This document shows positions 1-60,120 of a stretch of 60,120 bases of DNA, piece by piece (within the stretch, counting starts at the first letter, position 1; the number at the start of each line of letters is the position of its first letter). The notes under the pieces were generated by a model that ran no database searches, was not told where the DNA came from, and saw only the letters and a list, made by a program, of their open reading frames with translations. Made by a program: the position numbers and the translations under genes. Origin of the DNA: a virus. Location of the stretch: the IMG/VR virus record IMGVR_UViG_3300020044_003577, positions 1 to 60,120 of that record. One strand, given 5' to 3'.

Positions 1-121
1 CCAGCTGTTAACTAAGTCGAACTCAACGTCACGGCGTAGTTCGGTACCACGCTTTTTAAGTTGATATGCGTATTCGTCAGCAACACCAGCTTGGTCAACA
101 GCACGTTTAGTACCAGTAACA
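1..121. repeat. circular-assembly overlap, identical to 60000..60120
   Basis: Bases 1-121 match 60000-60120 exactly (compared base by base), giving a unit length of 59,999 bp. The repeat lies inside the capsid gene, so it marks a closed contig, not a physical terminal repeat. Confidence 0.9.
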
Positions 122-450
122 GTAACAGTTTTGCTGTTAATCTGAGTGTAGTTACCTAGACGAGTACGATAGGGTTCAGTAACTTGGTTAGTTGCTTGGG
201 TAGCGTAAGATACGCCTTCAGCAACGGGGTTAGATGCAGGAGGTGACAACTCGTCAGTTTGCCATTCGTGGAAGACAGCAGTAGCTTTTGTCTTACCAAT
301 AGATGACATAAAGGGAGTTTCATCTCTAGAAATCATAGAGATAAAGTTAGCGAGGTCTTCACGTTCGCCAGCATTTACTGCATTACCTGTGGATGCAGAG
401 CTACGAGCAGCAGCCTTAGGGCCGCCTGTAGCAAAAGTTTGAATAGCCAT
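1..450 (-). CDS. major capsid protein, N-terminal 150 codons (gene wraps the junction and continues 59999->59334; 371 aa in total)
   Basis: ATG at 450, with the open frame running off the window start. My translation is MAIQTFATGGPKAAARSS..ISRDETPFMSSIGKTKATAVFHEWQTDEL..DLVNSW. It joins in frame with the ORF ending at 59334. It lies directly after the scaffold gene and is followed by a strong terminator. The N-terminal motif resembles HK97-fold capsid families. Confidence 0.8.
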   Translation of the reverse strand, partial: MAIQTFATGGPKAAARSSASTGNAVNAGEREDLANFISMISRDETPFMSSIGKTKATAVFHEWQTDELSPPASNPVAEGVSYATQATNQVTEPYRTRLGNYTQINSKTVTVTGTKRAVDQAGVADEYAYQLKKRGTELRRDVEFDLVNSW

Positions 451-478
451 TATTCATTTCCTTATAGTGAGTTTTGGT

Positions 479-1618
479 TTATAGTTTTTTGCTCACAGAA
501 GAAATACGTTTTAGAAAATCTAATTCGTCTTGTTTTGATCCTTGACCAGAAAGAACTTTGGAACGGTTAGTACTAACATTCTGCTGCTCCTTCTGGGAGT
601 TCGAAGTTCCCTTTTTAGAGGGTATCGACTTTACCGATGGTGCTGCTTTACGTTTCACTTCGCCTGTTTCCTTTGCGGTTTTTAGCTTACGATAATCATT
701 AATAAATTTAACTACTACTGGATCATATACTTGATTCAACAATTCCTCAGGTAAGCCTTCTTTAAGGGCAAACTCTCGGATACTTGTAGCAACTTTTTCA
801 GAATAGTCAGGAATAAAATCCATAATCTTATCTTCATATTCTTTTAGTTGTTGTTGTTGATACTCAATTTGATGAGCCTGTAATTGTTCTACTACTGCTG
901 CTGTTTTGGCTTCACGACTATTGCGTGCTGCCCAATACTTTTCTTGCACTGTTTCTAATTGATCTCGTAATTCACGAGCAGTGTATGAGTCACCGTCTTC
1001 TCGTGCTTTATCAATTTCGGATTTAACCTTATGATACTCTTTGGCAAGATTGGTTTCAACAACAGTTAATTCTTGACTGATTATTGTGCCTAATTGAATT
1101 ACTTCTTGAAGCTTTTCATTTCTTTCTTGTTCGACCTGTTTCTTCAGTTCGCCTAGTTCACGCCCCTTTTGAGATAGATGTTTATCAGTAGAATAACCCT
1201 TACGGATTTCTTCTAAGGTTACGTACTCTGTTTTACCGTCAACGGTTACAGGTACTTTATATTCCCAATCAATATCTTCTTCGGAAGGTAGTTCAGAGTT
1301 TTGGGTAGACGTATCATCCTCATCTTTACTTTCTTCTTCTGAATTTGTTGATTCTTCTTCTTCATCTAGGTCAGTTTCAGACTCCTCATCGTTCTCTTTT
1401 TGGGCTTCTTCTTCCGATGATTCATCTGGATTTGGGACGCCTAAGTCTTCTTCTGGTAGAGATTCTTCTTTCAACCCAAGCATTTTAGCTGCTGGTGAGT
1501 TGCGGAGAATGTCATCAAGACTCTTTGCTTCCAAATCTGCACTATAACTTCCGTCATCAAAGTCCTTGCTACTCACTTCTGAGGCAGGGGTGTTGGTAGA
1601 GAGATGTTGTAGATTCAT
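479..1618 (-). CDS. scaffolding protein (candidate)
   Basis: 379 aa. It has a very acidic Glu/Asp/Ser-rich N-terminal half (EEEESTNSEEESKDEDD), a long coiled-coil-like centre and a basic C-terminus. It sits between the portal side and the capsid gene. Assignment is by composition and synteny only. Confidence 0.6.
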   Translation of the reverse strand: MNLQHLSTNTPASEVSSKDFDDGSYSADLEAKSLDDILRNSPAAKMLGLKEESLPEEDLGVPNPDESSEEEAQKENDEESETDLDEEEESTNSEEESKDEDDTSTQNSELPSEEDIDWEYKVPVTVDGKTEYVTLEEIRKGYSTDKHLSQKGRELGELKKQVEQERNEKLQEVIQLGTIISQELTVVETNLAKEYHKVKSEIDKAREDGDSYTARELRDQLETVQEKYWAARNSREAKTAAVVEQLQAHQIEYQQQQLKEYEDKIMDFIPDYSEKVATSIREFALKEGLPEELLNQVYDPVVVKFINDYRKLKTAKETGEVKRKAAPSVKSIPSKKGTSNSQKEQQNVSTNRSKVLSGQGSKQDELDFLKRISSVSKKL

Positions 1619-1641
1619 AAATTATTTACCTTTGTGTCCAA

Positions 1642-1908
1642 TTAAACTGCAACAGCAGTTTTCTTAGCAGCCTTAGCTGCCGCCATCTTTTTGACAAATG
1701 CTTCTTTGTCTTCAACCTCTGGTTTACTTTTAATAGGTTGATCGTTCATTCGATCAATCACATCAATAGCACCTTGTAGGCTTACTAAGATGGGTGCATA
1801 GCGTTGGGCTAAGCCCGTACCGCCATTTTCTCCTGCTCTAGATAGTTCACGTAGGATCTCTTCTCTAGAACGAATTAATACTTCTTTAACGTTTGAATGT
1901 TTACTCAT
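1642..1908 (-). CDS. hypothetical head-module protein (88 aa)
   Basis: ORF tightly packed between portal and scaffold genes; overlaps the upstream gene by 8 nt. Confidence 0.6.
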   Translation of the reverse strand: MSKHSNVKEVLIRSREEILRELSRAGENGGTGLAQRYAPILVSLQGAIDVIDRMNDQPIKSKPEVEDKEAFVKKMAAAKAAKKTAVAV

Positions 1909-2263
1909 TGCCTTCTTCCCCTTCTTGGGATTCCTGTTTTTGTTTGTTCATAAACTGAACGTTTTTACCGTATCTTTCAATACCGATTAACTTCTCTTTA
2001 ACAGAGCCTAGTGCCATAGCTGTGTGATATAAGAATTCTCTCTCTTTAGAACAATGAGGCTCAGTCTTAAGCCATGTAACAAAGAGATCCGCTAAGATCT
2101 CTCCGTATGCATCACCAAAGAATTGCTCACGCTCTCTTACTGAGAACTCGGCCTTTCCAAGAGCCACTTGAGCATCTCGGAAAGGTTCAACTTTATATTC
2201 ACCAGTTTCATGGTTCATTTTTGGTTTGACTCTTCTTTCAAACCCATCTTTATATTTATCCAT
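1901..2263 (-). CDS. hypothetical head-module protein (120 aa)
   Basis: ORF 9 nt downstream of the portal stop, on the same strand in a compact operon. Confidence 0.6.
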   Translation of the reverse strand: MDKYKDGFERRVKPKMNHETGEYKVEPFRDAQVALGKAEFSVREREQFFGDAYGEILADLFVTWLKTEPHCSKEREFLYHTAMALGSVKEKLIGIERYGKNVQFMNKQKQESQEGEEGNE

Positions 2264-2272
2264 ATCTTACTA

Positions 2273-4543
2273 TTATTGTGGCATTGCTGCCGCTGGTCCT
2301 TGAGGTTGAGGAGTCTCCATACCATTAGCGGGTCTGGAAGCATCTCCATGCGAGTCTGATGTGATAAACTCTTTAGCCATAGCTAAGAGAGCTTTGATAT
2401 CAGGTTGTTTAGGTGGATCAACACCTTCTTTAGCTGCTTGTATGTAGATCTTACCCCATTCTTGATAGGATTTATCTAATGCAACCATTAATTGTTTTGT
2501 GTTATCTTGTAGAGCATTCTTAGCTTGAACATTAGTCAAATCAATAGTAGCTTGTCTTTGAGCCATATCTAACATCTTAACTTGTTCTTCTAATTGTCTA
2601 AGCTTCTCATTAGCTTTCATTTCGCTATCTCTTGACTCTTGAGCCTTTTGCTTAAAGTCAGGAGTCGTATAGTCAACAAGAAAATCTAATGGGTCTAAAT
2701 CCATAGCTTCAAGAGTCTTACACGCAATACGTACAGCTGCCTCTGGATTAACTGCGCCACCAGCACCTGCTTGCATTAATGCGGGTAAAAGCTGTTGACC
2801 AACCATAGTCATCTTTTTAACAACGTTACTATTACCATTCTCACCTACATCCGCATCAATATACATGAGCATATTGTTGGGTAATGTTGATGGATCAACT
2901 GACTTGAAAATATCGTTCTGATCAGTGTATTTAACTACTTTACCACGGAGCTTAGATCTCATGGTACGGTATACACCATCGCATAAACGTTTAAAGCCTG
3001 TTTCAGCAAACCTACGTGCCATAAACTGGATACGTACTTGTGCAGCAGACATAGCCTTCTGCATCTTTTCTTCACTGTTACCTGATACATATAGTGTATC
3101 ATTTAAACCTTGAGCAGCCTTACCCATACCAGTAGCTTGTTCTTTATGAACCTGTAACAACTCTAGGATTGGTACAGTACCAGGACTAATAGTGTCTGGT
3201 GTCATAGCAGATACAGCTGTCATGGGGTTACCATTAGTAGCAATAATCTGTTTAGGCTTCATATTCTGAAGAGCACTAAAGTCTACTACATTAGGGTCAG
3301 CTAATTTAGGTGCATAGTTAGTTAAGTATACATTCTCAACGAAGCCACGAAGAATAGCTGTGGTAGCTAATGTAGATGGACGAACCATATCTGCAACGCT
3401 AATACCAAAGAATTCGTGAGGTACTTCAAAGGGACAAAGAGTTGCCAAGGGAATCATATCACAATCTTCTTCAAGCAGGATTGTTGACCCTGCAATAATG
3501 AAGTGTTTTAATTCTGCAATACCATCTCCGTCTCTATCTACCCTTAACCAACACTCGATAACAGTTAATTGTCTGTTAGCTTCTGAAGGGAATAGCTCCC
3601 TTGAATTTCCCCCTAGCCAGTACTCTTCGCCGACTAAGCGCTTTCGAGCAGCCTGCTCTTCGGTGTACTTGGTGGCCCAATCATATGACCCATCACCAAT
3701 AGCGTCCCAATCAATGTTCTCTGCAATATCGGGGAAAAACTTTCTGACCTCAGAACGGGTCATATCAATCTGAATACCTACGAATGCTGCATCATCTAGT
3801 GAGTGAGCATCCCTTGTAATCCTAAAACATTCTGGATGTACGTTCTTAATAAGAACTCGTGTCTTATTTGTTTTACGTTTTAAACGAACATCCTTGTATA
3901 CTACCTGAAACTCTGAGTTACCATCAGGGTTTGTTGTTAATTCTTGTTCATAATTGAGGTTTCCTATGATTTCTACATCAGAATCTGACAAAATAAGGTC
4001 TAAATTCTCTTGAGAAATAGAGTCATATTCTTCAAAATTATAGTCAAAATCCTCAATAAACTCCCACCGAACAATACTATTCTTCCACAAAAGAGCTGAC
4101 TTAACCCATGTATTAAGGATTTCCCAACCAGGATTCTGTTTAAAGATAGCATAGTTAACTAAATCAGAAGCTACCTTTGCATAATGGTAGTCTGTGGGTG
4201 TTGGTCCAGCAGGAAGAAATCTGGCCAGCTTATTATTGTTAAACATAAGTTCAGCAATAATAGCGGTGTACCCTTCAACAGCCTCTACTGTGTCAGATGA
4301 AACAATCTGAGACACACCTTGAGGGGTCAAGTGGTACTGTGGCATCATACCATATTCGTATGTAGCCTTTTGTCTTTCACGAGCCAAGTCAGAACTGTTT
4401 AAGAAGTCACCAACAGAGTTCATTACACCCTGTTCGATCATAGCTAATAGTTCATTATCACCTACTGGTTCTTTATACCTGTCAGTAAGTCTGATAGGGG
4501 TAGTTGTATTATCTGCCATTGTTAACCTTTCTGGGTTATTCAA
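2273..4543 (-). CDS. portal protein
   Basis: 756 aa, lying between the terminase-side genes and scaffold/capsid. Size and position are typical of podovirus/N4-type portals. The call is by synteny and size, not by a diagnostic motif. Confidence 0.7.
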   Translation of the reverse strand: MNNPERLTMADNTTTPIRLTDRYKEPVGDNELLAMIEQGVMNSVGDFLNSSDLARERQKATYEYGMMPQYHLTPQGVSQIVSSDTVEAVEGYTAIIAELMFNNNKLARFLPAGPTPTDYHYAKVASDLVNYAIFKQNPGWEILNTWVKSALLWKNSIVRWEFIEDFDYNFEEYDSISQENLDLILSDSDVEIIGNLNYEQELTTNPDGNSEFQVVYKDVRLKRKTNKTRVLIKNVHPECFRITRDAHSLDDAAFVGIQIDMTRSEVRKFFPDIAENIDWDAIGDGSYDWATKYTEEQAARKRLVGEEYWLGGNSRELFPSEANRQLTVIECWLRVDRDGDGIAELKHFIIAGSTILLEEDCDMIPLATLCPFEVPHEFFGISVADMVRPSTLATTAILRGFVENVYLTNYAPKLADPNVVDFSALQNMKPKQIIATNGNPMTAVSAMTPDTISPGTVPILELLQVHKEQATGMGKAAQGLNDTLYVSGNSEEKMQKAMSAAQVRIQFMARRFAETGFKRLCDGVYRTMRSKLRGKVVKYTDQNDIFKSVDPSTLPNNMLMYIDADVGENGNSNVVKKMTMVGQQLLPALMQAGAGGAVNPEAAVRIACKTLEAMDLDPLDFLVDYTTPDFKQKAQESRDSEMKANEKLRQLEEQVKMLDMAQRQATIDLTNVQAKNALQDNTKQLMVALDKSYQEWGKIYIQAAKEGVDPPKQPDIKALLAMAKEFITSDSHGDASRPANGMETPQPQGPAAAMPQ

Positions 4544-4578
4544 TCATTCAATCAAGGTCAACAATGACCTAGTATTCT

Positions 4579-5325
4579 TTAACTACAAACTGCGTTAACA
4601 ACGCAGTATTCAATAACCATGTAGTCAGTAGCTGTTGCTAGTTGACCAGTAAAGCTTAATGCTAAATCATTTTTAGTTTCTTCTGTGCCATATACTGCGG
4701 CTGTTGTAGAAGCACCATGACCAAGGGAAGCAAGAGGAGTACATATTTGTCTATTAGTTCTGCCACGATTAACTAAATCTTTAGCAATATTACTACATAA
4801 GGCAGTTGTAATAGCCGCATTGTGGATAGTTGTAGAACCAAACACAATTTTAGGTGTTTTGTTATTAGCATTGTTAGGTGTAGAAATTAATAACTTAATC
4901 ATTAATTCACCAAATGGTCCCATTAAGTTACCAGGGACAATAGCTCTAATTAAAGAAAGATCAGTAGCGGTAGTCTGTGTATATGCACTATTAGAGCCTA
5001 CTACATTGACATGTAGCTCGGGTGCTGGTTCATAAGGAACAAAAGGTGTAGTTGTTACATTATAATACATTGTATATATTTGACCTACAGTAGTACTGGT
5101 AAACCCTGCTAAATATAATCCTGCGGATCCACCTACTACTGCACCAGCGGGTAACCATACCCATGCATCAGGGTAAATTGCTGGTAATGCTGTTGTTAAC
5201 GTAATTGTTCCGTTAGTTGCTACTGTTCCATTAGAAGGAATAATAACAGGAATGTTTGCTCCAATAATGCCTGCTTCGTTTGTTGGTACACTAGTAAATA
5301 CTGTACCTAAATTTAATTGTCCCAT
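4579..5325 (-). CDS. hypothetical virion-module protein (248 aa)
   Basis: Long ORF between terminase and portal, rich in Thr/Gly/Ala/Val. No recognisable motif. Confidence 0.6.
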   Translation of the reverse strand: MGQLNLGTVFTSVPTNEAGIIGANIPVIIPSNGTVATNGTITLTTALPAIYPDAWVWLPAGAVVGGSAGLYLAGFTSTTVGQIYTMYYNVTTTPFVPYEPAPELHVNVVGSNSAYTQTTATDLSLIRAIVPGNLMGPFGELMIKLLISTPNNANNKTPKIVFGSTTIHNAAITTALCSNIAKDLVNRGRTNRQICTPLASLGHGASTTAAVYGTEETKNDLALSFTGQLATATDYMVIEYCVVNAVCS

Positions 5326-5410
5326 GTGTTTATTCCTTTAATAAAGTGCTACTACTTTGTTCCTTCCCCATGAGTAGCCAACAAGGTTGGACACAAGGGA
5401 ACTTTGTTTA

Positions 5411-5566
5411 TTATTTATTCTGTCCTCTGATAGCCAAGTATTGACCATCAGCTTCTTTTAATTTACCATCTTGTTTTGGGTTAACAAGCTTATTAGGCTT
5501 CTGAACTTTAATCAAAGCCTTTAGTTGTTCTTTTTCTTTACCACGTAGGTTTAAATCAATAGCCAT
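5411..5566 (-). CDS. possible small basic protein (51 aa)
   Basis: Hand-translated ATG ORF MAIDLNLRGKEKEQLKALIKVQKPNKLVNPKQDGKLKEADGQYLAIRGQNK. It fills an otherwise empty gap and is below the ORF-track size cutoff. Confidence 0.35.
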   Translation of the reverse strand: MAIDLNLRGKEKEQLKALIKVQKPNKLVNPKQDGKLKEADGQYLAIRGQNK

Positions 5567-5572
5567 ATTCTT

Positions 5573-5854
5573 TTACCACTTTACTTTGTTAGCCCAGTAC
5601 GCCGCTGATAACGGTCCCTTGGCAATATTACTTGCATGTCTGGCTTTAAAGGATTCTCTACGTTTTTTGTATGACTCAGACTCTCCTTCTTTTTTAGGAG
5701 ACCCCTGAGTACCTTGTTCACCAAACCGAATAGTCTTAACAGTGTCACCACTCTTAGCAACTACTACATGACTCTTTGTAGGATGACTAGGTGTCTTTTT
5801 AGGTTTATTAAAACCAGATACACCTGCTCTCTCTAATCTAGGATCTTTTGCCAT
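5573..5854 (-). CDS. conserved-looking basic protein (93 aa), unknown function
   Basis: ORF 7 nt downstream of the TerL stop. The pattern GFNKPKKTPSHPTKSHVVVAK..IRFGEQG..FKARH..AAYWANKVKW resembles a family I recall from marine phages. This is unverified. Confidence 0.65.
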   Translation of the reverse strand: MAKDPRLERAGVSGFNKPKKTPSHPTKSHVVVAKSGDTVKTIRFGEQGTQGSPKKEGESESYKKRRESFKARHASNIAKGPLSAAYWANKVKW

Positions 5855-5861
5855 ATTACAC

Positions 5862-7502
5862 CTATATCCATGTTGTTTCTAATTGTTGAAAGTTCCCCAT
5901 CTTTTGTGTAAAAGGAACATTAGTCGTTGTTAGTCTATCTCCGTGTGTCCTGATCACTTCCAGAGCAATAGCAAGAGCGATAACGGTATCATCATTGTGA
6001 CCAACAATAGCATTTGTCCTACCATTGTCATCAGCCACATAATTCATTAACTCCCCAATAATAGTTCTTGAAGGTATCCATATTTCCTCTTGTTCAATAG
6101 CACTCTTAAGAAATCCAATAATAGCTGGCTTAGAGGATGTTGTTGTTCTCCAACCCATCCTTAATCCCTCATCCTTGGATACATTAGCCATCTTAGTCTG
6201 ATAATACATATTAACATAGCCCATTTGAACTAGTCTATTTAATGTAGCAATACCCATACTATTAGATTCTACCGCCATTAAAGCGTTATTATAGTATCTT
6301 CCTAGATAAAACAATAGATCCCCAAACTTACTGGGATCAATCATATTATTTCTGTATGTAGCACATACCTCTTTATCTGCATTCATAACTACCGCAGCAG
6401 AATGATCTTTACCTACCCCTAAGGATACGTCCGCAGCTATAACAAAAGATTGATCAAAAGATGGATATTTAAATATCTCAATGGAACCCTGCCTAGCATC
6501 CTCCATCATCATACTCTCAAAGTTAAATTCTCTCTGAGCTAATATTGGTTGTGGTATTAAACTATTTAACTTTTCAATATTAAATACATTAGAACCTGAA
6601 ACAATAAAGGCTTCTTCAGGAGTCGCTGGATACTCTTGTTTAAACTTGTCTACCCCACTCTCAGCTATCTTGAGTCTCCTCCAGTATAGTTGATCGTTAT
6701 CTAGGTTAAACCTTGTAACTAATATCTCTTCCTCATCTGTTCTCTCAAACCCCTCAGGTGCCTTCCTACGATATTCAGACATAAGAAACCAAGGTACGAA
6801 TATAGGTATATATTCATTCTTACCAGCTACAGCATCTATCCATAGTCTATGAAATGAATTACCTACCCCATTGGCAGTACTCTCAAGAATAACCTCGGTA
6901 CCGTCTGCTTGGGAAATACCCTGAAATAATCCTGCTAAAATTTTTTCATCATGGAGCCAAAAGGATACTTCTGAAAGATGTGCGATTGTAGGCGTAATAC
7001 CCCTACCCGCCTCAGGAGAACCTGCTGTATAGAGTCTATAACCAGAGTCATTATGTTCAAACATAATCTCTTTTGCGTTAGATCTTTTTAGAGTAGGTGA
7101 GAATGACTCAGGCATATTAGAAATAATATTCCTGGACATAGTAAACAAGGCATCAGATGTTGCGGCATCATGAGCCATAACAACTGACTTGTTGTAAGCA
7201 TTAAAATAAGACTTCCAGAATACTCTACCAGTAGTATAGGTAGAAAGACCCATCTGTCGGGCTTTTAGGATAATAGCCCTGACTTTCCCAGTCTCCTTTA
7301 GTTGACCCTCAATCGCATCATTAACAATCTTTTGTGCATCGTTAAAGTCAAATGGTTGGAATCCTAGTCGGGAGTCTTTGGGTAGAATCTTGATTTGCTC
7401 TTTCGCAAATAATTCAAAGTTATTTTGGTATTCTGCGAGTTTTTCTCTGCGCTTTAGTTCCCTTAAAGCCTCTAGCTTGCGGGTGTTTGAGATAGTTGTC
7501 AT
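5862..7502 (-). CDS. terminase large subunit
   Basis: 546 aa. It has a Walker-A-like KARQMGLST and a C-terminal RNase-H-like nuclease with acidic motifs (AADVSLGVGKDHSAAVVM, GHNDDTVIALAIAL). It is the first gene after late promoter copy P1. Confidence 0.85.
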   Translation of the reverse strand: MTTISNTRKLEALRELKRREKLAEYQNNFELFAKEQIKILPKDSRLGFQPFDFNDAQKIVNDAIEGQLKETGKVRAIILKARQMGLSTYTTGRVFWKSYFNAYNKSVVMAHDAATSDALFTMSRNIISNMPESFSPTLKRSNAKEIMFEHNDSGYRLYTAGSPEAGRGITPTIAHLSEVSFWLHDEKILAGLFQGISQADGTEVILESTANGVGNSFHRLWIDAVAGKNEYIPIFVPWFLMSEYRRKAPEGFERTDEEEILVTRFNLDNDQLYWRRLKIAESGVDKFKQEYPATPEEAFIVSGSNVFNIEKLNSLIPQPILAQREFNFESMMMEDARQGSIEIFKYPSFDQSFVIAADVSLGVGKDHSAAVVMNADKEVCATYRNNMIDPSKFGDLLFYLGRYYNNALMAVESNSMGIATLNRLVQMGYVNMYYQTKMANVSKDEGLRMGWRTTTSSKPAIIGFLKSAIEQEEIWIPSRTIIGELMNYVADDNGRTNAIVGHNDDTVIALAIALEVIRTHGDRLTTTNVPFTQKMGNFQQLETTWI

Positions 7503-7517
7503 GGGGGTTTCGTTATA

Positions 7518-7541
7518 GTTTCTCTATTAGGGGACTACTCT
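7518..7541 (-). promoter_or_regulatory. phage-RNAP promoter motif copy P1 (late arm, upstream of TerL)
   Basis: The minus strand reads AGAGTAGTCCCCTAATAGAGAAAC, with core GTCCCCTAATAG at 7524-7535. It is about 20 nt upstream of the TerL ATG. The TAATAG(G/A) end resembles the T7 class III ..CTATAGGGAGA. Confidence 0.6.
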
Positions 7542-7590
7542 TTATACTTTTTTCTATAGCCCCTTAGTCTTTGTGTGTGAAAAAGAATCA

Positions 7591-7977
7591 TGGGTTTGTT
7601 TGTTCTCCCCTCCCTGTGTCGTGTGACCCCCCTGTCTCGTGGTGGTCGGTCGTGCTGCGGTGTCGGGTCGTTCTTGTCTCTCTTCCTCTGTCGGTGGTGC
7701 TGTGGCGCTGGTGCTGTCGACTTCCTTTGTTAGCGCTGTCTTGGAGTTCATTATGCGTTCTATCCTCTTGTTCGTTTGTCTTCGCCGTGGTTTTGGTTTG
7801 TCCTTCTCTACTGCCTGTGGTCACTTGCTTAATGCTTGGGGTCGTAGTGAGTGGTACAGTGACATGTCTACTGTTGACCTGTTCCTGTTGGCTACTCGTA
7901 AGTCTTAAGGGCTTTCTCGGTTGGCTCCTTGTGGGGCTTTCCGAGAGCGTCTTGCTCTGTTCTAAAAGGGGTTTGTT
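7591..7977 (+). other. adenine-depleted, strand-asymmetric non-coding leader
   Basis: By my count there are 2 A in 7591-7720, 7 A in 7591-7800 and 34 A in 7591-8040. The rest is T/G/C. Because stop codons need A (or T on the other strand), all six frames are open, which explains the four overlapping track ORFs here. Confidence 0.85.
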
Positions 7978-8193
7978 ATGTCTTCTTCTTTTGTTGTCTA
8001 CGCTGTGTCTGCCTCTGCTCCTCAGTGTGTTGTTGCTAGCTTTGATACTGTTGCTGAAGCTAATGCTGCTGCTTGGTTGGCTAACTCTATCGATAATACT
8101 TGTGACTATCGTGTTGATGAGGTCTTGCTTGGTGACTTGCTTTGTTCTGAGTGGAAGACCAAGGAGAGAATGTCAGGATACGAATTACTTTAA
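7978..8193 (+). CDS. first early protein (71 aa, net acidic), unknown function
   Basis: ATG preceded by AAAAGGGG. The composition is protein-like (MSSSFVVYAVSASAPQCVVASFDTVAEANAAAWLANSIDNTCDYRVDEVLLGDLL..) although its codons continue the A-poor bias. Confidence 0.55.
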   Translation: MSSSFVVYAVSASAPQCVVASFDTVAEANAAAWLANSIDNTCDYRVDEVLLGDLLCSEWKTKERMSGYELL

Positions 8194-8205
8194 TAAGATC
8201 TCTGC

Positions 8206-8247
8206 CTATTGGGTGTAACAACCCAATGGAGAGCGATCTTGCTCTGT
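8206..8247 (+). promoter_or_regulatory. early intergenic hairpin module 1
   Basis: Hairpin ATTGGGT/ACCCAAT (8208-8214 with 8221-8227), loop GTAACA. It is followed by hairpin AGAGC-GATCTT-GCTCT (8230-8245). The second hairpin has a near-copy, AGAGC-GTCTT-GCTCT, at 7944-7958. No U-tract follows. Confidence 0.35.
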
Positions 8248-8274
8248 GTCCGTACATAACTCAAGGAGATTAAC

Positions 8275-8472
8275 ATGTACACAACCCTTAACATCCTCAC
8301 TGCATTTCTGTGGTATAGTGCTGCTGCATGGTCTATCGATGCTATCTATGTCGAAGGTCAAGGTGGTTTGCTACCTATCTTCGTATTGCTAGGATCAGGT
8401 GTGCTTGCTGGTATGCAATCAATAGACTTGATTCGTGATCTTAAAGACAAACACAACCAAGGAGAACTGTAA
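8275..8472 (+). CDS. small membrane protein (65 aa)
   Basis: AAGGAG RBS; two hydrophobic segments (ILTAFLWYSAAAW, LLPIFVLLGSGVLAG). Confidence 0.7.
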   Translation: MYTTLNILTAFLWYSAAAWSIDAIYVEGQGGLLPIFVLLGSGVLAGMQSIDLIRDLKDKHNQGEL

Positions 8473-8579
8473 TGTATTTCATCTACCATAGACTCACTAA
8501 GGTATTGATCGCCAAGACTACATCTGTCAAGGTGCTCAATGAGTACGATCCACAATACTATGAAGTAGTAACATACTGA
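8472..8579 (+). CDS. possible 35-aa ORF
   Basis: TAATG stop/start overlap with the previous gene. Hand translation: MYFIYHRLTKVLIAKTTSVKVLNEYDPQYYEVVTY. Confidence 0.3.
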   Translation: MYFIYHRLTKVLIAKTTSVKVLNEYDPQYYEVVTY

Positions 8580-8586
8580 TAGTACA

Positions 8587-8633
8587 CTCTTCACGAGTAT
8601 AAGTGAGACCAGGGCATCAGGGGTAAGTACCTG
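8587..8633 (+). promoter_or_regulatory. early intergenic hairpin module 2
   Basis: CTCTTCAC-GAGTATAA-GTGAGACC (stem 8590-8594 with 8603-8607), then CAGG-GGTAAGTA-CCTG (8618-8633). It has the same layout as module 3, with compensatory stem changes. Confidence 0.4.
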
Positions 8634-8684
8634 CCTATGGGATGGTAACATACCACCTATTCACATTAACTCAAGGAGAACGTT

Positions 8685-8975
8685 ATGTCAGTAGCATCAG
8701 TCAAACCAGCCTTTGCAATCAAGGGCGATACAACAACAACAGCCTACACATCTACACCATCTATCCTGATGGCAGTCTTTGTAGATAAAGAGAACAAATA
8801 CTGGTATGCAGTAGATGACCAACAAACTATCCGTAAGATGTCCATCACAAGAGATGTTGAACATGCTCGTAGAGAGTATAAGATTGCTCGTAACCTTGTA
8901 GGCAAGAAAGTATACTTCGGTGTCACACAAGGATGGGATGGTAATGTATGGTTTAATGAAGTAATCGAAGCATAA
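8685..8975 (+). CDS. hypothetical early protein (96 aa)
   Basis: AAGGAG RBS, clean ORF. Confidence 0.75.
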   Translation: MSVASVKPAFAIKGDTTTTAYTSTPSILMAVFVDKENKYWYAVDDQQTIRKMSITRDVEHARREYKIARNLVGKKVYFGVTQGWDGNVWFNEVIEA

Positions 8976-8984
8976 CTAGCAATG

Positions 8985-9031
8985 CTCTTCTCGGGTAGAT
9001 AACTGAGAGACCTCTTGGGGTAAGTACCAAG
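8985..9031 (+). promoter_or_regulatory. early intergenic hairpin module 3
   Basis: CTCTTCTC-GGGTAGATAACT-GAGAGACC (stem 8988-8992 with 9005-9009), then CTTGG-GGTAAGTA-CCAAG (9014-9031). The loop is identical to module 2 but the stems differ and remain complementary. Confidence 0.4.
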
Positions 9032-9064
9032 GCCACATAACACACTCACCACAAGGGGATAAAC

Positions 9065-9313
9065 ATGCGATACATATTGTTAACACCAGTAACACCAGAT
9101 GACTTCTGCCTAGACACCTTTGAAGAAGTCCAAGAGTCAGCACAAGAGTTTGGTTGTGATATCTTGTTATCAACAAAGATAACAGGAGGAACAGTAGCAT
9201 TCTTCGTAGCTAAAACAAAGGAAGCACTTGAAGGAATGTGCTCTCAGGTAGACTTAGATGGTACCGTATTAGGGTACTCAGAGACCTATGACCAACTAGT
9301 GAGGGTATTATGA
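9065..9313 (+). CDS. hypothetical early protein (82 aa)
   Basis: AAGGGG RBS, clean ORF. Confidence 0.7.
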   Translation: MRYILLTPVTPDDFCLDTFEEVQESAQEFGCDILLSTKITGGTVAFFVAKTKEALEGMCSQVDLDGTVLGYSETYDQLVRVL

Positions 9314-9501
9314 TATACGATACCTATATGACGTTACCATTAGAACAGTTCCTAGAAGAACTTAAACAAGAAAGGGATAGGAGGGTATACCAGAGGACAA
9401 AATCTTTGCAAGAAGCACTACAGGGATATACCCAGACATATACCCAACAGACAACTGAGGGAAGTCATGCAGAGAACGTAGCGAGAGGAGGTTTTTTGTA
9501 G
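9310..9501 (+). CDS. hypothetical early protein (63 aa)
   Basis: ATGA start/stop overlap with the previous gene. Confidence 0.6.
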   Translation: MIYDTYMTLPLEQFLEELKQERDRRVYQRTKSLQEALQGYTQTYTQQTTEGSHAENVARGGFL

Positions 9502-9566
9502 AAAGTATTTTGTGTGTGCTGAAAGTGTAACAAAGTGAATCAAAATGAACATAAAGGAAAGTTCAA

Positions 9567-9878
9567 ATGAGCAAACAACAACTCATAAAAAGTCTCCTAA
9601 AAATAGCAAAAGAATACTTCAACGAACGTAACAAAGCGACTGATGCCTATCATTTTGGTATATGCTATCTATTAAATTATGACGAAGCTCATTCTTTCTC
9701 AGAAAAACTAGACAAACTAAACTTAAACACGGAATCCTCAGGAATAGTCTCAGGGTATCTCAAGAAAACCTACAGATACGCTTTCACAAAAGAGACCGCA
9801 AGAGAATACTTCAAAGACCGTGCCTATTTCTGCCTCGTATTTGCTGAATATCTAAAACAAAAGAAAGGAAAACTCTAA
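9567..9878 (+). CDS. hypothetical early protein (103 aa)
   Basis: AAGGAAAG RBS. The 9-mer GTGTAACAA (9525-9533), shared with the loop region of hairpin 1, lies 34 nt upstream. Confidence 0.7.
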   Translation: MSKQQLIKSLLKIAKEYFNERNKATDAYHFGICYLLNYDEAHSFSEKLDKLNLNTESSGIVSGYLKKTYRYAFTKETAREYFKDRAYFCLVFAEYLKQKKGKL

Positions 9879-10207
9879 TGAAACAACACATCCATCATGA
9901 CGCCATCATAGCATGGGCTAAAGGACAAGAGATAGAATTCTTATCTGACAATGGTAAATGGTTAAAAGCTGACACACCAATGTGGTGGGAGGATATGCAG
10001 TACAGAATCAAACCCACACCAGTCATCCAAGACTTAACCTTCAACCTCTACATTAACAGTGTAGAACAACTAGCCTTAAGATTCGAAGAGAAAGGAGTAG
10101 GTAGAGTACATCCATCCTATAAAGCCATAGGGAAAATAAATGTAACAATGCAAGACAAAGAAATCGTTAACTATTCAGTAGACATCAACAAAGGAACAAC
10201 AATATGA
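9878..10207 (+). CDS. hypothetical protein (109 aa)
   Basis: TAATG coupling. The AWAKGQEIEF..W..P.WW....YRIKP pattern is common in phage ORFans, as I recall. Confidence 0.7.
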   Translation: MKQHIHHDAIIAWAKGQEIEFLSDNGKWLKADTPMWWEDMQYRIKPTPVIQDLTFNLYINSVEQLALRFEEKGVGRVHPSYKAIGKINVTMQDKEIVNYSVDINKGTTI

Positions 10208-10638
10208 ATCCCGAAATCAAACAACTGTGGTTAGAAGCCTTACGTTCAGGTAAATATGAGCAAGGTAAATCTCTACTCAGGCCAGATGATAACAGTTACT
10301 GTTGTCTAGGTGTGCTATGCCAGATAGCAGAAGAAAGAGGTATATGTAAATATGTTCCTTCAGACACGCATAAAGGATTCACAGTAGGATATCCAGATGT
10401 ATTTCAAGATGGTTATGATGACGGAAATCTATACGAAGACTCAGAACTACCTTGGGTAGTAAAGCAATGGGCAGGAGTAGAAAGCGAAAATCCTAAAATA
10501 ACACTAAATGAAAAGAACATTAAAGAATATTTCAAAGGTACAATGCAAGATAATACAAAAGTGTCCTTAGCTGAGTTAAACGACAACTTCGGATATACAT
10601 TCGCAGAACTAGCAGACATCATCGAGGAGCAATTATGA
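10204..10638 (+). CDS. hypothetical protein (144 aa) with W..ALRSGKY..CCLGVLC motif
   Basis: ATGA coupling, clean ORF. The motif is recalled from phage and bacterial hypothetical proteins. Confidence 0.7.
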   Translation: MNPEIKQLWLEALRSGKYEQGKSLLRPDDNSYCCLGVLCQIAEERGICKYVPSDTHKGFTVGYPDVFQDGYDDGNLYEDSELPWVVKQWAGVESENPKITLNEKNIKEYFKGTMQDNTKVSLAELNDNFGYTFAELADIIEEQL

Positions 10639-10874
10639 TTAAGAGAGATAAAAACATGGGTGTATTGTTGACCAAAAACATCACCTATTCACTACACATC
10701 AATCAAGAACAATTAGACCTTCTTACTGAACTTGTAGGGTTTGTAGGTGGTGTAGGTCGTACAAGAGACCTCATTAATGAACTATACGAAGAACTGTCAC
10801 AATACAGCACAAGAGATAATGAAATGTTTGAAACAACATTCTTCAAAGAAGATAGTCTTGTGGTAGTAAAATAA
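10635..10874 (+). CDS. hypothetical protein (79 aa)
   Basis: GAGGAG RBS and ATGA overlap. Confidence 0.7.
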   Translation: MIKRDKNMGVLLTKNITYSLHINQEQLDLLTELVGFVGGVGRTRDLINELYEELSQYSTRDNEMFETTFFKEDSLVVVK

Positions 10875-11086
10875 TGTTAGAAGCATTACTCATCATCCTC
10901 TCAGTAGTCCTTGTAGCATACATTCTGATATTCGTGTCAGACTATATGCTTAATGACTCCGATCAAGAACGTCTCAATCGAGAATATGCAGAGAAAGCTA
11001 AACAACATAATGAGCTTATGGTAAGGAAGGAGTCAGTTCCTTCCTCCTTTAAAAAGGAGAGTCGTAATGGCCCATTCAGCGGCTGA
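10874..11086 (+). CDS. small membrane protein (70 aa)
   Basis: TAATG coupling; N-terminal TM segment LEALLIILSVVLVAYILIFV. Confidence 0.65.
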   Translation: MLEALLIILSVVLVAYILIFVSDYMLNDSDQERLNREYAEKAKQHNELMVRKESVPSSFKKESRNGPFSG

Positions 11087-11249
11087 GATATACTTTGATC
11101 TGATCAAACGTATTAAAGCCAAAGTCAAAGCAGACATATCAATCGTATATGATCCTGAAACTGGTATCCAAAAACATTTTCTTAAAGGTAAATTATTGAA
11201 AGTAAACAAGGTATCCAATGGAACAAAACCTAACAGCAATAATCTATGA
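11067..11249 (+). CDS. hypothetical protein (60 aa)
   Basis: AAGGAGAG RBS 5 nt upstream of the ATG. Confidence 0.55.
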   Translation: MAHSAAEIYFDLIKRIKAKVKADISIVYDPETGIQKHFLKGKLLKVNKVSNGTKPNSNNL

Positions 11250-11526
11250 CAAGAAAGGAAAAATCTTAAGTATAGGTAAAAACAGTTATACCAAGACACA
11301 TCCTTTTCAGGCTTTACATGCTAAAAAGCAGAATATGCCTGAGAGAATCTTTTTACATGCTGAAGTTTCAGCTATTGTGAAATGTTCTGATATAACAAAA
11401 GCACATAAAATGCTCGTTATCAGGACAAACAAAGAAGGTAGACACTTATATGCAAAACCTTGTAATATATGTATGTCTGCTATCGAGTCAGTAAACATTA
11501 AACAAATTGAATGGAGTATAGGCTAG
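11218..11526 (+). CDS. small cytidine/deoxycytidylate-deaminase-fold protein (102 aa)
   Basis: Zinc-deaminase signature HAEVSAI ... PCNICMSAI (HAE..PCxxC) in a roughly 100-aa protein. Confidence 0.6.
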   Translation: MEQNLTAIIYDKKGKILSIGKNSYTKTHPFQALHAKKQNMPERIFLHAEVSAIVKCSDITKAHKMLVIRTNKEGRHLYAKPCNICMSAIESVNIKQIEWSIG

Positions 11527-11717
11527 TAATAGTCTATAATTTTAAAATGTTCTTAGCTATTCTACGTGATGACTTCTCTTTAGTAGGTATCGGTGAATCC
11601 ATTGAAGAAGCCTTTGATGCTCTCCATGACCAAGAGTCAGGTGCAGAAATTGAAGACTGTGACTTCTTTGACCTAGTCAACCCAATGCGATTCACCTACG
11701 TACTCACTCAGAAGTAA
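11511..11717 (+). CDS. hypothetical acidic protein (68 aa; start may be 11547)
   Basis: Last ORF of the early block. The start is uncertain (ATG at 11511 or 11547). Confidence 0.5.
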   Translation: MEYRLVIVYNFKMFLAILRDDFSLVGIGESIEEAFDALHDQESGAEIEDCDFFDLVNPMRFTYVLTQK

Positions 11718-11718
11718 A

Positions 11719-11744
11719 CTCTAGTTGTCCCCTAATAGGGAATT
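11719..11744 (+). promoter_or_regulatory. phage-RNAP promoter motif copy P2
   Basis: CTCTAGTTGTCCCCTAATAGGGAATT, core at 11727-11738. It fires into the AT-rich tract and then antisense through 11845..12225 toward the SSB gene. Confidence 0.55.
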
Positions 11745-11806
11745 CTGAAAAAAATAATATTTATTAATATATTATTAATAAAAGAACTTAATTAAGATAA
11801 ATAAAA
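11739..11806. other. extremely AT-rich tract (candidate replication origin)
   Basis: I count 5 G/C in the 66 nt from 11741 to 11806. It lies immediately downstream of promoter copy P2, an arrangement like the T7 primary origin (phage promoter plus AT-rich segment). Confidence 0.35.
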
Positions 11807-11838
11807 AAGAGAATAATAACAAATGTTACTATTCTCTT
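11801..11838 (-). terminator. intrinsic terminator of the 11845..12225 gene
   Basis: Perfect 9-bp stem AAGAGAATA/TATTCTCTT (11807-11815 with 11830-11838), followed on the minus strand by a T-run. Confidence 0.6.
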
Positions 11839-11844
11839 AATTAC

Positions 11845-12225
11845 TTACTCTGAAAGACCTTCTTCTGAGATTATCTTCTTAAGTTCCTCATCAGTCAGAT
11901 CCACTGTCTTGTTAGTATTAGTCTGTTCAATCCGAGCTAGCTTAGGATTCTCATACTCTGCTATCATATTAGCGTATCTAGCTGCATCTTCATAGTTATC
12001 TTCCTGAAGTGCTTTAAACATAGCCATTCTAAGCACATCAAGTGAAGATACCTGAGGAAGATCATCTAAAGCTCTCTGAAAGGCTTTAGCCGTTATCTTG
12101 AATTCCTCTGCTAACTTGACGTTAAGTGACCTAGATGCTGCACTCTTAAGCTGATTAGCTCGTGCAGTCTCCGAGGTAATAACCTTAAGATTAGCTAAGG
12201 AATTTGGGTGTATTCCTTTTGACAT
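11845..12225 (-). CDS. orphan minus-strand gene in the plus arm (126 aa); helical, possibly DNA-binding, weak small-terminase candidate
   Basis: It has its own promoter copy (P3) and terminator. The N-terminus GIHPNSLANLK..ETARANQLKSAASRS resembles N-termini of some small terminase or DNA-binding proteins, from weak memory-based similarity. No other TerS candidate was seen. Confidence 0.6.
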   Translation of the reverse strand: MSKGIHPNSLANLKVITSETARANQLKSAASRSLNVKLAEEFKITAKAFQRALDDLPQVSSLDVLRMAMFKALQEDNYEDAARYANMIAEYENPKLARIEQTNTNKTVDLTDEELKKIISEEGLSE

Positions 12226-12244
12226 ATTTTTATCCTTCGTTGTA

Positions 12245-12269
12245 GTATCCCTATTAGGGGACTACTCAA
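12245..12269 (-). promoter_or_regulatory. phage-RNAP promoter motif copy P3
   Basis: The minus strand reads TTGAGTAGTCCCCTAATAGGGATAC, with core at 12251-12262. It is 26 nt upstream of the ATG at 12225. Confidence 0.6.
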
Positions 12270-12318
12270 TCAGTTAGTCATAACTGACTAATAACCTTTT
12301 AAATCCATAGGAACAATC

Positions 12319-12828
12319 ATGACAGTAGCAACAAATGACACAGTTAACGTAATCATCAAAGATGTAGAATTACATTGGGCTAAATTAGATAAGCCTGTTG
12401 ATCCATTCGGTACATTACAGTATGAATTACAGATTCAGGCTCCCAAGAAACGTGAAAAAGAGTTAGCTGTTTTCGGTAAAGTTAAAGCCATTGATGGTGG
12501 TAAAATCTCTATCAATCTTAAGAAGAAAGCTCTTAAGGCTGATGGTAGTGATGCTGCTAAAGTACGTGTAGTAGATGCCACTAAAGAAGCCCTTGATCCA
12601 AAGCTTATCGGTAATGGTTCTATCGGTAATGTTATGGTTATGCAGAAACCTTATGAGATCAAAGCTCCTAACGGTAAAGTAACCAAGTCAGGTATCTCCA
12701 ATATGCTCACAGCTGTACAAGTTACTAAGCTTGTTAAATATGAACGTAAAAGTGAAAACTTTGTAGACTTCGATGCTGAAGAGTCTACTGGTGTTACAGC
12801 CGCTTCAGGTGATGATTCACCATTCTAA
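12319..12828 (+). CDS. single-stranded DNA-binding protein, T7 gp2.5-like
   Basis: 169 aa. The acidic C-terminal tail ends in an aromatic residue (..EESTGVTAASGDDSPF), as in gp2.5-type SSBs. It heads the replication block and is followed by a strong terminator. Confidence 0.6.
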   Translation: MTVATNDTVNVIIKDVELHWAKLDKPVDPFGTLQYELQIQAPKKREKELAVFGKVKAIDGGKISINLKKKALKADGSDAAKVRVVDATKEALDPKLIGNGSIGNVMVMQKPYEIKAPNGKVTKSGISNMLTAVQVTKLVKYERKSENFVDFDAEESTGVTAASGDDSPF

Positions 12829-12838
12829 ATATAATTAA

Positions 12839-12871
12839 CCCTTCAAGGAATCCTCTTTGAAGGGTTTTTTA
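12839..12871 (+). terminator. intrinsic terminator after the SSB gene
   Basis: CCCTTCAA..TTGAAGGG 8-bp stem followed by TTTTTT. Confidence 0.75.
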
Positions 12872-12908
12872 TTAACTAGTTATAGCTAACTAATATCAAA
12901 GGTAGTAT

Positions 12909-13127
12909 ATGTACAAATTTAGTTTTAAAAATAAAGACACAAAACACTTAGATTATCCTAACGGAGACCTAATGACAGAACAATCATGTGCATTAATCAC
13001 ATACAAAATTAATGAAAATCACCATGATGTAGTAATAAATGTAGAACATATGCACTTCAGAAAAGAAGATCTAGACGAATTTATTGCTTTCTTAACTGCT
13101 TTAAACAACAAACTCAAAGGACTCTAA
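12909..13127 (+). CDS. hypothetical protein (72 aa)
   Basis: Clean ORF with a weak RBS. Confidence 0.6.
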   Translation: MYKFSFKNKDTKHLDYPNGDLMTEQSCALITYKINENHHDVVINVEHMHFRKEDLDEFIAFLTALNNKLKGL

Positions 13128-13128
13128 A

Positions 13129-13521
13129 ATGGCTAAGCTTAACAAAGATCAAATCAAATATGCTGTTCAACGTGCTAATGCTAAACTAAATGAAAAAGAA
13201 GAATTACAAAAAGAATCTATTCCTGTTGTAACAGACCCACGATACAATGCTCAAGAAGTATACAATGCTATCTACTCAAGCAGATATGAACGTATGCCCT
13301 TTGAAAGATTCCAAAAAGAATTCGATACAGGATACTACTTTGCTAATGGTGTTCGTGATTTAGCATCCTATGATAAAGAATTCACAGCAGAATATGATCG
13401 TTACACTATGCTACTAAAGAAAATCTCTGAAGACATCAATGTACAACGTATTGCTATCCAAGATAAGCTATACCTCTCAGATGATGCTGCTGAAGTATTA
13501 GCTTTAATTGATGCCCTCTAA
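13129..13521 (+). CDS. hypothetical protein (130 aa)
   Basis: Clean ORF starting 1 nt after the previous stop. Confidence 0.7.
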   Translation: MAKLNKDQIKYAVQRANAKLNEKEELQKESIPVVTDPRYNAQEVYNAIYSSRYERMPFERFQKEFDTGYYFANGVRDLASYDKEFTAEYDRYTMLLKKISEDINVQRIAIQDKLYLSDDAAEVLALIDAL

Positions 13522-13717
13522 AGCACGTAGTCTTTTTGTAGCATTCGTATGTATGTGCTTAGGACTCCACATCCTGATACCATCCACTGTAGAACAAAAA
13601 ACAACTAGCCAACTAATGATAAAAGCTAAAACAAGTTCTAAAGAAAAAGTATGTTACAAAAGAAAACTAAAACCTTCTCTCAGAAAACAATGTGAAAGAT
13701 GGGGTATTTATATATGA
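13508..13717 (+). CDS. possible small secreted/membrane protein (69 aa)
   Basis: Non-ATG start in the track; N-terminal hydrophobic segment LFVAFVCMCLGLHILI followed by a basic tail. It overlaps both neighbours. Confidence 0.35.
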   Translation: MMPSKARSLFVAFVCMCLGLHILIPSTVEQKTTSQLMIKAKTSSKEKVCYKRKLKPSLRKQCERWGIYI

Positions 13718-14271
13718 CACAAGAAGCATTGAAGCTAGCGCTTGAGGCGTTGTCCACAATTGCACACAACACAACTGATGACCCAAGAGGTCAAGCATAC
13801 AAAGCAATCACCGCCATAAAAGAAGCCTTGGCACAGACGCAAGAGCCTGTTGGTCAGTTGTTGGAAGAAGCATACGGGCGTGGTCAGGTAATGTGGTTTA
13901 ACAAACCAAAAGACCAATCAATGCTCTACACCGCCCCACCACAGCGTACAGAGCAGGACACAATTCAACGACTAATCGCACTGGTACGCACACATCAAAT
14001 CACTATTGACAAACTAGAGGCACAGCCAGAGCAAGAGCCTGTGGCGTGGATAGATGAATTTGGCAACGTGTTCCCGCTTGGCGCACAACGAGGCCCAAAG
14101 CATCTAAACGAGCCAATGAAACCTCTTTACACCACCCCACCACAGCGCACATGGGTAGGGCTGACCGACAGAGAAAAGTCTAATCTCTGGCTTGAAAGTC
14201 GTGCGGCTATTCCAAGGTTTCACACATACGCCGCTCTGGTTGAAGCCAAACTCAAGGAGAAGAACACATGA
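13699..14271 (+). CDS. hypothetical protein (190 aa; alternative start 13714) with duplicated YT(A/T)PPQRT motif
   Basis: Visibly higher GC than its surroundings. The internal repeat YTAPPQRTEQ / YTTPPQRTWVGLTDRE is recalled from enterobacterial-type phage proteins. Confidence 0.7.
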   Translation: MGYLYMTQEALKLALEALSTIAHNTTDDPRGQAYKAITAIKEALAQTQEPVGQLLEEAYGRGQVMWFNKPKDQSMLYTAPPQRTEQDTIQRLIALVRTHQITIDKLEAQPEQEPVAWIDEFGNVFPLGAQRGPKHLNEPMKPLYTTPPQRTWVGLTDREKSNLWLESRAAIPRFHTYAALVEAKLKEKNT

Positions 14272-14459
14272 CAATATACATAATAGTTTTATACATTTGC
14301 ATAGAAGCTAAGTGTCAATTCTTTCAAGCAGAAGGGTACATAACAGATGAAAAAGAATGCAAAAGAGAAGTTGCAACACAAATAGAAAAAGGAAAACGTG
14401 ATGGTATTAAAGTAGATGGTACATGTATTGACTTAGAAGTTCAAGGAAAAAGAGTATGA
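14268..14459 (+). CDS. hypothetical protein (63 aa)
   Basis: ATGA coupling, AT-rich. Confidence 0.55.
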   Translation: MTIYIIVLYICIEAKCQFFQAEGYITDEKECKREVATQIEKGKRDGIKVDGTCIDLEVQGKRV

Positions 14460-14593
14460 ACGAAGTCCAACAATTCTACGAGGCTATCCGTAAAAAGTGG
14501 CCTACTCCAACTAAACCTTGGGAAGAACTCCATCCACAAGAGCAAATAATGATTATCCAAGCTATAAACATAATCTTACAGGTGTTACAATGA
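14456..14593 (+). CDS. possible 45-aa protein
   Basis: ATGA coupling at both ends. Hand translation: MNEVQQFYEAIRKKWPTPTKPWEELHPQEQIMIIQAINIILQVLQ. Confidence 0.45.
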   Translation: MNEVQQFYEAIRKKWPTPTKPWEELHPQEQIMIIQAINIILQVLQ

Positions 14594-14799
14594 ACAACCC
14601 ACCAGCCTTTCCAAACGAAGGATTCAATGGGTGGGGTGAGCCATTCCAAGGCATGACATTGCGGGACTACTTTGCGGCAAAGGCTATGCAAGGTGCGCTT
14701 TCTGGTTGCGCCTCCAGAGGTGAAGTTGTCATGTATTCAGAAATGGCTAGTCTTGCATATGAAATGGCAGACGCAATGCTGAAAGCGAGGGAAGCATGA
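14590..14799 (+). CDS. hypothetical protein (69 aa), GMTLRDYFAAKAMQG family
   Basis: Internal ATG of track ORF 14518..14799, chosen because of the ATGA coupling. High GC. The motif is recalled from many proteobacterial phages. Confidence 0.6.
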   Translation: MNNPPAFPNEGFNGWGEPFQGMTLRDYFAAKAMQGALSGCASRGEVVMYSEMASLAYEMADAMLKAREA

Positions 14800-15080
14800 A
14801 CGATATCTACGAAGGTGAATTCAATACAGACGTACTATGGGACTTCGACTATACAGACTATGAAGATACCGAAACAATAGTTCTCTATTCTGTTGAACCC
14901 GCAGAACCTTGGGTAGGTCTCATGCATGACGGTTATGAATACCAAGTATTATTGTACCGTAATGACATACTACTAAAAGATATTACTGATGAACTATCTA
15001 ATCTAGATCATGCAGCAATATATCATGCCTGTGTAACCAACTTTGAGGAGATTAAAAATAGTCAATACGAACCCTTCTAA
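14796..15080 (+). CDS. hypothetical acidic protein (94 aa)
   Basis: ATGA coupling, clean ORF. Confidence 0.65.
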   Translation: MNDIYEGEFNTDVLWDFDYTDYEDTETIVLYSVEPAEPWVGLMHDGYEYQVLLYRNDILLKDITDELSNLDHAAIYHACVTNFEEIKNSQYEPF

Positions 15081-15270
15081 TAACTTTCTTTCATCAAAGT
15101 ATTTTGTATATACCCAAGAAAGATTTGACCGTACATACTACGGAGTAGCTGGTCGTGATATCAGCTTAATGAATGCAATTCAATTTTTAACACTTAATGA
15201 GGCACAAAACCATGCAGACAATCTCAATTCCCGTATCACAAATCAAAAAGAAGCGTCCAATGAATCCTGA
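15043..15270 (+). CDS. possible protein (75 aa, TTG start)
   Basis: It fills the gap between neighbours and its C-terminal part is protein-like. The start is uncertain. Confidence 0.4.
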   Translation: MRRLKIVNTNPSNNFLSSKYFVYTQERFDRTYYGVAGRDISLMNAIQFLTLNEAQNHADNLNSRITNQKEASNES

Positions 15271-15520
15271 AGTACAAGCTAAAGGAGTTATTGCTCTTGA
15301 AAAATGGCGTAAAGAAAAAGCCAAAGCACATGCTAAAGGCGGTAAAACACTAGCTAACTGGATTGCTAAAGAAGAAGCTAAAAAAGCATCTCGTACAATC
15401 TCTCCATTAACCGCTATTCGTAACTTCTGTGTTGACTGTGTAGGAGGTAGTACTCAAGAAGTATCTAACTGTTCTAACAAAAAATGTAACTTATACATTC
15501 ATCGTCCTTATCAATTATGA
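15197..15520 (+). CDS. Cys-rich zinc-finger-like protein (start uncertain: 15197, 15212 or 15260)
   Basis: Basic N-terminal part, then the C-terminal motif FCVDCVGGSTQEVSNCSNKKCNLYIHRP (4 Cys). Confidence 0.6.
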   Translation: MRHKTMQTISIPVSQIKKKRPMNPEVQAKGVIALEKWRKEKAKAHAKGGKTLANWIAKEEAKKASRTISPLTAIRNFCVDCVGGSTQEVSNCSNKKCNLYIHRPYQL

Positions 15521-15705
15521 AACTGTATGAGGTAAAACGTAATACACTCTTCACTCTTGTTGATGATGATCGTATTTACAACCTACATAACATTGATGGT
15601 ATGTATTCATATGTCACAGACGCTATGAATAACGTATATCATTTTGCAGCATGGACTGAAGTGGAACCATATGAAAGCAATATTCGCATACAAACTGTTT
15701 CGTAA
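15517..15705 (+). CDS. hypothetical protein (62 aa)
   Basis: ATGA coupling. Confidence 0.55.
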   Translation: MKLYEVKRNTLFTLVDDDRIYNLHNIDGMYSYVTDAMNNVYHFAAWTEVEPYESNIRIQTVS

Positions 15706-15991
15706 ACGTAAAAACGGTACTTATGGTCCATTATTTATTAATCGACCACAAATACTCTTTGTAGGTATAACCTATGATGCTGAAGATCATCCTACCAAAG
15801 GATATGCTCATAGACCAGGTTGGCACTGTTGTTCTTTACCTATAGCGCCACACCTATCTAAAAAAGGTCGTGTATGGTGTGAAGTTAAAATTGAAGGATA
15901 TACAGAACACATAAGACCTTACAGTCAAGGTGGTCTCTGGTTCACAGCAAATAAATTAACTATCCTAAAGGAAATTAATGTTGAGGCATAA
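15671..15991 (+). CDS. conserved hypothetical protein (106 aa)
   Basis: ATG at 15671 within track ORF 15644..15991. The pattern KAIFAYKLFRKRKNGTYGPLFI..GYAHRPGWH..RVWCEV..RP.SQGGLWF is recalled from many phages. Confidence 0.6.
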   Translation: MKAIFAYKLFRKRKNGTYGPLFINRPQILFVGITYDAEDHPTKGYAHRPGWHCCSLPIAPHLSKKGRVWCEVKIEGYTEHIRPYSQGGLWFTANKLTILKEINVEA

Positions 15992-16412
15992 AGAACATAC
16001 CTATCTTGCTGGCCCTATTGAAGGATTAACCAAAGAACAAGCAATGAAATGGAGAACAGAAGCTTCTTTTGAACTAGCTAACTTTGGTGTTGATACGTTA
16101 GACCCAACTCGTAGAACATCTTTCGTTGACAGTAACCATCTGACAAGCAAAAATGCTGCAAGACGAGTATGGAAAGCAGACCTTCAAGATATCGCCTATA
16201 GTACAGTTGTATTAGCTAACTTATCAGACAGTCTACCAGGAAAGAAATGGGGTACTGTATGTGAAATAGCTCATGCACATACTAAAAATAAAATCATTAT
16301 TGTTGTTATGGATAAAGATCAATTCGAACATCCATTCATAACACAATATGCTACTGAAGTACATCATACGTTAGAAGATGCTATTGAAGCTGTAAAGGAG
16401 TATTACCTGTGA
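15978..16412 (+). CDS. nucleoside 2-deoxyribosyltransferase-like protein
   Basis: N-terminal YLAGPIEG..W R and later GTVCEIAHAH..KIIIVV resemble the NDT/DUF4406-type Rossmann-like fold. TTG start. Confidence 0.45.
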   Translation: MLRHKEHTYLAGPIEGLTKEQAMKWRTEASFELANFGVDTLDPTRRTSFVDSNHLTSKNAARRVWKADLQDIAYSTVVLANLSDSLPGKKWGTVCEIAHAHTKNKIIIVVMDKDQFEHPFITQYATEVHHTLEDAIEAVKEYYL

Positions 16413-16582
16413 TTCCTTATAACTACAGAAAATTACTAGCTTTTATGCTAAGCTTAATGTTCGTATTTGCAACAATAGAATTCTGGTTAACTGTGCTAAA
16501 AGTTATCATAATAGGAAGTAGCTTAGGAATCATATATGCAATCCTAACCTATGAATCACCAATCAACATCAACAGGAGATAA
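16409..16582 (+). CDS. possible small membrane protein (57 aa, GTG start)
   Basis: GTGA overlap with the previous stop. Two hydrophobic segments (LLAFMLSLMFVFATIEFWLTVL, IIIGSSLGIIYAIL). It fills a 170-nt gap. Confidence 0.45.
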   Translation: MIPYNYRKLLAFMLSLMFVFATIEFWLTVLKVIIIGSSLGIIYAILTYESPININRR

Positions 16583-16584
16583 CA

Positions 16585-17097
16585 ATGCCTAACTGGACAG
16601 CAAACAGCGTAATCATCACTGCAAATACTGATGAACAAAAAGCTAAAATCAAAGAGCTACATGATAGAATGTTTAATGGTGATGAAACCTTTTTAGATGG
16701 TTTGTTTGAATACTTCGTACCATCCTCTAAAGGTGATGACTGGTATCAATCTAACATTGATAACTGGGGTACTAAATGGGATGCCCATGATGTAACCCTT
16801 GAAGACAGTGATGAAGAAACATTCGTCCAACTAACCTTTGATACAGCATGGAGTCCTCCTGAAGCATTCTACGATAACATGACTAAACAAGGTTATACTA
16901 TCGAAGCTACATTCTGCGAACAAGGTTGTGACTTCATCGGTTACTATCGTGATGGTATGACTACATCAGAAGACTTCTTTGATGACTCATTTCCTGATAG
17001 TGATGCAGATGACTATTATGAAACCCATGATAAACGTATAGAAACATACTTTAAAGAAAATAACTTTACACACTGGCCACTACACTCAGGAGGTTAA
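16585..17097 (+). CDS. DUF1281/Api92-like ferredoxin-fold protein (candidate)
   Basis: MPNWT..VII....NWGTKWDA..V.....F.TAWSPP signature recalled for that family. GGAGA RBS. Confidence 0.45.
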   Translation: MPNWTANSVIITANTDEQKAKIKELHDRMFNGDETFLDGLFEYFVPSSKGDDWYQSNIDNWGTKWDAHDVTLEDSDEETFVQLTFDTAWSPPEAFYDNMTKQGYTIEATFCEQGCDFIGYYRDGMTTSEDFFDDSFPDSDADDYYETHDKRIETYFKENNFTHWPLHSGG

Positions 17098-17098
17098 T

Positions 17099-17362
17099 AT
17101 GCCATACATTCGTAGCATTGATAGAGATCGTTTAGACTATATTACTGATGCAATACTTAATACAGGTATTACATCTGCAGGTGAAATGAACTACCTGTTT
17201 ACAATCATTGCAAATGAATATCTTAATCGTAATGGTAAAAACTACCAATACATTAATGATATCGTAGGTGCTTTAGAAGGTGCTAAACAAGAATTCTATC
17301 GCCGAGTTGCTGCACCCTATGAAGATATTAAAATAACTGAAAATGGAGATGTATATTTATGA
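17099..17362 (+). CDS. conserved hypothetical protein (87 aa)
   Basis: Clean ORF; the ..GALEGAKQEFYRRVAAPYEDIKITENGDVY pattern is recalled from phage hypothetical proteins. Confidence 0.65.
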   Translation: MPYIRSIDRDRLDYITDAILNTGITSAGEMNYLFTIIANEYLNRNGKNYQYINDIVGALEGAKQEFYRRVAAPYEDIKITENGDVYL

Positions 17363-17826
17363 ACATTGATGATGATAAACAATTGTGGAAATCAAAAGAT
17401 CCACGAGATGATTCATTTAAATCAGACTTCTATGATGCATGGGCTAAAAAACAAATATGGCCTTTTCCTATTCCTGAAGAAAAAACATGGAATAACACTT
17501 TTGCAAAATCTTATAATAAAGAAATTGATTATGAGGCAGCTAAAGAAGAAGAATATACTCTAGATGAAAACTTCTTTATTCAATCAAGCATTGATGCAGT
17601 TATTAACCCTAAGCACTACAAAAATGTAGCTGCAGGTAAACAATATATGGAGTTAATGGTTGATATGCTTGATAATAAGTCAGGTGTAGAAGCACACTTG
17701 TTTGGTCAAATCTATAAATACCTCATGCGATGCGGTAATAAAGATGATGAAGTACAGGAGTTAGAAAAAGCTCTATGGTATTTGAATGCTCTTATTAAAT
17801 ACAAGAAAGAAGGTGTTGTACTATGA
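17359..17826 (+). CDS. DUF3310-like protein
   Basis: INPKHYKN....Y.ELM.....G..AHLFGQIYKYLMRCGNKDDEVQELEKALWYLNALI matches the DUF3310 pattern as I recall it. Confidence 0.55.
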   Translation: MNIDDDKQLWKSKDPRDDSFKSDFYDAWAKKQIWPFPIPEEKTWNNTFAKSYNKEIDYEAAKEEEYTLDENFFIQSSIDAVINPKHYKNVAAGKQYMELMVDMLDNKSGVEAHLFGQIYKYLMRCGNKDDEVQELEKALWYLNALIKYKKEGVVL

Positions 17827-18050
17827 AAGTAGAATTAGACCATGAAACCTTTTCAAGAGCAGTAGCTCAAGAACTTAAAGAACAATACCATTCTTTAAAA
17901 CGTGATATTGATAATAATAGACATGTAGGTTTATTTTCTCTTGATAAAGAAGAAGATCAAAAGCAAATGAAAGAATTTTTAAATGCTTTTGAAAAAGTAC
18001 ATAGCTTCTATTCGATTTATGGTATTAATGAATATCCACATGAAAGCTAG
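17823..18050 (+). CDS. hypothetical protein (75 aa)
   Basis: ATGA coupling. Confidence 0.6.
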   Translation: MKVELDHETFSRAVAQELKEQYHSLKRDIDNNRHVGLFSLDKEEDQKQMKEFLNAFEKVHSFYSIYGINEYPHES

Positions 18051-18225
18051 AAACAAAGTAGTCAGAGACAGTATTCGTAATCCTAAACGTAATGCTGGTA
18101 AACATAAAGATAAACGTGAAGATGTACTAAAACAGCTATCTCAACTTGAAGAAGAAATGGCTTTAGTACAATCAAGAATAAAACAATTTGAGGAGATGTA
18201 TAATGATAGTACAGAACGTAGATGA
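18040..18225 (+). CDS. hypothetical basic/coiled-coil protein (61 aa)
   Basis: Internal ATG of track ORF 17983..18225, overlapping the previous stop (MKARNKVVRDS..). Confidence 0.5.
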   Translation: MKARNKVVRDSIRNPKRNAGKHKDKREDVLKQLSQLEEEMALVQSRIKQFEEMYNDSTERR

Positions 18226-18361
18226 ACACGAAGATGGTAGCGCAACTTTAACTATGGAAATGACTAATGAAGAAATACGTACTTTAGTTGAGTATGCTAT
18301 TATAGACTTACTTAAAAAGTTTATTGCAGATACAGGAAAAAATAATCAGTGGACAGACTAA
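18203..18361 (+). CDS. possible 52-aa protein
   Basis: AGGAG RBS 7 nt upstream. Hand translation: MIVQNVDEHEDGSATLTMEMTNEEIRTLVEYAIIDLLKKFIADTGKNNQWTD. Confidence 0.45.
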   Translation: MIVQNVDEHEDGSATLTMEMTNEEIRTLVEYAIIDLLKKFIADTGKNNQWTD

Positions 18362-18519
18362 AAGAAATACGTACTTTCTTTGGTAAACTGTATGGTGACT
18401 ATGGCAGAAAAGAACTTAGAATGGTACAATCAAAAGCATATGAATGTACTAAATGCCGACAAATATTCTTAAACAAACAACAAGGAATACATCATGAGTG
18501 TATTGAATCCATATCGTAA
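18349..18519 (+). CDS. possible 56-aa Cys/His protein (GTG start)
   Basis: Hand-translated open frame ..YECTKCRQIFLNKQQGIHHECIESIS. The start is uncertain (GTG at 18349 or ATG at 18421). Confidence 0.3.
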   Translation: MDRLKEIRTFFGKLYGDYGRKELRMVQSKAYECTKCRQIFLNKQQGIHHECIESIS

Positions 18520-18670
18520 TAACTTATTTGCTTCTAGAGATACTATAGAAGAAGCATTAGACTATTGTACTATGGTAGCTAGTGGATGCGGTGAAAACCA
18601 TGGAGCAGTTCTTACAGCTATGATGGTATTAATAAATACTGTATGTAAATTAGAAGAAACAAGTGAGTAG
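18494..18670 (+). CDS. possible 58-aa protein
   Basis: ATG ORF MSVLNPYRNNLFASRDTIEEALDYCTMVASGCGENHGAVLTAMMVLINTVCKLEETSE, below the track cutoff. Confidence 0.45.
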   Translation: MSVLNPYRNNLFASRDTIEEALDYCTMVASGCGENHGAVLTAMMVLINTVCKLEETSE

Positions 18671-18806
18671 CTGGCTCATTGTAACAATAGGTTTTGTATA
18701 CCTCTATATATCAGTAGAACAACTATACAGAGGTAATACAGGAATGGCAATAACTTACTTTGGATATGCCCTCGGTAACGTGGGTTTATATATGTTAGCA
18801 AAATGA
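18663..18806 (+). CDS. possible 47-aa membrane protein (GTG start)
   Basis: Hydrophobic sequence (SWLIVTIGFVYLYI..MAITYFGYALGNVGLYMLA). It ends in an ATGA overlap with the next gene. Confidence 0.35.
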   Translation: MSSWLIVTIGFVYLYISVEQLYRGNTGMAITYFGYALGNVGLYMLAK

Positions 18807-19012
18807 ATATTGAAGAACAAAAAGCTTTTGTTAAATCTTACTCAAATAATATGGCTTATCTATCTGCAAATGAAGTTGCTGATTTTGTTGCTAAATATGA
18901 AACAGGTGAAGATATAGATTATTCAAGTGAACATACAAGCATTATGGACGCATTAGGTATGTGGCATGATGCTATCAAATGGAAACTAAATGAACTTAAT
19001 AAGAACAGTTAA
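18803..19012 (+). CDS. hypothetical protein (69 aa)
   Basis: Clean ORF. Confidence 0.6.
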   Translation: MNIEEQKAFVKSYSNNMAYLSANEVADFVAKYETGEDIDYSSEHTSIMDALGMWHDAIKWKLNELNKNS

Positions 19013-19595
19013 AAAGTTTGTAAGTGGCACTGATAAATACTTCGATATCTATGAATGTACTGTTGATGAGGTTGAGTCTTATACATCTGACTCAGGTAAA
19101 TCAATGATACGTGTAAAGATAAATGAAGTAGAATACTCAGGCTTGTATAACAAATGGGTGTATGAATATCTATGTGAGAACGAAGGAACACCTTCCTTTG
19201 TTGTCATGTGGAGAGCACCTAAGGGTAAGCCTATGTTAGCATACCTAAAAGAACTATGGACAAACCATATTGAAGGAGTAACAGATGGAGAAGTGTCCAG
19301 TGAATCTGACGCTTATAGCCCAAGCGGTGAGTCATTTTGTTATCTTTGGGTCAATAAAGACACAGACAGAAAGTATATCGGAAAGCACAAGGGAACAGCA
19401 GATGATGGATATGTCTGCAGTTCTGAGTCGATGCTTGCAGAATACAATGATTGTCCCTCACGCTTCATCAGGACGATCTTAGCATATGGTACTGATCAAG
19501 AGATGCATGAGTTAGAAACAATGCTATTGTTACAACTTAAAGCTTCTAAGTCAGAATTGTTTTATAACTTAAGTAACAATTTAAGGAAAGATTAA
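18990..19595 (+). CDS. protein with C-terminal GIY-YIG nuclease domain (201 aa)
   Basis: FCYLWVNKDTDRKYIGKHKG..(R)..E motif order of GIY-YIG in residues ~115-190. The N-terminal ~100 aa are unknown. Confidence 0.6.
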   Translation: MNLIRTVKKFVSGTDKYFDIYECTVDEVESYTSDSGKSMIRVKINEVEYSGLYNKWVYEYLCENEGTPSFVVMWRAPKGKPMLAYLKELWTNHIEGVTDGEVSSESDAYSPSGESFCYLWVNKDTDRKYIGKHKGTADDGYVCSSESMLAEYNDCPSRFIRTILAYGTDQEMHELETMLLLQLKASKSELFYNLSNNLRKD

Positions 19596-19596
19596 T

Positions 19597-19854
19597 ATGT
19601 CTACACAAGAATGGTGTAAAACTTACAATTATAATCAAACAATTAACAGTCGTAACTTTGAAATCTGTATTGATCTTGATGCTAAGTATGGATACTTTGA
19701 ACACAAACTATTAGGTGAAGATTGTGGTGGTGGTTTGTGGTTTGATGAATCCATGTTTCTGCAAGACTACGATGGTGTGTATGAATTACCAGGTGAAGTC
19801 ATCAGAGAGCTTAGTAGCCGCAGCTATATAAATGCTGAAGAGTTTCAACCTTAA
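19597..19854 (+). CDS. hypothetical protein (85 aa)
   Basis: Clean ORF starting 1 nt after the previous stop. Confidence 0.65.
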   Translation: MSTQEWCKTYNYNQTINSRNFEICIDLDAKYGYFEHKLLGEDCGGGLWFDESMFLQDYDGVYELPGEVIRELSSRSYINAEEFQP

Positions 19855-19855
19855 A

Positions 19856-19881
19856 CCGCAGTTGTCCCCTAATAGGAGTGA
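19856..19881 (+). promoter_or_regulatory. phage-RNAP promoter motif copy P4
   Basis: CCGCAGTTGTCCCCTAATAGGAGTGA, core at 19864-19875. The AGGAG inside it doubles as the RBS for the ATG at 19884. Confidence 0.6.
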
Positions 19882-19883
19882 AC

Positions 19884-20036
19884 ATGAAAAAGACAATCGT
19901 AACAGTTGTGTTTGAACTTAGAGATGAACTATCTAAAGATCAAACTTTAAATACAATAGACTGTCTTATTGACAGTGATGGTATGCTCAAAGGAGAAACT
20001 TATAACGTGGTAGATATTGATGTCATCGAAGAATAA
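19884..20036 (+). CDS. possible 50-aa protein
   Basis: First ORF after P4: MKKTIVTVVFELRDELSKDQTLNTIDCLIDSDGMLKGETYNVVDIDVIEE. Confidence 0.5.
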   Translation: MKKTIVTVVFELRDELSKDQTLNTIDCLIDSDGMLKGETYNVVDIDVIEE

Positions 20037-20295
20037 CCTTATAGCACGTATCACACAAGAAGAATGTGCTGAAGTAATACAAGCTATTTCTAAGGCATTA
20101 CGCTTTGGTGTAGACCATGTATCACCTGTTACAAACATAACAAACAAGGCTCATCTTGAAGAAGAAATGGGTCAATTAATTGCTATGATGCAGCTATTAG
20201 CTGATGAATGGAAATTAGAACGTGTTAATGTAACAGCAGCATATAAACAAAAACAAAAGAACTATGACTTATGGGATAAACAATATGCTCATTGA
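20020..20295 (+). CDS. MazG-like nucleotide pyrophosphohydrolase (small, all-alpha)
   Basis: ARITQEECAEVIQAISKALRFG ... EEEMGQLIAMMQLL fits the EExx(E/D) helix pattern of phage MazG-like proteins. ATG at 20020 (the track starts at TTG 20017). Confidence 0.5.
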   Translation: MSSKNNLIARITQEECAEVIQAISKALRFGVDHVSPVTNITNKAHLEEEMGQLIAMMQLLADEWKLERVNVTAAYKQKQKNYDLWDKQYAH

Positions 20296-20482
20296 AGATC
20301 ATGGTGACATAGTAAGTATTTTGTTTTTAGTTAAACCACCTAAAGACCATACTCAACTATGGCACTTAACAGAAGTATGTAAAAAACTACAGGAGCTAGT
20401 GATACAATATGAAGACTCAGAAAGATTGGGATCAGTTTTATCTGAAGATAGCACAGTTAGTAGCCCAGCAAAGCTATGCTAA
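20285..20482 (+). CDS. possible 65-aa protein
   Basis: ATG overlapping the MazG-like stop. It fills the 113-nt gap but runs 74 nt into the dCMP deaminase gene. Confidence 0.35.
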   Translation: MLIEDHGDIVSILFLVKPPKDHTQLWHLTEVCKKLQELVIQYEDSERLGSVLSEDSTVSSPAKLC

Positions 20483-20876
20483 AGACCGTAAAGTAGGTGC
20501 TGTTATCGTTAAGAATGATAACATTATCTCTTTCTCTTATAATGGAACACCACGAGGATGGGATAATGAAACTCAAACAGATGATGGACAAACTAAATCA
20601 ATGGTACTACACGCTGAAGCTCAGGCTATTGCTAAGTTGGCTCGATCAACCTTATCTAGTGATGGCGCTACTCTCTACTGTACCCTTAGTCCTTGTATTG
20701 ATTGTGCAAAGCTTATTAGTGAAGTTGGTATTAAACGGTTAGTCTATATTGATGAATATAAATGTACTGAAGGTATTGATTTTCTAAAAGCTAATAATGT
20801 ATTAGTCAATGAAGAATACTCAACAACAAAATTAGCCTCTAAAGAATGGTTGGCTAGAACAGGACTATTATGGTAG
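20409..20876 (+). CDS. dCMP deaminase
   Basis: W..FYL..A.LVA..S....KVGAVIV, HAEAQAI and PCIDCAKLI zinc-binding motifs at canonical spacing. Confidence 0.85.
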   Translation: MKTQKDWDQFYLKIAQLVAQQSYAKDRKVGAVIVKNDNIISFSYNGTPRGWDNETQTDDGQTKSMVLHAEAQAIAKLARSTLSSDGATLYCTLSPCIDCAKLISEVGIKRLVYIDEYKCTEGIDFLKANNVLVNEEYSTTKLASKEWLARTGLLW

Positions 20877-21055
20877 ATATTTATTTGTTAGTAGCACTTG
20901 TATTATTCCTTGGTGTATATAACTGGAGATTAATAACTCAAGTTAATGATCAAGAAGAACAAATAGAAATGGCTAATGACTTAATTTTAACTATGGCAGA
21001 AGAACTACAAAGTTTAGGTTCACCTAATGTTAAGGTAGTTGAACGTGAAAAATAA
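20870..21055 (+). CDS. small membrane protein (61 aa)
   Basis: N-terminal TM segment IYLLVALVLFLGVYNW. Confidence 0.55.
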   Translation: MVDIYLLVALVLFLGVYNWRLITQVNDQEEQIEMANDLILTMAEELQSLGSPNVKVVEREK

Positions 21056-21521
21056 ACTATTTCCTGGTATTACAGTAGAAGTACTATGCTTACCTGACTG
21101 TGATAGAGAAATAGGTAAATTATTCTTTGATTGTTTAGAAGACTATGTTGAAAGGTTTAATAGACCAATACAATACTCTAGTTTTAAAATACAAATCTGT
21201 GCAATAGAATATCCTATTGGCGCAGAGATGGGTATCACTATGTTTAATGAACAAGATGATCGTATACTTATACAAGTAAAAGATCCATTTGTTTCTGAAT
21301 GTGAGTATAGTGATTGGGCTATGGAGAAATTCATTTGTGTACTATGCCACGAGATCGTTCATGCCTGTCAACATTTAACAGGTAGTACTGGTATTAAGAT
21401 TCCAAAGTATAAGAATGATATGGACAGTATACATGATGAATATTTCTTTGATCCTATTGAAATAGAAGCAAGAATCTTAGAGTCAGTTTATGCTACCTAT
21501 TATGGACAAATTTTATTATGA
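21039..21521 (+). CDS. putative zinc metallopeptidase-like protein (HExxH)
   Basis: 160 aa with CVLCHEIVHACQHLTG (HExxH). Non-ATG start. It sits directly upstream of, and is coupled to, the DNA polymerase gene. Confidence 0.45.
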   Translation: MNVKNKLFPGITVEVLCLPDCDREIGKLFFDCLEDYVERFNRPIQYSSFKIQICAIEYPIGAEMGITMFNEQDDRILIQVKDPFVSECEYSDWAMEKFICVLCHEIVHACQHLTGSTGIKIPKYKNDMDSIHDEYFFDPIEIEARILESVYATYYGQILL

Positions 21522-23377
21522 AAAAACTAAGGCTATGTGTAGACATAGAAACAAACGACCTGATGCCTAAAGTAGATACCATATGGTGTCTAGTAGCGGT
21601 TGATTCAGATACAGGTACTGTGTATTCTTTTTCGGACTATGATAATGAACTACCCTCACTTAAAGAAGGTCTTGATTTCATCAGCACTGCTGATATTTTA
21701 TTCGGTCATAATTTTATTGGTTATGACCTTGTTGTGCTTAAACATTTACTGGGATGGAGTCCACCTGATACAGTAAAGTTAGTAGACACTTGGATACTAT
21801 CTATGCTTAACCAATACAAACGAGATCACAAACATGGTCTTGAAGGTTGGGGTTCTAAATTAGGTTTTCCTAAACTAGAATTTAATGAATTCAATAAGTA
21901 TAGTAAAGAAATGCTTACATATTGTATTCGAGATGTAGAACTTAATGTTAAGGTATACAAGGTACTTGTAGAAGAAGCTACTAAAATTATATCTAAACAT
22001 CCTACATATAAAACAGGTATTGAAGTTGAAATGGAGTTTGCTACTATTGAATCTGAAATCCAATACAAAGGATGGATGTTTGATATGGCGGGTGCTCAGA
22101 CTCTGTTAACTAAAATCAATAATAAGCTTGAAGCTATTGAAGCAGTACTTGAGCCTAAGATTGGTATGCGATGCTTAAAAGTAGATAAAGCAGATGAATA
22201 CAAAGAACCTGCTTGGCGAAAAGATGGATGCTATACAGTAGCAACTGTTAAACACTTTGGACTTACTCAAGAGTCAGGACGAGAAGATAGACCTATTGCT
22301 GGTCCATATTGTCGTATTGCTTTTGAGCAAGGTAAGATTGGTAGTATTGAAGTAGTAAAAGACTGGTTGTATAGTCTTGGATGGGAACCAGATGAATGGA
22401 ACGTTGAAAGAATTAATGGAAAGTTTGTTAATAAAAGTCCTAAGATTACCGAGTCATCTCTTGAACGGCTTGGCCCTGATGCTATGTTGGTTAGTGAATA
22501 CTATACAATCAGATCAAGAAAAGGTATCTTGGAAGGCTGGATTGAAGCTGTTAAAGGATCCCGTGATAATCGTCTTCACGGTCGTATGTGGACTATTGGC
22601 ACTCCAACTTTCCGTTGTCGCCATGAGCTTGTGGCTAATTTGCCTAGTGTGGATTCGGTATACGGAAAAGAGATGCGAAGCCTTCTCATATGCGAACCTG
22701 GAACATCCATTGTTGGAGCTGATTCTGCTGGTAACCAGATGCGGGGTCTATGTCATTACATTAACAATGATTCCTTTACTAATGAAGTAATCAATGGTGA
22801 TGTGCATACAAAGAATGCTGAGATTCTTAGCACAGTATATCCATGCTCTCGTAAGACAGCTAAACCTTGGCTATATGCTTATCTCTTTGGAGCAGGTGCA
22901 GGTAAATCTGGTTTAATCCTTACAGGTAAACGTGATGCTGCTATCGGTAAAGCTTCTCAAGATAAGTTTGAAACAGCTATTCCAGGATTAAAAGAACTTA
23001 AAGATAATCTTAATAGTATGTTTGAAAGAACATCAGGTACATTTGGTAAAGAGAAAGCTTTTATCCGTGGTATTGATGGTAGACTAATCTTTGTTAGCTC
23101 TGGTCATCAAGTATTAAACTATCTGCTTCAGACAGCTGAAGGTGTTACATGTAAGGCAGCTATTGTTTATCTTAAACGTAAACTAATTGAACGTGGTATA
23201 CACTTTTACTTTGCTATTCATTATCATGATGAATTAGCTGTGGTAGTTAAAGATGAATACGCTGAAGAAGTAAAAGAGTTAGCCATTGAAGCATTCACTG
23301 AAGCACCTAAATGGTTTGGAGTTAATTGTATGGGTGGTGACGCTCACATTGGAAAAACATATGCAGAAGTACATTAA
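21518..23377 (+). CDS. DNA polymerase, family A (with 3'-5' exonuclease domain)
   Basis: ExoI DIETNDL; motif A GADSAGNQMRGL; motif B RKTAKPWLYAYLFGAG; motif C HYHDELAVVV. Confidence 0.9.
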   Translation: MKKLRLCVDIETNDLMPKVDTIWCLVAVDSDTGTVYSFSDYDNELPSLKEGLDFISTADILFGHNFIGYDLVVLKHLLGWSPPDTVKLVDTWILSMLNQYKRDHKHGLEGWGSKLGFPKLEFNEFNKYSKEMLTYCIRDVELNVKVYKVLVEEATKIISKHPTYKTGIEVEMEFATIESEIQYKGWMFDMAGAQTLLTKINNKLEAIEAVLEPKIGMRCLKVDKADEYKEPAWRKDGCYTVATVKHFGLTQESGREDRPIAGPYCRIAFEQGKIGSIEVVKDWLYSLGWEPDEWNVERINGKFVNKSPKITESSLERLGPDAMLVSEYYTIRSRKGILEGWIEAVKGSRDNRLHGRMWTIGTPTFRCRHELVANLPSVDSVYGKEMRSLLICEPGTSIVGADSAGNQMRGLCHYINNDSFTNEVINGDVHTKNAEILSTVYPCSRKTAKPWLYAYLFGAGAGKSGLILTGKRDAAIGKASQDKFETAIPGLKELKDNLNSMFERTSGTFGKEKAFIRGIDGRLIFVSSGHQVLNYLLQTAEGVTCKAAIVYLKRKLIERGIHFYFAIHYHDELAVVVKDEYAEEVKELAIEAFTEAPKWFGVNCMGGDAHIGKTYAEVH

Positions 23378-23522
23378 ACATAGTATTGGAATAACATACA
23401 TAACATTATTATCACCATTTATTTTATTAGGGTTTATCCTTAATGAAATAATAGATGCTATTAAAGGTGGTATTCAGCTATCTGATTACGTAGGTAATTT
23501 AATTGCTAGGTGGATGGAATGA
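23361..23522 (+). CDS. possible small membrane protein (53 aa)
   Basis: Internal ATG of track ORF 23286..23522. TM segment ITYITLLSPFILLGFILNEII. ATGA coupling to the exonuclease gene. Confidence 0.4.
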   Translation: MQKYIKHSIGITYITLLSPFILLGFILNEIIDAIKGGIQLSDYVGNLIARWME

Positions 23523-24358
23523 ATGATATTGAATTTGATTTAGCAATTATAGATGCAGACAGTATCATGTATCAAATTGCTTTTGTTGAACCCTCTCCTG
23601 CTAAATGCAAGAAGGGTCTTGACAATAAACTAAAAGAAATTATGGAGAACACTAACGCCTCTAATGGTGTTGTGTTCATTAAAGGTAGTAACAACTTTAG
23701 GTATGAGGTTGATATTGCTTATAAGGGTAATCGTAAAGATACTATTGAACCAGAAGTAAAAGATCGTATTGAAATGCTATATGAATACGCTAAAGACTTT
23801 TGTGTATTAAGCGATAAAGGTGAGGCAGATGATCTCTGTGGTATCACTGCCCGTAAAGCTCTTGATGAAGGTAAACTATATATTGTATCTCACATAGACA
23901 AAGATCTTAATGCTATCACAGGATGGCATCATAACTTTAGGACAGGTGAGATATACCATATGGATGACTCACAGGCTTATCGTTTCTTGATGACTCAAAT
24001 CCTTACAGGAGATGCTACAGATAACATCCAAGGGTTACGTGGAGTAGGAACTAAGACAGCTGAAAAGCTTATTAAAGACACTCCCAATAACCTCTTGTGG
24101 GATAAGGTTATCGAGCTGTGGAAAGCAAAACAGGGAGACCTGTGGTATAATAACTTTTTGAAATGTGCTAACTGCATTTACATCAGGGAGTTTGAGGAAG
24201 ATCTCAGACCACTAACTTTTGAAGAGATAAAAGAAAGATTATTATGGACTACGGACATTGGCATCCTCTCACAGACAGACCAGAAGGAGCCTTTGGATTT
24301 ATCTACTATGTCGAAAACCTCCAGTCAGGAAGACGATACATTGGAAGAAAGCAATTAA
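23519..24358 (+). CDS. 5'-3' exonuclease / flap endonuclease (T7 gp6-like)
   Basis: PIN-like acidic motifs IIDADSIMYQ, GEADD and SHIDKDL, plus H3TH GDATDNIQGLRGVGTKTAEKLI. ATG at 23519 in an ATGA overlap. Confidence 0.85.
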   Translation: MNDIEFDLAIIDADSIMYQIAFVEPSPAKCKKGLDNKLKEIMENTNASNGVVFIKGSNNFRYEVDIAYKGNRKDTIEPEVKDRIEMLYEYAKDFCVLSDKGEADDLCGITARKALDEGKLYIVSHIDKDLNAITGWHHNFRTGEIYHMDDSQAYRFLMTQILTGDATDNIQGLRGVGTKTAEKLIKDTPNNLLWDKVIELWKAKQGDLWYNNFLKCANCIYIREFEEDLRPLTFEEIKERLLWTTDIGILSQTDQKEPLDLSTMSKTSSQEDDTLEESN

Positions 24359-24660
24359 TCAGTGAATCAAAACGACTACTACCAGGAGCTAAACGAAGAA
24401 CCATCACTCGAAAAGAAAGTGATTGGAGAGATTATAAATCCTCGTGCAGAGAACTCTTGGATGATATTGACTACTACGGACTTGATTCATTTACTTTTGT
24501 TATCTACGAATGGGTATTCGGAAAAGGAATGCTTACGTATCGGGAAGTCCAAGAGCAGTGGGAATGTGAAGTCCTTTCGAGAGTTGAAACACCTGATGGA
24601 GAACGCCTCTATTACAATGGGAATATTGGGGCAGTAAAATTTCTTAAACCAAAGCTATGA
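24244..24660 (+). CDS. free-standing GIY-YIG endonuclease (138 aa)
   Basis: GFIYYVENLQSGRRYIGRKQ at residues 17-36. It overlaps the last 115 nt of the exonuclease gene in another frame. Confidence 0.7.
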   Translation: MDYGHWHPLTDRPEGAFGFIYYVENLQSGRRYIGRKQLISESKRLLPGAKRRTITRKESDWRDYKSSCRELLDDIDYYGLDSFTFVIYEWVFGKGMLTYREVQEQWECEVLSRVETPDGERLYYNGNIGAVKFLKPKL

Positions 24661-24809
24661 AAAATAAAAAACCTGAACCTTTAAAAGAATATATTAGTCT
24701 TAAGGATGAATTTAAAAATCAATTCCAAAAGAAAAAGTCTACTCAACAAGAGGCTAGACAGCGTAGAAAAGAAATTAGAGATATGAAGGAACAAAGGGAG
24801 TGGAATTAA
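24657..24809 (+). CDS. possible basic 50-aa protein
   Basis: ATGA coupling: MKNKKPEPLKEYISLKDEFKNQFQKKKSTQQEARQRRKEIRDMKEQREWN. Confidence 0.4.
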   Translation: MKNKKPEPLKEYISLKDEFKNQFQKKKSTQQEARQRRKEIRDMKEQREWN

Positions 24810-24810
24810 T

Positions 24811-26415
24811 ATGTCCCGCTGGATACATGCACCATGCCCTAAATGTAGTTCATCAGACGCATTTAGCTACAAGGAAGATGATAGCCATGGCTTCTGCTTT
24901 AGCTGTCAGAAGTCTTCACCTGTAGACCCTAACTTTAAACCAACTGTATATCACAAAGAGAATTACGACATGCATACCTTAGAGGAAATTAAAGATTATG
25001 ACACTAGAGGATTTCAAGAAAGAGCTATCACAAAAGTGGTTGCATCTCATTATGGAGTTAAAGTATCGTATGCAGAAGATGGTACAATCAGTAGTCACTT
25101 CTACCCATATACTCGTGGCGGTATCGTTGTTGCCTATAAGGAACGTAAACTACCTAAAACATTCCTTATACATGGTGACTTTAAAGACACTGAGTTATTT
25201 GGCCAGAATGTTTCCTCAGGTGGTAAGCGCATTGTTATTACTGAAGGAGAACTGGATGCGCTTGCCGTGGCACAGGCCCAACACGATAAATATTCTAAGT
25301 TCTATCCGTCAGTCGCAATTCCTTCGGCATCAGCAATGGCTCTAATTCTTAATCAACGTGAGTACCTTCGTAGCTTTGATGAAGTAGTACTTATGTTTGA
25401 TATGGATGAGCCAGGTAAGAAAGCTACTCAACAAGCAGCTAAGATTATTGGTTACGATAAGATTAAGGTAGCAGACTTACCTGAGAAAGATCCATGTGAT
25501 GTATTAATTAAACATGGTTCAGCAGAGTTAATGAAGTGTATCTTTAATGCTCGTACATACAGTCCTGCTGGTGTAGTTAAAGGTGAAGAGATCTGGGAAC
25601 AATACCAGCGTAGACAGTCTACTGTATCTGTACCTTATCCTCATTGTTTAAATGGCTTAAATGAAAAGCTATATGGCATGAGACAAGGTGAGATTGTATT
25701 GTTTACTTCAGGTACTGGCTCAGGTAAATCAACTGTTATTAAAGAAATTGTATTTGAAATCTTAAGTAAAACTACTGACATGGTAGGTATGGTTTCCCTT
25801 GAGGAATCTGTAGGTGATACTGCTCAGAAGTTTATTAGTATGCAACTTAAAAAGAATCTTAATGTTGATGTTGTATCTGAACAAGAACAATATCAAGCTT
25901 TCCAAACAGTATTTGGTGATGAACGATTAATCTTATTAGACCATCAAGGTTCTGTTAGTGATGAGTCACTTATTGATAAGATGGAACACTTAGCATTGAT
26001 GGGTTGTAAGTATATTATCCTTGATCACATCACTATTGCTGTATCTGAAGGTGCTAAGGGTAAGACAGGTAATGAGGCAGTTGACTCTGTTATGTCTGAC
26101 TTACTTAAGATAGCTAAGAAACATAACGTATGGTTAGGTGTTGTATCTCACCTACGTAAAGGTGAAAAGCCTTTTGAAGAAGGTAACTTACCTACTATTG
26201 ATGACATCAAAGGTTCTGGTTCTATCAAACAAATTTCATTTGATATTATCGCCTTTGCACGTAATATGATTGCTGAAACAGAAGCAATGCGTAATACTAT
26301 TCGTCTTCGTGTTCTTAAGTCTCGCTTTACTGGTCTCACAGGTGACTGTGGTACTACTAAGTATGATGCTGGTACAGGACGACTACAACAAAATACATTC
26401 GTAGACTTTCAATAA
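24811..26415 (+). CDS. bifunctional primase-helicase (T7 gp4-like)
   Basis: Zn ribbon CPKCSSSD..CFSCQ; TOPRIM ITEGELDALA and FDMDEPGKKA; DnaB-type Walker A SGTGSGKST; ILDHIT; SHLRK. Confidence 0.9.
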   Translation: MSRWIHAPCPKCSSSDAFSYKEDDSHGFCFSCQKSSPVDPNFKPTVYHKENYDMHTLEEIKDYDTRGFQERAITKVVASHYGVKVSYAEDGTISSHFYPYTRGGIVVAYKERKLPKTFLIHGDFKDTELFGQNVSSGGKRIVITEGELDALAVAQAQHDKYSKFYPSVAIPSASAMALILNQREYLRSFDEVVLMFDMDEPGKKATQQAAKIIGYDKIKVADLPEKDPCDVLIKHGSAELMKCIFNARTYSPAGVVKGEEIWEQYQRRQSTVSVPYPHCLNGLNEKLYGMRQGEIVLFTSGTGSGKSTVIKEIVFEILSKTTDMVGMVSLEESVGDTAQKFISMQLKKNLNVDVVSEQEQYQAFQTVFGDERLILLDHQGSVSDESLIDKMEHLALMGCKYIILDHITIAVSEGAKGKTGNEAVDSVMSDLLKIAKKHNVWLGVVSHLRKGEKPFEEGNLPTIDDIKGSGSIKQISFDIIAFARNMIAETEAMRNTIRLRVLKSRFTGLTGDCGTTKYDAGTGRLQQNTFVDFQ

Positions 26416-26424
26416 AAGGAATAC

Positions 26425-28626
26425 ATGAATCCAGTACAATATCTATCTGAAAGAGTAGCCAAAGTCGTGGTCAACTCAGATAAGATTTATAATGAGGGTG
26501 CTCGACTACTAGCACATCATCCAACATGGGAATATGACTTAGAAAGGTTTGTAAATGAATCGTGGGACACACTTCTCCGCTACTGTATTCGCAACAAGAA
26601 TGCAACTCATAGCGCATCAGTTAAACTTACTTTTGCAAGTGACCTTATCGGAAAACGAATCGCAAGAGCTATTGGAACTGATGAAAGCAACATCAAATCA
26701 ACTCTCGCTCTTGGAGACATTCTACTCGAAACATTTCTCCAAGATAGCTTAATAGATATCTTCAGAGAGTATGATGGATTTAAGGCTCCATATATGGTAC
26801 GTATTGTCAATATGCCTGACAATATTAAGCCTACATTAATAGGTACTTCATTTGAACCTTTGTTACCTATAGCTGGTCTATATAGTAACCTTACTAAAGA
26901 GCCATTCATTAAGGGATGGACTAACAGTAAACTGTTTCATGAGTACTTAGATAAACCTTTTGTACGTGCATTAGAAACATTACGCCAACAACCTTGGGTA
27001 TTAAATCAGGGTGTGTTAGAAGGTATGAGGAATTATAAGCCAACTGAAATACTAGAGTTGGTTGATGATGATGGTGTGCTATATAACTACAACATTCATT
27101 ATGAAAATTTAGAACTACCAAAGAAACTTAAGCACCTAGATGGTACTTCTTTCCTTGGTAAGAAAGACCCTAAGCTACAACGTATGCTTAGTAAGTTCTT
27201 TGAATACAATCAAGTAGTAAAGAAAGCTGAATTGATTGGTGATAGATCATTCTATCAAGAAGTATCCTGTGACTATCGTGGTCGAGTATACTATGCTGAA
27301 TCCTTCTTAGAGTTTCAGGGTAGTGACTTAGCTCGTAGTCTCTTTTTATTTCAGAATAAAAAAGAGATGGATGATCGTGGTTACTTCTGGCTTAAGGTTC
27401 ATACAGCAGGATGCTATAATGAATCCTTTAATGTTAATAAATTACCACATTATTTTACTACTGACTATAAGACCTATTTAAAAGGAGAAGGTTTAGATAC
27501 TATTTCTCTTGATAAGATGACCCTTGAAGACAGAGCTATATGGGTAGATAATAACCTAGCTAAGATAGCTAGTATTGCTAATCATTATTATATAGATACC
27601 TCTGCTGAAAAGCCATATAGCTTACTAGCTTGTTGTCTTGAAATTAAAGCATATACACAGGCTAGATCTAAAAGTAAGAAGCATATGTCTGGTCTTCCTA
27701 TCCCTATCGATGGTAGTAATAATGGATGGCAACATCTGGCAGCTATGTCTAGAGATACCCAGGCAGCTACATTAGTGTCATTAGTACCTACACCTATACA
27801 GAAAGACTTCTATGTAGCTGTGGCTAAAGAACTAATTAACATCATGCCTGACTACTTTAAGCAAAAGAATATGCCTATGAAAGATATCCGTAAAGGTATT
27901 GCTAAACGAGGCTCCATGACTCGTGCGTACTCAGCAGGTAAACAGCGTATTGCTAAAAATATGTATGATGACTGCCATGTAGAAGGATTCACTGTTAAGT
28001 ATAATATCACAGAAAAAGAATGTGGAGATCTAGCAGGTAACTTAATTAAAGCTATCAATGCAGTATGCTCTGGTCCATTAAAGACAACTAAGTTTTTACA
28101 AAAAATTGCTGAACATGAACTTAACTCTGGTCGTAATCAGCTATCATGGCATACACCCTCAGGATTTCCTGTAGTATATAAAGCATTTCTCCAACATGAA
28201 CGTAAACATAGAGGTACTATCAGGGGTATACCTGGAAACCCCAAAGGAAGGATTAGACATGTTATTAAAGTGGATGTACTCAACAAAGACACAGGTGAAA
28301 AAGTTCCTTGTAGGCGCTCCTTTGCCTCTGGTATCAGTCCTAACGTTGTCCACAGTTACGATGCTGCTCATATGGCTAACGTTATCTCTATCTTTAATGG
28401 AAATTTTGGTGCTGTCCATGATAGTTTCAGTACTCATGCCAGCGAGGTAGACTTCTTACAGGAAGTAACTAAGATGACCTTTGTAGCACAGTATGATATA
28501 GACAATTTCTTTAGTAATCTTATGAATACATTAATGCTTAACAAAGATACATTCACCTATCCTCCACCAGAAGAAGGTACATTAGATTTAAAACAAGTCT
28601 ATGAATCTAAATACTTTTTCTGCTAG
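26425..28626 (+). CDS. T7-like single-subunit DNA-dependent RNA polymerase (733 aa)
   Basis: CDYRGRVYY (T/DxxGR); motif A PIDGSNNGWQHLAAM; motif B AKRGSMTRAYSAG; SPNVVHSYDAAHM; motif C AVHDSFSTH. Confidence 0.9.
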   Translation: MNPVQYLSERVAKVVVNSDKIYNEGARLLAHHPTWEYDLERFVNESWDTLLRYCIRNKNATHSASVKLTFASDLIGKRIARAIGTDESNIKSTLALGDILLETFLQDSLIDIFREYDGFKAPYMVRIVNMPDNIKPTLIGTSFEPLLPIAGLYSNLTKEPFIKGWTNSKLFHEYLDKPFVRALETLRQQPWVLNQGVLEGMRNYKPTEILELVDDDGVLYNYNIHYENLELPKKLKHLDGTSFLGKKDPKLQRMLSKFFEYNQVVKKAELIGDRSFYQEVSCDYRGRVYYAESFLEFQGSDLARSLFLFQNKKEMDDRGYFWLKVHTAGCYNESFNVNKLPHYFTTDYKTYLKGEGLDTISLDKMTLEDRAIWVDNNLAKIASIANHYYIDTSAEKPYSLLACCLEIKAYTQARSKSKKHMSGLPIPIDGSNNGWQHLAAMSRDTQAATLVSLVPTPIQKDFYVAVAKELINIMPDYFKQKNMPMKDIRKGIAKRGSMTRAYSAGKQRIAKNMYDDCHVEGFTVKYNITEKECGDLAGNLIKAINAVCSGPLKTTKFLQKIAEHELNSGRNQLSWHTPSGFPVVYKAFLQHERKHRGTIRGIPGNPKGRIRHVIKVDVLNKDTGEKVPCRRSFASGISPNVVHSYDAAHMANVISIFNGNFGAVHDSFSTHASEVDFLQEVTKMTFVAQYDIDNFFSNLMNTLMLNKDTFTYPPPEEGTLDLKQVYESKYFFC

Positions 28627-28646
28627 TTGTCCCCTAATACCGAAGA
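28621..28646 (+). promoter_or_regulatory. phage-RNAP promoter motif copy P5 (variant ..TAATAC)
   Basis: TGCTAGTTGTCCCCTAATACCGAAGA, core at 28629-28640. It overlaps the RNAP stop codon and is 25 nt upstream of the RNR ATG. Confidence 0.5.
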
Positions 28647-28664
28647 ATAAAACAAAAGGAACTC

Positions 28665-30542
28665 ATGAACTCTTATCAACAACTTATTGCTAAATCCCGT
28701 TATGCCCGTTACTTACCTGAAAAGAAACGTAGGGAAAATTGGAATGAAACCTCTGAACGTTGGGTAACCTTCTTTAAAAGAGAACTAAAGAATAAAATTA
28801 AACCAGATGACAGTATTTGGGATATCTTAGGTAATGAAATTAATAATTTGTCTACATTACCTTCAATGCGTTCTATCATGACAGCTGGTGAGGCTCTTCG
28901 CCGCACTAATGTAGCCGCATATAATTGTTCTTATTTACCTATAGATAATCCTCGTTGTTTTGATGAGGCCATGTACATCCTATTATGTGGTACTGGAGTG
29001 GGCTTCTCGGCTGAACAACAATATACGGGTCTATTACCCCAGGTACCTTCCCTTGTAAATGATCACAATGTTACCATCAAAGTACAGGACAGCAAAGAGG
29101 GTTGGTGTGATGCCTATCGTATCCTTATTAATATGCTATACCAAGGTACTATCCCTACATGGGATGTATCCTTAGTACGTCCTGCAGGTGCTCCACTTAA
29201 AACCTTTGGTGGTCGTGCTTCGGGTCCTGGTCCATTGATTGACTTGTTTAGTTATACAGTTAATAAGTTTATGATTGCCCAAGGACGTCAGCTAAAGCCT
29301 ATCGAGTGCCATGATATCATGTGTAAGATTGGTGAGGTAGTTGTTGTAGGTGGTGTACGCCGTAGTGCTATGATTAGCTTAGGTGACTTAGGAGACTATG
29401 ACCATGCTACCGCTAAGACAGGTACATGGTGGGAACAACATGGTGAACGTGCTCTGGCTAATAACTCAGCTGTATACAATAGTAAACCTTCTGTAGGTGA
29501 GTTCATGAAGGAGTGGTTAGATATCTATAACAGTCATTCAGGTGAACGAGGAATCTTTAATCGTGAAGCATCACAAAAACAAGCAGCAAAATGGGGTCGT
29601 CGTGATAGTACCACAGAGTATGGAACAAACCCTTGCTCAGAAATTATCCTCAAGCCCTACCAATTCTGTAATCTATCTACCGTTGTTGTATCTCCCGAAG
29701 ATACTTTGGAGTCACTCAAACATAAGGTAAGAATTGCTACTATCATGGGTACCATGCAATCAACCTTAACTTACTTCCCTTACCTACGTGATATCTGGCG
29801 TACTAATACTGAGTCAGAACGCCTACTAGGTGTGTCTATGACTGGTATTCTAGACAATCAGCTACTACGTGGTCAAGGTAATATGAACCTAGAAGAAGTC
29901 TTATCTATTCTTCGTAATGTATCTCGTGAGACTAATGAAGAATGGGCTGAGATCTTGGGTATCTCTGCTTCAACAGCTATTACCTGTGTTAAGCCTGAAG
30001 GTACTGTATCTCAGTTAACACAGACAAGTAGTGGTATCCATGCTGGGCATGCTCCCTACTATATTCGCCGTATTCGTCAGGATAAAAAGGATCCCTTAAC
30101 ACAGTTCTTAATTGAACAAGGTGTTCCTCATGAAGACTGTGTAATGAAACCTGACCAAACATCTGTGTTTAGTTTCCCACAACGTTCACCAGGATTTACC
30201 CGCAAAGACTTAACCGCTATTGATCACTTAAATATCTGGTTAATGTATCAGCGTTACTGGTGCGAACACAAACCATCTGTCACTATCTCTGTTAAAGAAC
30301 ATGAGTGGATGGAGGTAGGTTCATGGGTATATGAACACTTTGATGAATGTACTGGTATCAGCTTCTTACCTGATGATGGTGGTACTTATCGTCAGGCTCC
30401 ATACGAGGATATTGACTTGTCAGTATATCATCGTTTAAAAGATACACAACCCACTATTGATTGGGAAAACTTTATTGAAGATCGTGATAATGTTGAGGGT
30501 GCTCAAACATTAGCATGTGCAGCAGGAGGATGTGAGATTTGA
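28665..30542 (+). CDS. ribonucleotide reductase, single large chain (class II / NrdJ-like suspected)
   Basis: Catalytic NPCSEI..FCNLS. The C-terminal redox pair is CAAGGCEI. No NrdB-like gene is present in the genome, so a B12-dependent class II enzyme is suspected. The class assignment is unverified. Confidence 0.75.
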   Translation: MNSYQQLIAKSRYARYLPEKKRRENWNETSERWVTFFKRELKNKIKPDDSIWDILGNEINNLSTLPSMRSIMTAGEALRRTNVAAYNCSYLPIDNPRCFDEAMYILLCGTGVGFSAEQQYTGLLPQVPSLVNDHNVTIKVQDSKEGWCDAYRILINMLYQGTIPTWDVSLVRPAGAPLKTFGGRASGPGPLIDLFSYTVNKFMIAQGRQLKPIECHDIMCKIGEVVVVGGVRRSAMISLGDLGDYDHATAKTGTWWEQHGERALANNSAVYNSKPSVGEFMKEWLDIYNSHSGERGIFNREASQKQAAKWGRRDSTTEYGTNPCSEIILKPYQFCNLSTVVVSPEDTLESLKHKVRIATIMGTMQSTLTYFPYLRDIWRTNTESERLLGVSMTGILDNQLLRGQGNMNLEEVLSILRNVSRETNEEWAEILGISASTAITCVKPEGTVSQLTQTSSGIHAGHAPYYIRRIRQDKKDPLTQFLIEQGVPHEDCVMKPDQTSVFSFPQRSPGFTRKDLTAIDHLNIWLMYQRYWCEHKPSVTISVKEHEWMEVGSWVYEHFDECTGISFLPDDGGTYRQAPYEDIDLSVYHRLKDTQPTIDWENFIEDRDNVEGAQTLACAAGGCEI

Positions 30543-30808
30543 ACTTATATAAATTTTATACAGAAACATGTGTACCATGTAGACAGATGAATGAACGTAT
30601 TAAGGATGTAGACTTTATGCTGGACTATGGTGTAGTATTTAATAGTATTAATGCACATATTTATCCAGATAAAACTAAGCTGTATGACGTCAAGACAGTA
30701 CCTACGTTTGTATTGACTGATGATAACGATAACTTAATCAGAAAGATTAATGGTGCAATTTCATTACAACAACTAGATACTTTTATTACAGGAACAGCCG
30801 TCCCCTAA
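30539..30808 (+). CDS. thioredoxin/glutaredoxin-fold redoxin (NrdC/NrdH-like)
   Basis: 89 aa with a CVPC active site near the N-terminus and ..VPTFV.. downstream. TTG start overlapping the RNR stop. Confidence 0.65.
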   Translation: MNLYKFYTETCVPCRQMNERIKDVDFMLDYGVVFNSINAHIYPDKTKLYDVKTVPTFVLTDDNDNLIRKINGAISLQQLDTFITGTAVP

Positions 30809-30817
30809 TAGGGAACA
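30792..30817 (+). promoter_or_regulatory. phage-RNAP promoter motif copy P6 (tRNA operon)
   Basis: GAACAGCCGTCCCCTAATAGGGAACA, core at 30800-30811. It spans the redoxin stop codon (TAA 30806-30808) and ends 8 nt before tRNA 1. Confidence 0.6.
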
Positions 30818-30818
30818 A

Positions 30819-30893
30819 TGCGGAGTAGCTCAATGGTAGAGCAGGGGACTCATAATCCCTTGGTCACTGGTTCGATCCCAGTTTCCGCAACCA
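30819..30893 (+). tRNA. tRNA with CAT anticodon (Met, fMet or Ile2; undecided), CCA encoded
   Basis: Hand-folded cloverleaf. Acceptor TGCGGAG/TTCCGCA; D arm GCTC-AATGGTA-GAGC; anticodon arm GGGGA-CTCATAA-TCCCT; T arm ACTGG-TTCGATC-CCAGT; discriminator A plus CCA. Confidence 0.85.
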
Positions 30894-30904
30894 TTCAAGA
30901 ATAT

Positions 30905-30979
30905 AGCGGGATAGCTCAGTAGGAGAGCGCTGGACTCATAATCCAGAGGTCGGTGGTGCGAATCCACTTTCCGCAACCA
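30905..30979 (+). tRNA. second tRNA with CAT anticodon, A1xA72 mismatch, CCA encoded
   Basis: Acceptor AGCGGGA/TTCCGCA (positions 1-72 unpaired); D arm GCTC-AGTAGGA-GAGC; anticodon arm CTGGA-CTCATAA-TCCAG; T arm GGTGG-TGCGAAT-CCACT. Confidence 0.8.
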
Positions 30980-30987
30980 ATTAATTC

Positions 30988-31040
30988 CCCACAAGATCGT
31001 ATCTGTGGGCCGACACCCTCTTTATGGGGGTGTTTCTTTT
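30988..31040 (+). terminator. double hairpin; the second has a T-run (intrinsic terminator candidate after the tRNA pair)
   Basis: Hairpin CCCACA..TGTGGG (30988-31009), then ACACCC..GGGTGT (31013-31033) followed by TTTCTTTT. Confidence 0.5.
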
Positions 31041-31049
31041 AACACCAAG

Positions 31050-31212
31050 ACGCATGGAGATTGTCCTCTGCTTAGGGCTTATAAGCGTTCGAACGGGCAA
31101 GTCAGTCTCCAGCCGTGTTGGTGTCGAGGTTCTAGTCAAACACCTGTCTGCAACAGGAGCGTAAGCAGTAAAACGCCCCAAATCAGATGACAACTGGTTC
31201 ACCAACAACTAA
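31050..31212 (+). ncRNA. structured non-coding unit 1 (unknown class)
   Basis: No credible ORF and GC-rich. It has a 5' box ACGCATGG and stem P1 GGAGATTG/CAGTCTCC (31056-31063 with 31103-31110). A 15-nt box CCAGCCGTGTTGGTG is shared with unit 2. Stem P2 pairs 31116-31123 with 31200-31207, and the unit ends in the box CACCAACAACTAA. Confidence 0.4.
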
Positions 31213-31213
31213 C

Positions 31214-31347
31214 ACGCATGGGAACTGCCAGCAATCGTTAGCCATATGGGGCTTTCAATCGTTGGACAAACAGTTCCCAGCCGTGTTGGTGGTTCCATTG
31301 CAGACTGCGGTGGTAAATTGACTGGGCCAGTAGCCACCAACAACTAA
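31214..31347 (+). ncRNA. structured non-coding unit 2 (paralogue of unit 1)
   Basis: It has the same boxes as unit 1. P1 is GGGAACTG/CAGTTCCC (31220-31227 with 31271-31278), with two compensatory pair changes relative to unit 1. P2 pairs 31284-31292 with 31334-31342. It ends 7 nt before tRNA-Arg. Confidence 0.4.
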
Positions 31348-31354
31348 ACAACAA

Positions 31355-31429
31355 GGGTCATTAGTTCAATGGATAGAACAGTGATCTTCTAAGTCACGAG
31401 TGCATGTTCGATTCATGCATGACCCACCA
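31355..31429 (+). tRNA. tRNA-Arg (anticodon TCT), CCA encoded
   Basis: Acceptor GGGTCAT/ATGACCC; D arm GTTC-AATGGATA-GAAC; anticodon arm GTGAT-CTTCTAA-GTCAC; T arm GCATG-TTCGATT-CATGC; discriminator A plus CCA. Confidence 0.85.
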
Positions 31430-31439
31430 TAGGATACAT

Positions 31440-31793
31440 ATGAAATCTAAAAAACATAACTCAAGAAAATTCCTTAACAGCAAACATGGACTAGCAGCTA
31501 TTGAAACTAGTTGTGATATTTCTGGTTGGTCTATGGATACTAGTGTTACTATCTCTGACTGTAACAGGAATATTACATTAGACTTTAGTGTATACCGAGA
31601 AAAAGATTATGCTGAGAAGGCTAAGAAATTAGCTTTAATTATTAATGAGCTAGTAACAGTACAAGAATTTATGGAAGCAAATCTAGATACCTTTATTGAG
31701 GCTAAAAAGAAAGCAGACCTAGAAAGAAAAGATTCTTTGAGTAAAAGAAAATCAACACCACTTTCACAATTATTAGGGGAATTAGATGATTAA
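31440..31793 (+). CDS. hypothetical protein (117 aa)
   Basis: ATG at 31440. The track start at 31404 lies inside tRNA-Arg and is rejected. Confidence 0.65.
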   Translation: MKSKKHNSRKFLNSKHGLAAIETSCDISGWSMDTSVTISDCNRNITLDFSVYREKDYAEKAKKLALIINELVTVQEFMEANLDTFIEAKKKADLERKDSLSKRKSTPLSQLLGELDD

Positions 31794-32025
31794 TGAATAT
31801 GATATCCGAGATATGCGTGATGACAGCATTATCTTTGAATGTAAACACAGTAACCCTAAGCTAATTACTCGTATGGAAATGTCTGCTCACTCTCATATTA
31901 CTGAGGTAGTAGAACAGTTTGAAAGATTCCTACGAGGTATGGGATACTTTCCTCCATTAGGTTCTCATCTAGACTTTGTGGATGATTATACAGCTACATA
32001 TGATTGGGCAGAAGCTAATGAGTAA
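31786..32025 (+). CDS. hypothetical protein (79 aa)
   Basis: Overlaps the previous gene by 8 nt; clean ORF. Confidence 0.65.
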   Translation: MINEYDIRDMRDDSIIFECKHSNPKLITRMEMSAHSHITEVVEQFERFLRGMGYFPPLGSHLDFVDDYTATYDWAEANE

Positions 32026-32131
32026 GGGTAGTAATCGTAGACCTACTGATGAGAAGAAATACAAAGATAACTACGACCAGATCTTTGGTAAAAACAAACA
32101 ACCAGTTAAGGAACAATCTAATGGTAAATAA
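32018..32131 (+). CDS. small basic protein (37 aa) with KYKDNYDQIFGK motif
   Basis: Hand-translated MSKGSNRRPTDEKKYKDNYDQIFGKNKQPVKEQSNGK. A Y.DN(Y/W)D.IFGK motif is recalled from small ORFs of many phages. Confidence 0.5.
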   Translation: MSKGSNRRPTDEKKYKDNYDQIFGKNKQPVKEQSNGK

Positions 32132-32582
32132 TATTTCTGTAGTACTATTACCTCTACGTAATCTTTTTGCAGATAACTTTACTGTATACTACAAGTCACA
32201 TGGTTACCACTTTAATGTTGAAGGACCAACATTTGCTCAAGATCACGAGTTATTAAACGAGATTTATGATTTCCTTTGGGCGCAACATGATGGTTTAGGT
32301 GAACAATTACGTCAGTTAGATAAGCCAGCATTACCTTCTCTTAAAGCTATCTTAGATACTACAGAGATTCTTGAGTGTAATAAACTAGGTGAGTCTAGCA
32401 AAACTATGTTTACTGAGTTATGTAATGACTTTGAAATACTAATTCAAAATGCTCAATCATTATTTGAGGTAGCTGATAAAGCTTGTTATGGTGGTTTGAA
32501 TACTTTTATTGGTGACTACCTTAGAGACCTAAGTAAACTACATTGGAAAGTAAAAGCAACTATTGGAAAGAGTTTTAAATGA
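32121..32582 (+). CDS. Dps / ferritin-like protein
   Basis: LRNLFADNFTVYYKSHGYHFNVEGPTFAQDHELLNEIY......D.LGEQLRQL matches the Dps helix A/B pattern. ATG at 32121 with an AAGGA RBS (the track start at 32049 is rejected). Confidence 0.6.
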   Translation: MVNNISVVLLPLRNLFADNFTVYYKSHGYHFNVEGPTFAQDHELLNEIYDFLWAQHDGLGEQLRQLDKPALPSLKAILDTTEILECNKLGESSKTMFTELCNDFEILIQNAQSLFEVADKACYGGLNTFIGDYLRDLSKLHWKVKATIGKSFK

Positions 32583-32833
32583 AACAATATCAGAACTATA
32601 ACATCTTTGCTTTAAGAGGTGATCGAGAGACATCTGACATGGATGTATGTACAAATCTAGGGTTAGACCCTAAACTAGCTGGTACGCCAGATATTAATGA
32701 AGCTGCTATCCGAAAGATGCACAAAGAAAATTATGAAGGATACCTTACAAAAGGTTATTCTCCAGATGAAGCATTATCTTTGGCTGATACAAATGCAGAT
32801 AGTGTTCGTAAAGAAATTAAAAGACTGATTTAA
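32579..32833 (+). CDS. hypothetical protein (84 aa), last gene of the plus arm
   Basis: ATGA coupling, clean ORF. Confidence 0.65.
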   Translation: MKQYQNYNIFALRGDRETSDMDVCTNLGLDPKLAGTPDINEAAIRKMHKENYEGYLTKGYSPDEALSLADTNADSVRKEIKRLI

Positions 32834-32880
32834 AAAAAAATAGCCCTTCAAGGAATTATCCTTGAGGGGCTTTTTATTTT
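32832..32880. terminator. bidirectional intrinsic terminator at the convergence of the two arms
   Basis: 12-bp stem GCCCTTCAAGGA/TCCTTGAGGGGC (32843-32854 with 32859-32870), loop ATTA. It is flanked by an A-run upstream and a T-run downstream. Confidence 0.8.
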
Positions 32881-32881
32881 G

Positions 32882-35800
32882 TTATGCGTGAGTCATTTGA
32901 GCAATACCATATTTTATTACATTATTGTTTGTACGTAATGCTTTAAAACCTTGATCTACTTTTCCTTCAAATTCATTTGCAAAAATCTTAAACATATTTT
33001 CTGCACCACCTAATTGCTGGTAAGATTCAATCATATTAAATAAGTCTCTAAATTGTGAACCAGATACTGTTAGATTAGGTATACCATCAATCCAACCTGC
33101 TTTCTTAGCTTTATCTAATAGTTGATTGTTTTTTGCTTTAAGATCTTCCCAACTTTTAATTGGATCTTTTGATCTATTTTTAATATAGGTTTCATACTCT
33201 GGACTATGATTAGTCTTCTTATTTAAGTCATCAAAGAAAGCCCCTAATGCAGGAAAGTCTCCTTTAGTACCTATACCTACATCTGATGCACCAGCTGTTC
33301 TTCTAAACACTTCATCTTTAGCTTTGATATAAGCATTCTCTAATTGTTTAGCAAACTTCTTAATTTCAGGTATTGCCTGAGGAATTGCTACGTTATTATA
33401 AGTATTACGATAAAGATGCATTGTATCCATTGTTGTGATCAATGAATCGTGAACAGTTGCTACAGGCAAAGGTATCTTTCTATCTGCATTTAAATCTAGC
33501 ATCATTAACTTAAGTAGGTCAGCATCAGTAGATTGAATAGGCATAACACCTAATAATCTAGATAACGCAGAACCAAGAGCATTCTCAAATAAGTCAAACT
33601 TATTTTTAGCTTTATTCCAGAATGATTGGTTGGGTTTAGCAGCAGAAGCATTGTACATTCTTCTTGCTGCCTGTACTTCTACAATACCTTCAGGAGCTAA
33701 ATAGGTATTTGTTTGAACACCTTTGTCAACAGTAGTATAAGCTTGTCCTTCAGGAGTCATACCAGTACCTTCTACATCTCTGAATTGATCTGGGATAAAA
33801 CCTAAGTCAACAGATGAGTATACTGTGTCATCTCCTGTAATACCTTTTAATATAGGTATCGAGTTAATGACAGCAAACATACGACCAACCTTCTTTAGCA
33901 TACGAGTAAAGCTTGGATCAATCACTTTTCTTAAAGTTGTATCTAGTGCATTAGCTAAATCTTGAGCTGCTTCAGTTGAACTATTATAGTTAGGTAAAAC
34001 ATTTTCAGCAAATATAGCATTGTATTCTTGTGAATCTTCTAAAAAGGATAACACATGATCAAAGAACATACCAGAATCTTTACCATAAGAATTCTGCATT
34101 AAAGGTGCTTTAAATAAATCTGATGCTAACTTTTCATTTAATGCTTCACTAAAGAAAGTTTTCCAACCATCAAGTCTAGCCTTATTATCAGGAATTAAAT
34201 TAGATAAATTATCACCAATAATATTAAGAGCATAACCACGCATGTCAGATAGATTAGGGTTATAAGAACCTAATCTAATTGCAACAGTAGGTTTACTTGC
34301 ATACAATGATTGAATAAAGATACCATTTTGGTTTCCATCATCATAGTTTAAAGCACTAAGTTTAATATGACGGTTAGCCATTGCAGGATCCATTGCTGCC
34401 ATACCTAATTGAGAAAAGTCATCCCAAAGATTTTGATATGCTTGTGCTTCACCTCTAGGCATATTAGCAAGTAAGCTAACAATGTTTGATCCTTCAGATA
34501 CTTTTCCTGCTAACCAGTCATTATATTCTTTTCCTAACATACCTAGATGTTTACCAATATCAGAATTATACATTCTAATTAATTGTATTTCAGGTTGCTT
34601 TTTAATATCTTTATTTTGTACAGAAGGATCACCACTAAAGCTATAGTAATTAACTACAGCACATTCCATAAGACCAAGAGCAGTTCTTTCAGATGGTGTT
34701 AATGCCATTAAAGCTTTGTTACGAGCTTTACCTGACTTGCTAAATATACCCATTGCTTTGTCTTGTAAGTTTTTAATTTTTACAGGATCAAAGAAATGAT
34801 TAGCGTAAGTTAAACCTTGGATACCAAAGTTAAGCATCTCACGAGTAGCATTTTTAGACGCTAGTATGTCAGTACCAGCATTATTTCTGAAGAAACGTTG
34901 ATTAGCCATTGAATGAGAATAGCCTGTGTACACTACACCTTTAATTTTTTGAGCATTTTCTAAATCATATTCCATATAGTGAATAGCATTTGTTATAACC
35001 GATTTAGCGTGTTGATTTTGTAGCTCAACAAACTTAGCTCTAGATACTGGGTTATTAATATCATAATCACTAGGTGGTTTAACTCTTTGTTTAAGTTTAT
35101 TATAGTCTGATAAAGATACTTTATGACGTTTAGCAAAAGGGCTAGTAGAATAAAAACCTTCTGGACCATCTACAATATTTCTTTTGATATCTTCTAATTG
35201 CATACTAGTAGATAACATAGTCTTTGGTAAAAAGATTTCACCAATAGAACCAAACATATCTTTAACTGTTTCAGCTACAGTTTGTTTAGCACCTTCCATA
35301 GGTAAAGAATTCTTTGTACCTTGTGAACCAGGCTTAATAAAATTAGACCCAGCTATTTGTGGTACTTTAGAAGGTAAAGATCTACGTTCGTCACCTGCTA
35401 GTGCTGCTGACATATAACTTAATTCAGCTGCTAAGTCTTTTAATTCTTTAGAAGAACCATACACCCAATTATTATTTTTATCTAGCATAGGTACATGACG
35501 TTGTTGAGCAATTTCTGCTTCAACTTTAGCTTCTGCTAATTGCCTTACTGCTTCAGCAGGAATTTCCATACCTAAATTAGATAACGCATTGTGCATTGAA
35601 GCAATAGTAGAGTTAACTAAGTTTGTCTTTGGTTGGGCATCCATAAGGTTACCATTATGGTCTCTTACTTCAGCAACGTCATCAAATGAATCTGTCTTAA
35701 TACCATTTTTAAATAACCGTGATTGCTCAGTAGCTCGTGCATGTGCAATACCTAACACTGTAGATATTGGTCTGGCATATTCTAAAGGAATATTATTAGT

Positions 35801-36496
35801 ATTTAAAATTTCTAAACCAGCAGGAACACCATAGTATCCTTCAGCAGTACTTCGAATAACAGAGTCAGGACTAAACAAATCAGCTGCAGTAGCATCTGAC
35901 ACCATACCTAAGGCAGGTGCAGCAGAGTCAGCCCAACGTTTGATAAGCTCATCATCCATATTCATGAACTGAGATGTACCCGCTGGCATACTTTCTGCTT
36001 GAGATACTTCTGCTCTTGCTCTAAGAATAGCTCTACCTGCTTCTACTGGATCTTCAGTCATCAAGGCAGGAGCCATATTAGGTCTGGTAGATAAGTCAGC
36101 TTCTTGTTGTTTACTATAATCTTCCATTGTTACAGGTTGAGTTATATACTCACCAGTCTCAGGATTAAACTCAGGCATACCTTGTTCATCTTCTACTTGA
36201 CTAAGTCTTTCTCGACCAGCAAGAGATGATTGAGTAGCCTGAGCCAAATCTTCAGGAGTTGATTGTGCAGATAACCTATCTATATTAACTGGACCAGCAA
36301 TACCCCCAGCGGGTAGGGGTACTACAGGAATAGGCTGTGGATTATATACATCCATAGCTTGTTTAACTGCTTCTGTCCCAGGTATTTCTACCTGAGGTGC
36401 AGCACCAGTACCAAAGGCTTGGTTAGAGAATGCTTGCAATTGCTCTGCACTTAAAGGTGCTCTGCCTTGCGTATTTACATTTACATTAATTGCCAT
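32882..36496 (-). CDS. diverged T7/N4-type single-subunit RNA polymerase homologue in the virion module (candidate virion RNAP, 1204 aa)
   Basis: Motifs occur in canonical order: SMANQRFFRNNAGTDIL (R534); motif A LNYDDGNQNGIFIQ (D719/D720); motif B FKAPLMQNSYGK (K796, Y804-G805); GVMPIQSTDADLL; motif C ATVHDSLI (D1017). It is the last gene of the late operon, after the giant internal proteins. Confidence 0.65.
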   Translation of the reverse strand: MAINVNVNTQGRAPLSAEQLQAFSNQAFGTGAAPQVEIPGTEAVKQAMDVYNPQPIPVVPLPAGGIAGPVNIDRLSAQSTPEDLAQATQSSLAGRERLSQVEDEQGMPEFNPETGEYITQPVTMEDYSKQQEADLSTRPNMAPALMTEDPVEAGRAILRARAEVSQAESMPAGTSQFMNMDDELIKRWADSAAPALGMVSDATAADLFSPDSVIRSTAEGYYGVPAGLEILNTNNIPLEYARPISTVLGIAHARATEQSRLFKNGIKTDSFDDVAEVRDHNGNLMDAQPKTNLVNSTIASMHNALSNLGMEIPAEAVRQLAEAKVEAEIAQQRHVPMLDKNNNWVYGSSKELKDLAAELSYMSAALAGDERRSLPSKVPQIAGSNFIKPGSQGTKNSLPMEGAKQTVAETVKDMFGSIGEIFLPKTMLSTSMQLEDIKRNIVDGPEGFYSTSPFAKRHKVSLSDYNKLKQRVKPPSDYDINNPVSRAKFVELQNQHAKSVITNAIHYMEYDLENAQKIKGVVYTGYSHSMANQRFFRNNAGTDILASKNATREMLNFGIQGLTYANHFFDPVKIKNLQDKAMGIFSKSGKARNKALMALTPSERTALGLMECAVVNYYSFSGDPSVQNKDIKKQPEIQLIRMYNSDIGKHLGMLGKEYNDWLAGKVSEGSNIVSLLANMPRGEAQAYQNLWDDFSQLGMAAMDPAMANRHIKLSALNYDDGNQNGIFIQSLYASKPTVAIRLGSYNPNLSDMRGYALNIIGDNLSNLIPDNKARLDGWKTFFSEALNEKLASDLFKAPLMQNSYGKDSGMFFDHVLSFLEDSQEYNAIFAENVLPNYNSSTEAAQDLANALDTTLRKVIDPSFTRMLKKVGRMFAVINSIPILKGITGDDTVYSSVDLGFIPDQFRDVEGTGMTPEGQAYTTVDKGVQTNTYLAPEGIVEVQAARRMYNASAAKPNQSFWNKAKNKFDLFENALGSALSRLLGVMPIQSTDADLLKLMMLDLNADRKIPLPVATVHDSLITTMDTMHLYRNTYNNVAIPQAIPEIKKFAKQLENAYIKAKDEVFRRTAGASDVGIGTKGDFPALGAFFDDLNKKTNHSPEYETYIKNRSKDPIKSWEDLKAKNNQLLDKAKKAGWIDGIPNLTVSGSQFRDLFNMIESYQQLGGAENMFKIFANEFEGKVDQGFKALRTNNNVIKYGIAQMTHA

Positions 36497-39400
36497 TTAT
36501 TTTCCTTTAAAAGCATTTACAAGTTCTTCTGCCGTATAGTTACTTACTACAGGGAAACTACCAATAACAGGCATAGCTCTCATTATCTTTTTAGCGCCCT
36601 TCATTTCTTTTCCTTCAGCTATATTGTATGCACCTTCAATAGGTTTAGCTACCCATGATGCAACAGGTGAAGCACCCTTAGCTTTATCTACAGCCCATTC
36701 TAAAGGTCTTTCTGTAAATTTAGCACTACTAAATTCAATAGTAGGTGATATAGCTTCAGTTATCTTTTCTGCTTGACCAATTAAACCTGATGAATTTAAA
36801 ATACGTTGAGCTTTCTTTGCTCTACTTTTTACATAAGGGCTATCTTCACCATAAGATAATTGATCTTTAAACATATTAACAAAAGCACTCATGATTAATG
36901 TCATACCCATAGTAGCAAAAGCATCATACCTCATACCAACACTACCATTAAGAATGTGTTGCTTGTATAGTCTGGGTAGTAAAACTGCTGTAGCTGTGCC
37001 CATAAACTTTTGCATAGTAGTAATTATTTTAAACCTTGGATCATTATAAATCTTTGGTGTGTTAAATGGTTGTGGATTAACAATACGAGAATCAACAAAG
37101 TTAATTAATGCAGTATAAATATTGTCTTGTATACCTTCATACATAGGAAATTCTTGTTCTGTATTTAGAAATCCACCTTCAAAAGGAGACATACTAAATT
37201 GACTTCCCATAACATCTATTGCATTAAGCATATGAGGTACGTTTAAACCATATTGTTGTAACTGAATTAAAGCCTGTTGTTGCTCTACAGTTAAACCTTT
37301 ACCAGTAGCAAATGCAACATCACGAATAGCAGGATCAACCCCACTAAGTGTGTTAAGTTGAGTCATCATAATATCACCAGCAACACTAAGAACAGCCATA
37401 CGGTTAGCATCTGTCTGCGCTCTTAAAGAAATAGCAGAAACAAACACACCCATAATCTTACGTAGTTTGTTAGTATCAGTACCACCAAAGTCATATTTGT
37501 TAGATGCATCAAAACCAGCTTCATGAAAACCTAATCTACTAAAAGTTTTTCTATTGTAATATCTTTTATGTAAATTATCTATTTCTTTTTGAATTGCATC
37601 AAGAGATGCTTGAGAAGCATTAGGTGCATTTAATTTAGAATTTAACTCATCTAACCTTTCCTGTAAACTTACATCAGGTACTTGTCTTAAATGCTTAATA
37701 CCAAATAATGAGGCAGCAAATGATGCACCCTTAGCCATATCAGTAGCATATTCAGTAGCATATTCTTGCGCATAAGTAGAAAATTGTTTTCCTAATAATT
37801 TAGCAGGAGTACCTAAGCTTGCTAAAGTTGCTTCAGCCTGAGAAGAAATAGCTGCTTTAGATAATGAAGATAACAATGCTGCTGTAACTAAATAATTTTG
37901 TAAGGAAGATATAAAAGGACTTTCAATATTATTGTAGTCGTTATTAGTAATATCATACCATGCTCTTACTTCTGTTGTTGCAGCTTTAAAGGCTTTTTCA
38001 TCAACCACACCATTAGCATCATCAAATTCACCAGCATCTTTAGCTGCTAATAAAAGTTTACCCAGGATATTACCATCTTTTCCAAGATAAGTTGCATGCA
38101 TCACTTGATGAGCTGTTCTTTCTTTCATATGCTCAATACTATCAAGAATATTACTATGAAATATATGTTGTAAATTAGGGTTAGTAAAGAAGCCATATTG
38201 GGATAAATAGTCTACTGCAGCACTTGCTTTTGCTCTATTAGAGATATTAAGGTTATTAACAGCAGTAGTAGCCTCTGATCTTGTTGCTCCACTATTAACC
38301 ATTTCATTTACAATAAGTGGTTTATTATTATTAAGCTTAGGAACATCAATACGAGATGATTGAAATAAAGCATTTTCATCTAGCAAATGATTAAATGGTA
38401 ACCCAGCATCAATAGCAGATTGTGCCATTGATTTTCTAGTATTATCTAATTTTTCTTTCCAATTTTGAAGAATAACATTTTGTTCTGTATTAAGTGGAAG
38501 TTGTAAACCCTGAGACCAATAATTGTTATAAGCCTCTTTTACCATTTCATTAACAGACTGTTTGTTAACACCAAAACCCATTATACCAGTTAACCTAGAA
38601 GCTAAATCATATGCTCCACCATCAGACCATTTACCCATAAGTTTTTGCTGAAATACAGAAGCAGAGTCTCCTGGTAATATACCAAAACCTCCCATTATAG
38701 CTTTAAGGTAAGCTGAATTATATTTAAAGTTACCATTGCTATCTGTAATAGATGGAATAGCAGTGTGACTTAATTGTCTCCATAAAGATAATGGATCAGA
38801 TATTGTTTGTTTAATACCTTCAAACCAACCTTTGTTTGTAGCTAAACTAGCTAAAGAAGTATCAGGATATTTTGAACCTTGATTAGCTACATGCTTAGCT
38901 AATGAAGTAATATCAGCATGACCCCCAGGTTGTTTATTATCTAATAATTTTGCTTTTATTTTTTCTTGATTATCAGCTTGAAAAGCCTGTGAATCAGAAA
39001 CTGTTTTATCATAAAGTCTTTGGGCATCTACAGCTGAATGCCATCCAGCCATATCAAATGCCCCACGTGCTCCATGAAAACCAGCACCCATAACAGCACC
39101 ACCAACAAAGGCATCTTCTAGCTGGTCTTTGTAACTTAAATCATATTTATAATTACGATTCCATTGACCTGCTTGACCCAGCATTTGTAGTTCTTGCTGC
39201 ATTAATTCAGTACCACCTTCACCACCAGCAGCTATAACTGCTCTACCACCTGCTTTAGCAGCACCTTCCATAGATAACAATTGTCTTGTAGCAAATTCTT
39301 TTCCAAAGCCTGTTAATGCTAATATTTCTTGTTTAGTAGCATTTTGTAAAAGATTTTCAGCTTCTAATCTAGTTGCTGCTTTACCGTTTTGAATCATAGC

Positions 39401-40816
39401 ATTAATGACTTCTTCTTTACCTGTAACAGTAAATAATCCAGCACCTAATTTGCCTGATAAAAATTCAAGACCTACTCTATCTAATACACCTGAACCAATA
39501 CCAGCAGTAATAGCTAATGTAGCATTCTTTTTATCATCAGGTTGATCAGCATAAAATTGTCCTGTATAAAAGAAAGAACCAGGAATTGTAGACAAAGCTA
39601 TACCTAAAGAAGATCCACCAGAAGCATAAGCAGAACCCATCATAGTAACCATTTGAGGTAATGTACCTGCAAATAAATTACCTGTATAGGTTAATGTATC
39701 TTTAGCAGTATTCCACCAACCTGAATCAGTATTAATATCTCTAAATGAAGATAATGTTGCTGGTAAATCTGCCTGGGTCATCTTAATACCATTAACATGC
39801 GCTTTGGCATTGTCCTTTAGTTCATCCCAACCAGTTTTCTCACCAACCATTTCTACGTTACCCCAAAAACCTTTAGACATATCTTTAATAGCACTATAAA
39901 AGCTAGTACTCATTTGATCATGGGCTTGGTTCATTATAGTTCTGTCATTACTACGGAACTGTACACCACCTACTACATCAGGTAAATAAGAAGCATAAAA
40001 CATCTGTTGTTGTGCTGCTTCTTTTTGCTTTAATAGTTTAGCTTTAATTTCAGGAGGTATTTGTTGACCACCACCTGTTGTGTAAGACATAGCACCTTCA
40101 AAGCCTACTGCATTAAAGTCAGGTATTAATTCAGGTCTACCTTCACTGGCTAATATAGCATCAATCTTTTTGATAGTATCTCTGGCATTATTAATACCTC
40201 TGATACCTGTACTGTTTTTATATGCAGCATATTGTTCTTCGTTAAAAGCATTTATCTTAGGGACATACTGGCGTCTTCCAGCTTCAGCAAATTCTTTGTC
40301 TCTACGTTCATTTTCTTTAACTACTTCTGCTAATATAGGATCTCGTTTAGCTCTTTCAGGAAAAGCTTTTATGATAGCTTGTGTATTGTAATACTCCTCA
40401 GCAGAATCTTTATCAGTAAATTGGTTAGGTGCTACTATACCTGTTCTTGATAAGAAGTTAGCAGCATTTTCACCAGTAGTAGGATTAACAAGTTTAGCTA
40501 CTCCACGATCATAACTTTTTTTACCAGTAGGTTGTAAGTCAGTAAATTCTGCTTGGTTAAGTATCTTAGGTATTTGAGGTGATACCCCTTGCTCTTGTGG
40601 AGGAAGGAATATACCATCATATCTATGTGCAACCTCAGGTGCATTGTAACCTTCAATACGATAATCTTTATTATTTACTTTAACAGTATCAGGATCAACC
40701 CACTTCTGAGGGCCTTGAACCTTTTTACTGTTAATAGTTAAAGCAGAGCCTGAAGAAGGGGCTATAGCTGCATTATCAGCAAGTACATCATTAACATAGT
40801 CATCTAACGATTTCAT
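36497..40816 (-). CDS. giant internal virion/ejection protein (1439 aa) with N-terminal SNase-like nuclease domain
   Basis: Residues ~30-135 read VDPDTVKV..YRIEGYNAPEV..SYDRGVAKLVNPTTGENAANFLSRTGIVA. These parallel staphylococcal nuclease DGDTVKL / FRLLLVDTPE / [19 protein letters not shown]. The rest contains Gly/Ala-rich hydrophobic segments typical of ejection proteins. Confidence 0.6.
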   Translation of the reverse strand: MKSLDDYVNDVLADNAAIAPSSGSALTINSKKVQGPQKWVDPDTVKVNNKDYRIEGYNAPEVAHRYDGIFLPPQEQGVSPQIPKILNQAEFTDLQPTGKKSYDRGVAKLVNPTTGENAANFLSRTGIVAPNQFTDKDSAEEYYNTQAIIKAFPERAKRDPILAEVVKENERRDKEFAEAGRRQYVPKINAFNEEQYAAYKNSTGIRGINNARDTIKKIDAILASEGRPELIPDFNAVGFEGAMSYTTGGGQQIPPEIKAKLLKQKEAAQQQMFYASYLPDVVGGVQFRSNDRTIMNQAHDQMSTSFYSAIKDMSKGFWGNVEMVGEKTGWDELKDNAKAHVNGIKMTQADLPATLSSFRDINTDSGWWNTAKDTLTYTGNLFAGTLPQMVTMMGSAYASGGSSLGIALSTIPGSFFYTGQFYADQPDDKKNATLAITAGIGSGVLDRVGLEFLSGKLGAGLFTVTGKEEVINAMIQNGKAATRLEAENLLQNATKQEILALTGFGKEFATRQLLSMEGAAKAGGRAVIAAGGEGGTELMQQELQMLGQAGQWNRNYKYDLSYKDQLEDAFVGGAVMGAGFHGARGAFDMAGWHSAVDAQRLYDKTVSDSQAFQADNQEKIKAKLLDNKQPGGHADITSLAKHVANQGSKYPDTSLASLATNKGWFEGIKQTISDPLSLWRQLSHTAIPSITDSNGNFKYNSAYLKAIMGGFGILPGDSASVFQQKLMGKWSDGGAYDLASRLTGIMGFGVNKQSVNEMVKEAYNNYWSQGLQLPLNTEQNVILQNWKEKLDNTRKSMAQSAIDAGLPFNHLLDENALFQSSRIDVPKLNNNKPLIVNEMVNSGATRSEATTAVNNLNISNRAKASAAVDYLSQYGFFTNPNLQHIFHSNILDSIEHMKERTAHQVMHATYLGKDGNILGKLLLAAKDAGEFDDANGVVDEKAFKAATTEVRAWYDITNNDYNNIESPFISSLQNYLVTAALLSSLSKAAISSQAEATLASLGTPAKLLGKQFSTYAQEYATEYATDMAKGASFAASLFGIKHLRQVPDVSLQERLDELNSKLNAPNASQASLDAIQKEIDNLHKRYYNRKTFSRLGFHEAGFDASNKYDFGGTDTNKLRKIMGVFVSAISLRAQTDANRMAVLSVAGDIMMTQLNTLSGVDPAIRDVAFATGKGLTVEQQQALIQLQQYGLNVPHMLNAIDVMGSQFSMSPFEGGFLNTEQEFPMYEGIQDNIYTALINFVDSRIVNPQPFNTPKIYNDPRFKIITTMQKFMGTATAVLLPRLYKQHILNGSVGMRYDAFATMGMTLIMSAFVNMFKDQLSYGEDSPYVKSRAKKAQRILNSSGLIGQAEKITEAISPTIEFSSAKFTERPLEWAVDKAKGASPVASWVAKPIEGAYNIAEGKEMKGAKKIMRAMPVIGSFPVVSNYTAEELVNAFKGK

Positions 40817-40833
40817 AATAACCCCTTTTCAGT

Positions 40834-43494
40834 TTATTTTGTTTTAGGTTCAGTGTAGGCTTTCCATTTATTAGGATTTCCTGTGGTTGTTGATATAGCC
40901 CAATCTTGGAATGTACTATAACCTTTTTGAGTAAGATTAGATTTTTCCATTTTAGCTCTAACATCTGCTGGTATAGAATTAAATTGTCTTTTCAAAGCTT
41001 CATACGCAGTTTGGTCATCTATTACTTGATTCCTTGAAGCAGCATTATTTATAACTGTATCTAAAGCACCAGTGAATTCAGTCATAGATTGTGCAGATAA
41101 ACTTTTACCATTAGGCTTCCACAAATTTGAATCAGAAGGGCTACTAGTTTTGGCAATGTTACCACGAATAACTTGTCTAATAGCTTTGGGGTCTTGAACT
41201 CCAGATTCTACAAGTTGGGGAATAGATAAATTCATAACATCTGCTTTATTATCAATAGTTAATCCTCCAGGAATACTAGCAAGTATCCTATTAGAATTAT
41301 TAGCTATTGCTTTAGCATTAATTGGTTTTCCATCTTTATCCTTAGCACCCTCGGGTATTAAAGCTTCAACTTTTTTAGTAACAGTATCTTCTTCATATCG
41401 ATGAGCTTCAATAGTTTTAACAGCATTAAATGGAATTGTTCTACCATCCATAGTTTGATATTGACCTTTATGATATTGAACTGGCATAAGTTCACCATTT
41501 ACAATCATCATATCTGGTTTCTTAGGATACTTACCTTTACCACTACCTTCACCATCATCATCACCGCCACTACCACCTTTACGACCATATCCAGGAGGAT
41601 AATGTTGAACGTTAGCTGCTAAATATGTAGTAGCATTACGCATATTATTTAACCAATCTTGAGGTGTTTTAGCTTCTGCAAACGCCATACTTAAACCTTT
41701 TGATCTTACTGCAGGAGGAACATCCATAGCTAAATATTGTTGTAGCTTATCGTTAAGGTGTTGTTGCTCTGCTCTGGCATCTTTAGATTGAGTATGATTC
41801 CATCTATTATCTTCTTTTAATATTTCAAATCTTCTATCAGCTTCTCTAGCAGCTTGGATAGCCTCTTCTTTTCTTTCTTGTAAAGATAATCTTTTCTCAG
41901 TAAGCTTTCTATCAGCTTCTGCTTTCTTATCAGCTTTAGCTTGTCCAGCTAATGTAATAGCAGTACGCATATCTTCACGTTCAGCTTGAGCAGCTAATTG
42001 CTTATCTTGACGCTTGTTAGCTTCTTCTTGAGCCTGTCTACGTAAAGAAGTTTCAAATGCTTGTCTACCACCATAAGATAATGCACGAGCAGTGCTATAA
42101 CCCAAAGCACGACCACCTACAGTAGCTACAGCTAATCGAGCAACTTCCTGATCATTTAAACCTAAGACACTCTTAATACCTTTGTACGTAAATAAATCCT
42201 TAAGCGAATTAATAGCAGATTCATCGTCTTTATTAGCCATAGCTTTATCAACATCTTTTTGAGAACCTCTTAAATGCTTAATCCAATATTCAGGTCTGGT
42301 ATCATCATCTTCTGGCTTTAATGAAGGAACAATTTTACCCTCATTAACATCTATTACTGCTTGCATCTCAGCATCTGATGCTTGTTTAGCATTTGGATCA
42401 GGGATAAATGCAACTGGTTCTACAGGCATATCAATAGTGCTATTGTTACCACCAACAGACTTAGCTACAATAGGAGAAGGTACAGGAAAACGATCTTTAC
42501 CTTCAACAACTACTTTAGGTTTAGCAGCAAGCATTGGTAAAGGTTCAATTACTTCCATACCTACATTTTTAAAAGGTCTTTCTTTAATATCAAACTCTGA
42601 GCTAACACTACCATTAATCATTGCTTGTACATCTTTTAGCTTTATGTCTGCAGTTACATCTGGATAAGCAGAACGAGGAACCGCATTTTCTATTTTTTCT
42701 TCTGTTGTAGGAATCTTAATTAGATTTTCAGGGATTACATTTTGATAATGTACTACTGGGCTAGCAACTACTGTTGGTTCAAGTATAGGCCTAGGCTCAG
42801 GTACATCTTCAACACCATCTTCATAATGATAACTAGCTGAACTACCTCTATTAAAGTCATATACTCTTTCAGTACCGTCTTCAAAAGAAGATCCAGGTAC
42901 ATCAGAATGCTCATATGCTAATGATGGTACAGGTACTTGAATAGTACCTTCATTATATCCAGCAGCTTGTTGTACTCTACTAGGAATAACATCTGAGTTA
43001 GCAATGTTAATAGAACCATCACGAAATCCTAAAAATCCCTTTTTAGTTTTGTTAGCTTTTCTACCCTCTTGAACCATACGTTTAATAATAGGTTTATTCT
43101 TAGGGTTTTGAGCAGCAGGCTCAGGGATAACAGCCTCACCAGGAGTTAACATAGCGGGTACTGTATCTGTATTTTGTTTAGCAGTTTTCCTAGCTTTAGC
43201 AGCATCTTCTACTTGGTATGGTAACATATGTTGACCACGCTTAAAAATTTCAGCGCCTGCTAGCGGGTTAGGTGTCTTAGGTTTTAATGGAGCACCTAAT
43301 GTACCCATCTTATATTTGTGAACTTCTTCTTTATGACCTAATGTTTGTCCAGCTTTACCAGCAGCTTCTACAAGTTTAATTTCATGTAGTTGTTGTTTAC
43401 GGGCTTCTTCCCGTTCCATCTTAGCTGTTTCTCTGGCTTCTTGTGCAGAAAACTTTAAGTACTCTCTGTGTTGTTTAGCAGATAGTGGTCCCAT
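40834..43494 (-). CDS. large internal virion protein (886 aa), coiled-coil rich
   Basis: Size, charged coiled-coil stretches and its position before the 1439-aa gene. No enzymatic motif seen. Confidence 0.55.
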   Translation of the reverse strand: MGPLSAKQHREYLKFSAQEARETAKMEREEARKQQLHEIKLVEAAGKAGQTLGHKEEVHKYKMGTLGAPLKPKTPNPLAGAEIFKRGQHMLPYQVEDAAKARKTAKQNTDTVPAMLTPGEAVIPEPAAQNPKNKPIIKRMVQEGRKANKTKKGFLGFRDGSINIANSDVIPSRVQQAAGYNEGTIQVPVPSLAYEHSDVPGSSFEDGTERVYDFNRGSSASYHYEDGVEDVPEPRPILEPTVVASPVVHYQNVIPENLIKIPTTEEKIENAVPRSAYPDVTADIKLKDVQAMINGSVSSEFDIKERPFKNVGMEVIEPLPMLAAKPKVVVEGKDRFPVPSPIVAKSVGGNNSTIDMPVEPVAFIPDPNAKQASDAEMQAVIDVNEGKIVPSLKPEDDDTRPEYWIKHLRGSQKDVDKAMANKDDESAINSLKDLFTYKGIKSVLGLNDQEVARLAVATVGGRALGYSTARALSYGGRQAFETSLRRQAQEEANKRQDKQLAAQAEREDMRTAITLAGQAKADKKAEADRKLTEKRLSLQERKEEAIQAAREADRRFEILKEDNRWNHTQSKDARAEQQHLNDKLQQYLAMDVPPAVRSKGLSMAFAEAKTPQDWLNNMRNATTYLAANVQHYPPGYGRKGGSGGDDDGEGSGKGKYPKKPDMMIVNGELMPVQYHKGQYQTMDGRTIPFNAVKTIEAHRYEEDTVTKKVEALIPEGAKDKDGKPINAKAIANNSNRILASIPGGLTIDNKADVMNLSIPQLVESGVQDPKAIRQVIRGNIAKTSSPSDSNLWKPNGKSLSAQSMTEFTGALDTVINNAASRNQVIDDQTAYEALKRQFNSIPADVRAKMEKSNLTQKGYSTFQDWAISTTTGNPNKWKAYTEPKTK

Positions 43495-43495
43495 T

Positions 43496-43987
43496 TTAAA
43501 TCCATTTCATTGACTTGGCTAACATTAATGCGCCTATACCCCAACCAACTGGGTTACTAGCTAATGTAGTAGCTAACCCTGCTTCGGTACCTGCTGCAGC
43601 AAGAGGAGCAGCAGAAGCTTCTACAGCCATAGGAGCAATAGTTTGAGAACCTACTCCTGCTAAACCACTAGCAGATGTAGCAACTGTAGGATAAGAAGCT
43701 AATACACTTTGCTCTACTACAGGTGCAGGAGTAGCTAATGGTGGTTGCATTTTTTTAGATAAATAGTTACCACCTGAGTGTATTCCCTTATCAATACCTA
43801 TACCACGAAGTTGTTGCATATCTCTTTGATTCTGCAATTCTTCTGGAGTAGGTTGTAGAGGAATAACTTGAGTAGGGTTACCTTGCTCATTACTAGCAAT
43901 TATAGGTGTAATTGTATTTGATAATGGTGCGACTATCTGTGTTTGTTGTTGTTCTTTTTCAGTCCAGTTCCATGGGTCATTAATCAT
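43496..43987 (-). CDS. internal virion protein candidate (163 aa)
   Basis: Ala/Gly/Thr-rich C-terminal hydrophobic region ending NPVGWGIGALMLAKSMKWI. ATGA coupling. Confidence 0.5.
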   Translation of the reverse strand: MINDPWNWTEKEQQQTQIVAPLSNTITPIIASNEQGNPTQVIPLQPTPEELQNQRDMQQLRGIGIDKGIHSGGNYLSKKMQPPLATPAPVVEQSVLASYPTVATSASGLAGVGSQTIAPMAVEASAAPLAAAGTEAGLATTLASNPVGWGIGALMLAKSMKWI

Positions 43988-44634
43988 TTTCCACCTCCAC
44001 CACCAAGATTATTTTGAACTACTTGAGTAGATTGTCTTGCAGGATTGCCAAATACAGTAGAAGCATAACGTTGTAAGCCTTGCCATGCTGCATCTAAACC
44101 TTGTTGTTCAACACCTCTTTGTTGGCTACCACTTGACTCTAATGTCTTAACTAAATTACTTGCATCAGCAGACATACCAGAAGCATTATCAACAAGAGCT
44201 TTTTCTGCAGCAGATTTATTTGTAATTACTTGTTGAGCAAATTTAGCTTTAGCAGCATCTTCAGAGGTAGCACTAGCTAAGTTTTGTCTATATGACCCTA
44301 ATGTGCCTGATGCACCATATTGATTACCAATAGTAGCATTACCCATACCAATATCTAAAGCTAGAGCATCTTGAAGCTCACTGGCTCCACCTGTCTTAGC
44401 CATCTCTTGTAGTCTGGCACGTTGTTCTTCTAATGTTTCTTTATTACCTGTAACAGTACTTTCAAGACCAGATATGCCTGATCCCCAAGCTTTCTTTTGC
44501 AGATCGCTTACACCTGCTACTTTGCTTAATGCGCCACTATTATAAACACTTTCTGCAGTATCTATTGTCTTTTTTATATACGGTTTAAATTCGTCTGGAA
44601 TATTCCCTGTTGTAACTGTATCATAATTTGCCAT
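43984..44634 (-). CDS. hypothetical virion-module protein (216 aa)
   Basis: Clean ORF in the compact late operon. Confidence 0.6.
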   Translation of the reverse strand: MANYDTVTTGNIPDEFKPYIKKTIDTAESVYNSGALSKVAGVSDLQKKAWGSGISGLESTVTGNKETLEEQRARLQEMAKTGGASELQDALALDIGMGNATIGNQYGASGTLGSYRQNLASATSEDAAKAKFAQQVITNKSAAEKALVDNASGMSADASNLVKTLESSGSQQRGVEQQGLDAAWQGLQRYASTVFGNPARQSTQVVQNNLGGGGGK

Positions 44635-44644
44635 TATATGTTCC

Positions 44645-45061
44645 TTATAAATCTTTTTTCATAACTACGTATGCTTGTTTAAAACCAGGAACATACTTGG
44701 GTAATTCTTTTGCCCATCCTGGTCTTCCCCATTGTTCAATAGCTTTACATCCTATTTGTCGTGCAAACTCTTCCACAGTGGGAAATACTTTAGATTGCTC
44801 TTCAAGATTATTGCCTGAAAAAGCTATAATATGAAGTGTTTTATATTGCGTATACTGAATTATTTTTGTTAAACCAGCACCAACAATATTATGTTTATCG
44901 TCACCTATTACCCAACAATGTGTATTATTGTTAAGTATATTACGCATATGGTCAGTCAAAGTGGTTTCACCTTGACCTTTGTCTAATGCCTTTTCTAATA
45001 GACTGGAAATAGTAAACCAGTGTTTTAGAACTAGTTCTGGTGGTAACATTACTATTTCCAT
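44645..45061 (-). CDS. hypothetical protein (138 aa), weak GNAT-like impression
   Basis: The pattern ..HIIAFSGNNLEE....VEEFARQIGCKAIEQWGRPGW.. is reminiscent of acetyltransferase-fold proteins. No clear CoA-binding motif. Confidence 0.55.
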   Translation of the reverse strand: MEIVMLPPELVLKHWFTISSLLEKALDKGQGETTLTDHMRNILNNNTHCWVIGDDKHNIVGAGLTKIIQYTQYKTLHIIAFSGNNLEEQSKVFPTVEEFARQIGCKAIEQWGRPGWAKELPKYVPGFKQAYVVMKKDL

Positions 45062-45069
45062 ATTTGTCC

Positions 45070-46188
45070 TTATTTAAAAAACTTACCTACCATCCAACAT
45101 ACTACTGAGTATCTTGTTCCTTCTTCTACATCTTCTACCCCATGCATGATAAAGCTTGGGAATACTAAAACTGTACCTTTAGATTGTGGAGGATAAAATC
45201 TTTCATAACCATTTTGTAAATAAAATTTTCCACCTTTAAAATCGTCATTAAGGAAAGCTAACACAGTAAGCTTACGGCAATTATCCCCATGAGCTAAAAA
45301 AGTATCTACATGAGACTTATAACGACCGCCAGCAGGATAAATTAAAAATTCAGCTTGATTAGCATGTGTAATATCAAATTTCCATGCTTCATGGTTTGCT
45401 AATAATCCTGCTGCAGCCAATCGACCACCAATATCTTTATAAGTAGGTAGCATAACTCTTTTTACATTACGAATAGAAGTATCAACAACACCATTACCTC
45501 TACCAATAACGGGTAATTCTTTAGGTACTTCATCTTTTGTATACAATTTAATTAAAGAATCGCAGGCTTCTTTAGTAAGAATGTCTGTGTAAACAAAATG
45601 TTGAAGCTCTTGGTTTGCTTGACTGGGCAAATTTAAACTTTGACGTTTGTCAAATTTCCATTCTGCATGTGGACCATCAGCATCTACATAATGCAAAAAC
45701 ACTTGTGCTTGCCAATTACCTTTAAATTTTTTACGCCAATGATGTTTCTCCATACCACGATAAAGAACAACATCACCTACGCCCATAATAATTTTAGAAG
45801 CGTTTTTTTCGTTTTCATCGCCCATGTATATAGGCCATGCTTCACCATCAAAACCTAAAGTAATAGTTGCACTAATTTCGCAAGACTCTCTATCAGTATG
45901 GATCTTTAACTTTTCTCCAGTTTTGTATAATCGAGCATAACTGTAAGTAGGGTAAAGTTGTTTACCTAATACTTTTTCAAAGTGCGGCAAAAGGTCAACT
46001 AACAATTTATCAAACGCCATAGCACCATGAATTGCTTCTGATGTTGGACATTGATCATCTTTGTGAGTTGCTTTTCCGTCAACTAACCGTTTTAACTCGG
46101 CAGTAAATTCATTACAATTATTGATATCTAAAAAGTTTTTCAAATGCACATACTTCTCTTGTGCAAACTGAATTAAGGGTGTATTCAT
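45070..46188 (-). CDS. tandem 2OG-Fe(II) oxygenase domains (C-terminal one prolyl-4-hydroxylase-like)
   Basis: N-terminal domain: KIHTDRE ... GMEKHHW. C-terminal domain: YKSHVDTF...RKLTVLAFLNDDFKGGKFYL...VLVFPSFIMHGVEDV..GTRYSVVCW (HxD...H...R). Confidence 0.75.
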   Translation of the reverse strand: MNTPLIQFAQEKYVHLKNFLDINNCNEFTAELKRLVDGKATHKDDQCPTSEAIHGAMAFDKLLVDLLPHFEKVLGKQLYPTYSYARLYKTGEKLKIHTDRESCEISATITLGFDGEAWPIYMGDENEKNASKIIMGVGDVVLYRGMEKHHWRKKFKGNWQAQVFLHYVDADGPHAEWKFDKRQSLNLPSQANQELQHFVYTDILTKEACDSLIKLYTKDEVPKELPVIGRGNGVVDTSIRNVKRVMLPTYKDIGGRLAAAGLLANHEAWKFDITHANQAEFLIYPAGGRYKSHVDTFLAHGDNCRKLTVLAFLNDDFKGGKFYLQNGYERFYPPQSKGTVLVFPSFIMHGVEDVEEGTRYSVVCWMVGKFFK

Positions 46189-46217
46189 AAATCTCCGATT
46201 TATTTGATTGTATTTGT

Positions 46218-46403
46218 CTATTCGTTTATTGTTATAGGTTTTATTGTTTCATCAGATGGGTCATACCAAAATTGATCTGCAACAATATTATCTGCACATT
46301 CAACCCAAAATAATGGTAATGCAACTTCAAATTCTTGTGCTTCAACTTGGGCTACACGATAGCCAGTTTCTTTTGTTTCGTTAGGCGAAATAAGTGCTCT
46401 CAT
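46218..46403 (-). CDS. hypothetical protein (61 aa)
   Basis: ATGA-type coupling to the upstream Gly-rich gene. Confidence 0.55.
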   Translation of the reverse strand: MRALISPNETKETGYRVAQVEAQEFEVALPLFWVECADNIVADQFWYDPSDETIKPITINE

Positions 46404-47071
46404 TAATAAAACTCCTCAACAAGTACAAATCCTGCTTTTCCCGCACCACCAGCGTAAGGCGTTGCTGTAGGGTCAGGGCCACTAACTCCACCACCGCCTG
46501 ATCCATAGCCTGTTCCAGTAGAACCAGTTCCACCACCAGATCCACCAAAACCCCAGTTTTGGAAAGCGTCACCTCCCGCTGGGTTGGTTGTTGATTCTCC
46601 TTGAAAACCAACACCTTGTGGAGTTGATGTAAATGTGCCACTCGCACCACCTGCTGGCCCACCACCAGCTCCTCCAGTTGCACTTATTAAAGCACCAAAG
46701 CTTGATGTGCCGCCTGGTGATCCTGCTGTACGGCTAGCTACAGTTCCTGGAGCAGGCCCACCTGCACCACCAGCACCAACGGTTATTGTTAAAGGGCTTG
46801 GTATTGTTGGCGCTTGAGCACCTCCAAAACCACCTGCACCACCACCACCACCTACAGAACCAGGGAATGAAGCTGGACCTCCTCTATAGCCACCCCCTCC
46901 ACCTCCACCACCTAAAAGAGTTACTCTTACAGCTTTTAAATCTGCTGGTTTTGTCCAAGGTGCAGGTGATGTGTAAAGTGTTGTAACTACGTTGCCAGGA
47001 CTTGCTTTTGAAGCTTGCGTAGTTCCATCAGGAAAAGTTACACCACCTGAACCAATACTTGTTGTTGCCAT
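46403..47071 (-). CDS. glycine-rich fibre-like protein (222 aa)
   Basis: Runs such as LLGGGGGGGGYRGGPASFPGSVGGGGGAGGFGG and GGPAPGTVASRTAGSPGGTS. The low complexity explains the shadow ORFs in other frames. Confidence 0.65.
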   Translation of the reverse strand: MATTSIGSGGVTFPDGTTQASKASPGNVVTTLYTSPAPWTKPADLKAVRVTLLGGGGGGGGYRGGPASFPGSVGGGGGAGGFGGAQAPTIPSPLTITVGAGGAGGPAPGTVASRTAGSPGGTSSFGALISATGGAGGGPAGGASGTFTSTPQGVGFQGESTTNPAGGDAFQNWGFGGSGGGTGSTGTGYGSGGGGVSGPDPTATPYAGGAGKAGFVLVEEFY

Positions 47072-47086
47072 ATTATTTCTCCTTAA

Positions 47087-47431
47087 TTACCCAGCACTAA
47101 TAGTACCAGTAGATGATATTGTTACAATAGTTGTTGTACCATATTTAATTAAAAGGTTACCACCTGATTCAACTATTGAAAAATTTGTTGTTATTAAACT
47201 TGGTGCTGAACCCGTAATATTAATTCCCCATGTACCTGATGCACCAGTACCCGTAGGGCTAGGTATATTAGTACCTATTACTAAACCTAAACCTGTTTGT
47301 GCAGTTCCTTGAGTTGTACCACCAGTACCACCTTTAGATACAGGCACAAAAGTATTCAATACAGTAGGAGGTATTTGACCTGAAGTATCAACTGAATTAG
47401 CAAAGTTTGCTAAATTAACTGCTTGTGTCAT
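47087..47431 (-). CDS. tail-fibre-like protein (114 aa)
   Basis: LANFANSVDTSGQIP..VSKGGTGGTTQGTAQTGLGL is a motif typical of fibre N-termini. Confidence 0.6.
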   Translation of the reverse strand: MTQAVNLANFANSVDTSGQIPPTVLNTFVPVSKGGTGGTTQGTAQTGLGLVIGTNIPSPTGTGASGTWGINITGSAPSLITTNFSIVESGGNLLIKYGTTTIVTISSTGTISAG

Positions 47432-49571
47432 TTGTTTGACCTTTCACTTGTAAACGTAGTTCATCTATCTGATCTTGCATAACTTTAAACATATCTGCTA
47501 TTGTTGGTTTTTTATCTATTACAACTGGCATATCCATACCTAATACACCTGCAGCACTTACAGAAGATGCTGATGCTTCACCATATTTATTAAATGAGCA
47601 ATATTGATAAGGTTGTCCTGCAATATTTAGTGTACCTATTTCAGTTAAATTGTATGATGTTGATAATGACCCAGGAATTGAATAATCTGAGGTAGGTCTC
47701 AACAATACTCCATTAAGAAACATTAAATGAGAATTTCTATAATAAGGGGTTGGAAACACTACATTATCAGAAGATATAACTGTTTCAGTAATATTTTCAC
47801 CAAATATAAGAACATTAGAAGTATTAAAAGAAAAAGAAACTATATTACAGTTACCACCTTTAGATGCTGTTTTTAATGTATATCCTTGTGCTGTTCCAAA
47901 ATAATCATAATCATTATCAACAATTAAAGTGCCATTTATAAATAGTAATTCAGAACCATTAGCAGAAGTTGATGATATGTAAGTTTGTCCATTTGTTAAT
48001 GTAGAACTAGTTACTATAAAAGGAACTTTATCAGCAGAAGTAGCACCATCAATTAAACGAATATAATATATTGCTATTTTATCGCCTACCACACAAGCGT
48101 TTGTAAATGTTACTGTAGTAGAAGTCCTTGTATAGTCTGTTCCTGGTTTAAGAAATGCACCATTTCTAAATACTAATATTTGATTTGGCTGCGCATTAGA
48201 AAAACTAAATGCTGTTTGTCCTGATGTCGCAGTAGTCAGCATTGAGCTAAATAGCACTTGATCAGAAGCACCTGTTCGATAAACTCTACCAAATTGATCT
48301 ACACCAATAGTTGCTGTTGTGGTAATATCAATATCAAATCCACTAGTATCTGCTCCTTGCCCATATGGTGATAAATTAACATTAGTAATACCGCCAGTAT
48401 TAGTATAGTATGAAATGTTACCATCAGTAGGACTTGTAATACCCGTAACAACAGAACCTGTTCTTTGATACATATCAATGTAATCAATTAAATCAGATTG
48501 CTCACATATATTTTGCCAACCAGAGCTGTCTGGAGCATTTTGGGTTAAACTAAATTGAACTACATTAGATGAATTAGTTCTTACCCATAAATTAACCTCA
48601 GTTAAAAATGTCCCATTAGCTGAAAACCATGTATAGTCAGCAGGATTATTATCTACTGTTAATACGTCAGATGCTTGTAAACCATAATAAGTTTTACCTG
48701 AAGGATTATTACTAATACTTGTTCCTGTAATACTAGTGGCATATTGTACTAATAAATATCTGTAAGGTGACTCAATAATAAGAGGTTCTTCAGATATAAT
48801 ACCAATAGTATCTACTGTACCTAAGGTCGATACATCTAAATTAAGTACATCACCCTTGTACTCAAGATAGCCTAGTGGTCTTGTTTGTGCAGGTAACAGA
48901 TCAATATTACGCCCACCATAAGACCTATAATATAGTTCGTAGGTAGTTCCAAAAGTAAAAGGGGACCATTCAAACAATATTGGATCTATTGAAGTAGAAC
49001 CATCAGTACTTGTGTATATACCATAGTAAGTTTTATTTGTGGGTGTTGTAGATAAACCTGTACCTATAGAATCATTTGCATATCTAATAATCAAATATTG
49101 ATTAAATACTGCAGATGGGTTATCTAAATCAATAGATCTTTGAGGTACAATTCTCCATTGTCTACTATCGTCAGGAGCCTCTGTAGATACTGCAAATGTT
49201 GCAAATCGTCCACCAGTAGTGGCTACCCATAATACTCTGCTAATACCAAACCCACCATCAGCTACTTCAAACCATGTGTATGCTGCTGGGTTAACACTTT
49301 CAACAACAGTATCATCATTCCTTACACCAAACCATGTTCTTAAATAAGGATTATCAGATATGTTTGTACCTATTGCATCATCGGCATACTTAACATCAAG
49401 GTATCTATATAAGTAACCAACAAGATTTCCTGAATTATCTGCTACTGAACCAGTATTAGTATTAGTTGATACTACTGAATTTGATGTACCAGAGTTATTT
49501 TGGTAATCTAGAAATACCTGAGTTAAAAAGGAATTTAGATCTGTGTTATCCGTGATAGGTGGATTAAGCAT
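47415..49571 (-). CDS. tail/host-specificity protein (718 aa) with three internal ~95-aa repeats
   Basis: YLDVKYADDAIGTNISDNPYLRTWFGV..NPAAYTWFEV / YLIIRYANDSIGTGLSTTPTNKTYYGI..DPILFEWSPF / YLLVQYATSITGTSISNNPSGKTYYGL..NPADYTWFSA. Confidence 0.6.
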   Translation of the reverse strand: MLNPPITDNTDLNSFLTQVFLDYQNNSGTSNSVVSTNTNTGSVADNSGNLVGYLYRYLDVKYADDAIGTNISDNPYLRTWFGVRNDDTVVESVNPAAYTWFEVADGGFGISRVLWVATTGGRFATFAVSTEAPDDSRQWRIVPQRSIDLDNPSAVFNQYLIIRYANDSIGTGLSTTPTNKTYYGIYTSTDGSTSIDPILFEWSPFTFGTTYELYYRSYGGRNIDLLPAQTRPLGYLEYKGDVLNLDVSTLGTVDTIGIISEEPLIIESPYRYLLVQYATSITGTSISNNPSGKTYYGLQASDVLTVDNNPADYTWFSANGTFLTEVNLWVRTNSSNVVQFSLTQNAPDSSGWQNICEQSDLIDYIDMYQRTGSVVTGITSPTDGNISYYTNTGGITNVNLSPYGQGADTSGFDIDITTTATIGVDQFGRVYRTGASDQVLFSSMLTTATSGQTAFSFSNAQPNQILVFRNGAFLKPGTDYTRTSTTVTFTNACVVGDKIAIYYIRLIDGATSADKVPFIVTSSTLTNGQTYISSTSANGSELLFINGTLIVDNDYDYFGTAQGYTLKTASKGGNCNIVSFSFNTSNVLIFGENITETVISSDNVVFPTPYYRNSHLMFLNGVLLRPTSDYSIPGSLSTSYNLTEIGTLNIAGQPYQYCSFNKYGEASASSVSAAGVLGMDMPVVIDKKPTIADMFKVMQDQIDELRLQVKGQTNDTSS

Positions 49572-49572
49572 T

Positions 49573-51114
49573 TTATCTCCTATCTATTTGTTTAGAGTCA
49601 AGTGCCATAGTAGCTAGTCGCCAATAGCCTGTAGTTGTTATTCTGTAATTCATTACACGACCATATACTCTTGGGTCAACTTTATAGCCTTGAGATTTTT
49701 CGTTATTAGGTAAAAATGTAAATGTGTCTTTTAAATCAGGATCATCTGTAGATAAATCTACATTATCTACATAATTGTTTTGTCCTACTACTCTAACTGT
49801 AATACTTGCATCACTTGGTACTTGGTCAAATATAGGATACACAGCACTAATCATTGTGCTACCCGTTACATCACCTGTGTTTAATTTTTTCTTTTCTATA
49901 TACGATGTATATGATGCTAATGCTGAACCATTCCACATTAAATAATTACTATCTGTTACTAATGTTTGAGTTGAATTAGTACACATATACAATACCTCAG
50001 TACCATATTGAAACGCATTGGATACGTTAGCAGGACCAGGAAATGAATAAGTTAAAGAAGGTAATGTTCTTTTAGACCATGTATTATTTTTGTAGTTAAA
50101 CACTAAAGCTTCATTACATACTGTAGAAGAACCTTTAGGATAGTTAATCCAGATTTCTTTATAATAAGAGTTTTTAACTACATGAACCTTGTTAATATAA
50201 CTTTTATTTAAATTACTAAAAAAATATTTTTTAATTCTAAAGTCAGCAATAGACTCAATAGCTCCCGAACCATTATGTGTGTATATATCATTACGATCAA
50301 CAACAAAATGTTTACCATCAACTTCAATAACACAATCAGTATTTAAGATACCATATGATTTGCTGTAAGGAGAAACTCTAGTATTAGCTCCAATAGAAAG
50401 TATGTTAATACAATCAGAAGAATAGATATACATGTTTCCTCTTAACTCACACATATCTAAAATAGGTGAAGTAGAACTTATTTCAAATTCATCTGCTGTG
50501 TCTGTTGTATATCCTGGTTGCCATACTGAAGGTACTGCTCCTGTAGCTGCCTGAACAGAAATTCTAATAGTGCTAGGTGCATAGGTTAAAATACCGCTTT
50601 GACTTAAAGTTAAATTAGCTGCAACTAAAGAGTATCCTAGTGATCTAATTACTTTAGCTGTTACTGTTAATCCTGATACATAATTCCATCCTGGTAAAGG
50701 TTGAAAAGTATTGTCTGCTGTAAGGCTACCATATAAACAATATAATGGAGTAGTAGTGCCATTATTTAAAATAACAGCATATCCACCATTAAATAAAGTA
50801 CCTTGCCAATCACTATTTGTATATGATCCAGACCCACTAGAAAACATAGATGAAGTATTTCCAGCAGAATCTACTCTAACTATGTTTCCATTTTTAGCAA
50901 AAATATTGTAGCCTGTATCTGGTCTTCTCCAATGAATTCCATAATCAGGTGAAATAGCAACAGTTCTGGAAGTGGTTTCCCCAGTAGTTGCTTGTACAGA
51001 CTCGTCATCAAATCTTATATTTAATACGTCTGTAAAAGTATTCATTGGCAGGATCATAGGAGGCATATCTGCATTCCACCCACCCCTACCAAATTGTTCT
51101 ATAGGTGTAGCCAT
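49573..51114 (-). CDS. tail structural protein (513 aa; tubular/nozzle candidate)
   Basis: First gene after promoter copy P7, with an AAGGAAG RBS. The call rests on position next to the other tail genes only. Confidence 0.5.
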   Translation of the reverse strand: MATPIEQFGRGGWNADMPPMILPMNTFTDVLNIRFDDESVQATTGETTSRTVAISPDYGIHWRRPDTGYNIFAKNGNIVRVDSAGNTSSMFSSGSGSYTNSDWQGTLFNGGYAVILNNGTTTPLYCLYGSLTADNTFQPLPGWNYVSGLTVTAKVIRSLGYSLVAANLTLSQSGILTYAPSTIRISVQAATGAVPSVWQPGYTTDTADEFEISSTSPILDMCELRGNMYIYSSDCINILSIGANTRVSPYSKSYGILNTDCVIEVDGKHFVVDRNDIYTHNGSGAIESIADFRIKKYFFSNLNKSYINKVHVVKNSYYKEIWINYPKGSSTVCNEALVFNYKNNTWSKRTLPSLTYSFPGPANVSNAFQYGTEVLYMCTNSTQTLVTDSNYLMWNGSALASYTSYIEKKKLNTGDVTGSTMISAVYPIFDQVPSDASITVRVVGQNNYVDNVDLSTDDPDLKDTFTFLPNNEKSQGYKVDPRVYGRVMNYRITTTGYWRLATMALDSKQIDRR

Positions 51115-51132
51115 TAGGTTCTTCCTTTGTTT

Positions 51133-51156
51133 TGTTTCCTATTAGGGGTCTTCTAC
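51133..51156 (-). promoter_or_regulatory. phage-RNAP promoter motif copy P7 (variant GACCCCTAATAG)
   Basis: The minus strand reads GTAGAAGACCCCTAATAGGAAACA, with core at 51139-51148. It overlaps the endolysin stop codon. Confidence 0.5.
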
Positions 51157-51617
51157 GGTTGTAAACCTTTAAGGTAAACTGTTTTACCATTTTGTTTTAC
51201 AGCAGTTAAACACTCACATTTAAGGTTATTAGGGTCATATGATACGTGTACCCATCCCGAGTCAGGTATCCCTTGTGTATAAAATTCAAGAATTAATTGT
51301 GTAAACTTAAAGTTGTCTTTAACATATTGAGCTAAGTCACCATTAGCTACACCTACAACTTCAATATCCGCAGCCATACCCTTACAATGGTCTGATGTTT
51401 TTGACCCGCCTACTGCGGCATTAGACTCAGGTGAACGATAAGCACTATTAACAGTTACTTTACCATAGTGATCTCTTACAGGCTGTAATACTTTTTCGCA
51501 TAATACTTTTAAATTATTTAATGCAGTATCATCAGGAGTATTATCCAAGCCTAATCTTGTGGCTGTCTCTGATTTAGTTAATTCTTTTAAAGAAAAGTTA
51601 GTGCTTAACTGGGTCAT
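51153..51617 (-). CDS. endolysin, peptidase M15 (zinc D-Ala-D-Ala carboxypeptidase/L-Ala-D-Glu peptidase fold)
   Basis: FSLKELTKSETA..NSAYRSPESNAAVGGSKTSDHCKGMAADIE..GWVHVS (H..D..H zinc-site pattern). Confidence 0.8.
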   Translation of the reverse strand: MTQLSTNFSLKELTKSETATRLGLDNTPDDTALNNLKVLCEKVLQPVRDHYGKVTVNSAYRSPESNAAVGGSKTSDHCKGMAADIEVVGVANGDLAQYVKDNFKFTQLILEFYTQGIPDSGWVHVSYDPNNLKCECLTAVKQNGKTVYLKGLQP

Positions 51618-52080
51618 TTAATTTATCCTTAATTTCATTATATTGACTTATACAAACATTTAATTTACGAATAGCAGTGTCACCCTCAGCCACTATTGAG
51701 ATAAGATCTTGAGCAACCTGTCCGTCAAGTTCGGCTCGTGTTTCTCCTGAGTTACTTCCACTGGGAGTGGAGGCATCTGAGGTGGTTGATACACTACAGT
51801 CGGGGGCTTTGGTGGAGATAGGAAGGAACAACTTGCGTTCACCATTAGCAACGGCAATACGAAGATCAGCAATTTTCTTTTCAGCATTCTTTTCTTTCTT
51901 TCTTAATACAGTAGCGTATGTTGTTGCTACTTCACCCATTTGTTTTTCTTTTTCTCTGGCAACATCATTTGCGGCAGATACCTGTAATGCTGTCTCTACT
52001 CCTGCATCATAGCTACCTTTCCAGTACCCTAATCCAAGGGCTACTAAGATAGCTATAATACATGCTAATATTGTTTTCAT
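51598..52080 (-). CDS. i-spanin (Rz-like)
   Basis: ATG at 52080 in an ATGA overlap (the track start at 52155 is rejected). N-terminal TM segment ILACIIAILVALGLGYW, a coiled-coil periplasmic part, and DLRIAVANGERKLFL. Confidence 0.7.
   Translation of the reverse strand: MKTILACIIAILVALGLGYWKGSYDAGVETALQVSAANDVAREKEKQMGEVATTYATVLRKKEKNAEKKIADLRIAVANGERKLFLPISTKAPDCSVSTTSDASTPSGSNSGETRAELDGQVAQDLISIVAEGDTAIRKLNVCISQYNEIKDKLNDPVKH
51693..51887 (-). CDS. o-spanin (Rz1-like), embedded in the +1 frame of the i-spanin gene
   Basis: Signal-like MLKRKLLIFVLPLLMVNAS-C followed by proline-rich SPPKPPTVVYQPPQMPPLPVE. The lipobox is imperfect. Confidence 0.55.
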   Translation of the reverse strand: MLKRKLLIFVLPLLMVNASCSFLSPPKPPTVVYQPPQMPPLPVEVTQEKHEPNLTDRLLKILSQ

Positions 52081-52403
52081 TCTCCGTGCATCTTTCCTCT
52101 GGTATATGCTTGAGCAGCCATAAAAGCAACAACAATAGTAGTCATACCAGCACAATATGTTGTTAATAGTCCTGTCAATGCAGATACTTTATCTAACATA
52201 AATAAACTAGAACCAAATAAAATAGTAAGTACAACAGGCAGTCCTAAAGCAAACCATGCCATAATACGCTGTTGATCAGCCATCTTATCCATGTTCTCAA
52301 TCATCATCATTCGTTCTGAACGAGACAATTCTTCATCACTTACAATACCATCTTTGTCACTGTCAAATTGGTTGTATACTGAATCTTTTTCTAGTTGTTT
52401 CAT
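52077..52403 (-). CDS. membrane protein with N-terminal EF-hand-like loop (108 aa; holin-class candidate)
   Basis: DSDKDGIVSDEE fits the 12-residue EF-hand loop (D1, D3, D5, G6, hydrophobic 8, E12). Two TM segments follow (WFALGLPVVLTILFGSSLFML, LLTTYCAGMTTIVVAFMAA). Confidence 0.6.
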   Translation of the reverse strand: MKQLEKDSVYNQFDSDKDGIVSDEELSRSERMMMIENMDKMADQQRIMAWFALGLPVVLTILFGSSLFMLDKVSALTGLLTTYCAGMTTIVVAFMAAQAYTRGKMHGE

Positions 52404-52579
52404 TAATCATCCTTTGATTTTGATTGTTTACGTTCTATTTGTTTTTGTATCTGTTCTGTCTTTTGAAGAAGTGCCTGAGCCTTAAGTTCTGTTTCATATG
52501 CCCTAGAAAACAATAAAGCACCTATAGGCAATAATATAGTAACTAATACACAAGCAGCAACCCAGCCTAAATACCACAT
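52403..52579 (-). CDS. small membrane protein (58 aa; the track version starts at 52702)
   Basis: The internal ATG at 52579 has a GAGGAG RBS and removes a 112-nt overlap with the upstream gene. TM segment WYLGWVAACVLVTILLPIGALLF. Confidence 0.55.
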   Translation of the reverse strand: MWYLGWVAACVLVTILLPIGALLFSRAYETELKAQALLQKTEQIQKQIERKQSKSKDD

Positions 52580-52590
52580 TGGAGACTCCT

Positions 52591-53241
52591 CTAAAGGGTT
52601 AGGTACAGGAACCACAGGTGGAGGTATCCAGCTAGGAATATCACTGCTAGTACCCATGCTATTGTTATTTTTGTTTGTTTTTCTAACTGCCTTTGTTGCC
52701 ATAGCTCTTGTCTCTTTTTGGCCTCTTCCTTTAGCCTTGCTTGAGTTTGTTCCTCTTCAATCTTTTCTCTCATGCCAAACACTTCAGAGTATAGCGCTCC
52801 CATTTCTGGTGGGCTTTGGTATACCATGCACTCTCTGATTTGAATAACTAAACTATCCATTTCTTGCTGTGCCATCACTCGGTTAAGTGCTGACTCCATT
52901 AAGTTCTGGTCAGGATCATAGACATTTTTTGACTTCTCTTCTTCTTCCCTGATGTGTGCTGCTAACTGTTCTTGAAGCTTGAAGAATTCTGTGAGGTTTT
53001 TAACAATATCAATTTTGACTTGAGTCTCATCAACAGCGACATAGTCAGATTTTTTACTTTTAGTAACAGGCTTTGCAACTTGGGTTTTAGGCTTGTTGTT
53101 AAAGAACCCAATAATTGTTCCCCAGATTCCTTTAACCTCTTTACCAATAGCAACAACCTCATCAGCAGTTCTTTTGATCTCAACAAAAGATTCTTTAGCT
53201 TGTTTGTAAAGTTCACAGCCAGCTTGGATGTTCTTGACCAA
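52591..53241 (-). CDS. coiled-coil protein with C-terminal TM anchor (216 aa, TTG start)
   Basis: Long balanced ORF. The start is uncertain. The C-terminus is ITIAWVLAVIFLAGYLHLWFLYL. Confidence 0.55.
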   Translation of the reverse strand: MVKNIQAGCELYKQAKESFVEIKRTADEVVAIGKEVKGIWGTIIGFFNNKPKTQVAKPVTKSKKSDYVAVDETQVKIDIVKNLTEFFKLQEQLAAHIREEEEKSKNVYDPDQNLMESALNRVMAQQEMDSLVIQIRECMVYQSPPEMGALYSEVFGMREKIEEEQTQARLKEEAKKRQELWQQRQLEKQTKITIAWVLAVIFLAGYLHLWFLYLTL

Positions 53242-53278
53242 GCCAGCCGCAAGGAGGCAGATACTAATAGGATCAATT

Positions 53279-53488
53279 TCATACTCCTATTAAATGTTTA
53301 ATAAAATCTGCTGCAGTACCTGGACCTAATAATACACATAGCATTACGCCATAAAGTAAATATTCAATCTTAGTCATACGAGCAGCGCCATCAGAAAGAC
53401 TTTTAGATATATTAGCATATCGTTCTGCACACACTTGTTCGTGTGTCATTAATTTAGCTTCTGTTAAAGTTACAGTATTATCTGTCAT
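53279..53488 (-). CDS. small membrane protein (69 aa; holin/antiholin candidate)
   Basis: Single C-terminal TM segment IEYLLYGVMLCVLLGPG. ATGA coupling to the fibre gene stop. Confidence 0.55.
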   Translation of the reverse strand: MTDNTVTLTEAKLMTHEQVCAERYANISKSLSDGAARMTKIEYLLYGVMLCVLLGPGTAADFIKHLIGV

Positions 53489-56400
53489 TATCTTGATTCC
53501 TTTAATTTTTTAATTTCTTCTTCAAGAGATAATACTCTTTGGGCTAATTGAACACACGCTACTAAAGCAGCATTTCCATATGCAACAGATAAGTCTCCAT
53601 TATTATCTTCTAACACTGCATGTTCAAGCACCAAACGAAGTGATTGAGCAGACACACCAACTTGTGTAGCACCATTATCTATACGATCATATACACCATG
53701 CTTAACTTGTGATAGTTGTTCAACAAAGTCAGTAGGTAAATCTTGCCAATTAGTTTTCTTACGTTCATCAGAAGATGCTGATACAGTGCCTGTTGCAGTT
53801 AAATTTACAACAGTATAGCTGTTTGCAGTATTCAAAGCATCAGCAGTAGCAGCAGTTGTTGCTGTAGTTGCTGTAGTTGCAGTGGTAGCTGTAGTTGCTG
53901 TAGCAGCATTACCTGTACAAGAACCTGAAGAACCATCAATATTAATACCTGTTAATGATTGCGTAGCACTTGCTCTATTAACTGCAATACTTGTTGTACC
54001 TAAATTAAAAGAGGATGTAGTATAAAAGCCATTAGTTACCGTAGCCGCATTACCTGTGCATGAAGCAGATGAACCTGTTGTGTTTTGATTAAGCGTTGGA
54101 AATGTACAGTTAGTCAAAGTGCCGCTTGATGGTGTACCAAGTGCGCCCCCACTAACCAGATTCCCGCTTGCAGTACCAGTTAAAGCTGCGGTAATAGTTC
54201 CTGCACTAAAATTACCTGATGCATCTCTAGCAACAATAGTACTTGCTGTATTTGCATTTGTTGCGTTAGATGTAACTGTAAATGTAGCTGCGGTAGATTG
54301 ATTTGCAGTAAATGTTTGTGAACCAGATAACCCTGTTCCTGATACTGCTAATGTTAATGTACCGTTGTTTACATTACTTGCTGTAGTTGCTGTAGCAGCA
54401 TTACCTGTACAAGAACCTGAAGAACCAGTTGTATTTTGATTTAATGTAGGTATATCAGCAGCAACAATAGCCCTAAATGTAGCATTACCAGCTGTTCCAT
54501 TAGGTGCGGCATAAAAATAATTAGCTATTTGAGAACCAGATAAACCAGCAGCAGTGCCTGTTGTGTTTTGATTTAAAGTAGGAAATGTACAGTTGGTTAA
54601 AGTGCCGCTTGATGGAGTACCTAATGCACCACCTTGAACAACAATAGTTGAACTTGCGTCAGGTAATGTATAAGTTTTTTCTGCTGTTGTTGCACCAGTA
54701 AACTTAGTAAATCCATTACCAGTACCACCATAAGTAGATGAAATAATGTTTGTTACATCTGCTGAACCATTAAATGAGCCACCATGAATTGATCTTGATG
54801 TTGTTAATGTAGCTGCAGAACCTGTTGTATTTTGATTTAATGTAGGAAATGTACAGTTGGTTAATGTACCACTAGCAGGTGTACCTAATGCAGGTGTAAC
54901 TAAAGTAGGTGATGTAGATAATACAACATTACCACTACCCGTAGTACTATAAGAAATACCCCAAGCACTACCTGTAGAATTTACAATACCTGCACCTGGA
55001 TAAGTAAAAGTACTTGGTGCAGCAAATTGAGTAAATATAATACCAGTAGTTCCTATTGTAATAGGTAGTAATGTTTGTTGTACCCAAGAAGTATTTGTGT
55101 TAATTGTACCTGACAATATTAAAAGAAAGTCACCAGCATCAACTTCATTAGTACCTGTACCTGAAGTATCATAGTCTGTTGCACGAGTTAATACCCATCC
55201 AGCAACCCCTGATCCAACACTAGTAACAGTATACACACCATTTTGTGAGGTAGTTGTTTGATTTTTAACTAATATACGTTGACCTACAGAAGGAGATGCA
55301 CTATCAATAGATAATGCTGCAAATGTAGTTATTTTAGTTAATGTAGCTCCTACGCCTGATGTGCCATTATTATAGGATACTGTGCCTAAATCTGCAGTTG
55401 TAGCATAGTTGCATGCTGCATGAAAGTTAATACCTGAGACAACAGAATCAACATAAAGTTTATTAGCAATATCAGTATTTGCAGAAGGAGCGGTTGATAT
55501 TGTACCTGTTGTTAAAGCAACAGAAGTAATATCTGTATTTGCACCTGATTTAGCAGCACTTAAATTTGTTCTTGCAGTGGCTGTATTAATTACATCAGAT
55601 AAGTTATTAGCAGCAAGCAACACACCTGCAGCAGATACATAAGCTACCAACCATACAGAACCTGTATACACCTTCATAACAGAATCAGTTGTATTAAAAT
55701 ATAATGCACCTGTTAATAAAGCATTACCATCATTATCTAATGTAGGATTAGAAGCTTTTGCCCCAAGATACCTGTCATCAAAAGAATCATATGAAGCGGC
55801 AGCAGCTAAAGCAGAGGTATTAGCATTGCTAGCTGAAGTAGAAGCAGATGATGCGCTAGATGCCGCATTAGTTGCTTGAGTAGTTGCAATACCTGCTTGT
55901 GTTGTAGCCGTTGTTGCACTTGTTGTTGCACTACTTGCTTGGGTAGTGGCTATACCTGCCTGAGTAGTTGCGGTTGATGCACTAGTGGAAGCAGATGATG
56001 CACTAGATGCCGCATTAGTTGCAGAAGTCCCAGCAGAAGTAGCTGATGCACTTGCTGATGTAGCACTATTAGAAGCATTAGTAGCATTTGTTGAGGCAGA
56101 AGATGCACTACTAGCTGAATTAGAAGCATAAGTACTTGCAGATGTTGCCGATGATGCTGCATTAGTTGCCTGAGTAGTAGCGGTACTTGCTTGGGTAGTG
56201 GCTATACCTGCTTGAGTAGTTGCTGTAGTTGCACTAGTAGAAGCTGAAGAAGCACTAGCAGAGGCGTTAGAGGCTTGAGTAGTAGCTATACCCGCTTGAG
56301 TAGTTGCTGTTGTTGCTGAACCAGAGGCTGATGTAGCACTACTAGCAGCATTAGTTGCTGATGTAGAAGCTTCACTTGCTTTTGTGGTAGCTGTTGTTGC

Positions 56401-57015
56401 TGATGTGCTTGCAGAAGTAGCTGAACTAGCAGCATTAGTTGCTGAAGTAGAAGCACTGCTTGCAGATGTTGCTGCATTAGTTGCACTTGTAGAAGCACCA
56501 CTAGCAGATGTTGCAGCATTAGTTGCGCTAGTTGCAGCAGCAGTAGCTCTAGTAGTAGCTAAAGCTGCTTGAGTAGTAGCGGTATTTGCTTGAGTAGTAG
56601 CAGTTGTTGCGCTAGTAGAAGCATTTGATGCAGATGTTGCAGCATTAGATGCACTTGTAGAAGCGTTAGATGCAGATGTTCCTGCAGATGTAGATGAGGT
56701 AGATGCGCTACTTGCAGAACTTGCAGCAGCAGTAGCGCTAGCCGCCGCCGCTATAGCACTTGCAGCAGCATCATTAGCATCTTCAGCAGCAATATTTGCG
56801 TATTGTACTGCGGTTACTGTATCAATATTATCGTATTCACCACCAGCAGAGACACTTCCCGTCATGCCTGGGGCTTGCTGATAACCTGATGTATTTGTAG
56901 GTGCGTCAGAAGCAACAGTATTAACTGTTTGTTCAGCACTAGTTTGTGCTAAATCTCCATACTCACCACCAGCAGCCATACCTGCAGTAACCCCAGCTGT
57001 TTGTTGGTATCCCAT
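53488..57015 (-). CDS. tail fibre (1175 aa) with Ala/Ser/Thr heptad array, repeated modules and C-terminal intramolecular-chaperone (peptidase S74-like) domain
   Basis: Fibre motif DDRYLGAKASNPTLDNDGNALLTGALYFNTTDSVMKVYTGSVW. GGALGTPSSGTLTNCTFPTLNQNTTG is repeated. The C-terminal SASSDERKKTNW...LSLEEEIKKLK resembles self-cleaving chaperone domains. Confidence 0.8.
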   Translation of the reverse strand: MGYQQTAGVTAGMAAGGEYGDLAQTSAEQTVNTVASDAPTNTSGYQQAPGMTGSVSAGGEYDNIDTVTAVQYANIAAEDANDAAASAIAAAASATAAASSASSASTSSTSAGTSASNASTSASNAATSASNASTSATTATTQANTATTQAALATTRATAAATSATNAATSASGASTSATNAATSASSASTSATNAASSATSASTSATTATTKASEASTSATNAASSATSASGSATTATTQAGIATTQASNASASASSASTSATTATTQAGIATTQASTATTQATNAASSATSASTYASNSASSASSASTNATNASNSATSASASATSAGTSATNAASSASSASTSASTATTQAGIATTQASSATTSATTATTQAGIATTQATNAASSASSASTSASNANTSALAAAASYDSFDDRYLGAKASNPTLDNDGNALLTGALYFNTTDSVMKVYTGSVWLVAYVSAAGVLLAANNLSDVINTATARTNLSAAKSGANTDITSVALTTGTISTAPSANTDIANKLYVDSVVSGINFHAACNYATTADLGTVSYNNGTSGVGATLTKITTFAALSIDSASPSVGQRILVKNQTTTSQNGVYTVTSVGSGVAGWVLTRATDYDTSGTGTNEVDAGDFLLILSGTINTNTSWVQQTLLPITIGTTGIIFTQFAAPSTFTYPGAGIVNSTGSAWGISYSTTGSGNVVLSTSPTLVTPALGTPASGTLTNCTFPTLNQNTTGSAATLTTSRSIHGGSFNGSADVTNIISSTYGGTGNGFTKFTGATTAEKTYTLPDASSTIVVQGGALGTPSSGTLTNCTFPTLNQNTTGTAAGLSGSQIANYFYAAPNGTAGNATFRAIVAADIPTLNQNTTGSSGSCTGNAATATTASNVNNGTLTLAVSGTGLSGSQTFTANQSTAATFTVTSNATNANTASTIVARDASGNFSAGTITAALTGTASGNLVSGGALGTPSSGTLTNCTFPTLNQNTTGSSASCTGNAATVTNGFYTTSSFNLGTTSIAVNRASATQSLTGINIDGSSGSCTGNAATATTATTATTATTATTAATADALNTANSYTVVNLTATGTVSASSDERKKTNWQDLPTDFVEQLSQVKHGVYDRIDNGATQVGVSAQSLRLVLEHAVLEDNNGDLSVAYGNAALVACVQLAQRVLSLEEEIKKLKESR
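55792..56790 (-). repeat. intragenic low-complexity array encoding about 45 heptads (A-x-x-S-A-x-x)
   Basis: Fibre residues ~76-408 (ASTSATN AATSASS ASTSATT ATTQAGI ..). This generates the shadow ORFs 55950..56162, 56286..56519 and 56384..56572. Confidence 0.85.
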
Positions 57016-57026
57016 TTGGTGTCTCC

Positions 57027-57941
57027 TTAAATCAATCCGTTAGTATTAAAGTTAACTTGTACGTTACCACCAGATGCTCTACGCCATTTTTCTTCTTTAT
57101 TGAGTGAGAACACATTTTCATTAAATCGTTTCTCATAACGTTGTTCCATTATATGGTCAAACATGTATGCACCTAAGTTATATAAAGCACCCCATACAAC
57201 TAGTCTTTCATTATTATCTCTTAACCAATTAGATACTTCTTTACCAATATAGTATTTAGTTGTTACTGTAGCATTGTATGCAGCAGCCTCTGCGTATGTT
57301 GCAAAACATCTTGTAACAGAAGATGCAGTAGAAAAATATAGTGGAGTGTCAGTAGTTATACCTGTAAGTGTTAAATAGGGTTGATCAGCATCTGACAAAG
57401 CAATTAAATAGTTAATTGGTATAACACTATAAAGAGCATTTAATGCAGGTAATCTACGATAATAATGTATCTCTACTTCTGCACCTACTGCTAGCTGAGG
57501 ATGAATATAGATTTTACCGTCTTTCCACATCCAGTTATATACAGAATATTTTTCTGAATATAAGTCAAAGAAGGTACGTGTGTCAGTAACCTCATTAAAT
57601 ACCTTACTTACATTAGAAGGGTAGGTAGAGTATGCTGTACCAATATTATCTTGTGCTAAAGTTCTAATATAAATAAATTGGGTTAAGTCTTCAGGAATAG
57701 CAAAAGAAGTATAAGCATTACCATAAGGCATACCTAAACTATTTTCTCCTGAATTATCTGCAGTTGCAACTGTATATACAACAGTAGCTTCTAATGGAGG
57801 AATACGTAGTTGTCTGTAGCATTCGTCAGCAGAATAAGATAAGCAATCCTGAATAACAACATCTGGAATATTGTTGATATCTTGTCTACCAGACCATGTT
57901 CTAACTTTTGCAATAAGTTGGTCATATTTAGGTGTGCTCAT
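57027..57941 (-). CDS. virion protein, paralogue A (304 aa; head-tail adaptor region)
   Basis: The N-terminus MSTPKYDQLIAKVRTWSGRQDINNIPDVVIQDCLSYSADECYRQLRIP is clearly homologous to the next gene upstream. Confidence 0.65.
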   Translation of the reverse strand: MSTPKYDQLIAKVRTWSGRQDINNIPDVVIQDCLSYSADECYRQLRIPPLEATVVYTVATADNSGENSLGMPYGNAYTSFAIPEDLTQFIYIRTLAQDNIGTAYSTYPSNVSKVFNEVTDTRTFFDLYSEKYSVYNWMWKDGKIYIHPQLAVGAEVEIHYYRRLPALNALYSVIPINYLIALSDADQPYLTLTGITTDTPLYFSTASSVTRCFATYAEAAAYNATVTTKYYIGKEVSNWLRDNNERLVVWGALYNLGAYMFDHIMEQRYEKRFNENVFSLNKEEKWRRASGGNVQVNFNTNGLI

Positions 57942-58636
57942 ACTGTTACCTTTCTAGTGTTCTGTGCAGCAATAGCTTGCTTAATATCCAATGGTAACAA
58001 CGAACGAGCTTTATCTTCTTTAAGATTCAGCATATCAATGTTCTCAAGCGCCATTTCTTTATAACGCATTTTAGATGTATCATCAAATAAATACGCAAAC
58101 AAATAAGATAAAGAACCCCATAACAAAATGTATTCTTTATCGTCACGTAGCCAATTGTAAGTTTCAACTCCACCATTGTCCGATGAATCTAATGCACCAA
58201 GTTTACGATAAAATGTGCTTTCAATAACTGTTCCAACAGGAAGCTGTGGGTAAATATAAATATATTCGTCACGCCACATCCAACTATAAGTATTATCTAA
58301 CGGCTTATACTGTTCAAAGAAACCCTTTTTATCTAGTGTTTCTACAAATCGGTAATTATTATTAGTAGGTGACACACAACGTATTGAAAGAAATTCAATT
58401 AAACTAGTTGGTACAGCAAATTGTGTGTATGGTTTACTTGTGTTAATATTATCACCAGAAATAACAGTGTGGTTTTCTGTGTGTTCTAATTGAGGCGTAC
58501 GAAGTTTTTGATAACAGAAATCAGCAGAATAGTTTAAACAATCCTGAATGACGCTGTCGGGTATAGTTGCTACTTCGGGTTTATTACTCCAGTCTCTTAC
58601 TTTAGCGACTAAAGCGTCAAATCTAGGTGTTGCCAT
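57938..58636 (-). CDS. virion protein, paralogue B (232 aa)
   Basis: MATPRFDALVAKVRDWSNKPEVATIPDSVIQDCLNYSADFCYQKLRTP. The motifs YSWMWRDEYIYIYPQLPVG versus YNWMWKDGKIYIHPQLAVG and NWLRD are also shared. Confidence 0.65.
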   Translation of the reverse strand: MATPRFDALVAKVRDWSNKPEVATIPDSVIQDCLNYSADFCYQKLRTPQLEHTENHTVISGDNINTSKPYTQFAVPTSLIEFLSIRCVSPTNNNYRFVETLDKKGFFEQYKPLDNTYSWMWRDEYIYIYPQLPVGTVIESTFYRKLGALDSSDNGGVETYNWLRDDKEYILLWGSLSYLFAYLFDDTSKMRYKEMALENIDMLNLKEDKARSLLPLDIKQAIAAQNTRKVTV

Positions 58637-58645
58637 TTAAATTCC

Positions 58646-58969
58646 TTATAAAGCTTTTACATTACTTGTTTTTAGTAATGGATAATCTGATTCAATAACT
58701 TGTCTTAATTTTCTTAAGTTAGTTGGATCCTGCATAAAGTCAGGAGCATGTACATCTAACCCATGTTTAGTTAACATATCAATAGCAACAATGTCAGGAA
58801 TAATAGCAAATGATCTATATGTTCTGCCATTACGAGAAATAGAATCTAGTTCTCGTTGTTGAGAAGCATAGTCCTTATAGTCCTGAACATTTTGTTCTAA
58901 TTGAAAATTCTTTTCGTCTGTCTTAACAACAAAGCTCTTAGCATTGTTTTCTTGTGATAAAAATCCCAT
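58646..58969 (-). CDS. hypothetical head-module protein (107 aa)
   Basis: Clean ORF in the compact operon. Confidence 0.6.
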   Translation of the reverse strand: MGFLSQENNAKSFVVKTDEKNFQLEQNVQDYKDYASQQRELDSISRNGRTYRSFAIIPDIVAIDMLTKHGLDVHAPDFMQDPTNLRKLRQVIESDYPLLKTSNVKAL

Positions 58970-58981
58970 GTGTCCTCTTAA

Positions 58982-59269
58982 TTAATTCCGTAATGCTACT
59001 GAAAAAGCACCATCAATAGTAAAGCAACCATATTCATAAAGAATACCACCTGCTGCATATGCGCTTACTGATGTCACTACTAAAGCACCTGCTGTAGCAT
59101 TAGCACCATCGTAATATTTAACTTGGCTAATACGCCCACGAACTACGTTAGGTGCTCTATAGTCTGAACCAGCATCTAGGCTGTCAGCAGTAGTTGCAAT
59201 ATTAGCTACATAGTTATCAGGAATATATTGGCGAGTACCATCTGTTGCTGTAATTCTTAGAAATTCCAT
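58982..59269 (-). CDS. hypothetical head-module protein (95 aa; decoration candidate)
   Basis: First ORF after the capsid-gene terminator. Confidence 0.55.
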   Translation of the reverse strand: MEFLRITATDGTRQYIPDNYVANIATTADSLDAGSDYRAPNVVRGRISQVKYYDGANATAGALVVTSVSAYAAGGILYEYGCFTIDGAFSVALRN

Positions 59270-59282
59270 TTGTGTTCCTTAT

Positions 59283-59316
59283 AATAAAAAAGGAGGAAGA
59301 TTTCTCTCCCTCCTTG
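59283..59316 (-). terminator. intrinsic terminator after the capsid gene
   Basis: The minus strand has AAGGAGGGAGA-GAAA-TCTTCCTCCTT (11-bp stem with one G.U pair, GNRA loop), followed by TTTTTTATT. It starts 18 nt after the MCP stop. Confidence 0.75.
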
Positions 59317-59333
59317 TTTAGGTTATATAACGA

Positions 59334-60120
59334 TCAAGCGCCAGATAAACCGAAGATCATACCACAACCCTTGGGGTTACGGCATTCTAATGTACCTTCT
59401 TCAACGATTTGACCGATGATAGAGTCACCTAATTGACCTAAGTCAACTTCTTGTAGAGGACGTAAAGAAGCATAGCTGAACCACATTGGATCATATAAGA
59501 ACGCAGTGAAGTTAGCTGTGTCGTTTAGACCAGAAACAGTAGTATTAGAAATACCCATAACATAGTTAGGAACAACCATGATATCGCCGAAGTCGGACAT
59601 GTAAATCTCAACTGACTGACGGAGTTTGCCGTCTTGGTCAATGTTACGGCGAACGTTACCGTCACCAGCATTGCTTGAGCTAGAGCCAGCAGACTGTGCC
59701 TTAGCAGAGAATACACGGCGGTTAGCAGGAGACAACATTAGTTTAGTAGCTTTACCACCGTTTTCGTAAATAGCTTGCATAACAGTGTCAACATGTGACA
59801 AAGCTAAACTGTTTTTATCAGCGCCAGTAACAGTAGTGAAAGTACCAGCAATACCACCGCCTGGATTAGTAGGAGCAGTATACTCGCCTGGAGTGGTTAA
59901 CACATTAAGTGCTGTGGCAGGAGTAGTAGTAGCTGCAGTGTAGTTAACCCATGCTTGGTAACCACCAAAGGTACGAGTACCAGAGCCGTTAGAGCTGTCC
60001 CAGCTGTTAACTAAGTCGAACTCAACGTCACGGCGTAGTTCGGTACCACGCTTTTTAAGTTGATATGCGTATTCGTCAGCAACACCAGCTTGGTCAACAG
60101 CACGTTTAGTACCAGTAACA
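59334..60120 (-). CDS. major capsid protein, C-terminal part (the frame runs off the window end; 60000..60120 duplicates 1..121)
   Basis: The frame stays open upstream of the track start (59903) all the way to 60120 and is continuous with 1..450. Total length is 1116 nt (371 aa). Confidence 0.8.
   Translation of the reverse strand, partial: VTGTKRAVDQAGVADEYAYQLKKRGTELRRDVEFDLVNSWDSSNGSGTRTFGGYQAWVNYTAATTTPATALNVLTTPGEYTAPTNPGGGIAGTFTTVTGADKNSLALSHVDTVMQAIYENGGKATKLMLSPANRRVFSAKAQSAGSSSSNAGDGNVRRNIDQDGKLRQSVEIYMSDFGDIMVVPNYVMGISNTTVSGLNDTANFTAFLYDPMWFSYASLRPLQEVDLGQLGDSIIGQIVEEGTLECRNPKGCGMIFGLSGA
60000..60120. repeat. second copy of the circular-assembly overlap
   Basis: Identical to 1..121. 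Confidence 0.9.

Follow-up and report, generated by a model that had tools for sequence, protein, structure and literature searches.

Organization of the early region and its leader

The rightward early region lies in the left part of the window, by which we mean the whole 60,120-nt stretch of viral DNA analyzed here. It carries structured modules that are confined to the gaps between early genes, always stand in the sense orientation and precede early start codons by 25–45 nt, at the far left of the rightward arm. Two kinds can be distinguished, type A (7907–7958 and 8195–8245) and type B (8587–8635 and 8985–9032). The sequence-only reading of this DNA had singled out three hairpins, ATTGGGT-GTAACA-ACCCAAT (8208–8227), CAGG-GGTAAGTA-CCTG (8618–8633) and CTTGG-GGTAAGTA-CCAAG (9014–9031), each followed by a CAT(N)AAC box. 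All three hairpins are present, and so are the boxes, namely CATAAC at 8255–8260, CATTAAC at 8664–8670 and CATAAC at 9036–9041, all on the plus strand. The treatment of the three hairpins as one group had to be revised: the first is the top of a larger hairpin (8195–8240), which is of one kind with the module at 7907–7958 that had not been listed.

The terminase-proximal end of the early region contains a 23-nt leader box, TCTTTGTGTGTGAAAAAGAATCA (7568–7590, plus strand). No other non-coding block of the clade is as well conserved. With up to 4 mismatches allowed, the box is present in 60 of 81 sequences (two copies in one of them and a single copy in the other 59), and it is a candidate early promoter or genome-end signal. 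No sigma-70-like site scoring at least 9/12 is found in 7500–7750. The leader that follows (7593–7752) is poor in A, with 5 A in 160 nt, and includes 93 nt without any A (7627–7719, plus strand). Nowhere else in the window is one of the four bases missing over such a length, and the second-longest A-free run measures 47 nt. Relatives share this A-poor feature. A leader hairpin rich in G·U pairs spans 7690–7721 on the plus strand, shortly before the first early gene (ATG at 7753), and the outer stem of this hairpin is compensated in the relatives L009 and L010, where GTCGGT...GTCGAC is replaced by GTCAAC...GTTGAC. Neither a type A nor a type B module is present in the leader of this first gene.

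A related second copy of the leader box (TTTGTGTGTG...AAAGTGAATCAA) is located at 9509–9543 on the plus strand, and the motif of this second type is found in 22 of 81 sequences. The copy contains the 9-mer GTGTAACAA at 9525–9533. Its recurrence there had earlier been raised as a caveat, because a 9-mer without an obvious stem might point to a linear motif rather than a hairpin; the 9-mer is indeed present, and the caveat is resolved by its being part of the leader-box copy. The GGGTA and GGGGTACCCC motifs also recur in the leaders of distant relatives. The T7-type promoters of the phage have the consensus AGTTGTCCCCTAATAG followed by GGA. A leftward copy of their core, GTCCCCTAATAG, precedes the terminase gene (7524–7535, minus strand), and since the first rightward copy is at 11727, the early block is devoid of that motif.

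Type A modules

Type A is an irregular hairpin of about 17–20 pairs with an internal loop. Copy 1 (7907–7953, plus strand) has 18 pairs, and its base overlaps the TAA stop codon at 7906–7908. Copy 2 (8195–8240, plus strand) starts on the tandem stop TAATAA at 8191–8196 and contains the 8208–8227 hairpin. In the alignment of copy 1 (A3, 26 sequences), 98.5% of the cells are paired, 4 pairs are changed on both sides and 5 G·U pairs are conserved; for copy 2 (A4, 17 sequences), 96.5% of the cells are paired and 7 pairs are changed on both sides.

Type A has an alternative fold, in which the 3′ arm pairs with GCTCT just downstream to give a small hairpin, S. In copy 1, S is AGAGC-GTCTT-GCTCT (7944–7958, plus strand), with compensated variants in the type A2 set; in copy 2, it is AGAGC-GATCTT-GCTCT (8230–8245, plus strand), and pairing is kept in the variants of relatives. 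Variants of S that retain pairing are GAACG/CGTTC, GAGTG/CACTC and ACAGC/GCTGT. The 3′ arm of the long hairpin and S share AGAG, so both cannot form together. Compensatory changes maintain both of these exclusive foldings.

The modules are also in register with stop codons. In each of the 43 type A modules, the 5′ base of the hairpin has TAA or TGA at an invariant position. For 40 of them, this triplet terminates an upstream reading frame that is open for 48–294 codons, while the other 3 have it as the second of the two stops in TAATAA. The C-termini encoded upstream are not alike between modules. The CATAAC box, which in copy 2 lies 8 nt upstream of the ribosome-binding site, accompanies type A ahead of different genes.

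A GTAA-containing loop had been put forward as the feature common to the hairpins. The GTAACA loop of 8208–8227 is not kept in relatives, where TTCTG, TTATG, AGCAAT and GTGTAG are also found, and GTAA as a signature common to types A and B was rejected because type A loops vary freely. A simple model in which type A would hide or expose the ribosome-binding site downstream was rejected as well (unpaired probability 0.45 versus 0.49, higher in only 24 of 42 cases). On inspection, we discarded a mini-ORF that starts with TTG after the type A GGAGAG, since copy 2 has it and copy 1 lacks it.

Type B modules

Type B consists of two short hairpins with stems of 4–6 bp, separated by ACC plus one base. 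Hairpin 1 of copy 1 (CTTCAC...GTGAGA, 8589–8608) and hairpin 1 of copy 2 (TTCTC...GAGAG, 8988–9009) form the shared upstream hairpin with an A-T to T-A swap that the letters alone had suggested. They are joined to the hairpins 2 at 8618–8633 and 9014–9031, respectively, and all four lie on the plus strand. Building a covariance model from relatives had been recommended, and the resulting model detects the whole modules with E values of 8.8e-8 (copy 1, 8587–8635) and 3e-17 (copy 2, 8985–9032). Across the 60 kb and on both strands, it finds only these two early copies. An extra hairpin with a 3-nt loop, GATGGTA-ACA-TACCACC (8641–8657, plus strand), is present only here and in the relative L007.

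In alignment A8, 99.6% of type B cells are paired, 5 of the 10 pairs are changed on both sides and one U·G pair is invariant. The stem of hairpin 1 is CTC/GAG or CAC/GTG in all 55 instances. Hairpin 2 presents a near-invariant loop, GGTA(A/G/T)GTA (type B loop sequence GGUAAGUA), on four stems: CTTGG/CCAAG, CAGG/CCTG, TCTAG/CTAGA and TCCAG/CTGGA. The hairpin 2 pattern matches 69 stretches in IMG/VR, and at newly retrieved loci 56 of 57 matches are complete modules. Alignment A8 and covariance model R1 were used in place of the MAFFT alignment A1, which misplaced the variants with an AGGGCAT insertion.

Loop-loop pairing between CUUAC of hairpin 1 and GUAAG of hairpin 2 was rejected on inspection, since it fits the commonest variant and not the others. 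The likeness of the type B TGCTCTT to BoxA was set aside as well, because the motif is not kept across variants. In some distant relatives, type B hairpin 2 is followed by 3–5 U, which are absent in the window and its close relatives.

Conservation and covariation of the modules

The comparison set comprises about 60 related phage contigs, each roughly 60 kb. Among them, no DNA of the early region is better conserved than the gaps between its genes: module segments are 85–92% identical across phages, whereas the flanking small genes are less than 72% identical or unalignable. Gene content between the modules varies among relatives, and the same module and leader (e.g. CATAACTCAAGGAGATTAAYATG) stands before unrelated genes in different relatives. 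No close DNA relative was found among isolated phages; the nearest isolate is Roseobacter phage CRP-7, whose likeness is at the protein level only.

Pairing is kept in 96–99.6% of alignment cells, with compensatory changes at many pairs, which bears out the earlier view of the hairpins as functional and covarying. None of 500 shuffles reached the observed percentage of paired cells or the covariation score in any of alignments A3, A4 and A8. The sense strand folds better than the antisense strand in 72 of 72 module instances, with mean folding energies (sense versus antisense) of −26.3 versus −12.4, −22.1 versus −16.4 and −11.9 versus −9.1 kcal/mol. The invariant G·U pairs of the structures would be C·A mismatches on the template strand.

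A 5-bp stem with a GTAA-containing loop is not unusual as a generic pattern, with at least 25 examples in the window by a loose scan, and GGTAAGTACC with at most one mismatch is not enriched (5 found versus 2.7 expected). Folding z-scores are strong for two regions only, −3.97 for 8190–8274 and −3.57 for 7900–7978, and are −1.2 and −1.6 for the two GGTAAGTA regions. As judged from sequence, the significance of the hairpins rests on the comparison with relatives, that is, on conservation and compensatory changes.

Searches for known signals in this region were largely negative. The sole match in an Rfam scan of 7400–9700 is a chance one (E 2.1), and no family matches the modules. There are no intrinsic terminators (hairpin plus U-tract) at the modules and no U-tract follows any hairpin in the window, in agreement with what had been stated from the letters. 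Sigma-70 sites scoring at least 9/12 are absent in and near the modules, and a promoter scan of the region gave 11 sites versus 14.4 expected. Family searches with the early proteins gave no informative match and identified no candidate RNA-binding protein. Contigs encoding early proteins were checked for transcript-like ends, and nothing is on record.

Two single-subunit RNA polymerases

The phage encodes a T7-like RNA polymerase of 733 aa in its replication module (26425–28626, plus strand; PF00940, 4e-56; phrog_414, 5e-95), 19 kb downstream of the early start. A second protein, of 1204 aa, is encoded by the last gene of the late operon (32882–36496, minus strand), after proteins of 886 and 1439 aa. 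It had been described as vRNAP-like, and its predicted structure agrees with this. The AlphaFold2 model has a pLDDT of 93.4, and Foldseek matches it to mitochondrial RNA polymerase (E 7e-12) and T7 RNA polymerase (E 5e-10), over about 700–790 columns, and to N4-like virion RNA polymerase (E 4e-11). A shallow 6-sequence alignment had given a model with a pLDDT of 54 and meaningless fold matches.

Three motifs are found in the correct order, NYDDGNQNGIFIQS, KxPLMQNxYGK and VHDS, which a visual comparison with T7 RNA polymerase putatively assigns to motifs A, B and C. D720, Y804 and D1017 are invariant over 40 sequences that are 14–49% identical to the window protein. The right-hand fold of the model, together with these motifs, places the 1204-aa protein among the single-subunit RNA polymerases.

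Sequence methods miss this kinship. Profile searches of Pfam and PHROGs and sequence searches of the PDB were all blank for the 1204-aa protein, hhalign did not detect a relationship with the 733-aa polymerase, tblastn against phages returned nothing, and there is no detectable sequence similarity to N4 gp50. The family forms 141 clusters at 50% identity, and the gene lies within the ejection-protein operon, a late structural operon. The clade that carries it is a widespread group of uncultivated podophages related to Roseobacter phage CRP-7. This second, very divergent RNA polymerase probably starts early transcription somewhere.

Discussion

Conservation, covariation, sense-strand specificity, the stop-codon register and the restriction to early-gene gaps are established for the modules. 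We lean towards the view that they are structured cis-acting RNA elements of a polycistronic early transcript, which act folded in the RNA and not as extruded DNA. We then propose a model for their role. A single polycistronic early mRNA, which we infer because internal promoters are lacking, would start upstream of the first early gene, near the leader box at 7568–7590. By analogy with the intercistronic RNase III sites of the T7 early transcript, the modules may be the places at which the long RNA undergoes processing. The upstream message would then end, and the downstream message begin, with a protective hairpin. The type B loop, GGUA(A/G/U)GUA in the RNA, could be where an RNA-binding factor of the phage or the host docks in a sequence-specific manner, and the loop-bound factor might adjust how stable the messages of the conserved downstream early genes are or how well they are translated.

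The T7 early RNase III sites are R0.3, R0.5, R1, R1.1 and R1.3, and their size and internal-loop layout were reportedly described by Dunn and Studier in 1983. Like them, the modules are related hairpins between early genes, in a phage that also carries a T7-like polymerase. T7-type sites are irregular hairpins of roughly two helical turns with an internal loop, and type A would resemble them in its size, its internal loop and its position directly after the upstream stop codon. The modules and the T7 sites do not resemble each other in sequence, and type A differs in having a small hairpin that competes with the long one. The 4–6 bp stems of type B are far too short for RNase III, which speaks against the favoured reading. 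The same is true of the second polymerase, which is of the single-subunit family to which the N4 virion enzyme also belongs and is encoded at the gene position equivalent to that in N4. Moreover, S and type B hairpin 2 are purely Watson-Crick and could therefore form equally well on the template DNA strand, and the tandem early hairpin promoters of LUZ7 make tandem type B modules compatible with promoters (PMC9163698).

The hairpins had been read earlier as N4-type DNA promoters, with RNA processing sites named as an alternative. If so, the injected 1204-aa polymerase would read gene-proximal hairpins (S and type B hairpin 2) extruded from supercoiled DNA, with one transcript start for each downstream early gene, as in N4. 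Stems of N4-type promoters are 5–7 bp long. In N4 and LUZ7, the promoters are template-strand hairpins with a 3-nt loop and conservation from −17 to +1, and transcription starts at a G 13–14 nt from the loop centre (PMC4496689, PMC9163698). The hairpins here are also short, precede the first early genes and combine conserved loop bases with freely covarying stems; in N4, too, the loop stays constant while the stems vary (PMC4496689). The polymerase fold is confident, and its gene closes the late operon after two giant proteins, at the position held by gp50 in N4. The modules stand leftmost in the rightward arm, 25–45 nt before start codons, in an early block without a GTCCCCTAATAG promoter or a good sigma-70 site; the stems of S and type B hairpin 2 are 4–6 bp and Watson-Crick only, and tandem early promoters occur in LUZ7 (PMC9163698).

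The details of the hairpins nevertheless depart from those promoters. Loops here are 4–12 nt and the sense strand is favoured, unlike in N4 and LUZ7; loops of 5–8 nt, as against 3 nt, would make extrusion costly, and the purine-rich version of the loop is on the non-template strand. The 5–13 nt after the stems vary (CTTTC, ATTTC, GCCAC, GATAG) and have no preferred G start, and the distance to the next conserved box, CAT(N)AAC, is 5–13 nt and not fixed. The proximal hairpins are rigidly joined (0–4 nt) to upstream hairpins for which only the sense strand gives a good fold. A promoter would have no use for the type A stop-codon register, and the first early gene has no such hairpin. The polymerase is about 1200 aa, compared with about 3500 aa in N4, and has no detectable similarity to gp50; its packaging into virions is only putative. 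Loop size, G·U pairs, strand bias, variable downstream bases and the module-less first gene thus tell against N4-type hairpin promoters, which we consider doubtful, and RNA processing sites are the better fit. It is also unlikely that the modules, or S and type B hairpin 2 in particular, are signals for an undescribed family of single-subunit polymerases of ~1150–1500 aa.

The modules might instead be RNA signals that act on the transcribing polymerase through pausing, attenuation or anti-termination, so that a host or phage polymerase would be modified to read ~20 kb rightward to the 733-aa polymerase gene. Like put of phage HK022 (two hairpins) and nut of lambda (one hairpin and a linear box), in which the loop sequence matters for recognition, they are compact cis-acting RNA structures near the start of an early operon. 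Such a role would suit sense-strand-specific two-hairpin units of about 50–60 nt near the start of a long rightward arm, type A with its two exclusive foldings, both kept by compensatory changes, and a polymerase gene 19 kb beyond the early start. However, at least 4 copies lie within 1.5 kb, one per gene gap and not one per operon, there are no U-tract terminators to attenuate or bypass, the boxA-like GCTCTT is not conserved across variants and Rfam has no match. We regard this explanation as quite unlikely.

A DNA-level role without transcription signals fits less well. The promoter-stem-loop cassettes (PeSL) of T4 are proposed to be exchanged by recombination at homology patches, and the modules could likewise be boundaries of mobile gene cassettes, where homology would allow small early genes to be swapped, with little regulatory function. 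Here too, conserved gap units flank small variable early genes, and an identical module and leader precedes unrelated genes in relatives. A sigma-70 early promoter belongs to the PeSL, whereas none is detectable here, and the covariation of the present structures goes further than that of a plain terminator-like stem. Patches for recombination depend on identical sequence and not on pairing, while selection on structure is indicated by compensatory changes, by G·U pairs that are conserved and by a loop retained on four stems. Cassette boundaries are a very unlikely primary function, and a role in exchange could be secondary to a regulatory one. Operators in double-stranded DNA, at which a dimeric regulator would bind GGTA..TACC-like inverted repeats, are suggested by the nearly palindromic GGTAAGTACC and by the GGGTA and GGGGTACCCC motifs of distant leaders. 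But the flanking stems change to unrelated sequences and yet stay complementary, and in duplex DNA neither the strand asymmetry nor the G·U pairs would have any meaning, which makes operators an extremely improbable explanation.

If the modules are RNA elements, as we favour, two motif families new to Rfam organize early expression in an abundant uncultivated phage clade, and type A, by coupling a stop codon to a two-state fold, would be an example of structure linked to translation. The clade carries two single-subunit RNA polymerases, one from a family that escapes sequence methods. Should the hairpins signal to that family, hairpin-dependent early transcription would have evolved a second time, independently and outside the N4-like phages, with loops of 5–8 nt. 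Candidate early-transcription signals are now defined, namely the leader box at 7568–7590, its copy at 9509–9543 and the modules. The modules and the leader box are also useful for recognizing where the early region starts, and how it is oriented, in metagenomic contigs of this group.

Two types of hairpin module lie in the early gene gaps

The hairpins and boxes that a sequence-only reading had listed upstream of the early genes are all found at their reported positions. The hairpins are real, but they had been grouped as three of one kind, and they belong to two module types with four copies in the window. Type A modules (7907-7958 and 8195-8245) consist of a long irregular hairpin followed by an overlapping small hairpin, S (AGAGC-loop-GCTCT); the previously reported ATTGGGT-GTAACA-ACCCAAT hairpin is present, but is merely the top of the long hairpin of type A copy 2. 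Type B modules (8587-8635 and 8985-9032) consist of hairpin 1 (CTTC(A/T)C-loop-G(T/A)GAGA), a linker of ACC plus one base, and hairpin 2 with the loop GGTAAGTA. A short stem with a GTAA loop is, as a generic pattern, frequent by chance. Only type A, not type B, is thermodynamically unusual, with folding z-scores of -3.6 and -4.0 for the type A copies and -1.2 and -1.6 for the type B copies.

Past type B copy 1 an extra hairpin with a 3-nt loop is inserted (GATGGTA-ACA-TACCACC, 8641-8657). It is seen only in the window and in one related locus, L007, where its 7-bp stem is perfect; the mismatch in the window would correspond to a G·T pair on the minus strand.

The modules are conserved and covary among related phages

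IMG/VR contains more than 200 related stretches, and the relatives were compared using 80 loci fetched around the terminase gene (terminase identity 80-98%). The comparison shows that the module structures are conserved, covary, belong to the sense strand and occur only in the early gene gaps. In distant relatives they are the best-conserved early-region DNA (85-92% identity), whereas the small genes between them fall below 72% identity or cannot be aligned. The alignment of type A copy 1 (26 distinct sequences) has 98.5% of its cells paired, with four pairs changed on both sides and five conserved G·U pairs; that of type A copy 2 (17 sequences) has 96.5% paired and seven pairs changed on both sides; and that of type B (29 sequences) has 99.6% paired, five of ten pairs changed on both sides and one invariant U·G pair. 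For each alignment, none of 500 shuffles equalled the observed percentage of pairing or the covariation score, and pairing dropped to 15-64% when the partner was slid by 1-3 columns. The covariation first suggested from the window alone is thus borne out by compensatory changes in all three alignments.

The S stem occurs as AGAGC/GCTCT, GAACG/CGTTC, GAGTG/CACTC and ACAGC/GCTGT, with pairing retained. Because S and the 3' arm of the long hairpin have AGAG in common, the two hairpins of type A exclude each other, and both of these alternative foldings are maintained. In type B, hairpin 1 carries either CTC/GAG or CAC/GTG without exception in 55 instances, with a loop of 5-12 nt, and hairpin 2 presents a GGTA(A/G/T)GTA loop on four different stems (CTTGG/CCAAG, CAGG/CCTG, TCTAG/CTAGA and TCCAG/CTGGA). 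Scanning IMG/VR for CTTGGGGTANGTACCAAG gave 69 stretches, and 56 of the 57 matches at newly fetched loci were complete type B modules, while a type B covariance model run on both strands of the window recovered the two early copies only. Every instance has the same orientation as the early genes and precedes a ribosome-binding site by 25-45 nt.

One sub-clade (contigs of 34-77 kb) carries two complete type B modules head to tail (L086 1420-1498, L092 2824-2903, L110 ~360-440 and L126 1542-1621), the first with a TCTAG/CTAGA or TCCAG/CTGGA stem. By inspection only, analogous hairpins are seen in the early gene gaps of Roseobacter phage CRP-7 (~330-352 and ~1131-1150 of the fetched locus), CACACC-TGTAATG-GGTGTG and CCTCC-TGTAATG-GGAGG, with an identical 7-nt loop on different stems, followed by a conserved leader TATATCTCG(N)GAAAGGA. 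The CRP-7 locus also contains AACCTTGG/AACCTTGAT repeats at 1436-1626.

The phage genome encodes a predicted second RNA polymerase

At ~60 kb, the window spans all or nearly all of a phage genome. Its structural genes are on the minus strand (terminase 5862-7502, portal 2273-4543, tail fibres 47-57 kb), and its early and replication genes occupy the plus strand from ~7.7 to 32 kb, encoding DNA polymerase, primase-helicase, ribonucleotide reductase and a 733-aa T7-like RNA polymerase (26425-28626, plus strand). None of the isolated phages searched at the DNA level is close to the window. The nearest isolate by protein is CRP-7 (57% identity for terminase and 33% for RNA polymerase), which is reported to have founded a new group of podoviruses (PMC6918029). 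In the late arm, a 372-aa protein (45070-46188, minus strand) matches ferrochelatase and 2OG-Fe(II) oxygenase PHROG families and may be an auxiliary metabolic gene.

The last gene of the late operon (32882-36496, minus strand) encodes a 1204-aa protein without a match in Pfam, PHROG or PDB sequences or, by tblastn, in CRP-7. An exhaustive profile search gathered a family of 141 clusters (50% identity), nearly all of 1150-1500 aa. From a 45-sequence alignment, the C-terminal 800 aa were modelled as a confident fold (pLDDT 93.4, pTM 0.91) that matches yeast and human mitochondrial and T7 RNA polymerases (E 7e-12 to 5e-10 over 700-790 columns); among viral models, T7-like polymerases and N4-like virion polymerase segments match about equally. 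The motifs NYDDGNQNGIFIQS, KxPLMQNxYGK and VHDS occur in the correct order, and D720, Y804 and D1017 are invariant across the family; we take these motifs to be A, B and C, assigned by eye against the T7 motifs rather than by residue-level superposition. The model, motif order and invariant residues bear out the earlier premise of a vRNAP-like gene: by its modelled structure the protein has a single-subunit RNA polymerase fold, and it founds a polymerase family that sequence profiles fail to recognise.

In N4, the genes for the virion polymerase and two ejection proteins adjoin one another in order. Here, two giant proteins of 886 aa (40834-43494) and 1439 aa (36497-40816), both on the minus strand, precede the polymerase gene in a similar arrangement; the 1204-aa protein is a candidate virion protein. 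The N4 virion polymerase is expelled together with two other ejection proteins (PMC13434306).

The modules are better read as RNA elements than as hairpin promoters

The early promoters of N4 and LUZ7 form hairpins on the template strand, with a loop of 3 nt and sequence conservation from -17 to +1; the transcript begins with a G that lies 13-14 nt from the centre of the loop (PMC4496689, PMC9163698). Such promoters had been proposed here by the sequence-only reading. Although its polymerase premise holds in the model, they are not the best reading of the modules, because these depart from the N4/LUZ7 promoters in six ways. The module loops are 4-12 nt long. The conserved G·U pairs would turn into C·A mismatches if the template strand folded, and the sense strand is the more stable in 72 of 72 instances (-26.3 versus -12.4 kcal/mol for type A copy 1). 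In contrast to the conserved -17 to +1 region, the bases right after the module stems vary, and the next conserved element, a CAT(N)AAC box, lies at a distance of 5-13 nt. Two hairpins are strand-neutral, S and hairpin 2 of type B, and each adjoins sense-specific pairing at a constant spacing, which argues that each module is a single unit working at a single level. Each of the 43 type A modules begins with TAA or TGA; in 40 this triplet closes a long open frame upstream, and in three it forms the second half of a TAATAA double stop. The C-termini encoded upstream differ between modules, and where TAA and TGA replace each other the stop is retained and so is the base pair, as A·U or G·U. Such a link to translation makes sense for an RNA but not for a promoter. 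Lastly, neither a type A nor a type B module precedes the first early gene, whose ATG is at 7753. Less probably, the modules may be true hairpin promoters or have co-transcriptional roles such as pausing or anti-termination.

We infer that the modules act in messenger RNA. The mechanism we prefer, tentatively, is that they could govern the processing and stability of messages from neighbouring cistrons, much as RNase III sites do in the early region of T7. The size and internal loop of type A would suit processing, with the upstream message ending exactly at its stop codon, and the type B loop might offer a docking site to a specific factor that binds RNA. We also tested whether type A could unmask the ribosome-binding site downstream of it, and this model failed. 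No Rfam family matches the modules, and neither these elements nor the second polymerase turned up in a literature search. Signals of this general kind, structured RNAs or hairpins between the early genes of phages, are known; these particular motifs, their stop-codon register and their association with a new polymerase family are new.

Leader boxes are probably the better early promoter candidates

The T7-type promoter motif AGTTGTCCCCTAATAG followed by GGA occurs seven times in the window (five exact copies, two with one mismatch). The copy at 7524-7535 points leftward, ahead of the terminase gene, and no copy points rightward before 11727; the early block at 7.6-11.7 kb, which holds the modules, is therefore without a T7-type promoter.

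Upstream of the first early gene lies a 23-nt leader box, TCTTTGTGTGTGAAAAAGAATCA (7568-7590), present in 60 of 81 sequences and followed first by a nearly A-free stretch and next by a hairpin that has many G·U pairs and shows compensatory change. The sense strand of 7593-7752 has five A in 160 nt, including a 93-nt run without A (7627-7719), and consequently lacks ATG, stop codons and the majority of palindromic restriction sites that contain A/T. This A-poor leader is conserved in relatives, and it may enter the cell ahead of the rest of the genome. A is also scarce in the first two genes (7753-8193). About 2 kb downstream, a related box (9509-9543) marks the start of the next tightly packed gene block. 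It accounts for a caveat of the sequence-only reading, that recurrence of GTGTAACAA might point to a linear motif: GTGTAACAA is indeed present, and falls within this box. The two boxes are probably better early promoter candidates than the modules, for either polymerase; they are candidates for early promoters or genome-end signals.

In distant relatives (L014, L018, L022, L029 and others) the spacer that separates the terminase gene from the leader box contains, ~20-80 nt ahead of the box, GGGGTACCCC palindromes and a unit like GGGG(A/T)A(A)NGTCT in two to four direct repeats; in the window's clade this spacer is shorter and holds a leftward GTCCCCTAATAG promoter instead. In distant relatives (L029, L031, L040, L051 and others), palindromes like TGAACGTTC recur, along with T-rich spacers, between the second box and the next gene. 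Another GTCCCCTAATAG promoter directly precedes a tRNA cluster (30800-31429) of two tRNA-Met (CAT) and one tRNA-Arg (TCT), the latter also present in CRP-7.

What the first reader, a model, noticed from the sequence alone, without database searches (positions are those of the whole stretch)
31050..31347. Two tandem structured non-coding units embedded in the tRNA cluster
The 375 nt between the second CAT tRNA and tRNA-Arg are GC-rich and have no credible ORF. They contain two paralogous units of about 163 and 134 nt.

Both units start with ACGCATGG. Both contain an identical 15-mer CCAGCCGTGTTGGTG (31109-31123 and 31277-31291). Both end with an identical 13-mer CACCAACAACTAA (31200-31212 and 31335-31347).

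Each unit folds into two stems:
- P1 is GGAGATTG/CAGTCTCC in unit 1 and GGGAACTG/CAGTTCCC in unit 2. That is two fully compensatory pair changes plus one G.U-to-G-C change.
- P2 is TGTTGGTG(G)/(C)CACCAACA, 8-9 bp.

Conserved boxes together with covariation between paralogues argue for functional RNAs. The setting recalls the two stable RNAs of unknown function encoded in the T4 tRNA region. I cannot match them to a known RNA family by eye.
Basis: seen in the sequence. Interest (0 to 1): 0.65.

Follow-up and report, generated by a model that had tools for sequence, protein, structure and literature searches.

The report
Modular tRNA-like phage RNA family
The two repeated units next to the phage's tRNA genes belong to a large, uncatalogued family of phage small RNAs, in which a nearly invariant two-stem core that resembles tRNA acceptor stems carries interchangeable folded inserts; what they do is still unknown.

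Summary
Unit 1 is 31050-31213 and unit 2 is 31214-31347.

They are not a local curiosity:
- Exact-word scans and a covariance model built from the core find at least 200 distinct arrays in uncultured viral and metagenome contigs.
- Nothing matches in Rfam 15, in about 50,000 GenBank phages, or in large contigs of 185,000 reference genomes.

Structure:
- P1 and P2 show compensatory changes and G·U pairs, so this is an RNA read from the gene strand.
- Each stem closes a variable insert. The inserts fall into dozens of sequence classes that recombine freely between units.
- About a tenth of the inserts are scored as tRNA, but they lack a normal anticodon loop. About a third contain T-arm-like hairpins.

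Context:
- Arrays abut real tRNAs, mostly tRNA-Met, or sit between same-strand genes, often upstream of the small terminase gene.
- Near-identical phages lack them, so they are optional cassettes.

Best reading: these are tRNA-derived accessory small RNAs, probably matured by tRNA-processing enzymes and acting in trans. The T4 RNAs C and D are the closest analogue. Function is inferred, not shown.

The parts
30819..30893 (+). tRNA-Met (CAT), upstream neighbour on the same strand
   Evidence: ARAGORN; Rfam tRNA 68.5 bits
30905..30979 (+). Second tRNA-Met (CAT)
   Evidence: ARAGORN; Rfam tRNA 62 bits. A tRNA-Met(CAT) abuts arrays of this family in at least 10 other loci.
30988..31009 (+). Small hairpin CCCACA/TGTGGG between the tRNA and the array
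   Evidence: Present in the minimum-free-energy fold of the spacer
31012..31040 (+). Terminator-like hairpin GACACCC...GGGTGTT followed by a T-tract, 10 nt before the array leader
   Evidence: Terminator scan. A stable hairpin precedes 110 of 170 first units in the family, and a T-run precedes 20 of 170.
31044..31049 (+). Conserved leader hexamer ACCAAG. The family pattern is NCCAAC, NCCAAG, NCTAAC or NCCATC.
   Evidence: Leader counts over 170 first units; included in model R1
31050..31213 (+). Unit 1. 5' box ACGCATGGAGATTG 31050-31063; P1 5' strand 31055-31063; insert V1 31064-31102; P1 3' strand CAGTCTCCA 31103-31111; GCCG 31112-31115; P2 5' strand TGTTGGTG 31116-31123; insert V2 31124-31199; P2 3' strand CACCAACA 31200-31207; linker ACTAAC 31208-31213.
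   Evidence: Sequence; fold; model R1 44.2 bits, E = 2e-10. V1 is 93% identical to V1 of L065, while the two V2 inserts are unrelated.
31214..31354 (+). Unit 2. 5' box ACGCATGGGAACTG 31214-31227; P1 5' strand 31219-31227; V1 31228-31270; P1 3' strand CAGTTCCCA 31271-31279; GCCG 31280-31283; P2 5' strand TGTTGGTG(G) 31284-31292; V2 31293-31333; P2 3' strand (C)CACCAACA 31334-31342; tail ACTAAACAACAA 31343-31354.
   Evidence: Sequence; fold z = -4.1; model R1 57.6 bits, E = 4.5e-14; 93% identical over its whole length to a unit in the unrelated contig L058
31355..31429 (+). tRNA-Arg (TCT), immediately downstream
   Evidence: ARAGORN; Rfam tRNA 65.9 bits

Best explanation
The two units are members of a widespread, phage-restricted family of modular small RNAs derived from tRNA.

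**Anatomy.** Each unit has a nearly invariant core: (N)CCAAC-ACGCAUGGGGAUUG ... CAGUCCCCAGCCGUGUUGGUG ... CACCAACAACC. The core forms two adjacent helices, P1 and P2. Each helix clamps a variable, independently folded insert, V1 or V2.

**Relation to tRNA.** The helices behave like tRNA acceptor stems. In a minority of members the insert is a complete tRNA-like body with D-arm and T-arm but no normal anticodon loop.

**Shown here:**
- The fold is conserved, and it is a fold of the strand that carries the flanking genes (read as RNA).
- The inserts are exchanged between units at the conserved core.
- The cassette is optional in its host phages.

**Inferred:**
- The array is co-transcribed with the neighbouring tRNAs or genes.
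- Host tRNA-maturation nucleases (RNase P at the 5' side of the stems; RNase Z or exonucleases at the 3' side) cut it into stable RNAs of roughly 60-200 nt.
- These RNAs act in trans as accessory factors during infection. The most plausible role is as mimics of the tRNA acceptor/elbow half, or as stabilising carriers for the variable domains, aimed at a host tRNA-binding or defence factor.
For: **Family**
Most or about half of the hits in each carry the full box order.
- Model R1 finds about 170 units across the fetched loci.
- There are 212 distinct arrays in total.

**Structure**
- 97.9% of P1/P2 cells are paired, against 28-55% when the partner is slid. Six pairs show double changes (0 of 500 shuffles reach this). 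P1 column 9-99 reads GC30 / GU8 / AU6 / CG1 / UA1.
- P2 compensates with its downstream partner when the 5' strand varies, for example TGTTGGGC/GCCCGACA and TGATGGTG/CGCCATCA.
- G.U pairs are tolerated only on the gene strand.

**Modularity**
- 90 units give about 66-69 insert classes, combined freely.
- Window unit 1 shares V1 but not V2 with L065. Unit 2 is 93% identical to L058, although those contigs share no proteins with the window.

**tRNA link**
- Rfam scores five V2 domains as tRNA at 39-48 bits.
- ARAGORN calls the V2 domain of L024 and the P1 domain of L092 as tRNAs.
- 13 V1 and 16 V2 inserts out of 90 units contain a GUUCRAnnC motif, mostly folding as a T-arm-like hairpin.
- Real tRNAs abut arrays.

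**Accessory status**
- 27 of 80 loci anchored on the small terminase gene (terS) carry units.
- Phages with 95-98% identical small terminase have an empty site.
- Flanking genes are diverse and no protein partner recurs.
Against: - No expression, processing or end-mapping data exist, and no cultured phage carries the family.
- The window's own four inserts are not tRNA-like by Rfam.
- In tRNA-like P1 domains the acceptor-like helix is 9-11 bp long. The canonical 12-bp ruler used by RNase P would therefore not give one fixed cleavage site.
- The nucleotides after the stems (GCC-G, ACC-U; ACU-A in the window) only partly resemble NCCA, and C74 varies C/U.
- The primary sequence of the stems and linkers is far more conserved than processing alone would need. 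This suggests an unidentified sequence-specific partner.
- Many units lie 4-30 nt from the flanking ORFs, which is equally compatible with a role in cis.
Confidence: 0.5

Rival explanations
1. The units are cis-acting intercistronic 'punctuation' or stability elements. The tRNA-like stems recruit RNase P/Z (or another endonuclease at the conserved linker) to cut the polycistronic transcript, and the hairpins left behind protect the flanking mRNAs. No trans-acting RNA is involved.
For: - Units are often wedged 4-30 nt between same-strand ORFs.
- A conserved single-stranded hexamer lies between two helices, and 110 of 170 first units have a hairpin just upstream.
- Units are always co-oriented with the genes.
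Against: - One simple hairpin or tRNA would be enough for this job. Instead there are tandem units with dozens of individually conserved, covarying and exchanged insert classes.
- Near-identical phages do without the element.
- In the window it lies among tRNAs, not between ORFs.
Confidence: 0.2
2. The core is a self-processing RNA: a new self-cleaving ribozyme that cuts the array at the linker, possibly followed by ligation of the juxtaposed ends into circular dumbbell RNAs.
For: - The core is compact and almost invariant, with variable distal stems and head-to-tail arrays.
- If the leader pairs with GCCGU, P1 and P2 abut with no linker, which brings the unit's 5' and 3' ends together.
Against: - No match to any Rfam ribozyme class.
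- The leader-trailer pairs never vary, so they are untested by covariation.
- There is no evidence of cleavage or circles, and single units are common.
Confidence: 0.07
3. The units are processive antitermination RNAs like HK022 put: two hairpins that bind the transcribing RNA polymerase and carry it through terminators into the late or packaging genes.
For: - The architecture is two stem-loops separated by 0-1 nt.
- Units are frequently placed at the start of the packaging operon, upstream of the small and large terminase genes.
- A terminator-like hairpin lies nearby in some loci.
Against: - The terminator lies upstream of the units, not downstream.
- The element is optional in near-identical phages.
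- It occurs in tandem and with large inserts.
- It also occurs in a phage with a T7-type RNA polymerase and next to unrelated genes.
- No put model was available to test homology.
Confidence: 0.05
4. The conserved boxes act at the DNA level as a packaging (pac/cos) site, a recombinase site or a phage promoter.
For: - Arrays often sit where cos/pac sites lie, between an HNH-like gene and the small terminase gene.
- Conserved inverted repeats are present.
Against: - G.U pairs and compensatory changes are strand-specific.
- The element is optional in near-identical phages.
- Flanking genes are diverse, and no integrase or recombinase recurs.
- The 60-kb window holds only two copies.
- The units have the G+C-rich composition typical of structured RNA.
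Confidence: 0.03
5. The units are decaying tRNA pseudogenes with no present function.
For: They resemble tRNA acceptor, D and T arms, and they lie next to tRNAs.
Against: - The core is almost invariant across hundreds of contigs from unrelated phages.
- Stems and inserts covary.
- Units at 93% identity are shared by phages with no detectable protein similarity.
Confidence: 0.03

Closest known systems
Bacteriophage T4 stable RNAs C and D (species 1 and 2; rnaC, rnaD)
   Same: - Two tandem RNAs of about 120-140 nt lie directly beside tRNA-Arg in a phage tRNA cluster.
- rnaC carries a T-arm (GGGUUCGAAUCCC) next to its 3' end.
- Their function is still unknown (PMC3014915, PMC9697503).
   Different: - No sequence or structure homology: the best R1 score in the T4 region is 7 bits.
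- The T4 RNAs are not known to share a common core or to have exchangeable inserts.
GOLLD and ROOL large phage RNAs
   Same: - Both are phage or prophage RNAs of unknown function, often near tRNA islands.
- GOLLD env-38 lies downstream of a Met-tRNA, and tRNAs are sometimes embedded in GOLLD's variable region (PMC12286853, PMC5737381).
- Here too tRNA-like bodies sit inside a conserved frame, next to tRNA-Met.
   Different: - No Rfam match.
- The units here are 130-250 nt, tandem and modular, not 600-800-nt single RNAs.
- Multimer or cage formation is untested.
Bacterial Y RNA-like YrlA
   Same: A modular non-coding RNA with a tRNA-like domain (acceptor, D and T arms) but no decoding function (PMC4201824).
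   Different: - The only Rfam YrlA hit is a 20.9-bit sub-threshold match over the real tRNAs.
- No Ro60/rsr gene appears among the flanking gene clusters.
Engineered 'tRNA scaffold' for recombinant RNA expression (own knowledge: Ponchon and Dardel 2007)
   Same: An acceptor-type stem clamps an arbitrary structured insert, so that cellular tRNA enzymes process and stabilise it. This is how I think the family works.
   Different: That system is artificial and keeps the whole tRNA body. Here two clamps sit in tandem and are natural.
HK022 put antitermination RNA (own knowledge)
   Same: Two adjacent stem-loops in a phage transcript.
   Different: put is single-copy, small, promoter-proximal and essential for read-through. 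The element here is optional, tandem and carries large inserts. Homology could not be tested.

Membership tests
tRNA (Rfam RF00005 / ARAGORN) | Cloverleaf with acceptor, D, anticodon and T arms scoring above the curated threshold | tested here: not met
   No tRNA hit inside 31050-31347, even at E <= 10, and none from ARAGORN. In other members, five V2 domains score 39-48 bits. ARAGORN calls L024 V2 and L092 P1 as tRNAs, but with abnormal anticodon loops.
T4 RNA C / RNA D | Sequence or structure homology to rnaC/rnaD | tested here: not met
   Model R1 run without filters on the T4 tRNA region: best hit 7.2 bits, E = 0.48, and not at rnaC/rnaD.
T4 RNA C / RNA D | Tandem stable RNAs inside a phage tRNA cluster, with tRNA-like 3' parts | tested here: met
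   T4 layout and sequence compared with the window layout. Whether the window RNAs are stable could not be tested.
GOLLD / ROOL / other Rfam phage RNAs | Match to the curated covariance model | tested here: not met
   Gathering-threshold scans of the window and 14 loci, and E-value scans of the region and 17 loci, returned only tRNAs and noise.
tmRNA | tRNA-like domain plus a tag reading frame | tested here: not met
   ARAGORN finds none. Rfam gives only an 18-nt fragment hit in L036.
Known self-cleaving ribozyme classes | Match to the Rfam models (hammerhead, twister, pistol, hatchet, HDV and others) | tested here: not met
   No such hits.
Known self-cleaving ribozyme classes | Site-specific self-cleavage | not testable with these tools
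   Needs in-vitro transcription and cleavage assays.
HK022 put-type antiterminator RNA | Two stem-loops separated by about 1 nt, promoter-proximal, required for terminator read-through | tested here: inconclusive
   The two-hairpin geometry is present. However, the element is optional, tandem, and follows rather than precedes the only nearby terminator. No put model was available.
CRISPR / TIGR-type guide arrays | Short repeats alternating with short unstructured spacers, plus an associated effector gene | tested here: not met
   The variable parts are 20-240 nt, structured and conserved as classes. No recurrent nuclease or effector gene lies nearby.
Integron attC cassettes | RYYYAAC ... GTTRRRY inverted core sites in that order, with an integron integrase | tested here: not met
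   The order here is GTTGGTG ... CACCAAC, the reverse, on either strand (read). No integrase appears among the neighbours.

The most novel reading that the evidence does not exclude
Phages carry a natural 'RNA cassette' system. The two invariant acceptor-like clamps would serve at once as universal processing (perhaps even ligation or circularisation) signals and as homology points for recombination. Phages could then display, stabilise and swap a very large repertoire of small structured RNA effectors, for example decoys for host tRNA-directed or RNA-sensing defence proteins. This would be an RNA counterpart of protein anti-defence gene islands.
Probability: 0.15. Interest if true: 0.9.

Novelty: new variant of a known kind. 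Interest (0 to 1): 0.72.

Why it matters
Small stable RNAs in phage tRNA clusters have been known since the T4 RNAs C and D of the 1970s, and their role is still unknown (PMC3014915, PMC9697503). This family offers hundreds of natural variants with a fixed core and exchangeable domains. That gives a comparative handle the T4 RNAs never had.

- It defines which nucleotides must be constant, and therefore where a partner is likely to bind.
- It shows that the element is accessory and horizontally exchanged between unrelated phages.
- It links tRNA-like domains lacking a normal anticodon loop to a common frame.
- If the RNAs prove to be decoys or carriers, they would add an RNA layer to phage counter-defence.
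- They would also provide a ready-made natural scaffold for expressing structured RNAs.

Tried and rejected
1. **Drum RNA motif.** I recalled it as being associated with tRNAs. The paper shows it is followed by terminators and linked to DUF3800, and Rfam gave no hit. Rejected.
2. **BLAST against GenBank phages.** Neither the spacer nor the conserved boxes matched anything.
3. **Nearest GenBank relatives by large terminase.** I tried MW202545 and Caulobacter phage GB2A. Neither has a unit, and the apparent 1.4-kb unannotated gap in MW202545 reads as coding sequence with no tRNA gene.
4. **Reference genomes.** Only 5 small contigs of metagenome-assembled genomes matched, so no host could be assigned.
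5. **Covariance model on full-length units.** That model misplaces the 3' strand of P2 when V2 is long, so I analysed P2 with my own scripts.
6. **Recurrent protein partner.** I compared window ORFs with all loci and clustered the neighbours. No partner recurred.
7. **Alternative helix.** The upstream CACCAA can pair with the P2 5' strand, as in the minimum-free-energy fold of the spacer. Covariation does not support it and most leaders lack it.
8. **Sample of origin.** The window's ribonucleotide reductase is not on record in the contig index.
9. **Literature.** Searches for a prior description of the family found nothing.
10. **Phage promoter.** Unlikely, because the 60-kb window holds only two copies.

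Full report
**1. The observation**

- ACGCATGG starts at 31050 and 31214.
- The 15-mer CCAGCCGTGTTGGTG lies at 31109 and 31277.
- CACCAACAACTAA lies at 31200 and 31335.
- P1 (GGAGATTG/CAGTCTCC against GGGAACTG/CAGTTCCC) differs by two compensatory changes and one U.G-to-C-G change.
- P2 is TGTTGGTG(G)/(C)CACCAACA.

The 375-nt spacer is about 50% G+C in a 30-40% background and has no credible ORF. It lies between tRNA-Met, tRNA-Met and tRNA-Arg. Both units fold with P1 and P2 in the minimum-free-energy structure. The whole spacer folds far better than shuffles, with z = -5.9.

**2. A large family, not a local duplication**

- Rfam 15 has no match at gathering thresholds or at E <= 10. BLAST against about 50,000 GenBank phages finds nothing.
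Most hits carry the full order ACGCATGGGGATTG - variable - CAGTCCCCAGCCGTGTTGGTG - variable - CACCAACAACCTA, often head to tail.
- An independent scan with the 5' 14-mer added 48 units in which the second box varies.
- I built covariance model R1 from the core only, using sequences trimmed to the core. It finds exactly two units in the window, at 44 and 58 bits, and about 170 units in the fetched loci.
- In all there are 212 distinct arrays, usually of 1-4 units.
- In 185,000 reference genomes a 20-mer of the core occurs only in 5 stretches: four short contigs and one stretch of a 322-kb Planctomycetota contig, all from metagenome-assembled genomes, three of them freshwater Burkholderiales.

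The family is therefore essentially confined to uncultured phages.

**3. The structure is a conserved RNA fold**

- On 46 full units, 97.9% of P1/P2 cells pair, against 28-55% when the partner is slid by 1-3 columns.
- Six pairs have changes on both sides, a value that 0 of 500 shuffles reach.
- The middle of P1 is not constrained by the search word, and it shows GC / GU / AU / CG / UA at one position.
- P2 could only be judged in the set anchored on the 5' box. When its 5' strand deviates, the downstream partner compensates: TGTTGGGC/GCCCGACA, TGATGGTG/CGCCATCA, TGTTGGTA/TACCAACA, TGTTGGCG/CGCCAACA.
- The partner in that test was chosen by complementarity. The chance of an 8/8 match within 250 nt is about 0.1, yet 108 of 148 units have one.
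- An alternative helix with the upstream CACCAA appears in the spacer's minimum-free-energy fold. Covariation does not support it.
- Frequent G.U pairs place the fold on the gene strand. This argues for RNA rather than a double-stranded DNA site.
- The pairs between the leader ACGC and GCCGU never vary, so they remain untested.

**4. Modularity**

- V1 is 20-111 nt and V2 is 43-243 nt.
- Ninety units give about 69 V1 classes and about 66 V2 classes, and these occur in many combinations.
- Within a class the hairpins covary, as the class-1 sequences show.
- Window unit 2 is 93% identical over its whole length to a unit in L058.
- Window unit 1 shares V1 at 93% with L065, but the two V2 inserts are unrelated. 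The break lies in the conserved second box.
- Those contigs share no detectable protein with the window.

The conserved core therefore also acts as a recombination joint.

**5. Relation to tRNA**

- Rfam scores five V2 domains as tRNA at 39-48 bits.
- ARAGORN calls one V2 domain and one P1 domain as tRNAs.
- These domains have canonical D-arms and T-arms with P2 or P1 as the acceptor stem. The anticodon arm is replaced by a short hairpin with a 4-5-nt loop, or the D-loop carries large insertions.
- 29 of 180 inserts contain a GUUCRAnnC motif, and most of these fold as T-arm-like hairpins.
- P1 (UGGGGAU.../...CCCCA, then G-C-C) resembles a tRNA-Gln-type acceptor end; T4 tRNA-Gln is shown for comparison. 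P2 ends in A-C-C in most members.
- This resemblance is incomplete. C74 varies C/U, the window has ACU after P2, and the stems are longer than 7 bp in P1-type tRNA-like domains.
- Real tRNAs, above all tRNA-Met(CAT), directly abut arrays in at least 10 loci as well as in the window.

**6. Genomic context**

- The window phage encodes a T7-type RNA polymerase, DNA polymerase I, a primase-helicase and ribonucleotide reductase.
- Most other carriers are different phages. In these the array lies upstream of an Sf6-type small terminase and a large terminase, often after an HNH-like DUF968/YbcO gene.
- Overall the neighbours are very diverse and no protein recurs.
- Units are on the same strand as the flanking genes in the window and in every small-terminase-anchored locus. 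Many lie only 4-30 nt from the flanking ORFs.
- First units carry a conserved leader hexamer (NCCAAC, NCCAAG and similar). A stable hairpin precedes 110 of 170 of them, and a T-run precedes 20 of 170. The window has both.
- In an unbiased sample anchored on the small terminase gene, 27 of 80 loci carry units.
- Phages with 95-98% identical small terminase have an empty site: L315 is occupied, while L318, L320 and L321 are not.

The element is therefore an optional cassette. It is not a packaging site and not an essential cis element.

**7. Comparison with known systems**

- **T4 RNAs C and D** are the closest analogue. They are two tandem RNAs beside tRNA-Arg, one of them has a T-arm, and their function is unknown (PMC3014915, PMC9697503). 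There is no homology to our core.
- **GOLLD and ROOL** share the phage and tRNA-island setting. GOLLD can hold tRNAs in its variable part and was first seen downstream of a Met-tRNA (PMC12286853). They are unrelated to this family by model search.
- **Others.** YrlA, tmRNA, known ribozymes, CRISPR/TIGR arrays and attC sites were considered and fail defining features (see the membership table).
- **Literature.** Searches found no description of this family.

**8. Mechanism**

Shown:
- a conserved two-helix fold on the gene strand;
- exchangeable structured inserts;
- kinship with tRNA;
- optional presence in its host phages.

Inferred:
- co-transcription with the neighbouring tRNAs or genes;
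- maturation by RNase P and by RNase Z or exonucleases at the acceptor-like stems;
- action in trans of the resulting stable RNAs, as mimics of the tRNA upper half or as carriers of the variable domains.

The extreme conservation of the primary sequence in stems and linkers points to an unidentified sequence-specific partner. The main rival is a purely cis role in transcript punctuation and stability. Ribozyme or circular-RNA, put-like antitermination, DNA-site and pseudogene readings are less likely, for the reasons listed under the rival explanations.

**9. Limits**

- The homologue sets were found with exact words from the core, so conservation of those words is overstated. Using two independent anchors reduces this bias but does not remove it.
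- The core model was built from trimmed sequences and misplaces the P2 3' strand when V2 is long.
- Nothing here demonstrates transcription, processing or function.

Noticed in passing
window 31012-31040: An intrinsic-terminator-like hairpin with a T-tract lies only about 10 nt upstream of the array leader. That leaves no room for a separate promoter, so the array would be expressed by read-through or by a polymerase that ignores the hairpin.
   Followed up: partly
window 30819-30979: Two tandem tRNA genes both carry the CAT anticodon. One may be an initiator or a lysidine-modified tRNA-Ile rather than an elongator Met. A tRNA-Met(CAT) is also the tRNA that most often abuts arrays elsewhere (for example L011, L033, L043, L052, L096, L100, L106, L113, L116).
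   Followed up: partly
L001, L035, L038, L039, L055, L061, L065, L072, L073, L075, L095, L096, L105, L111 (V2 inserts): The commonest V2 class starts AAUGCGCAGGCUGAUGCGC and ends GCCGGAGAUCAGCACCGGC, with its own variable middle. The two hairpin loops (GCUGAU and AUCAGC) are complementary, which suggests a kissing-loop fold nested inside the family's modular design.
   Followed up: no
L338 1961-2500; L351 2131-2500; L374 1340-1720: The same intergenic slot upstream of the small terminase gene holds quite different inserts in other phages. L338 has a sigma-70-like promoter plus a hairpin and T-run, which looks like a small-RNA gene. L351, L374 and L361 have direct repeats such as AATAAGTTTACAGT. 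The slot is a hot spot for accessory non-coding cargo.
   Followed up: no
window 31222-31233: GGGAACTGCCAG at the start of unit 2 is identical to what I recall as the 3' end of E. coli 5S rRNA helix I. This rests on memory only and may be coincidence.
   Followed up: no
window 32882-59903 (minus strand) and 7571-32833 (plus strand): The window has two convergent gene blocks. The RNA and tRNA cluster lies about 1.5 kb before the end of the plus-strand replication and transcription block (T7-type RNA polymerase, DNA polymerase I, primase-helicase, ribonucleotide reductase).
   Followed up: partly
L059 (oriented 2-154 and 392-2272): A unit lies directly upstream of a ribonucleotide reductase that is 62% identical to the window's. 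L059 is the only fetched locus that looks related to the window phage, but its inserts are different.
   Followed up: no

Follow-up and report, generated by a model that had tools for sequence, protein, structure and literature searches.

What does the 1204-aa open reading frame at the distal end of this phage's late operon encode, and at what stage of infection would its product act? An earlier note on the window (the whole 60,120-nt stretch of viral DNA analysed here, IMG/VR record IMGVR_UViG_3300020044_003577) had placed the frame at 32882–36496 and proposed as its product a single-subunit RNA polymerase (ssRNAP), the phage's second and a highly diverged one. The frame is present there, on the minus strand, and closes a block of three giant genes.

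A giant gene at the end of the late operon

40834..43494, minus strand: p886, 886 aa, first gene of the three-gene block
36497..40816, minus strand: p1439, giant neighbour, 1439 aa, presumed internal/ejection protein
32882..36496, minus strand: p1204, divergent single-subunit RNA polymerase, 1204 aa (open reading frame, AF2 model, Foldseek, BFVD, hhalign)
32842..32871, plus strand: terminator-like G+C-rich hairpin with a T-run, between the converging arms

The block is read in the order p886, p1439, p1204, which makes p1204 the last gene of the late/virion operon. Its start directly abuts the stop of p1439 (TAAATG), and the hairpin sits between the gene and the converging plus-strand arm. The contig is circular, positions 1–121 being identical to 60000–60120, so the late order continues across the wrap-around: TerL (5862–7502), portal (2273–4543), scaffold, head, tail and then p1204. 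Three positional claims made previously are borne out by this layout: that p1204 is the last late gene, after the 886-aa and 1439-aa proteins and at the point of convergence; that the order runs from TerL through portal and capsid to the polymerase, which holds once the wrap-around is counted; and that the gene is placed like N4 gp50, ending a leftward late operon that converges on the replication arm. The closest promoter-like motifs upstream of p1204 lie before TerL and before a 513-aa structural gene.

The predicted fold is that of single-subunit RNA polymerases

Routine annotation is blind to p1204, which has no sequence match in Pfam, PHROG, GenBank-phage or the PDB. Sequence-level support is modest: an hmmsearch of the PDB gives E of about 0.5, and p1204 does not reach the PF00940 threshold, with one of 37 family members obtaining E = 0.0011. 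The family comprises 139 clusters, almost all of 1150–1500 aa, and its sole cultured carrier is roseophage CRP-7, in which gp33 is annotated 'hypothetical'.

An AF2 model of p1204, computed with no templates from a family-only alignment of 57 sequences, has a pLDDT of 90.7 and a pTM of 0.90. Searched against the PDB with Foldseek, this model gives 72 matches at E ≤ 1e-3, of which the best 50 are all ssRNAPs (E = 6e-14 to 2e-9), including the yeast and human mitochondrial RNAPs and T7 RNAP. The best match is the yeast mitochondrial enzyme (8c5u_A, E = 6e-14); T7 RNAP (3e2e_A) follows with E = 2e-12 and a target TM of 0.52 over ~1050 aligned columns. Matches in BFVD comprise T7-like phage RNAPs, from E = 6e-14, and pieces of N4-like virion RNAP (vRNAP) at ~1e-11 to 1e-5. 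As a control, the equally large p1439 model has no structural match (best E = 0.02, TM 0.08). Predicted structure, Foldseek and profile comparison, all of which the earlier note had put forward as a check, thus uphold its second, highly diverged ssRNAP.

Active-site residues are invariant in a highly divergent family

34826..34912, minus strand: T/DxxGR-like motif, residues 529–557, with R534 and R552, both invariant in 102 sequences
34295..34351, minus strand: motif A (LNYDDGNQNGIFIQ), residues 716–734, with the catalytic Asp D720 and G725
34079..34129, minus strand: motif B / O-helix (K-x3-K-x-P-L-M-x3-Y-G-K), residues 790–806
33431..33550, minus strand: pre-C motif (GVMPIQSTD) and motif C (VHDSLIT), residues 983–1022

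The six peptides on which the polymerase reading was originally based are all present in p1204 (residues 529–545, 716–729, 739–755, 795–806, 983–995 and 1013–1020), the T7 strings compared with them are all found in T7 RNAP, and the phage's own PF00940 polymerase, of 733 aa, has PIDGSNNGWQH at residue 427. The spacings given for them are exact, with 76 residues from D720 to K796 and 221 from K796 to D1017. Alignment with a T7-type profile by hhalign (E = 1e-4 and 6e-5) reproduces the proposed pairings of motifs A, B, pre-C and C residue for residue: D720 with T7 D537 and G725 with G542; K796 with K631, Y804 with Y639 and G805 with G640; Q988 with H784, D991 with D787, and H1016-D1017 with H811-D812. 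The pairing of the first motif recurs in the extended, lower-confidence hhalign alignment, in which R534 corresponds to T7 R425 and R552 to T7 K441.

Within a diverse set of 37 members, 14–37% identical to p1204, only six residues besides the initiator Met are invariant (R534, R552, D720, Y804, D991 and D1017), and G805, H1016 and Q988 are nearly so. The motif residues are likewise the invariant or near-invariant columns of the 102-sequence family alignment, in which mean column identity is 11%; in the consensus of the more diverse family alignment, Arg stands at the T7 K631 equivalent. The secondary structure of the model agrees with palm and fingers: motif A is a β-strand ending at the Asp and followed by a helix, motif B a helix spanning residues 790–803, and motif C a β-hairpin with H1016 and D1017 at the turn. 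Residues 983–1022 find human mitochondrial RNAP as their best, non-significant PDB profile matches.

From the fold matches and the paired, conserved active-site residues we therefore conclude that p1204 represents a new lineage of T7-type RNA polymerase, the third phage lineage, previously unrecognised, of the single-subunit (T7/mitochondrial/N4) class. Homology to ssRNAPs is almost certain, and the conserved active site makes it very probable that the enzyme is an active, DNA-dependent polymerase.

Other readings of the protein fare poorly against these data. A chance match of short motifs in an unrelated fold, in keeping with single-sequence and shallow-profile searches that return no matches, has negligible probability; we reject it on the high-confidence AF2 model, on PDB matches in which Foldseek gives probability 1.00 to dozens of ssRNAPs, and on the independent profile–profile alignment by hhalign, which gives the same motif pairings at the family's invariant columns. 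An assignment to the family A DNA polymerases, or to other right-hand nucleotidyltransferases, is also highly improbable. The whole Pol A superfamily has motifs A, B and C, and residues 983–1022 have a weak Pfam DNA_pol_A match at motif C (E = 0.028), but the first 50 PDB and first 45 BFVD matches are RNAPs or uncharacterised phage proteins, several of them spanning ~1000 columns including the N-terminal domain, and the first DNA polymerase appears only at BFVD rank 46 (E = 1.8e-4). Moreover, where Pol I enzymes have their Glu steric gate, p1204 has Gly, as T7 does at G542, and a separate Pol A with an exonuclease domain is already encoded by the phage. Improbable, if less so, is a catalytically dead structural or ejection protein, derived from an RNAP and using the fold as a scaffold, DNA-binding plug or genome-delivery motor. 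Such a protein would suit the position in an ejection-type block, the Cys-free composition, and the very large distance from canonical RNAPs, Pfam giving no match. Yet at 11–16% mean column identity the metal-binding Asp pair, the O-helix Tyr-Gly and the T/DxxGR Arg stay invariant, and invariant catalytic and NTP-binding residues are the pattern expected of an active enzyme, not of a scaffold.

p1204 belongs to a conserved, cysteine-poor block

26425..28626, plus strand: canonical T7-type RNA polymerase RNAP733, 733 aa (PF00940, E = 4e-56; phrog_414, E = 5e-95)

Downstream, the three-gene block converges on the arm encoding RNAP733, and a canonical RNAP is found in every relative whose flank extends to that gene. 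The arrangement is conserved among the relatives examined, down to about 15% identity. In each of the 15 contexts that extend to p1439, this gene immediately precedes the RNAP-like gene; the block of two giant genes and an RNAP-like gene converging on a PF00940 RNAP is present in CRP-7, and the same block is found in a 59-kb Logan contig, a record that starts inside the 1439-aa homologue. Among 13 IMG/VR loci, 11 have the 1439-then-1204 pair and 11 the converging RNAP, and the very distant members P0066 and P0136 also show the giant–giant–RNAP-like block.

p886 has no family match in Pfam or PHROG, and neither p886 nor p1439 is similar to N4 gp50/51/52 or to any solved ejection protein. p1439 is homologous to CRP-7 gp34 (E = 9e-19), has an SNase-like motif at its N terminus and is all-helical in its AF2 model (pLDDT 63.5). 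In the distant relative L099, the 818-aa positional equivalent of p886 carries an SLT domain (PF01464); lytic transglycosylase domains are a hallmark of podovirus internal/ejected proteins, such as T7 gp16.

Two further properties set the block apart. Between this genome and that of relative L012, RNAP733 and RNR are 97.8% and 97.4% identical, respectively, and p1204 and p1439 49% and 43%; because these two diverge while RNAP733 and RNR stay above 97%, p1204 evolves with the ejection-type module. Cysteine is also nearly missing: p886 and p1439 have none and p1204 one, 86 of the 102 family members are Cys-free and 101 have at most two, and there are none in CRP-7 gp33/34/35 or in the 4294 residues of N4 gp50/51/52. 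The phage's cytoplasmic enzymes have 9–14 (RNAP733 10, DNAP 12, RNR 14); T7 RNAP has 12 and the CRP-7 RNAP 14.

A proposed packaged early transcriptase

We propose that p1204 is a late product, transcribed along with the virion genes and probably coupled in translation to p1439, and that the capsid packages it with p886 (886 aa) and p1439 (1439 aa) as a set of internal/ejection proteins. In the next infection it would be ejected into the cell and transcribe the early arm from about 7.55 kb, without host RNA polymerase. RNAP733 would take over next, from GT(T/A)GTCCCCTAATAGG-type promoters, including one upstream of TerL. The scheme would be the functional equivalent of the N4 programme of vRNAP followed by RNAPII.

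Packaging is probable, and is favoured because p1204 is the last of three giant genes that end the structural operon, because the first giant protein of L099 has an SLT domain, because p1204 is near-Cys-free like N4 gp50/51/52 and unlike the phage's cytoplasmic enzymes, and because it diverges at the rate of p1439 and not at that of the replication genes. A responsibility for early transcription is marginally favoured. The whole sequence of an active, packaged and ejected p1204 that carries out early transcription and hands over to RNAP733 is, on balance, our best explanation.

p1204 could instead be an active ssRNAP that stays unpackaged and works in the cytoplasm late in infection, for example to transcribe late genes, form primers or assist replication, its place in the operon setting only its timing. 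The fold and active-site evidence fits this equally, and priming of replication is a known activity of T7-type and mitochondrial RNAPs. We nevertheless consider it unlikely. Encoded at the very end of the late operon, such an enzyme would arrive only once late transcription is already under way, in a phage that already has a canonical RNAP and a primase-helicase. A cytoplasmic role also leaves unexplained the near-total loss of Cys across 102 members, common to the two neighbours and to N4 gp50/51/52, and p1204 divergence tracks the p1439 module, not the replication/transcription module.

Two structural observations run against packaging and ejection. The N- and C-terminal domains of N4 vRNAP, which are implicated in injection and encapsidation, are missing from p1204, and a compact globule of 1200 residues (pTM 0.90) must unfold to traverse the tail.

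Candidate promoters and the early arm

7523..7538, minus strand: candidate promoter for a phage RNAP (GTAGTCCCCTAATAGA), 20 nt upstream of the start of TerL
11724, 12250, 19861, 28626, 30797 and 51138: other six candidate promoter sites, each co-oriented with its gene
7591..7975, plus strand: adenine-depleted leader, start of the early arm
8584..8639, plus strand: conserved double-hairpin element, copy 1, early arm; candidate early promoter or processing site
8981..9036, plus strand: conserved double-hairpin element, copy 2, early arm

The candidate promoter occurs at 7 sites against 0.48 expected. All seven lie 15–40 nt upstream of a gene and point in its direction, and relatives have clade-specific variants at the same place. 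With a crude consensus, no sigma70-like site was found on the plus strand from 7450 to 9780. The conserved structured element is strictly co-oriented and confined to the early arm, whose leader has ~6% A in its A-poorest 300 nt, where the genome averages 31%; relatives share this depletion, with A falling to as little as 1%. Against the proposed programme, the RNAP733 gene lies ~19 kb from the early junction and is not among the first genes.

Relation to known polymerases and virion proteins

Like N4 vRNAP (gp50; Schitoviridae), p1204 has the single-subunit RNAP fold, with D1017 aligned with D951 of N4 mini-vRNAP; it ends a leftward late operon beside presumed ejection genes, converging on the replication arm; its family is almost Cys-free; and another T7-type polymerase accompanies it. 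Pairing an injected ssRNAP with another T7-type enzyme is the scheme already used by N4 (vRNAP plus RNAPII) and would be no novelty here. Packaging and hairpin-promoter use are putative for p1204. Unlike the 3500-aa N4 enzyme, p1204 has 1204 residues and no large N- or C-terminal domain, shows no significant sequence similarity to it (hhalign E = 0.039) and has neighbours unrelated to gp51/gp52; if packaged, it would be smaller than any virion RNA polymerase known, at about a third of the N4 enzyme's size. The partners differ as well, N4 RNAPII being a gp15/gp16 heterodimer and RNAP733 one chain encoded far from the early end. In N4, vRNAP is the third ejection protein (PMC13434306).

With T7 RNAP and the Autographiviridae-type enzymes (PF00940), p1204 shares the overall fold, N-terminal domain included, and the order T/DxxGR, A, B, pre-C, C with aligned catalytic residues. 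It is ~320 residues longer than T7 RNAP, carries a large β-rich insertion (residues ~878–966 of the model) that separates motif B from motif C, has Gln in place of H784, and belongs to a nearly Cys-free family. Unlike T7-type RNAPs, it is encoded in the virion module, not with early/middle genes, and coexists with a genuine PF00940 enzyme. The mitochondrial RNAPs (yeast Rpo41, human POLRMT) are its best structural matches and its best, non-significant, sequence-profile matches, IQSxD...VHD of p1204 aligning to PNFIHSLD...VHD, but identity is 10–13%, and these matches imply no kinship closer than common membership of the ssRNAP class. The mitochondrial enzymes are cellular, bear PPR and N-terminal extensions and have initiation factors of their own.

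The structural operon ends in a run of very large, α-helical genes that also recalls the T7 core proteins gp14/gp15/gp16, and the SLT domain in the first block member of L099 recalls gp16. p886 and p1439 have no sequence or fold similarity to proteins of the gp14/gp15/gp16 type, and to our knowledge no T7 core protein is a polymerase.

The strategy proposed for p1204 is also that of crAss-like phages, of jumbo phages of the phiKZ/AR9 type and of the tape-measure fusion in P23-45: a polymerase travels in the particle, enters with the DNA and starts transcription (10.1101/2022.12.01.518664; PMC10612078). Their virion RNAPs are of the two-barrel (multisubunit-type) class, a different fold class from p1204.

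A polymerase-like gene at the end of the late operon

The protein under study, p1204, is encoded by the last gene of the late operon, which meets a converging plus-strand arm at a terminator-like hairpin. An exact 121-nt terminal repeat (positions 1-121 are identical to 60000-60120) indicates that the assembly, for a genome of approximately 59,999 bp, is closed or circularly permuted and, the contig being circular, the order of the late operon can be read across the window ends. The main features are as follows:

5862-7502: TerL, first in the late operon order
2273-4543: portal, after TerL
479-1618: scaffold, after portal
59334-59903, running across the window ends: (major) head gene, after scaffold
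32882..36496, minus strand: p1204, ORF of 1204 codons
32842-32871: terminator-like hairpin between the p1204 gene and the converging plus-strand arm

After the head gene come the tail and fibre proteins, the lysis genes and then the genes for the 886-aa, 1439-aa and 1204-aa proteins. The earlier note had placed p1204 as the last late gene, after the other two and at the point of convergence, in an operon ordered TerL, portal, capsid, and this placement is correct. The ATG of p1204 abuts the TAA of the gene for the 1439-aa protein (p1439; 36497..40816, minus strand), which itself comes after the gene for the 886-aa protein (p886; 40834..43494, minus strand); p1204 is probably translationally coupled to p1439.

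All six motif peptides previously ascribed to this ORF are present, at residues 529-545, 716-729, 739-755, 795-806, 983-995 and 1013-1020, and the reported spacings are exact, with 76 residues from D720 to K796 and 221 from K796 to D1017. The strings quoted for comparison are found in T7 RNA polymerase (RNAP), and PIDGSNNGWQH lies at residue 427 of RNAP733, the phage's own 733-aa T7-type enzyme (26425..28626, plus strand), which is a clear member of PF00940 (E 4e-56).

A protein family missed by annotation

As a single sequence, p1204 matched no Pfam or PHROG family at E<=0.01; tblastn against 50,697 GenBank phage records, N4-like phages included, gave no match, and neither did searches of PDB sequences with the single sequence or a 6-sequence profile. 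Aligning that shallow profile by hhalign with T7 RNAP, N4 mini-vRNAP (from the N4 virion RNAP, vRNAP) and RNAP733 also returned nothing, so that at this stage the likeness of motifs was only a lead and a deeper family was needed first. A word-indexed search gave 5 full-length homologues with 49-54% identity, and an exhaustive profile search of 1.84 billion representative proteins, with p1204 residues 431-1204 as the query, gave 139 clusters at E<=1e-3. Full-length matches are almost all 1150-1500 aa long, and neither the T7-type length (about 700-900 aa) nor the N4-type length (about 3500 aa) occurs among them.

The sole cultured phage with a family member is Roseobacter phage CRP-7, whose gp33 (1235 aa, annotated 'hypothetical protein') aligns with p1204 over the motif C region with a pairwise E of 9e-7. 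The paper describing CRP-7 does not discuss the gene (PMC6918029), and we found no later literature that does. With 205 TerL relatives in IMG/VR, the CRP-7-like carriers are a widespread group of ~60-kb aquatic podophages outside Schitoviridae.

In an alignment of 102 family sequences with a mean column identity of 11%, only R534, R552 and D1017 are invariant, and D720, Y804, K806 and D991 are conserved at 90% or more (residue numbers for this alignment are the alignment numbering plus 4). A diverse subset of 37 sequences keeps R534, R552, D720, Y804, D991 and D1017 without exception, while G805, H1016 and Q988 are near-invariant. The most conserved positions of the family are therefore those that the earlier note had assigned to polymerase motifs.

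The family has the fold and active site of single-subunit RNA polymerases

An AlphaFold2 model of p1204 (residues 5-1204), made without templates from a family-only alignment of 57 sequences, has a mean pLDDT of 90.7 and a pTM of 0.90. The earlier note had read p1204 as a second, diverged single-subunit RNA polymerase (ssRNAP) and had proposed structural and profile comparisons, both of which bear this out. In the Foldseek search of the PDB, the first 50 matches are all ssRNAPs (E 6e-14 to 2e-9), among them yeast mitochondrial Rpo41 (8c5u_A, E 6e-14), T7 RNAP (3e2e_A, E 2e-12, target TM 0.52, 1051 aligned columns) and human POLRMT; 72 matches reach E<=1e-3, and the top ssRNAP matches align over about 1000-1100 columns. 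Among predicted viral structures (BFVD), T7-like phage RNAPs lead the list, starting at E 6e-14, and fragments of N4-like virion RNAPs come next, at about 1e-11 to 1e-5. The large helical model of p1439 (pLDDT 63.5) served as a control and gave nothing better than E 0.02 with a TM of 0.08.

By model and Foldseek, p1204 has a right-hand fold of palm, fingers and thumb with the N-terminal domain specific to ssRNAPs. In motif A, D720 closes a beta-strand and a helix comes after it; motif B is helical (residues 790-803), and motif C places H1016 and D1017 at the turn of a beta-hairpin, secondary structure that fits a canonical active site. A beta-rich insertion is modelled between motifs B and C (residues about 880-970); the specificity loop of T7 RNAP lies between the same two motifs.

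When the family profile (37 sequences) was compared by hhalign with a small alignment of T7-type enzymes, E was 1e-4, and 6e-5 with a 20-sequence template, with p1204 residues 706-1075 spanning T7 523-872. The two catalytic aspartates of T7, D537 in motif A and D812 in motif C, are present as D720 and D1017, invariant in the diverse alignment. The alignment pairs the following residues:

Residues of p1204 and T7 RNAP paired by hhalign
Motif A: D720 with D537; G725 with G542
Motif B: K796 with K631; Y804 with Y639; G805 with G640
Between motifs B and C: Q988 with H784; D991 with D787
Motif C: H1016 with H811; D1017 with D812

The family consensus of motif B, K-x3-K/R-x-P-x-M-x3-Y-G-K, fits the ssRNAP pattern R/K-x3-K-x7-Y-G, and at the K796 position the consensus of the more diverse alignment has Arg. 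At its putative T/DxxGR motif, p1204 reads S-M-A-N-Q-R: the T/D and G positions are not kept and the Arg, R534, is invariant. The pairing of R534 with T7 R425 and of R552 with T7 K441 is seen only in a low-stringency hhalign extension.

Other comparisons are weaker. The ten best PDB sequence matches of the family profile are all human mitochondrial RNAP, at a non-significant E of about 0.5, with IQSxD...VHD aligned on PNFIHSLD...VHD. Against N4 mini-vRNAP, the family gives a weak hhalign match (E 0.039) confined to the motif C region, in which D1017 falls on D951, the motif C aspartate of that enzyme. PF00940 at its gathering threshold does not match p1204, and 1 of the 37 diverse members reaches E 0.0011, so the lineage lies outside the current Pfam model and is not a PF00940 member as curated.

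In principle, p1204 could be a family A DNA polymerase; a weak Pfam DNA_pol_A match lies at its motif C (E 0.028), and the first DNA polymerase in the BFVD search stands at rank 46 (E 1.8e-4). We consider this reading very improbable. The full-length structural matches are RNAPs and not Pol A enzymes, the phage already encodes a Pol A of its own, and p1204 has Gly at the position of T7 G542, where Pol I enzymes carry the Glu steric gate. We conclude that p1204 is an ssRNAP homologue with an intact active site, from a lineage about equally distant from T7-type and N4-type enzymes. Putative template-dependent RNA synthesis with a preference for rNTPs has only indirect support, from residue identities, namely this Gly and the Tyr at the Y639 position.

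Several observations point to a virion protein

Four independent observations, namely synteny, an SLT domain, cysteine content and evolutionary rate, point to p1204 being a virion protein. In all contexts examined, the block 'giant, giant, RNAP-like' closes the structural arm. It converges on a canonical PF00940 RNAP, as with gp35, gp34 and gp33 of CRP-7 facing gp30. It is found in a 59-kb Logan contig, whose record starts inside the 1439-aa homologue, and across 13 IMG/VR loci the pair of 1439-aa and 1204-aa homologues and the converging RNAP are each seen in 11. Even beside very distant homologues the arrangement is kept, with giants of 818 aa and 1401 aa before a protein of 1215 aa (P0066) and of 838 aa and 1385 aa before one of 1498 aa (P0136). 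In the P0066 context, the first giant (818 aa; 3282-5738, plus strand, of locus L099) carries a peptidoglycan-degrading lytic transglycosylase domain (PF01464, SLT), found in L099 and L100 only; such domains are a hallmark of internal or ejected podovirus proteins such as T7 gp16.

There is no cysteine in p886 or p1439 and one in p1204; in the p1204 family, 86 of 102 members lack cysteine altogether and 101 have at most 2. The corresponding CRP-7 proteins (gp33, gp34 and gp35) also have none, nor do N4 gp50, gp51 and gp52 in 4294 residues. The cytoplasmic enzymes of the phage have 9-14 cysteines each (RNAP733 10, DNAP 12, RNR 14), T7 RNAP has 12 and the canonical RNAP of CRP-7 14.

In the genome pair formed with locus L012, RNAP733 and RNR are 97-98% identical, whereas p1204 is 49% and p1439 43% identical, so that p1204 behaves like its neighbour p1439 and unlike the replication and transcription genes. 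Moreover, a polymerase whose gene closes the late operon, and which is hence the last made, is most easily understood as an enzyme kept for the next infection. Against a virion protein, p1204 has no terminal domains of the N4 kind, p886 and p1439 resemble no known ejection protein, and for ejection a compact globule of 1200 residues would need to be unfolded.

Across pairs with loci L006-L018, the replication and transcription genes (26425-30542) are 78-98% identical, against 33-50% for the 1204-aa and 1439-aa proteins (32882-43494), which points to the end of the structural arm as a fast-evolving or exchanged module.

The two giant neighbours, presumed ejection proteins, match no Pfam or PHROG family, no domain was detected in p886, and neither protein shows BLAST or hhalign similarity to N4 gp50, gp51 or gp52. 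A low-confidence AlphaFold2 model of p1439 residues 240-1439 (pLDDT 63.5) had no meaningful Foldseek match. We also considered whether N4 gp50 is a fusion of p886, p1439 and p1204, whose lengths sum to 3529 aa against 3500 aa, and rejected this because no similarity was found and the domain order differs. The N-terminus of p1439 (window 40500-40700, minus strand; residues about 40-110) contains WVDPDTVKV..YRIEGYNAPE..YDRGVAKL, which resembles the active-site motifs of staphylococcal nuclease (thermonuclease), and the p1439 homologue P0285 is named 'endonuclease YncB (thermonuclease family)' in one database source; as this region has no Pfam match, the likeness is no more than a lead.

Candidate promoters and an adenine-poor early leader

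Two sequence motifs recur upstream of genes in the window. Motif 1, GT(T/A)GTCCCCTAATAGG (16 nt), has 7 copies against 0.48 expected, each 15-40 nt upstream of a co-oriented gene, in both arms. Motif 2 is a double hairpin, [CTCTTCNC-loop-GNGAGA]-CC-N-[CTTGG-GGTAAGTA-CCAAG], confined to the early arm.

7523-7538, 11724-11739, 12250-12265, 19861-19876, 28626-28641, 30797-30812, 51138-51153: motif 1
8584-8639 and 8981-9036, plus strand: motif 2, two copies

The genes that follow motif 1 include TerL, a structural gene, the RNR gene and the tRNA cluster, and clade-specific variants, TAGTCGGTTCCTATTAGGAAA and TAGTCGGTACATAATAGAGAAA, occupy the same place upstream of TerL in relatives. Motif 1 is a candidate promoter for a phage RNAP, and variation by clade would be expected of a promoter co-evolving with its enzyme.

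Relatives (L019-L089) contain 33 further distinct copies of motif 2 in the same orientation and with the same core, and the motif lies 35-60 nt upstream of early ORFs. A few changes in its stems are compensatory (CAC/GTG versus CTC/GAG, and CTTGG/CCAAG versus CAGG/CCTG), to be read as individual cases, as MAFFT misaligned the variants with an insertion. Motif 2 matches no Rfam family, and its folding energy is unexceptional; an early promoter and a site of RNA processing are both possible roles. A crude sigma70 consensus gave no match on the plus strand over the initial 2.3 kb of the early arm.

The vRNAP of N4 acts from hairpin promoters, counts as the third ejection protein and transcribes the RNAPII genes (PMC13434306). 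In the simplest model here, injected p1204 would use the early-arm signals and RNAP733 would use motif 1, an assignment that is a guess.

On its sense strand, the start of the early arm (7591-7975, plus strand) has almost no adenine, with about 6% A in the lowest 300-nt window against a genome mean of 31% and an AT skew down to -0.84. This leader is kept upstream of TerL in relatives (L020-L091), over 200-1000 nt and with an A content as low as 1%; a 600-nt stretch of L058 has 3 A and appears to be one long ORF of A-less, NNT-rich codons. Conceivably, it avoids palindromic restriction or methylation sites containing A/T on the first DNA to enter, yields mRNA resistant to A-specific RNases or allows transcription without ATP.

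A compact polymerase compared with the N4 virion enzyme

Virion-borne ssRNAPs are treated as a hallmark of one family, the N4-like Schitoviridae, and how the 3500-residue N4 vRNAP passes through the tail is an open problem. Whereas that enzyme (gp50) has N-terminal, central RNAP and C-terminal domains in about 3500 aa, p1204 is a single RNAP-sized unit of one third that size, without the terminal domains. Neither the enzyme class nor the proposed strategy is new; the novelty lies in the lineage and in the form it takes: a compact single unit, missed by Pfam and PHROGs, 'hypothetical' in its only cultured carrier and found in a group outside Schitoviridae. An enzyme of the p1204 type accompanies the canonical T7-type RNAP in every relative whose flank reaches that gene.

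We tentatively propose, as a possibility that we place a little below an even chance, that CRP-7-like podophages of ~60 kb outside Schitoviridae (>200 TerL relatives in IMG/VR, 139 p1204 clusters) send a minimal single-chain RNAP of 1.2 kaa through the tail as one of their ejection proteins and start infection without host RNAP, on an early region with a near-A-free leader of 200-1000 nt and conserved hairpins. If so, virion-borne T7-class polymerases would be an ancient and general podovirus strategy, with the 3500-aa giant of N4 as one elaborated form, and no natural transcription machine that is injected would be smaller than the p1204 family. A cysteine-free, single-domain-sized relative of 1200 residues in the ejection module of an abundant marine group with a cultured member (CRP-7, on Roseobacter RCA strains) would make the strategy broader and older than one family, and would offer a minimal, tractable system in which to study how an enzyme is translocated through a phage tail and refolds. 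The lineage would add a third deep branch to the T7, mitochondrial and N4 class, with a bearing on how mitochondrial RNAP arose, could provide biotechnology with an orthogonal polymerase and would change the annotation of a conserved 'hypothetical protein' across hundreds of viral contigs. A phage with two very different T7-class polymerases is unusual even if p1204 is not packaged.

Other features of the genome

Within the structural arm, a 372-aa protein (45070-46188, minus strand) matches PHROG 'ferrochelatase' and 2OG-Fe(II) oxygenase families and seems to be the product of an unusually placed auxiliary metabolic gene. The endolysin and Rz-like spanin genes (51153-51617 and 51598-52155, minus strand) lie in the middle of the structural operon, between genes for tail-fibre and virion proteins. 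Downstream of the RNR gene, at 30819-30979 and 31355-31429 (plus strand), are two tandem tRNA-Met (CAT) genes with 74% identity, plus one gene for tRNA-Arg (TCT); CRP-7 likewise has a tRNA-Arg (TCT). Finally, degenerate tandem repeats of 21 nt (7 codons) form a long array at 55849-56673 (minus strand), inside the gene for a 1175-aa tail fibre.
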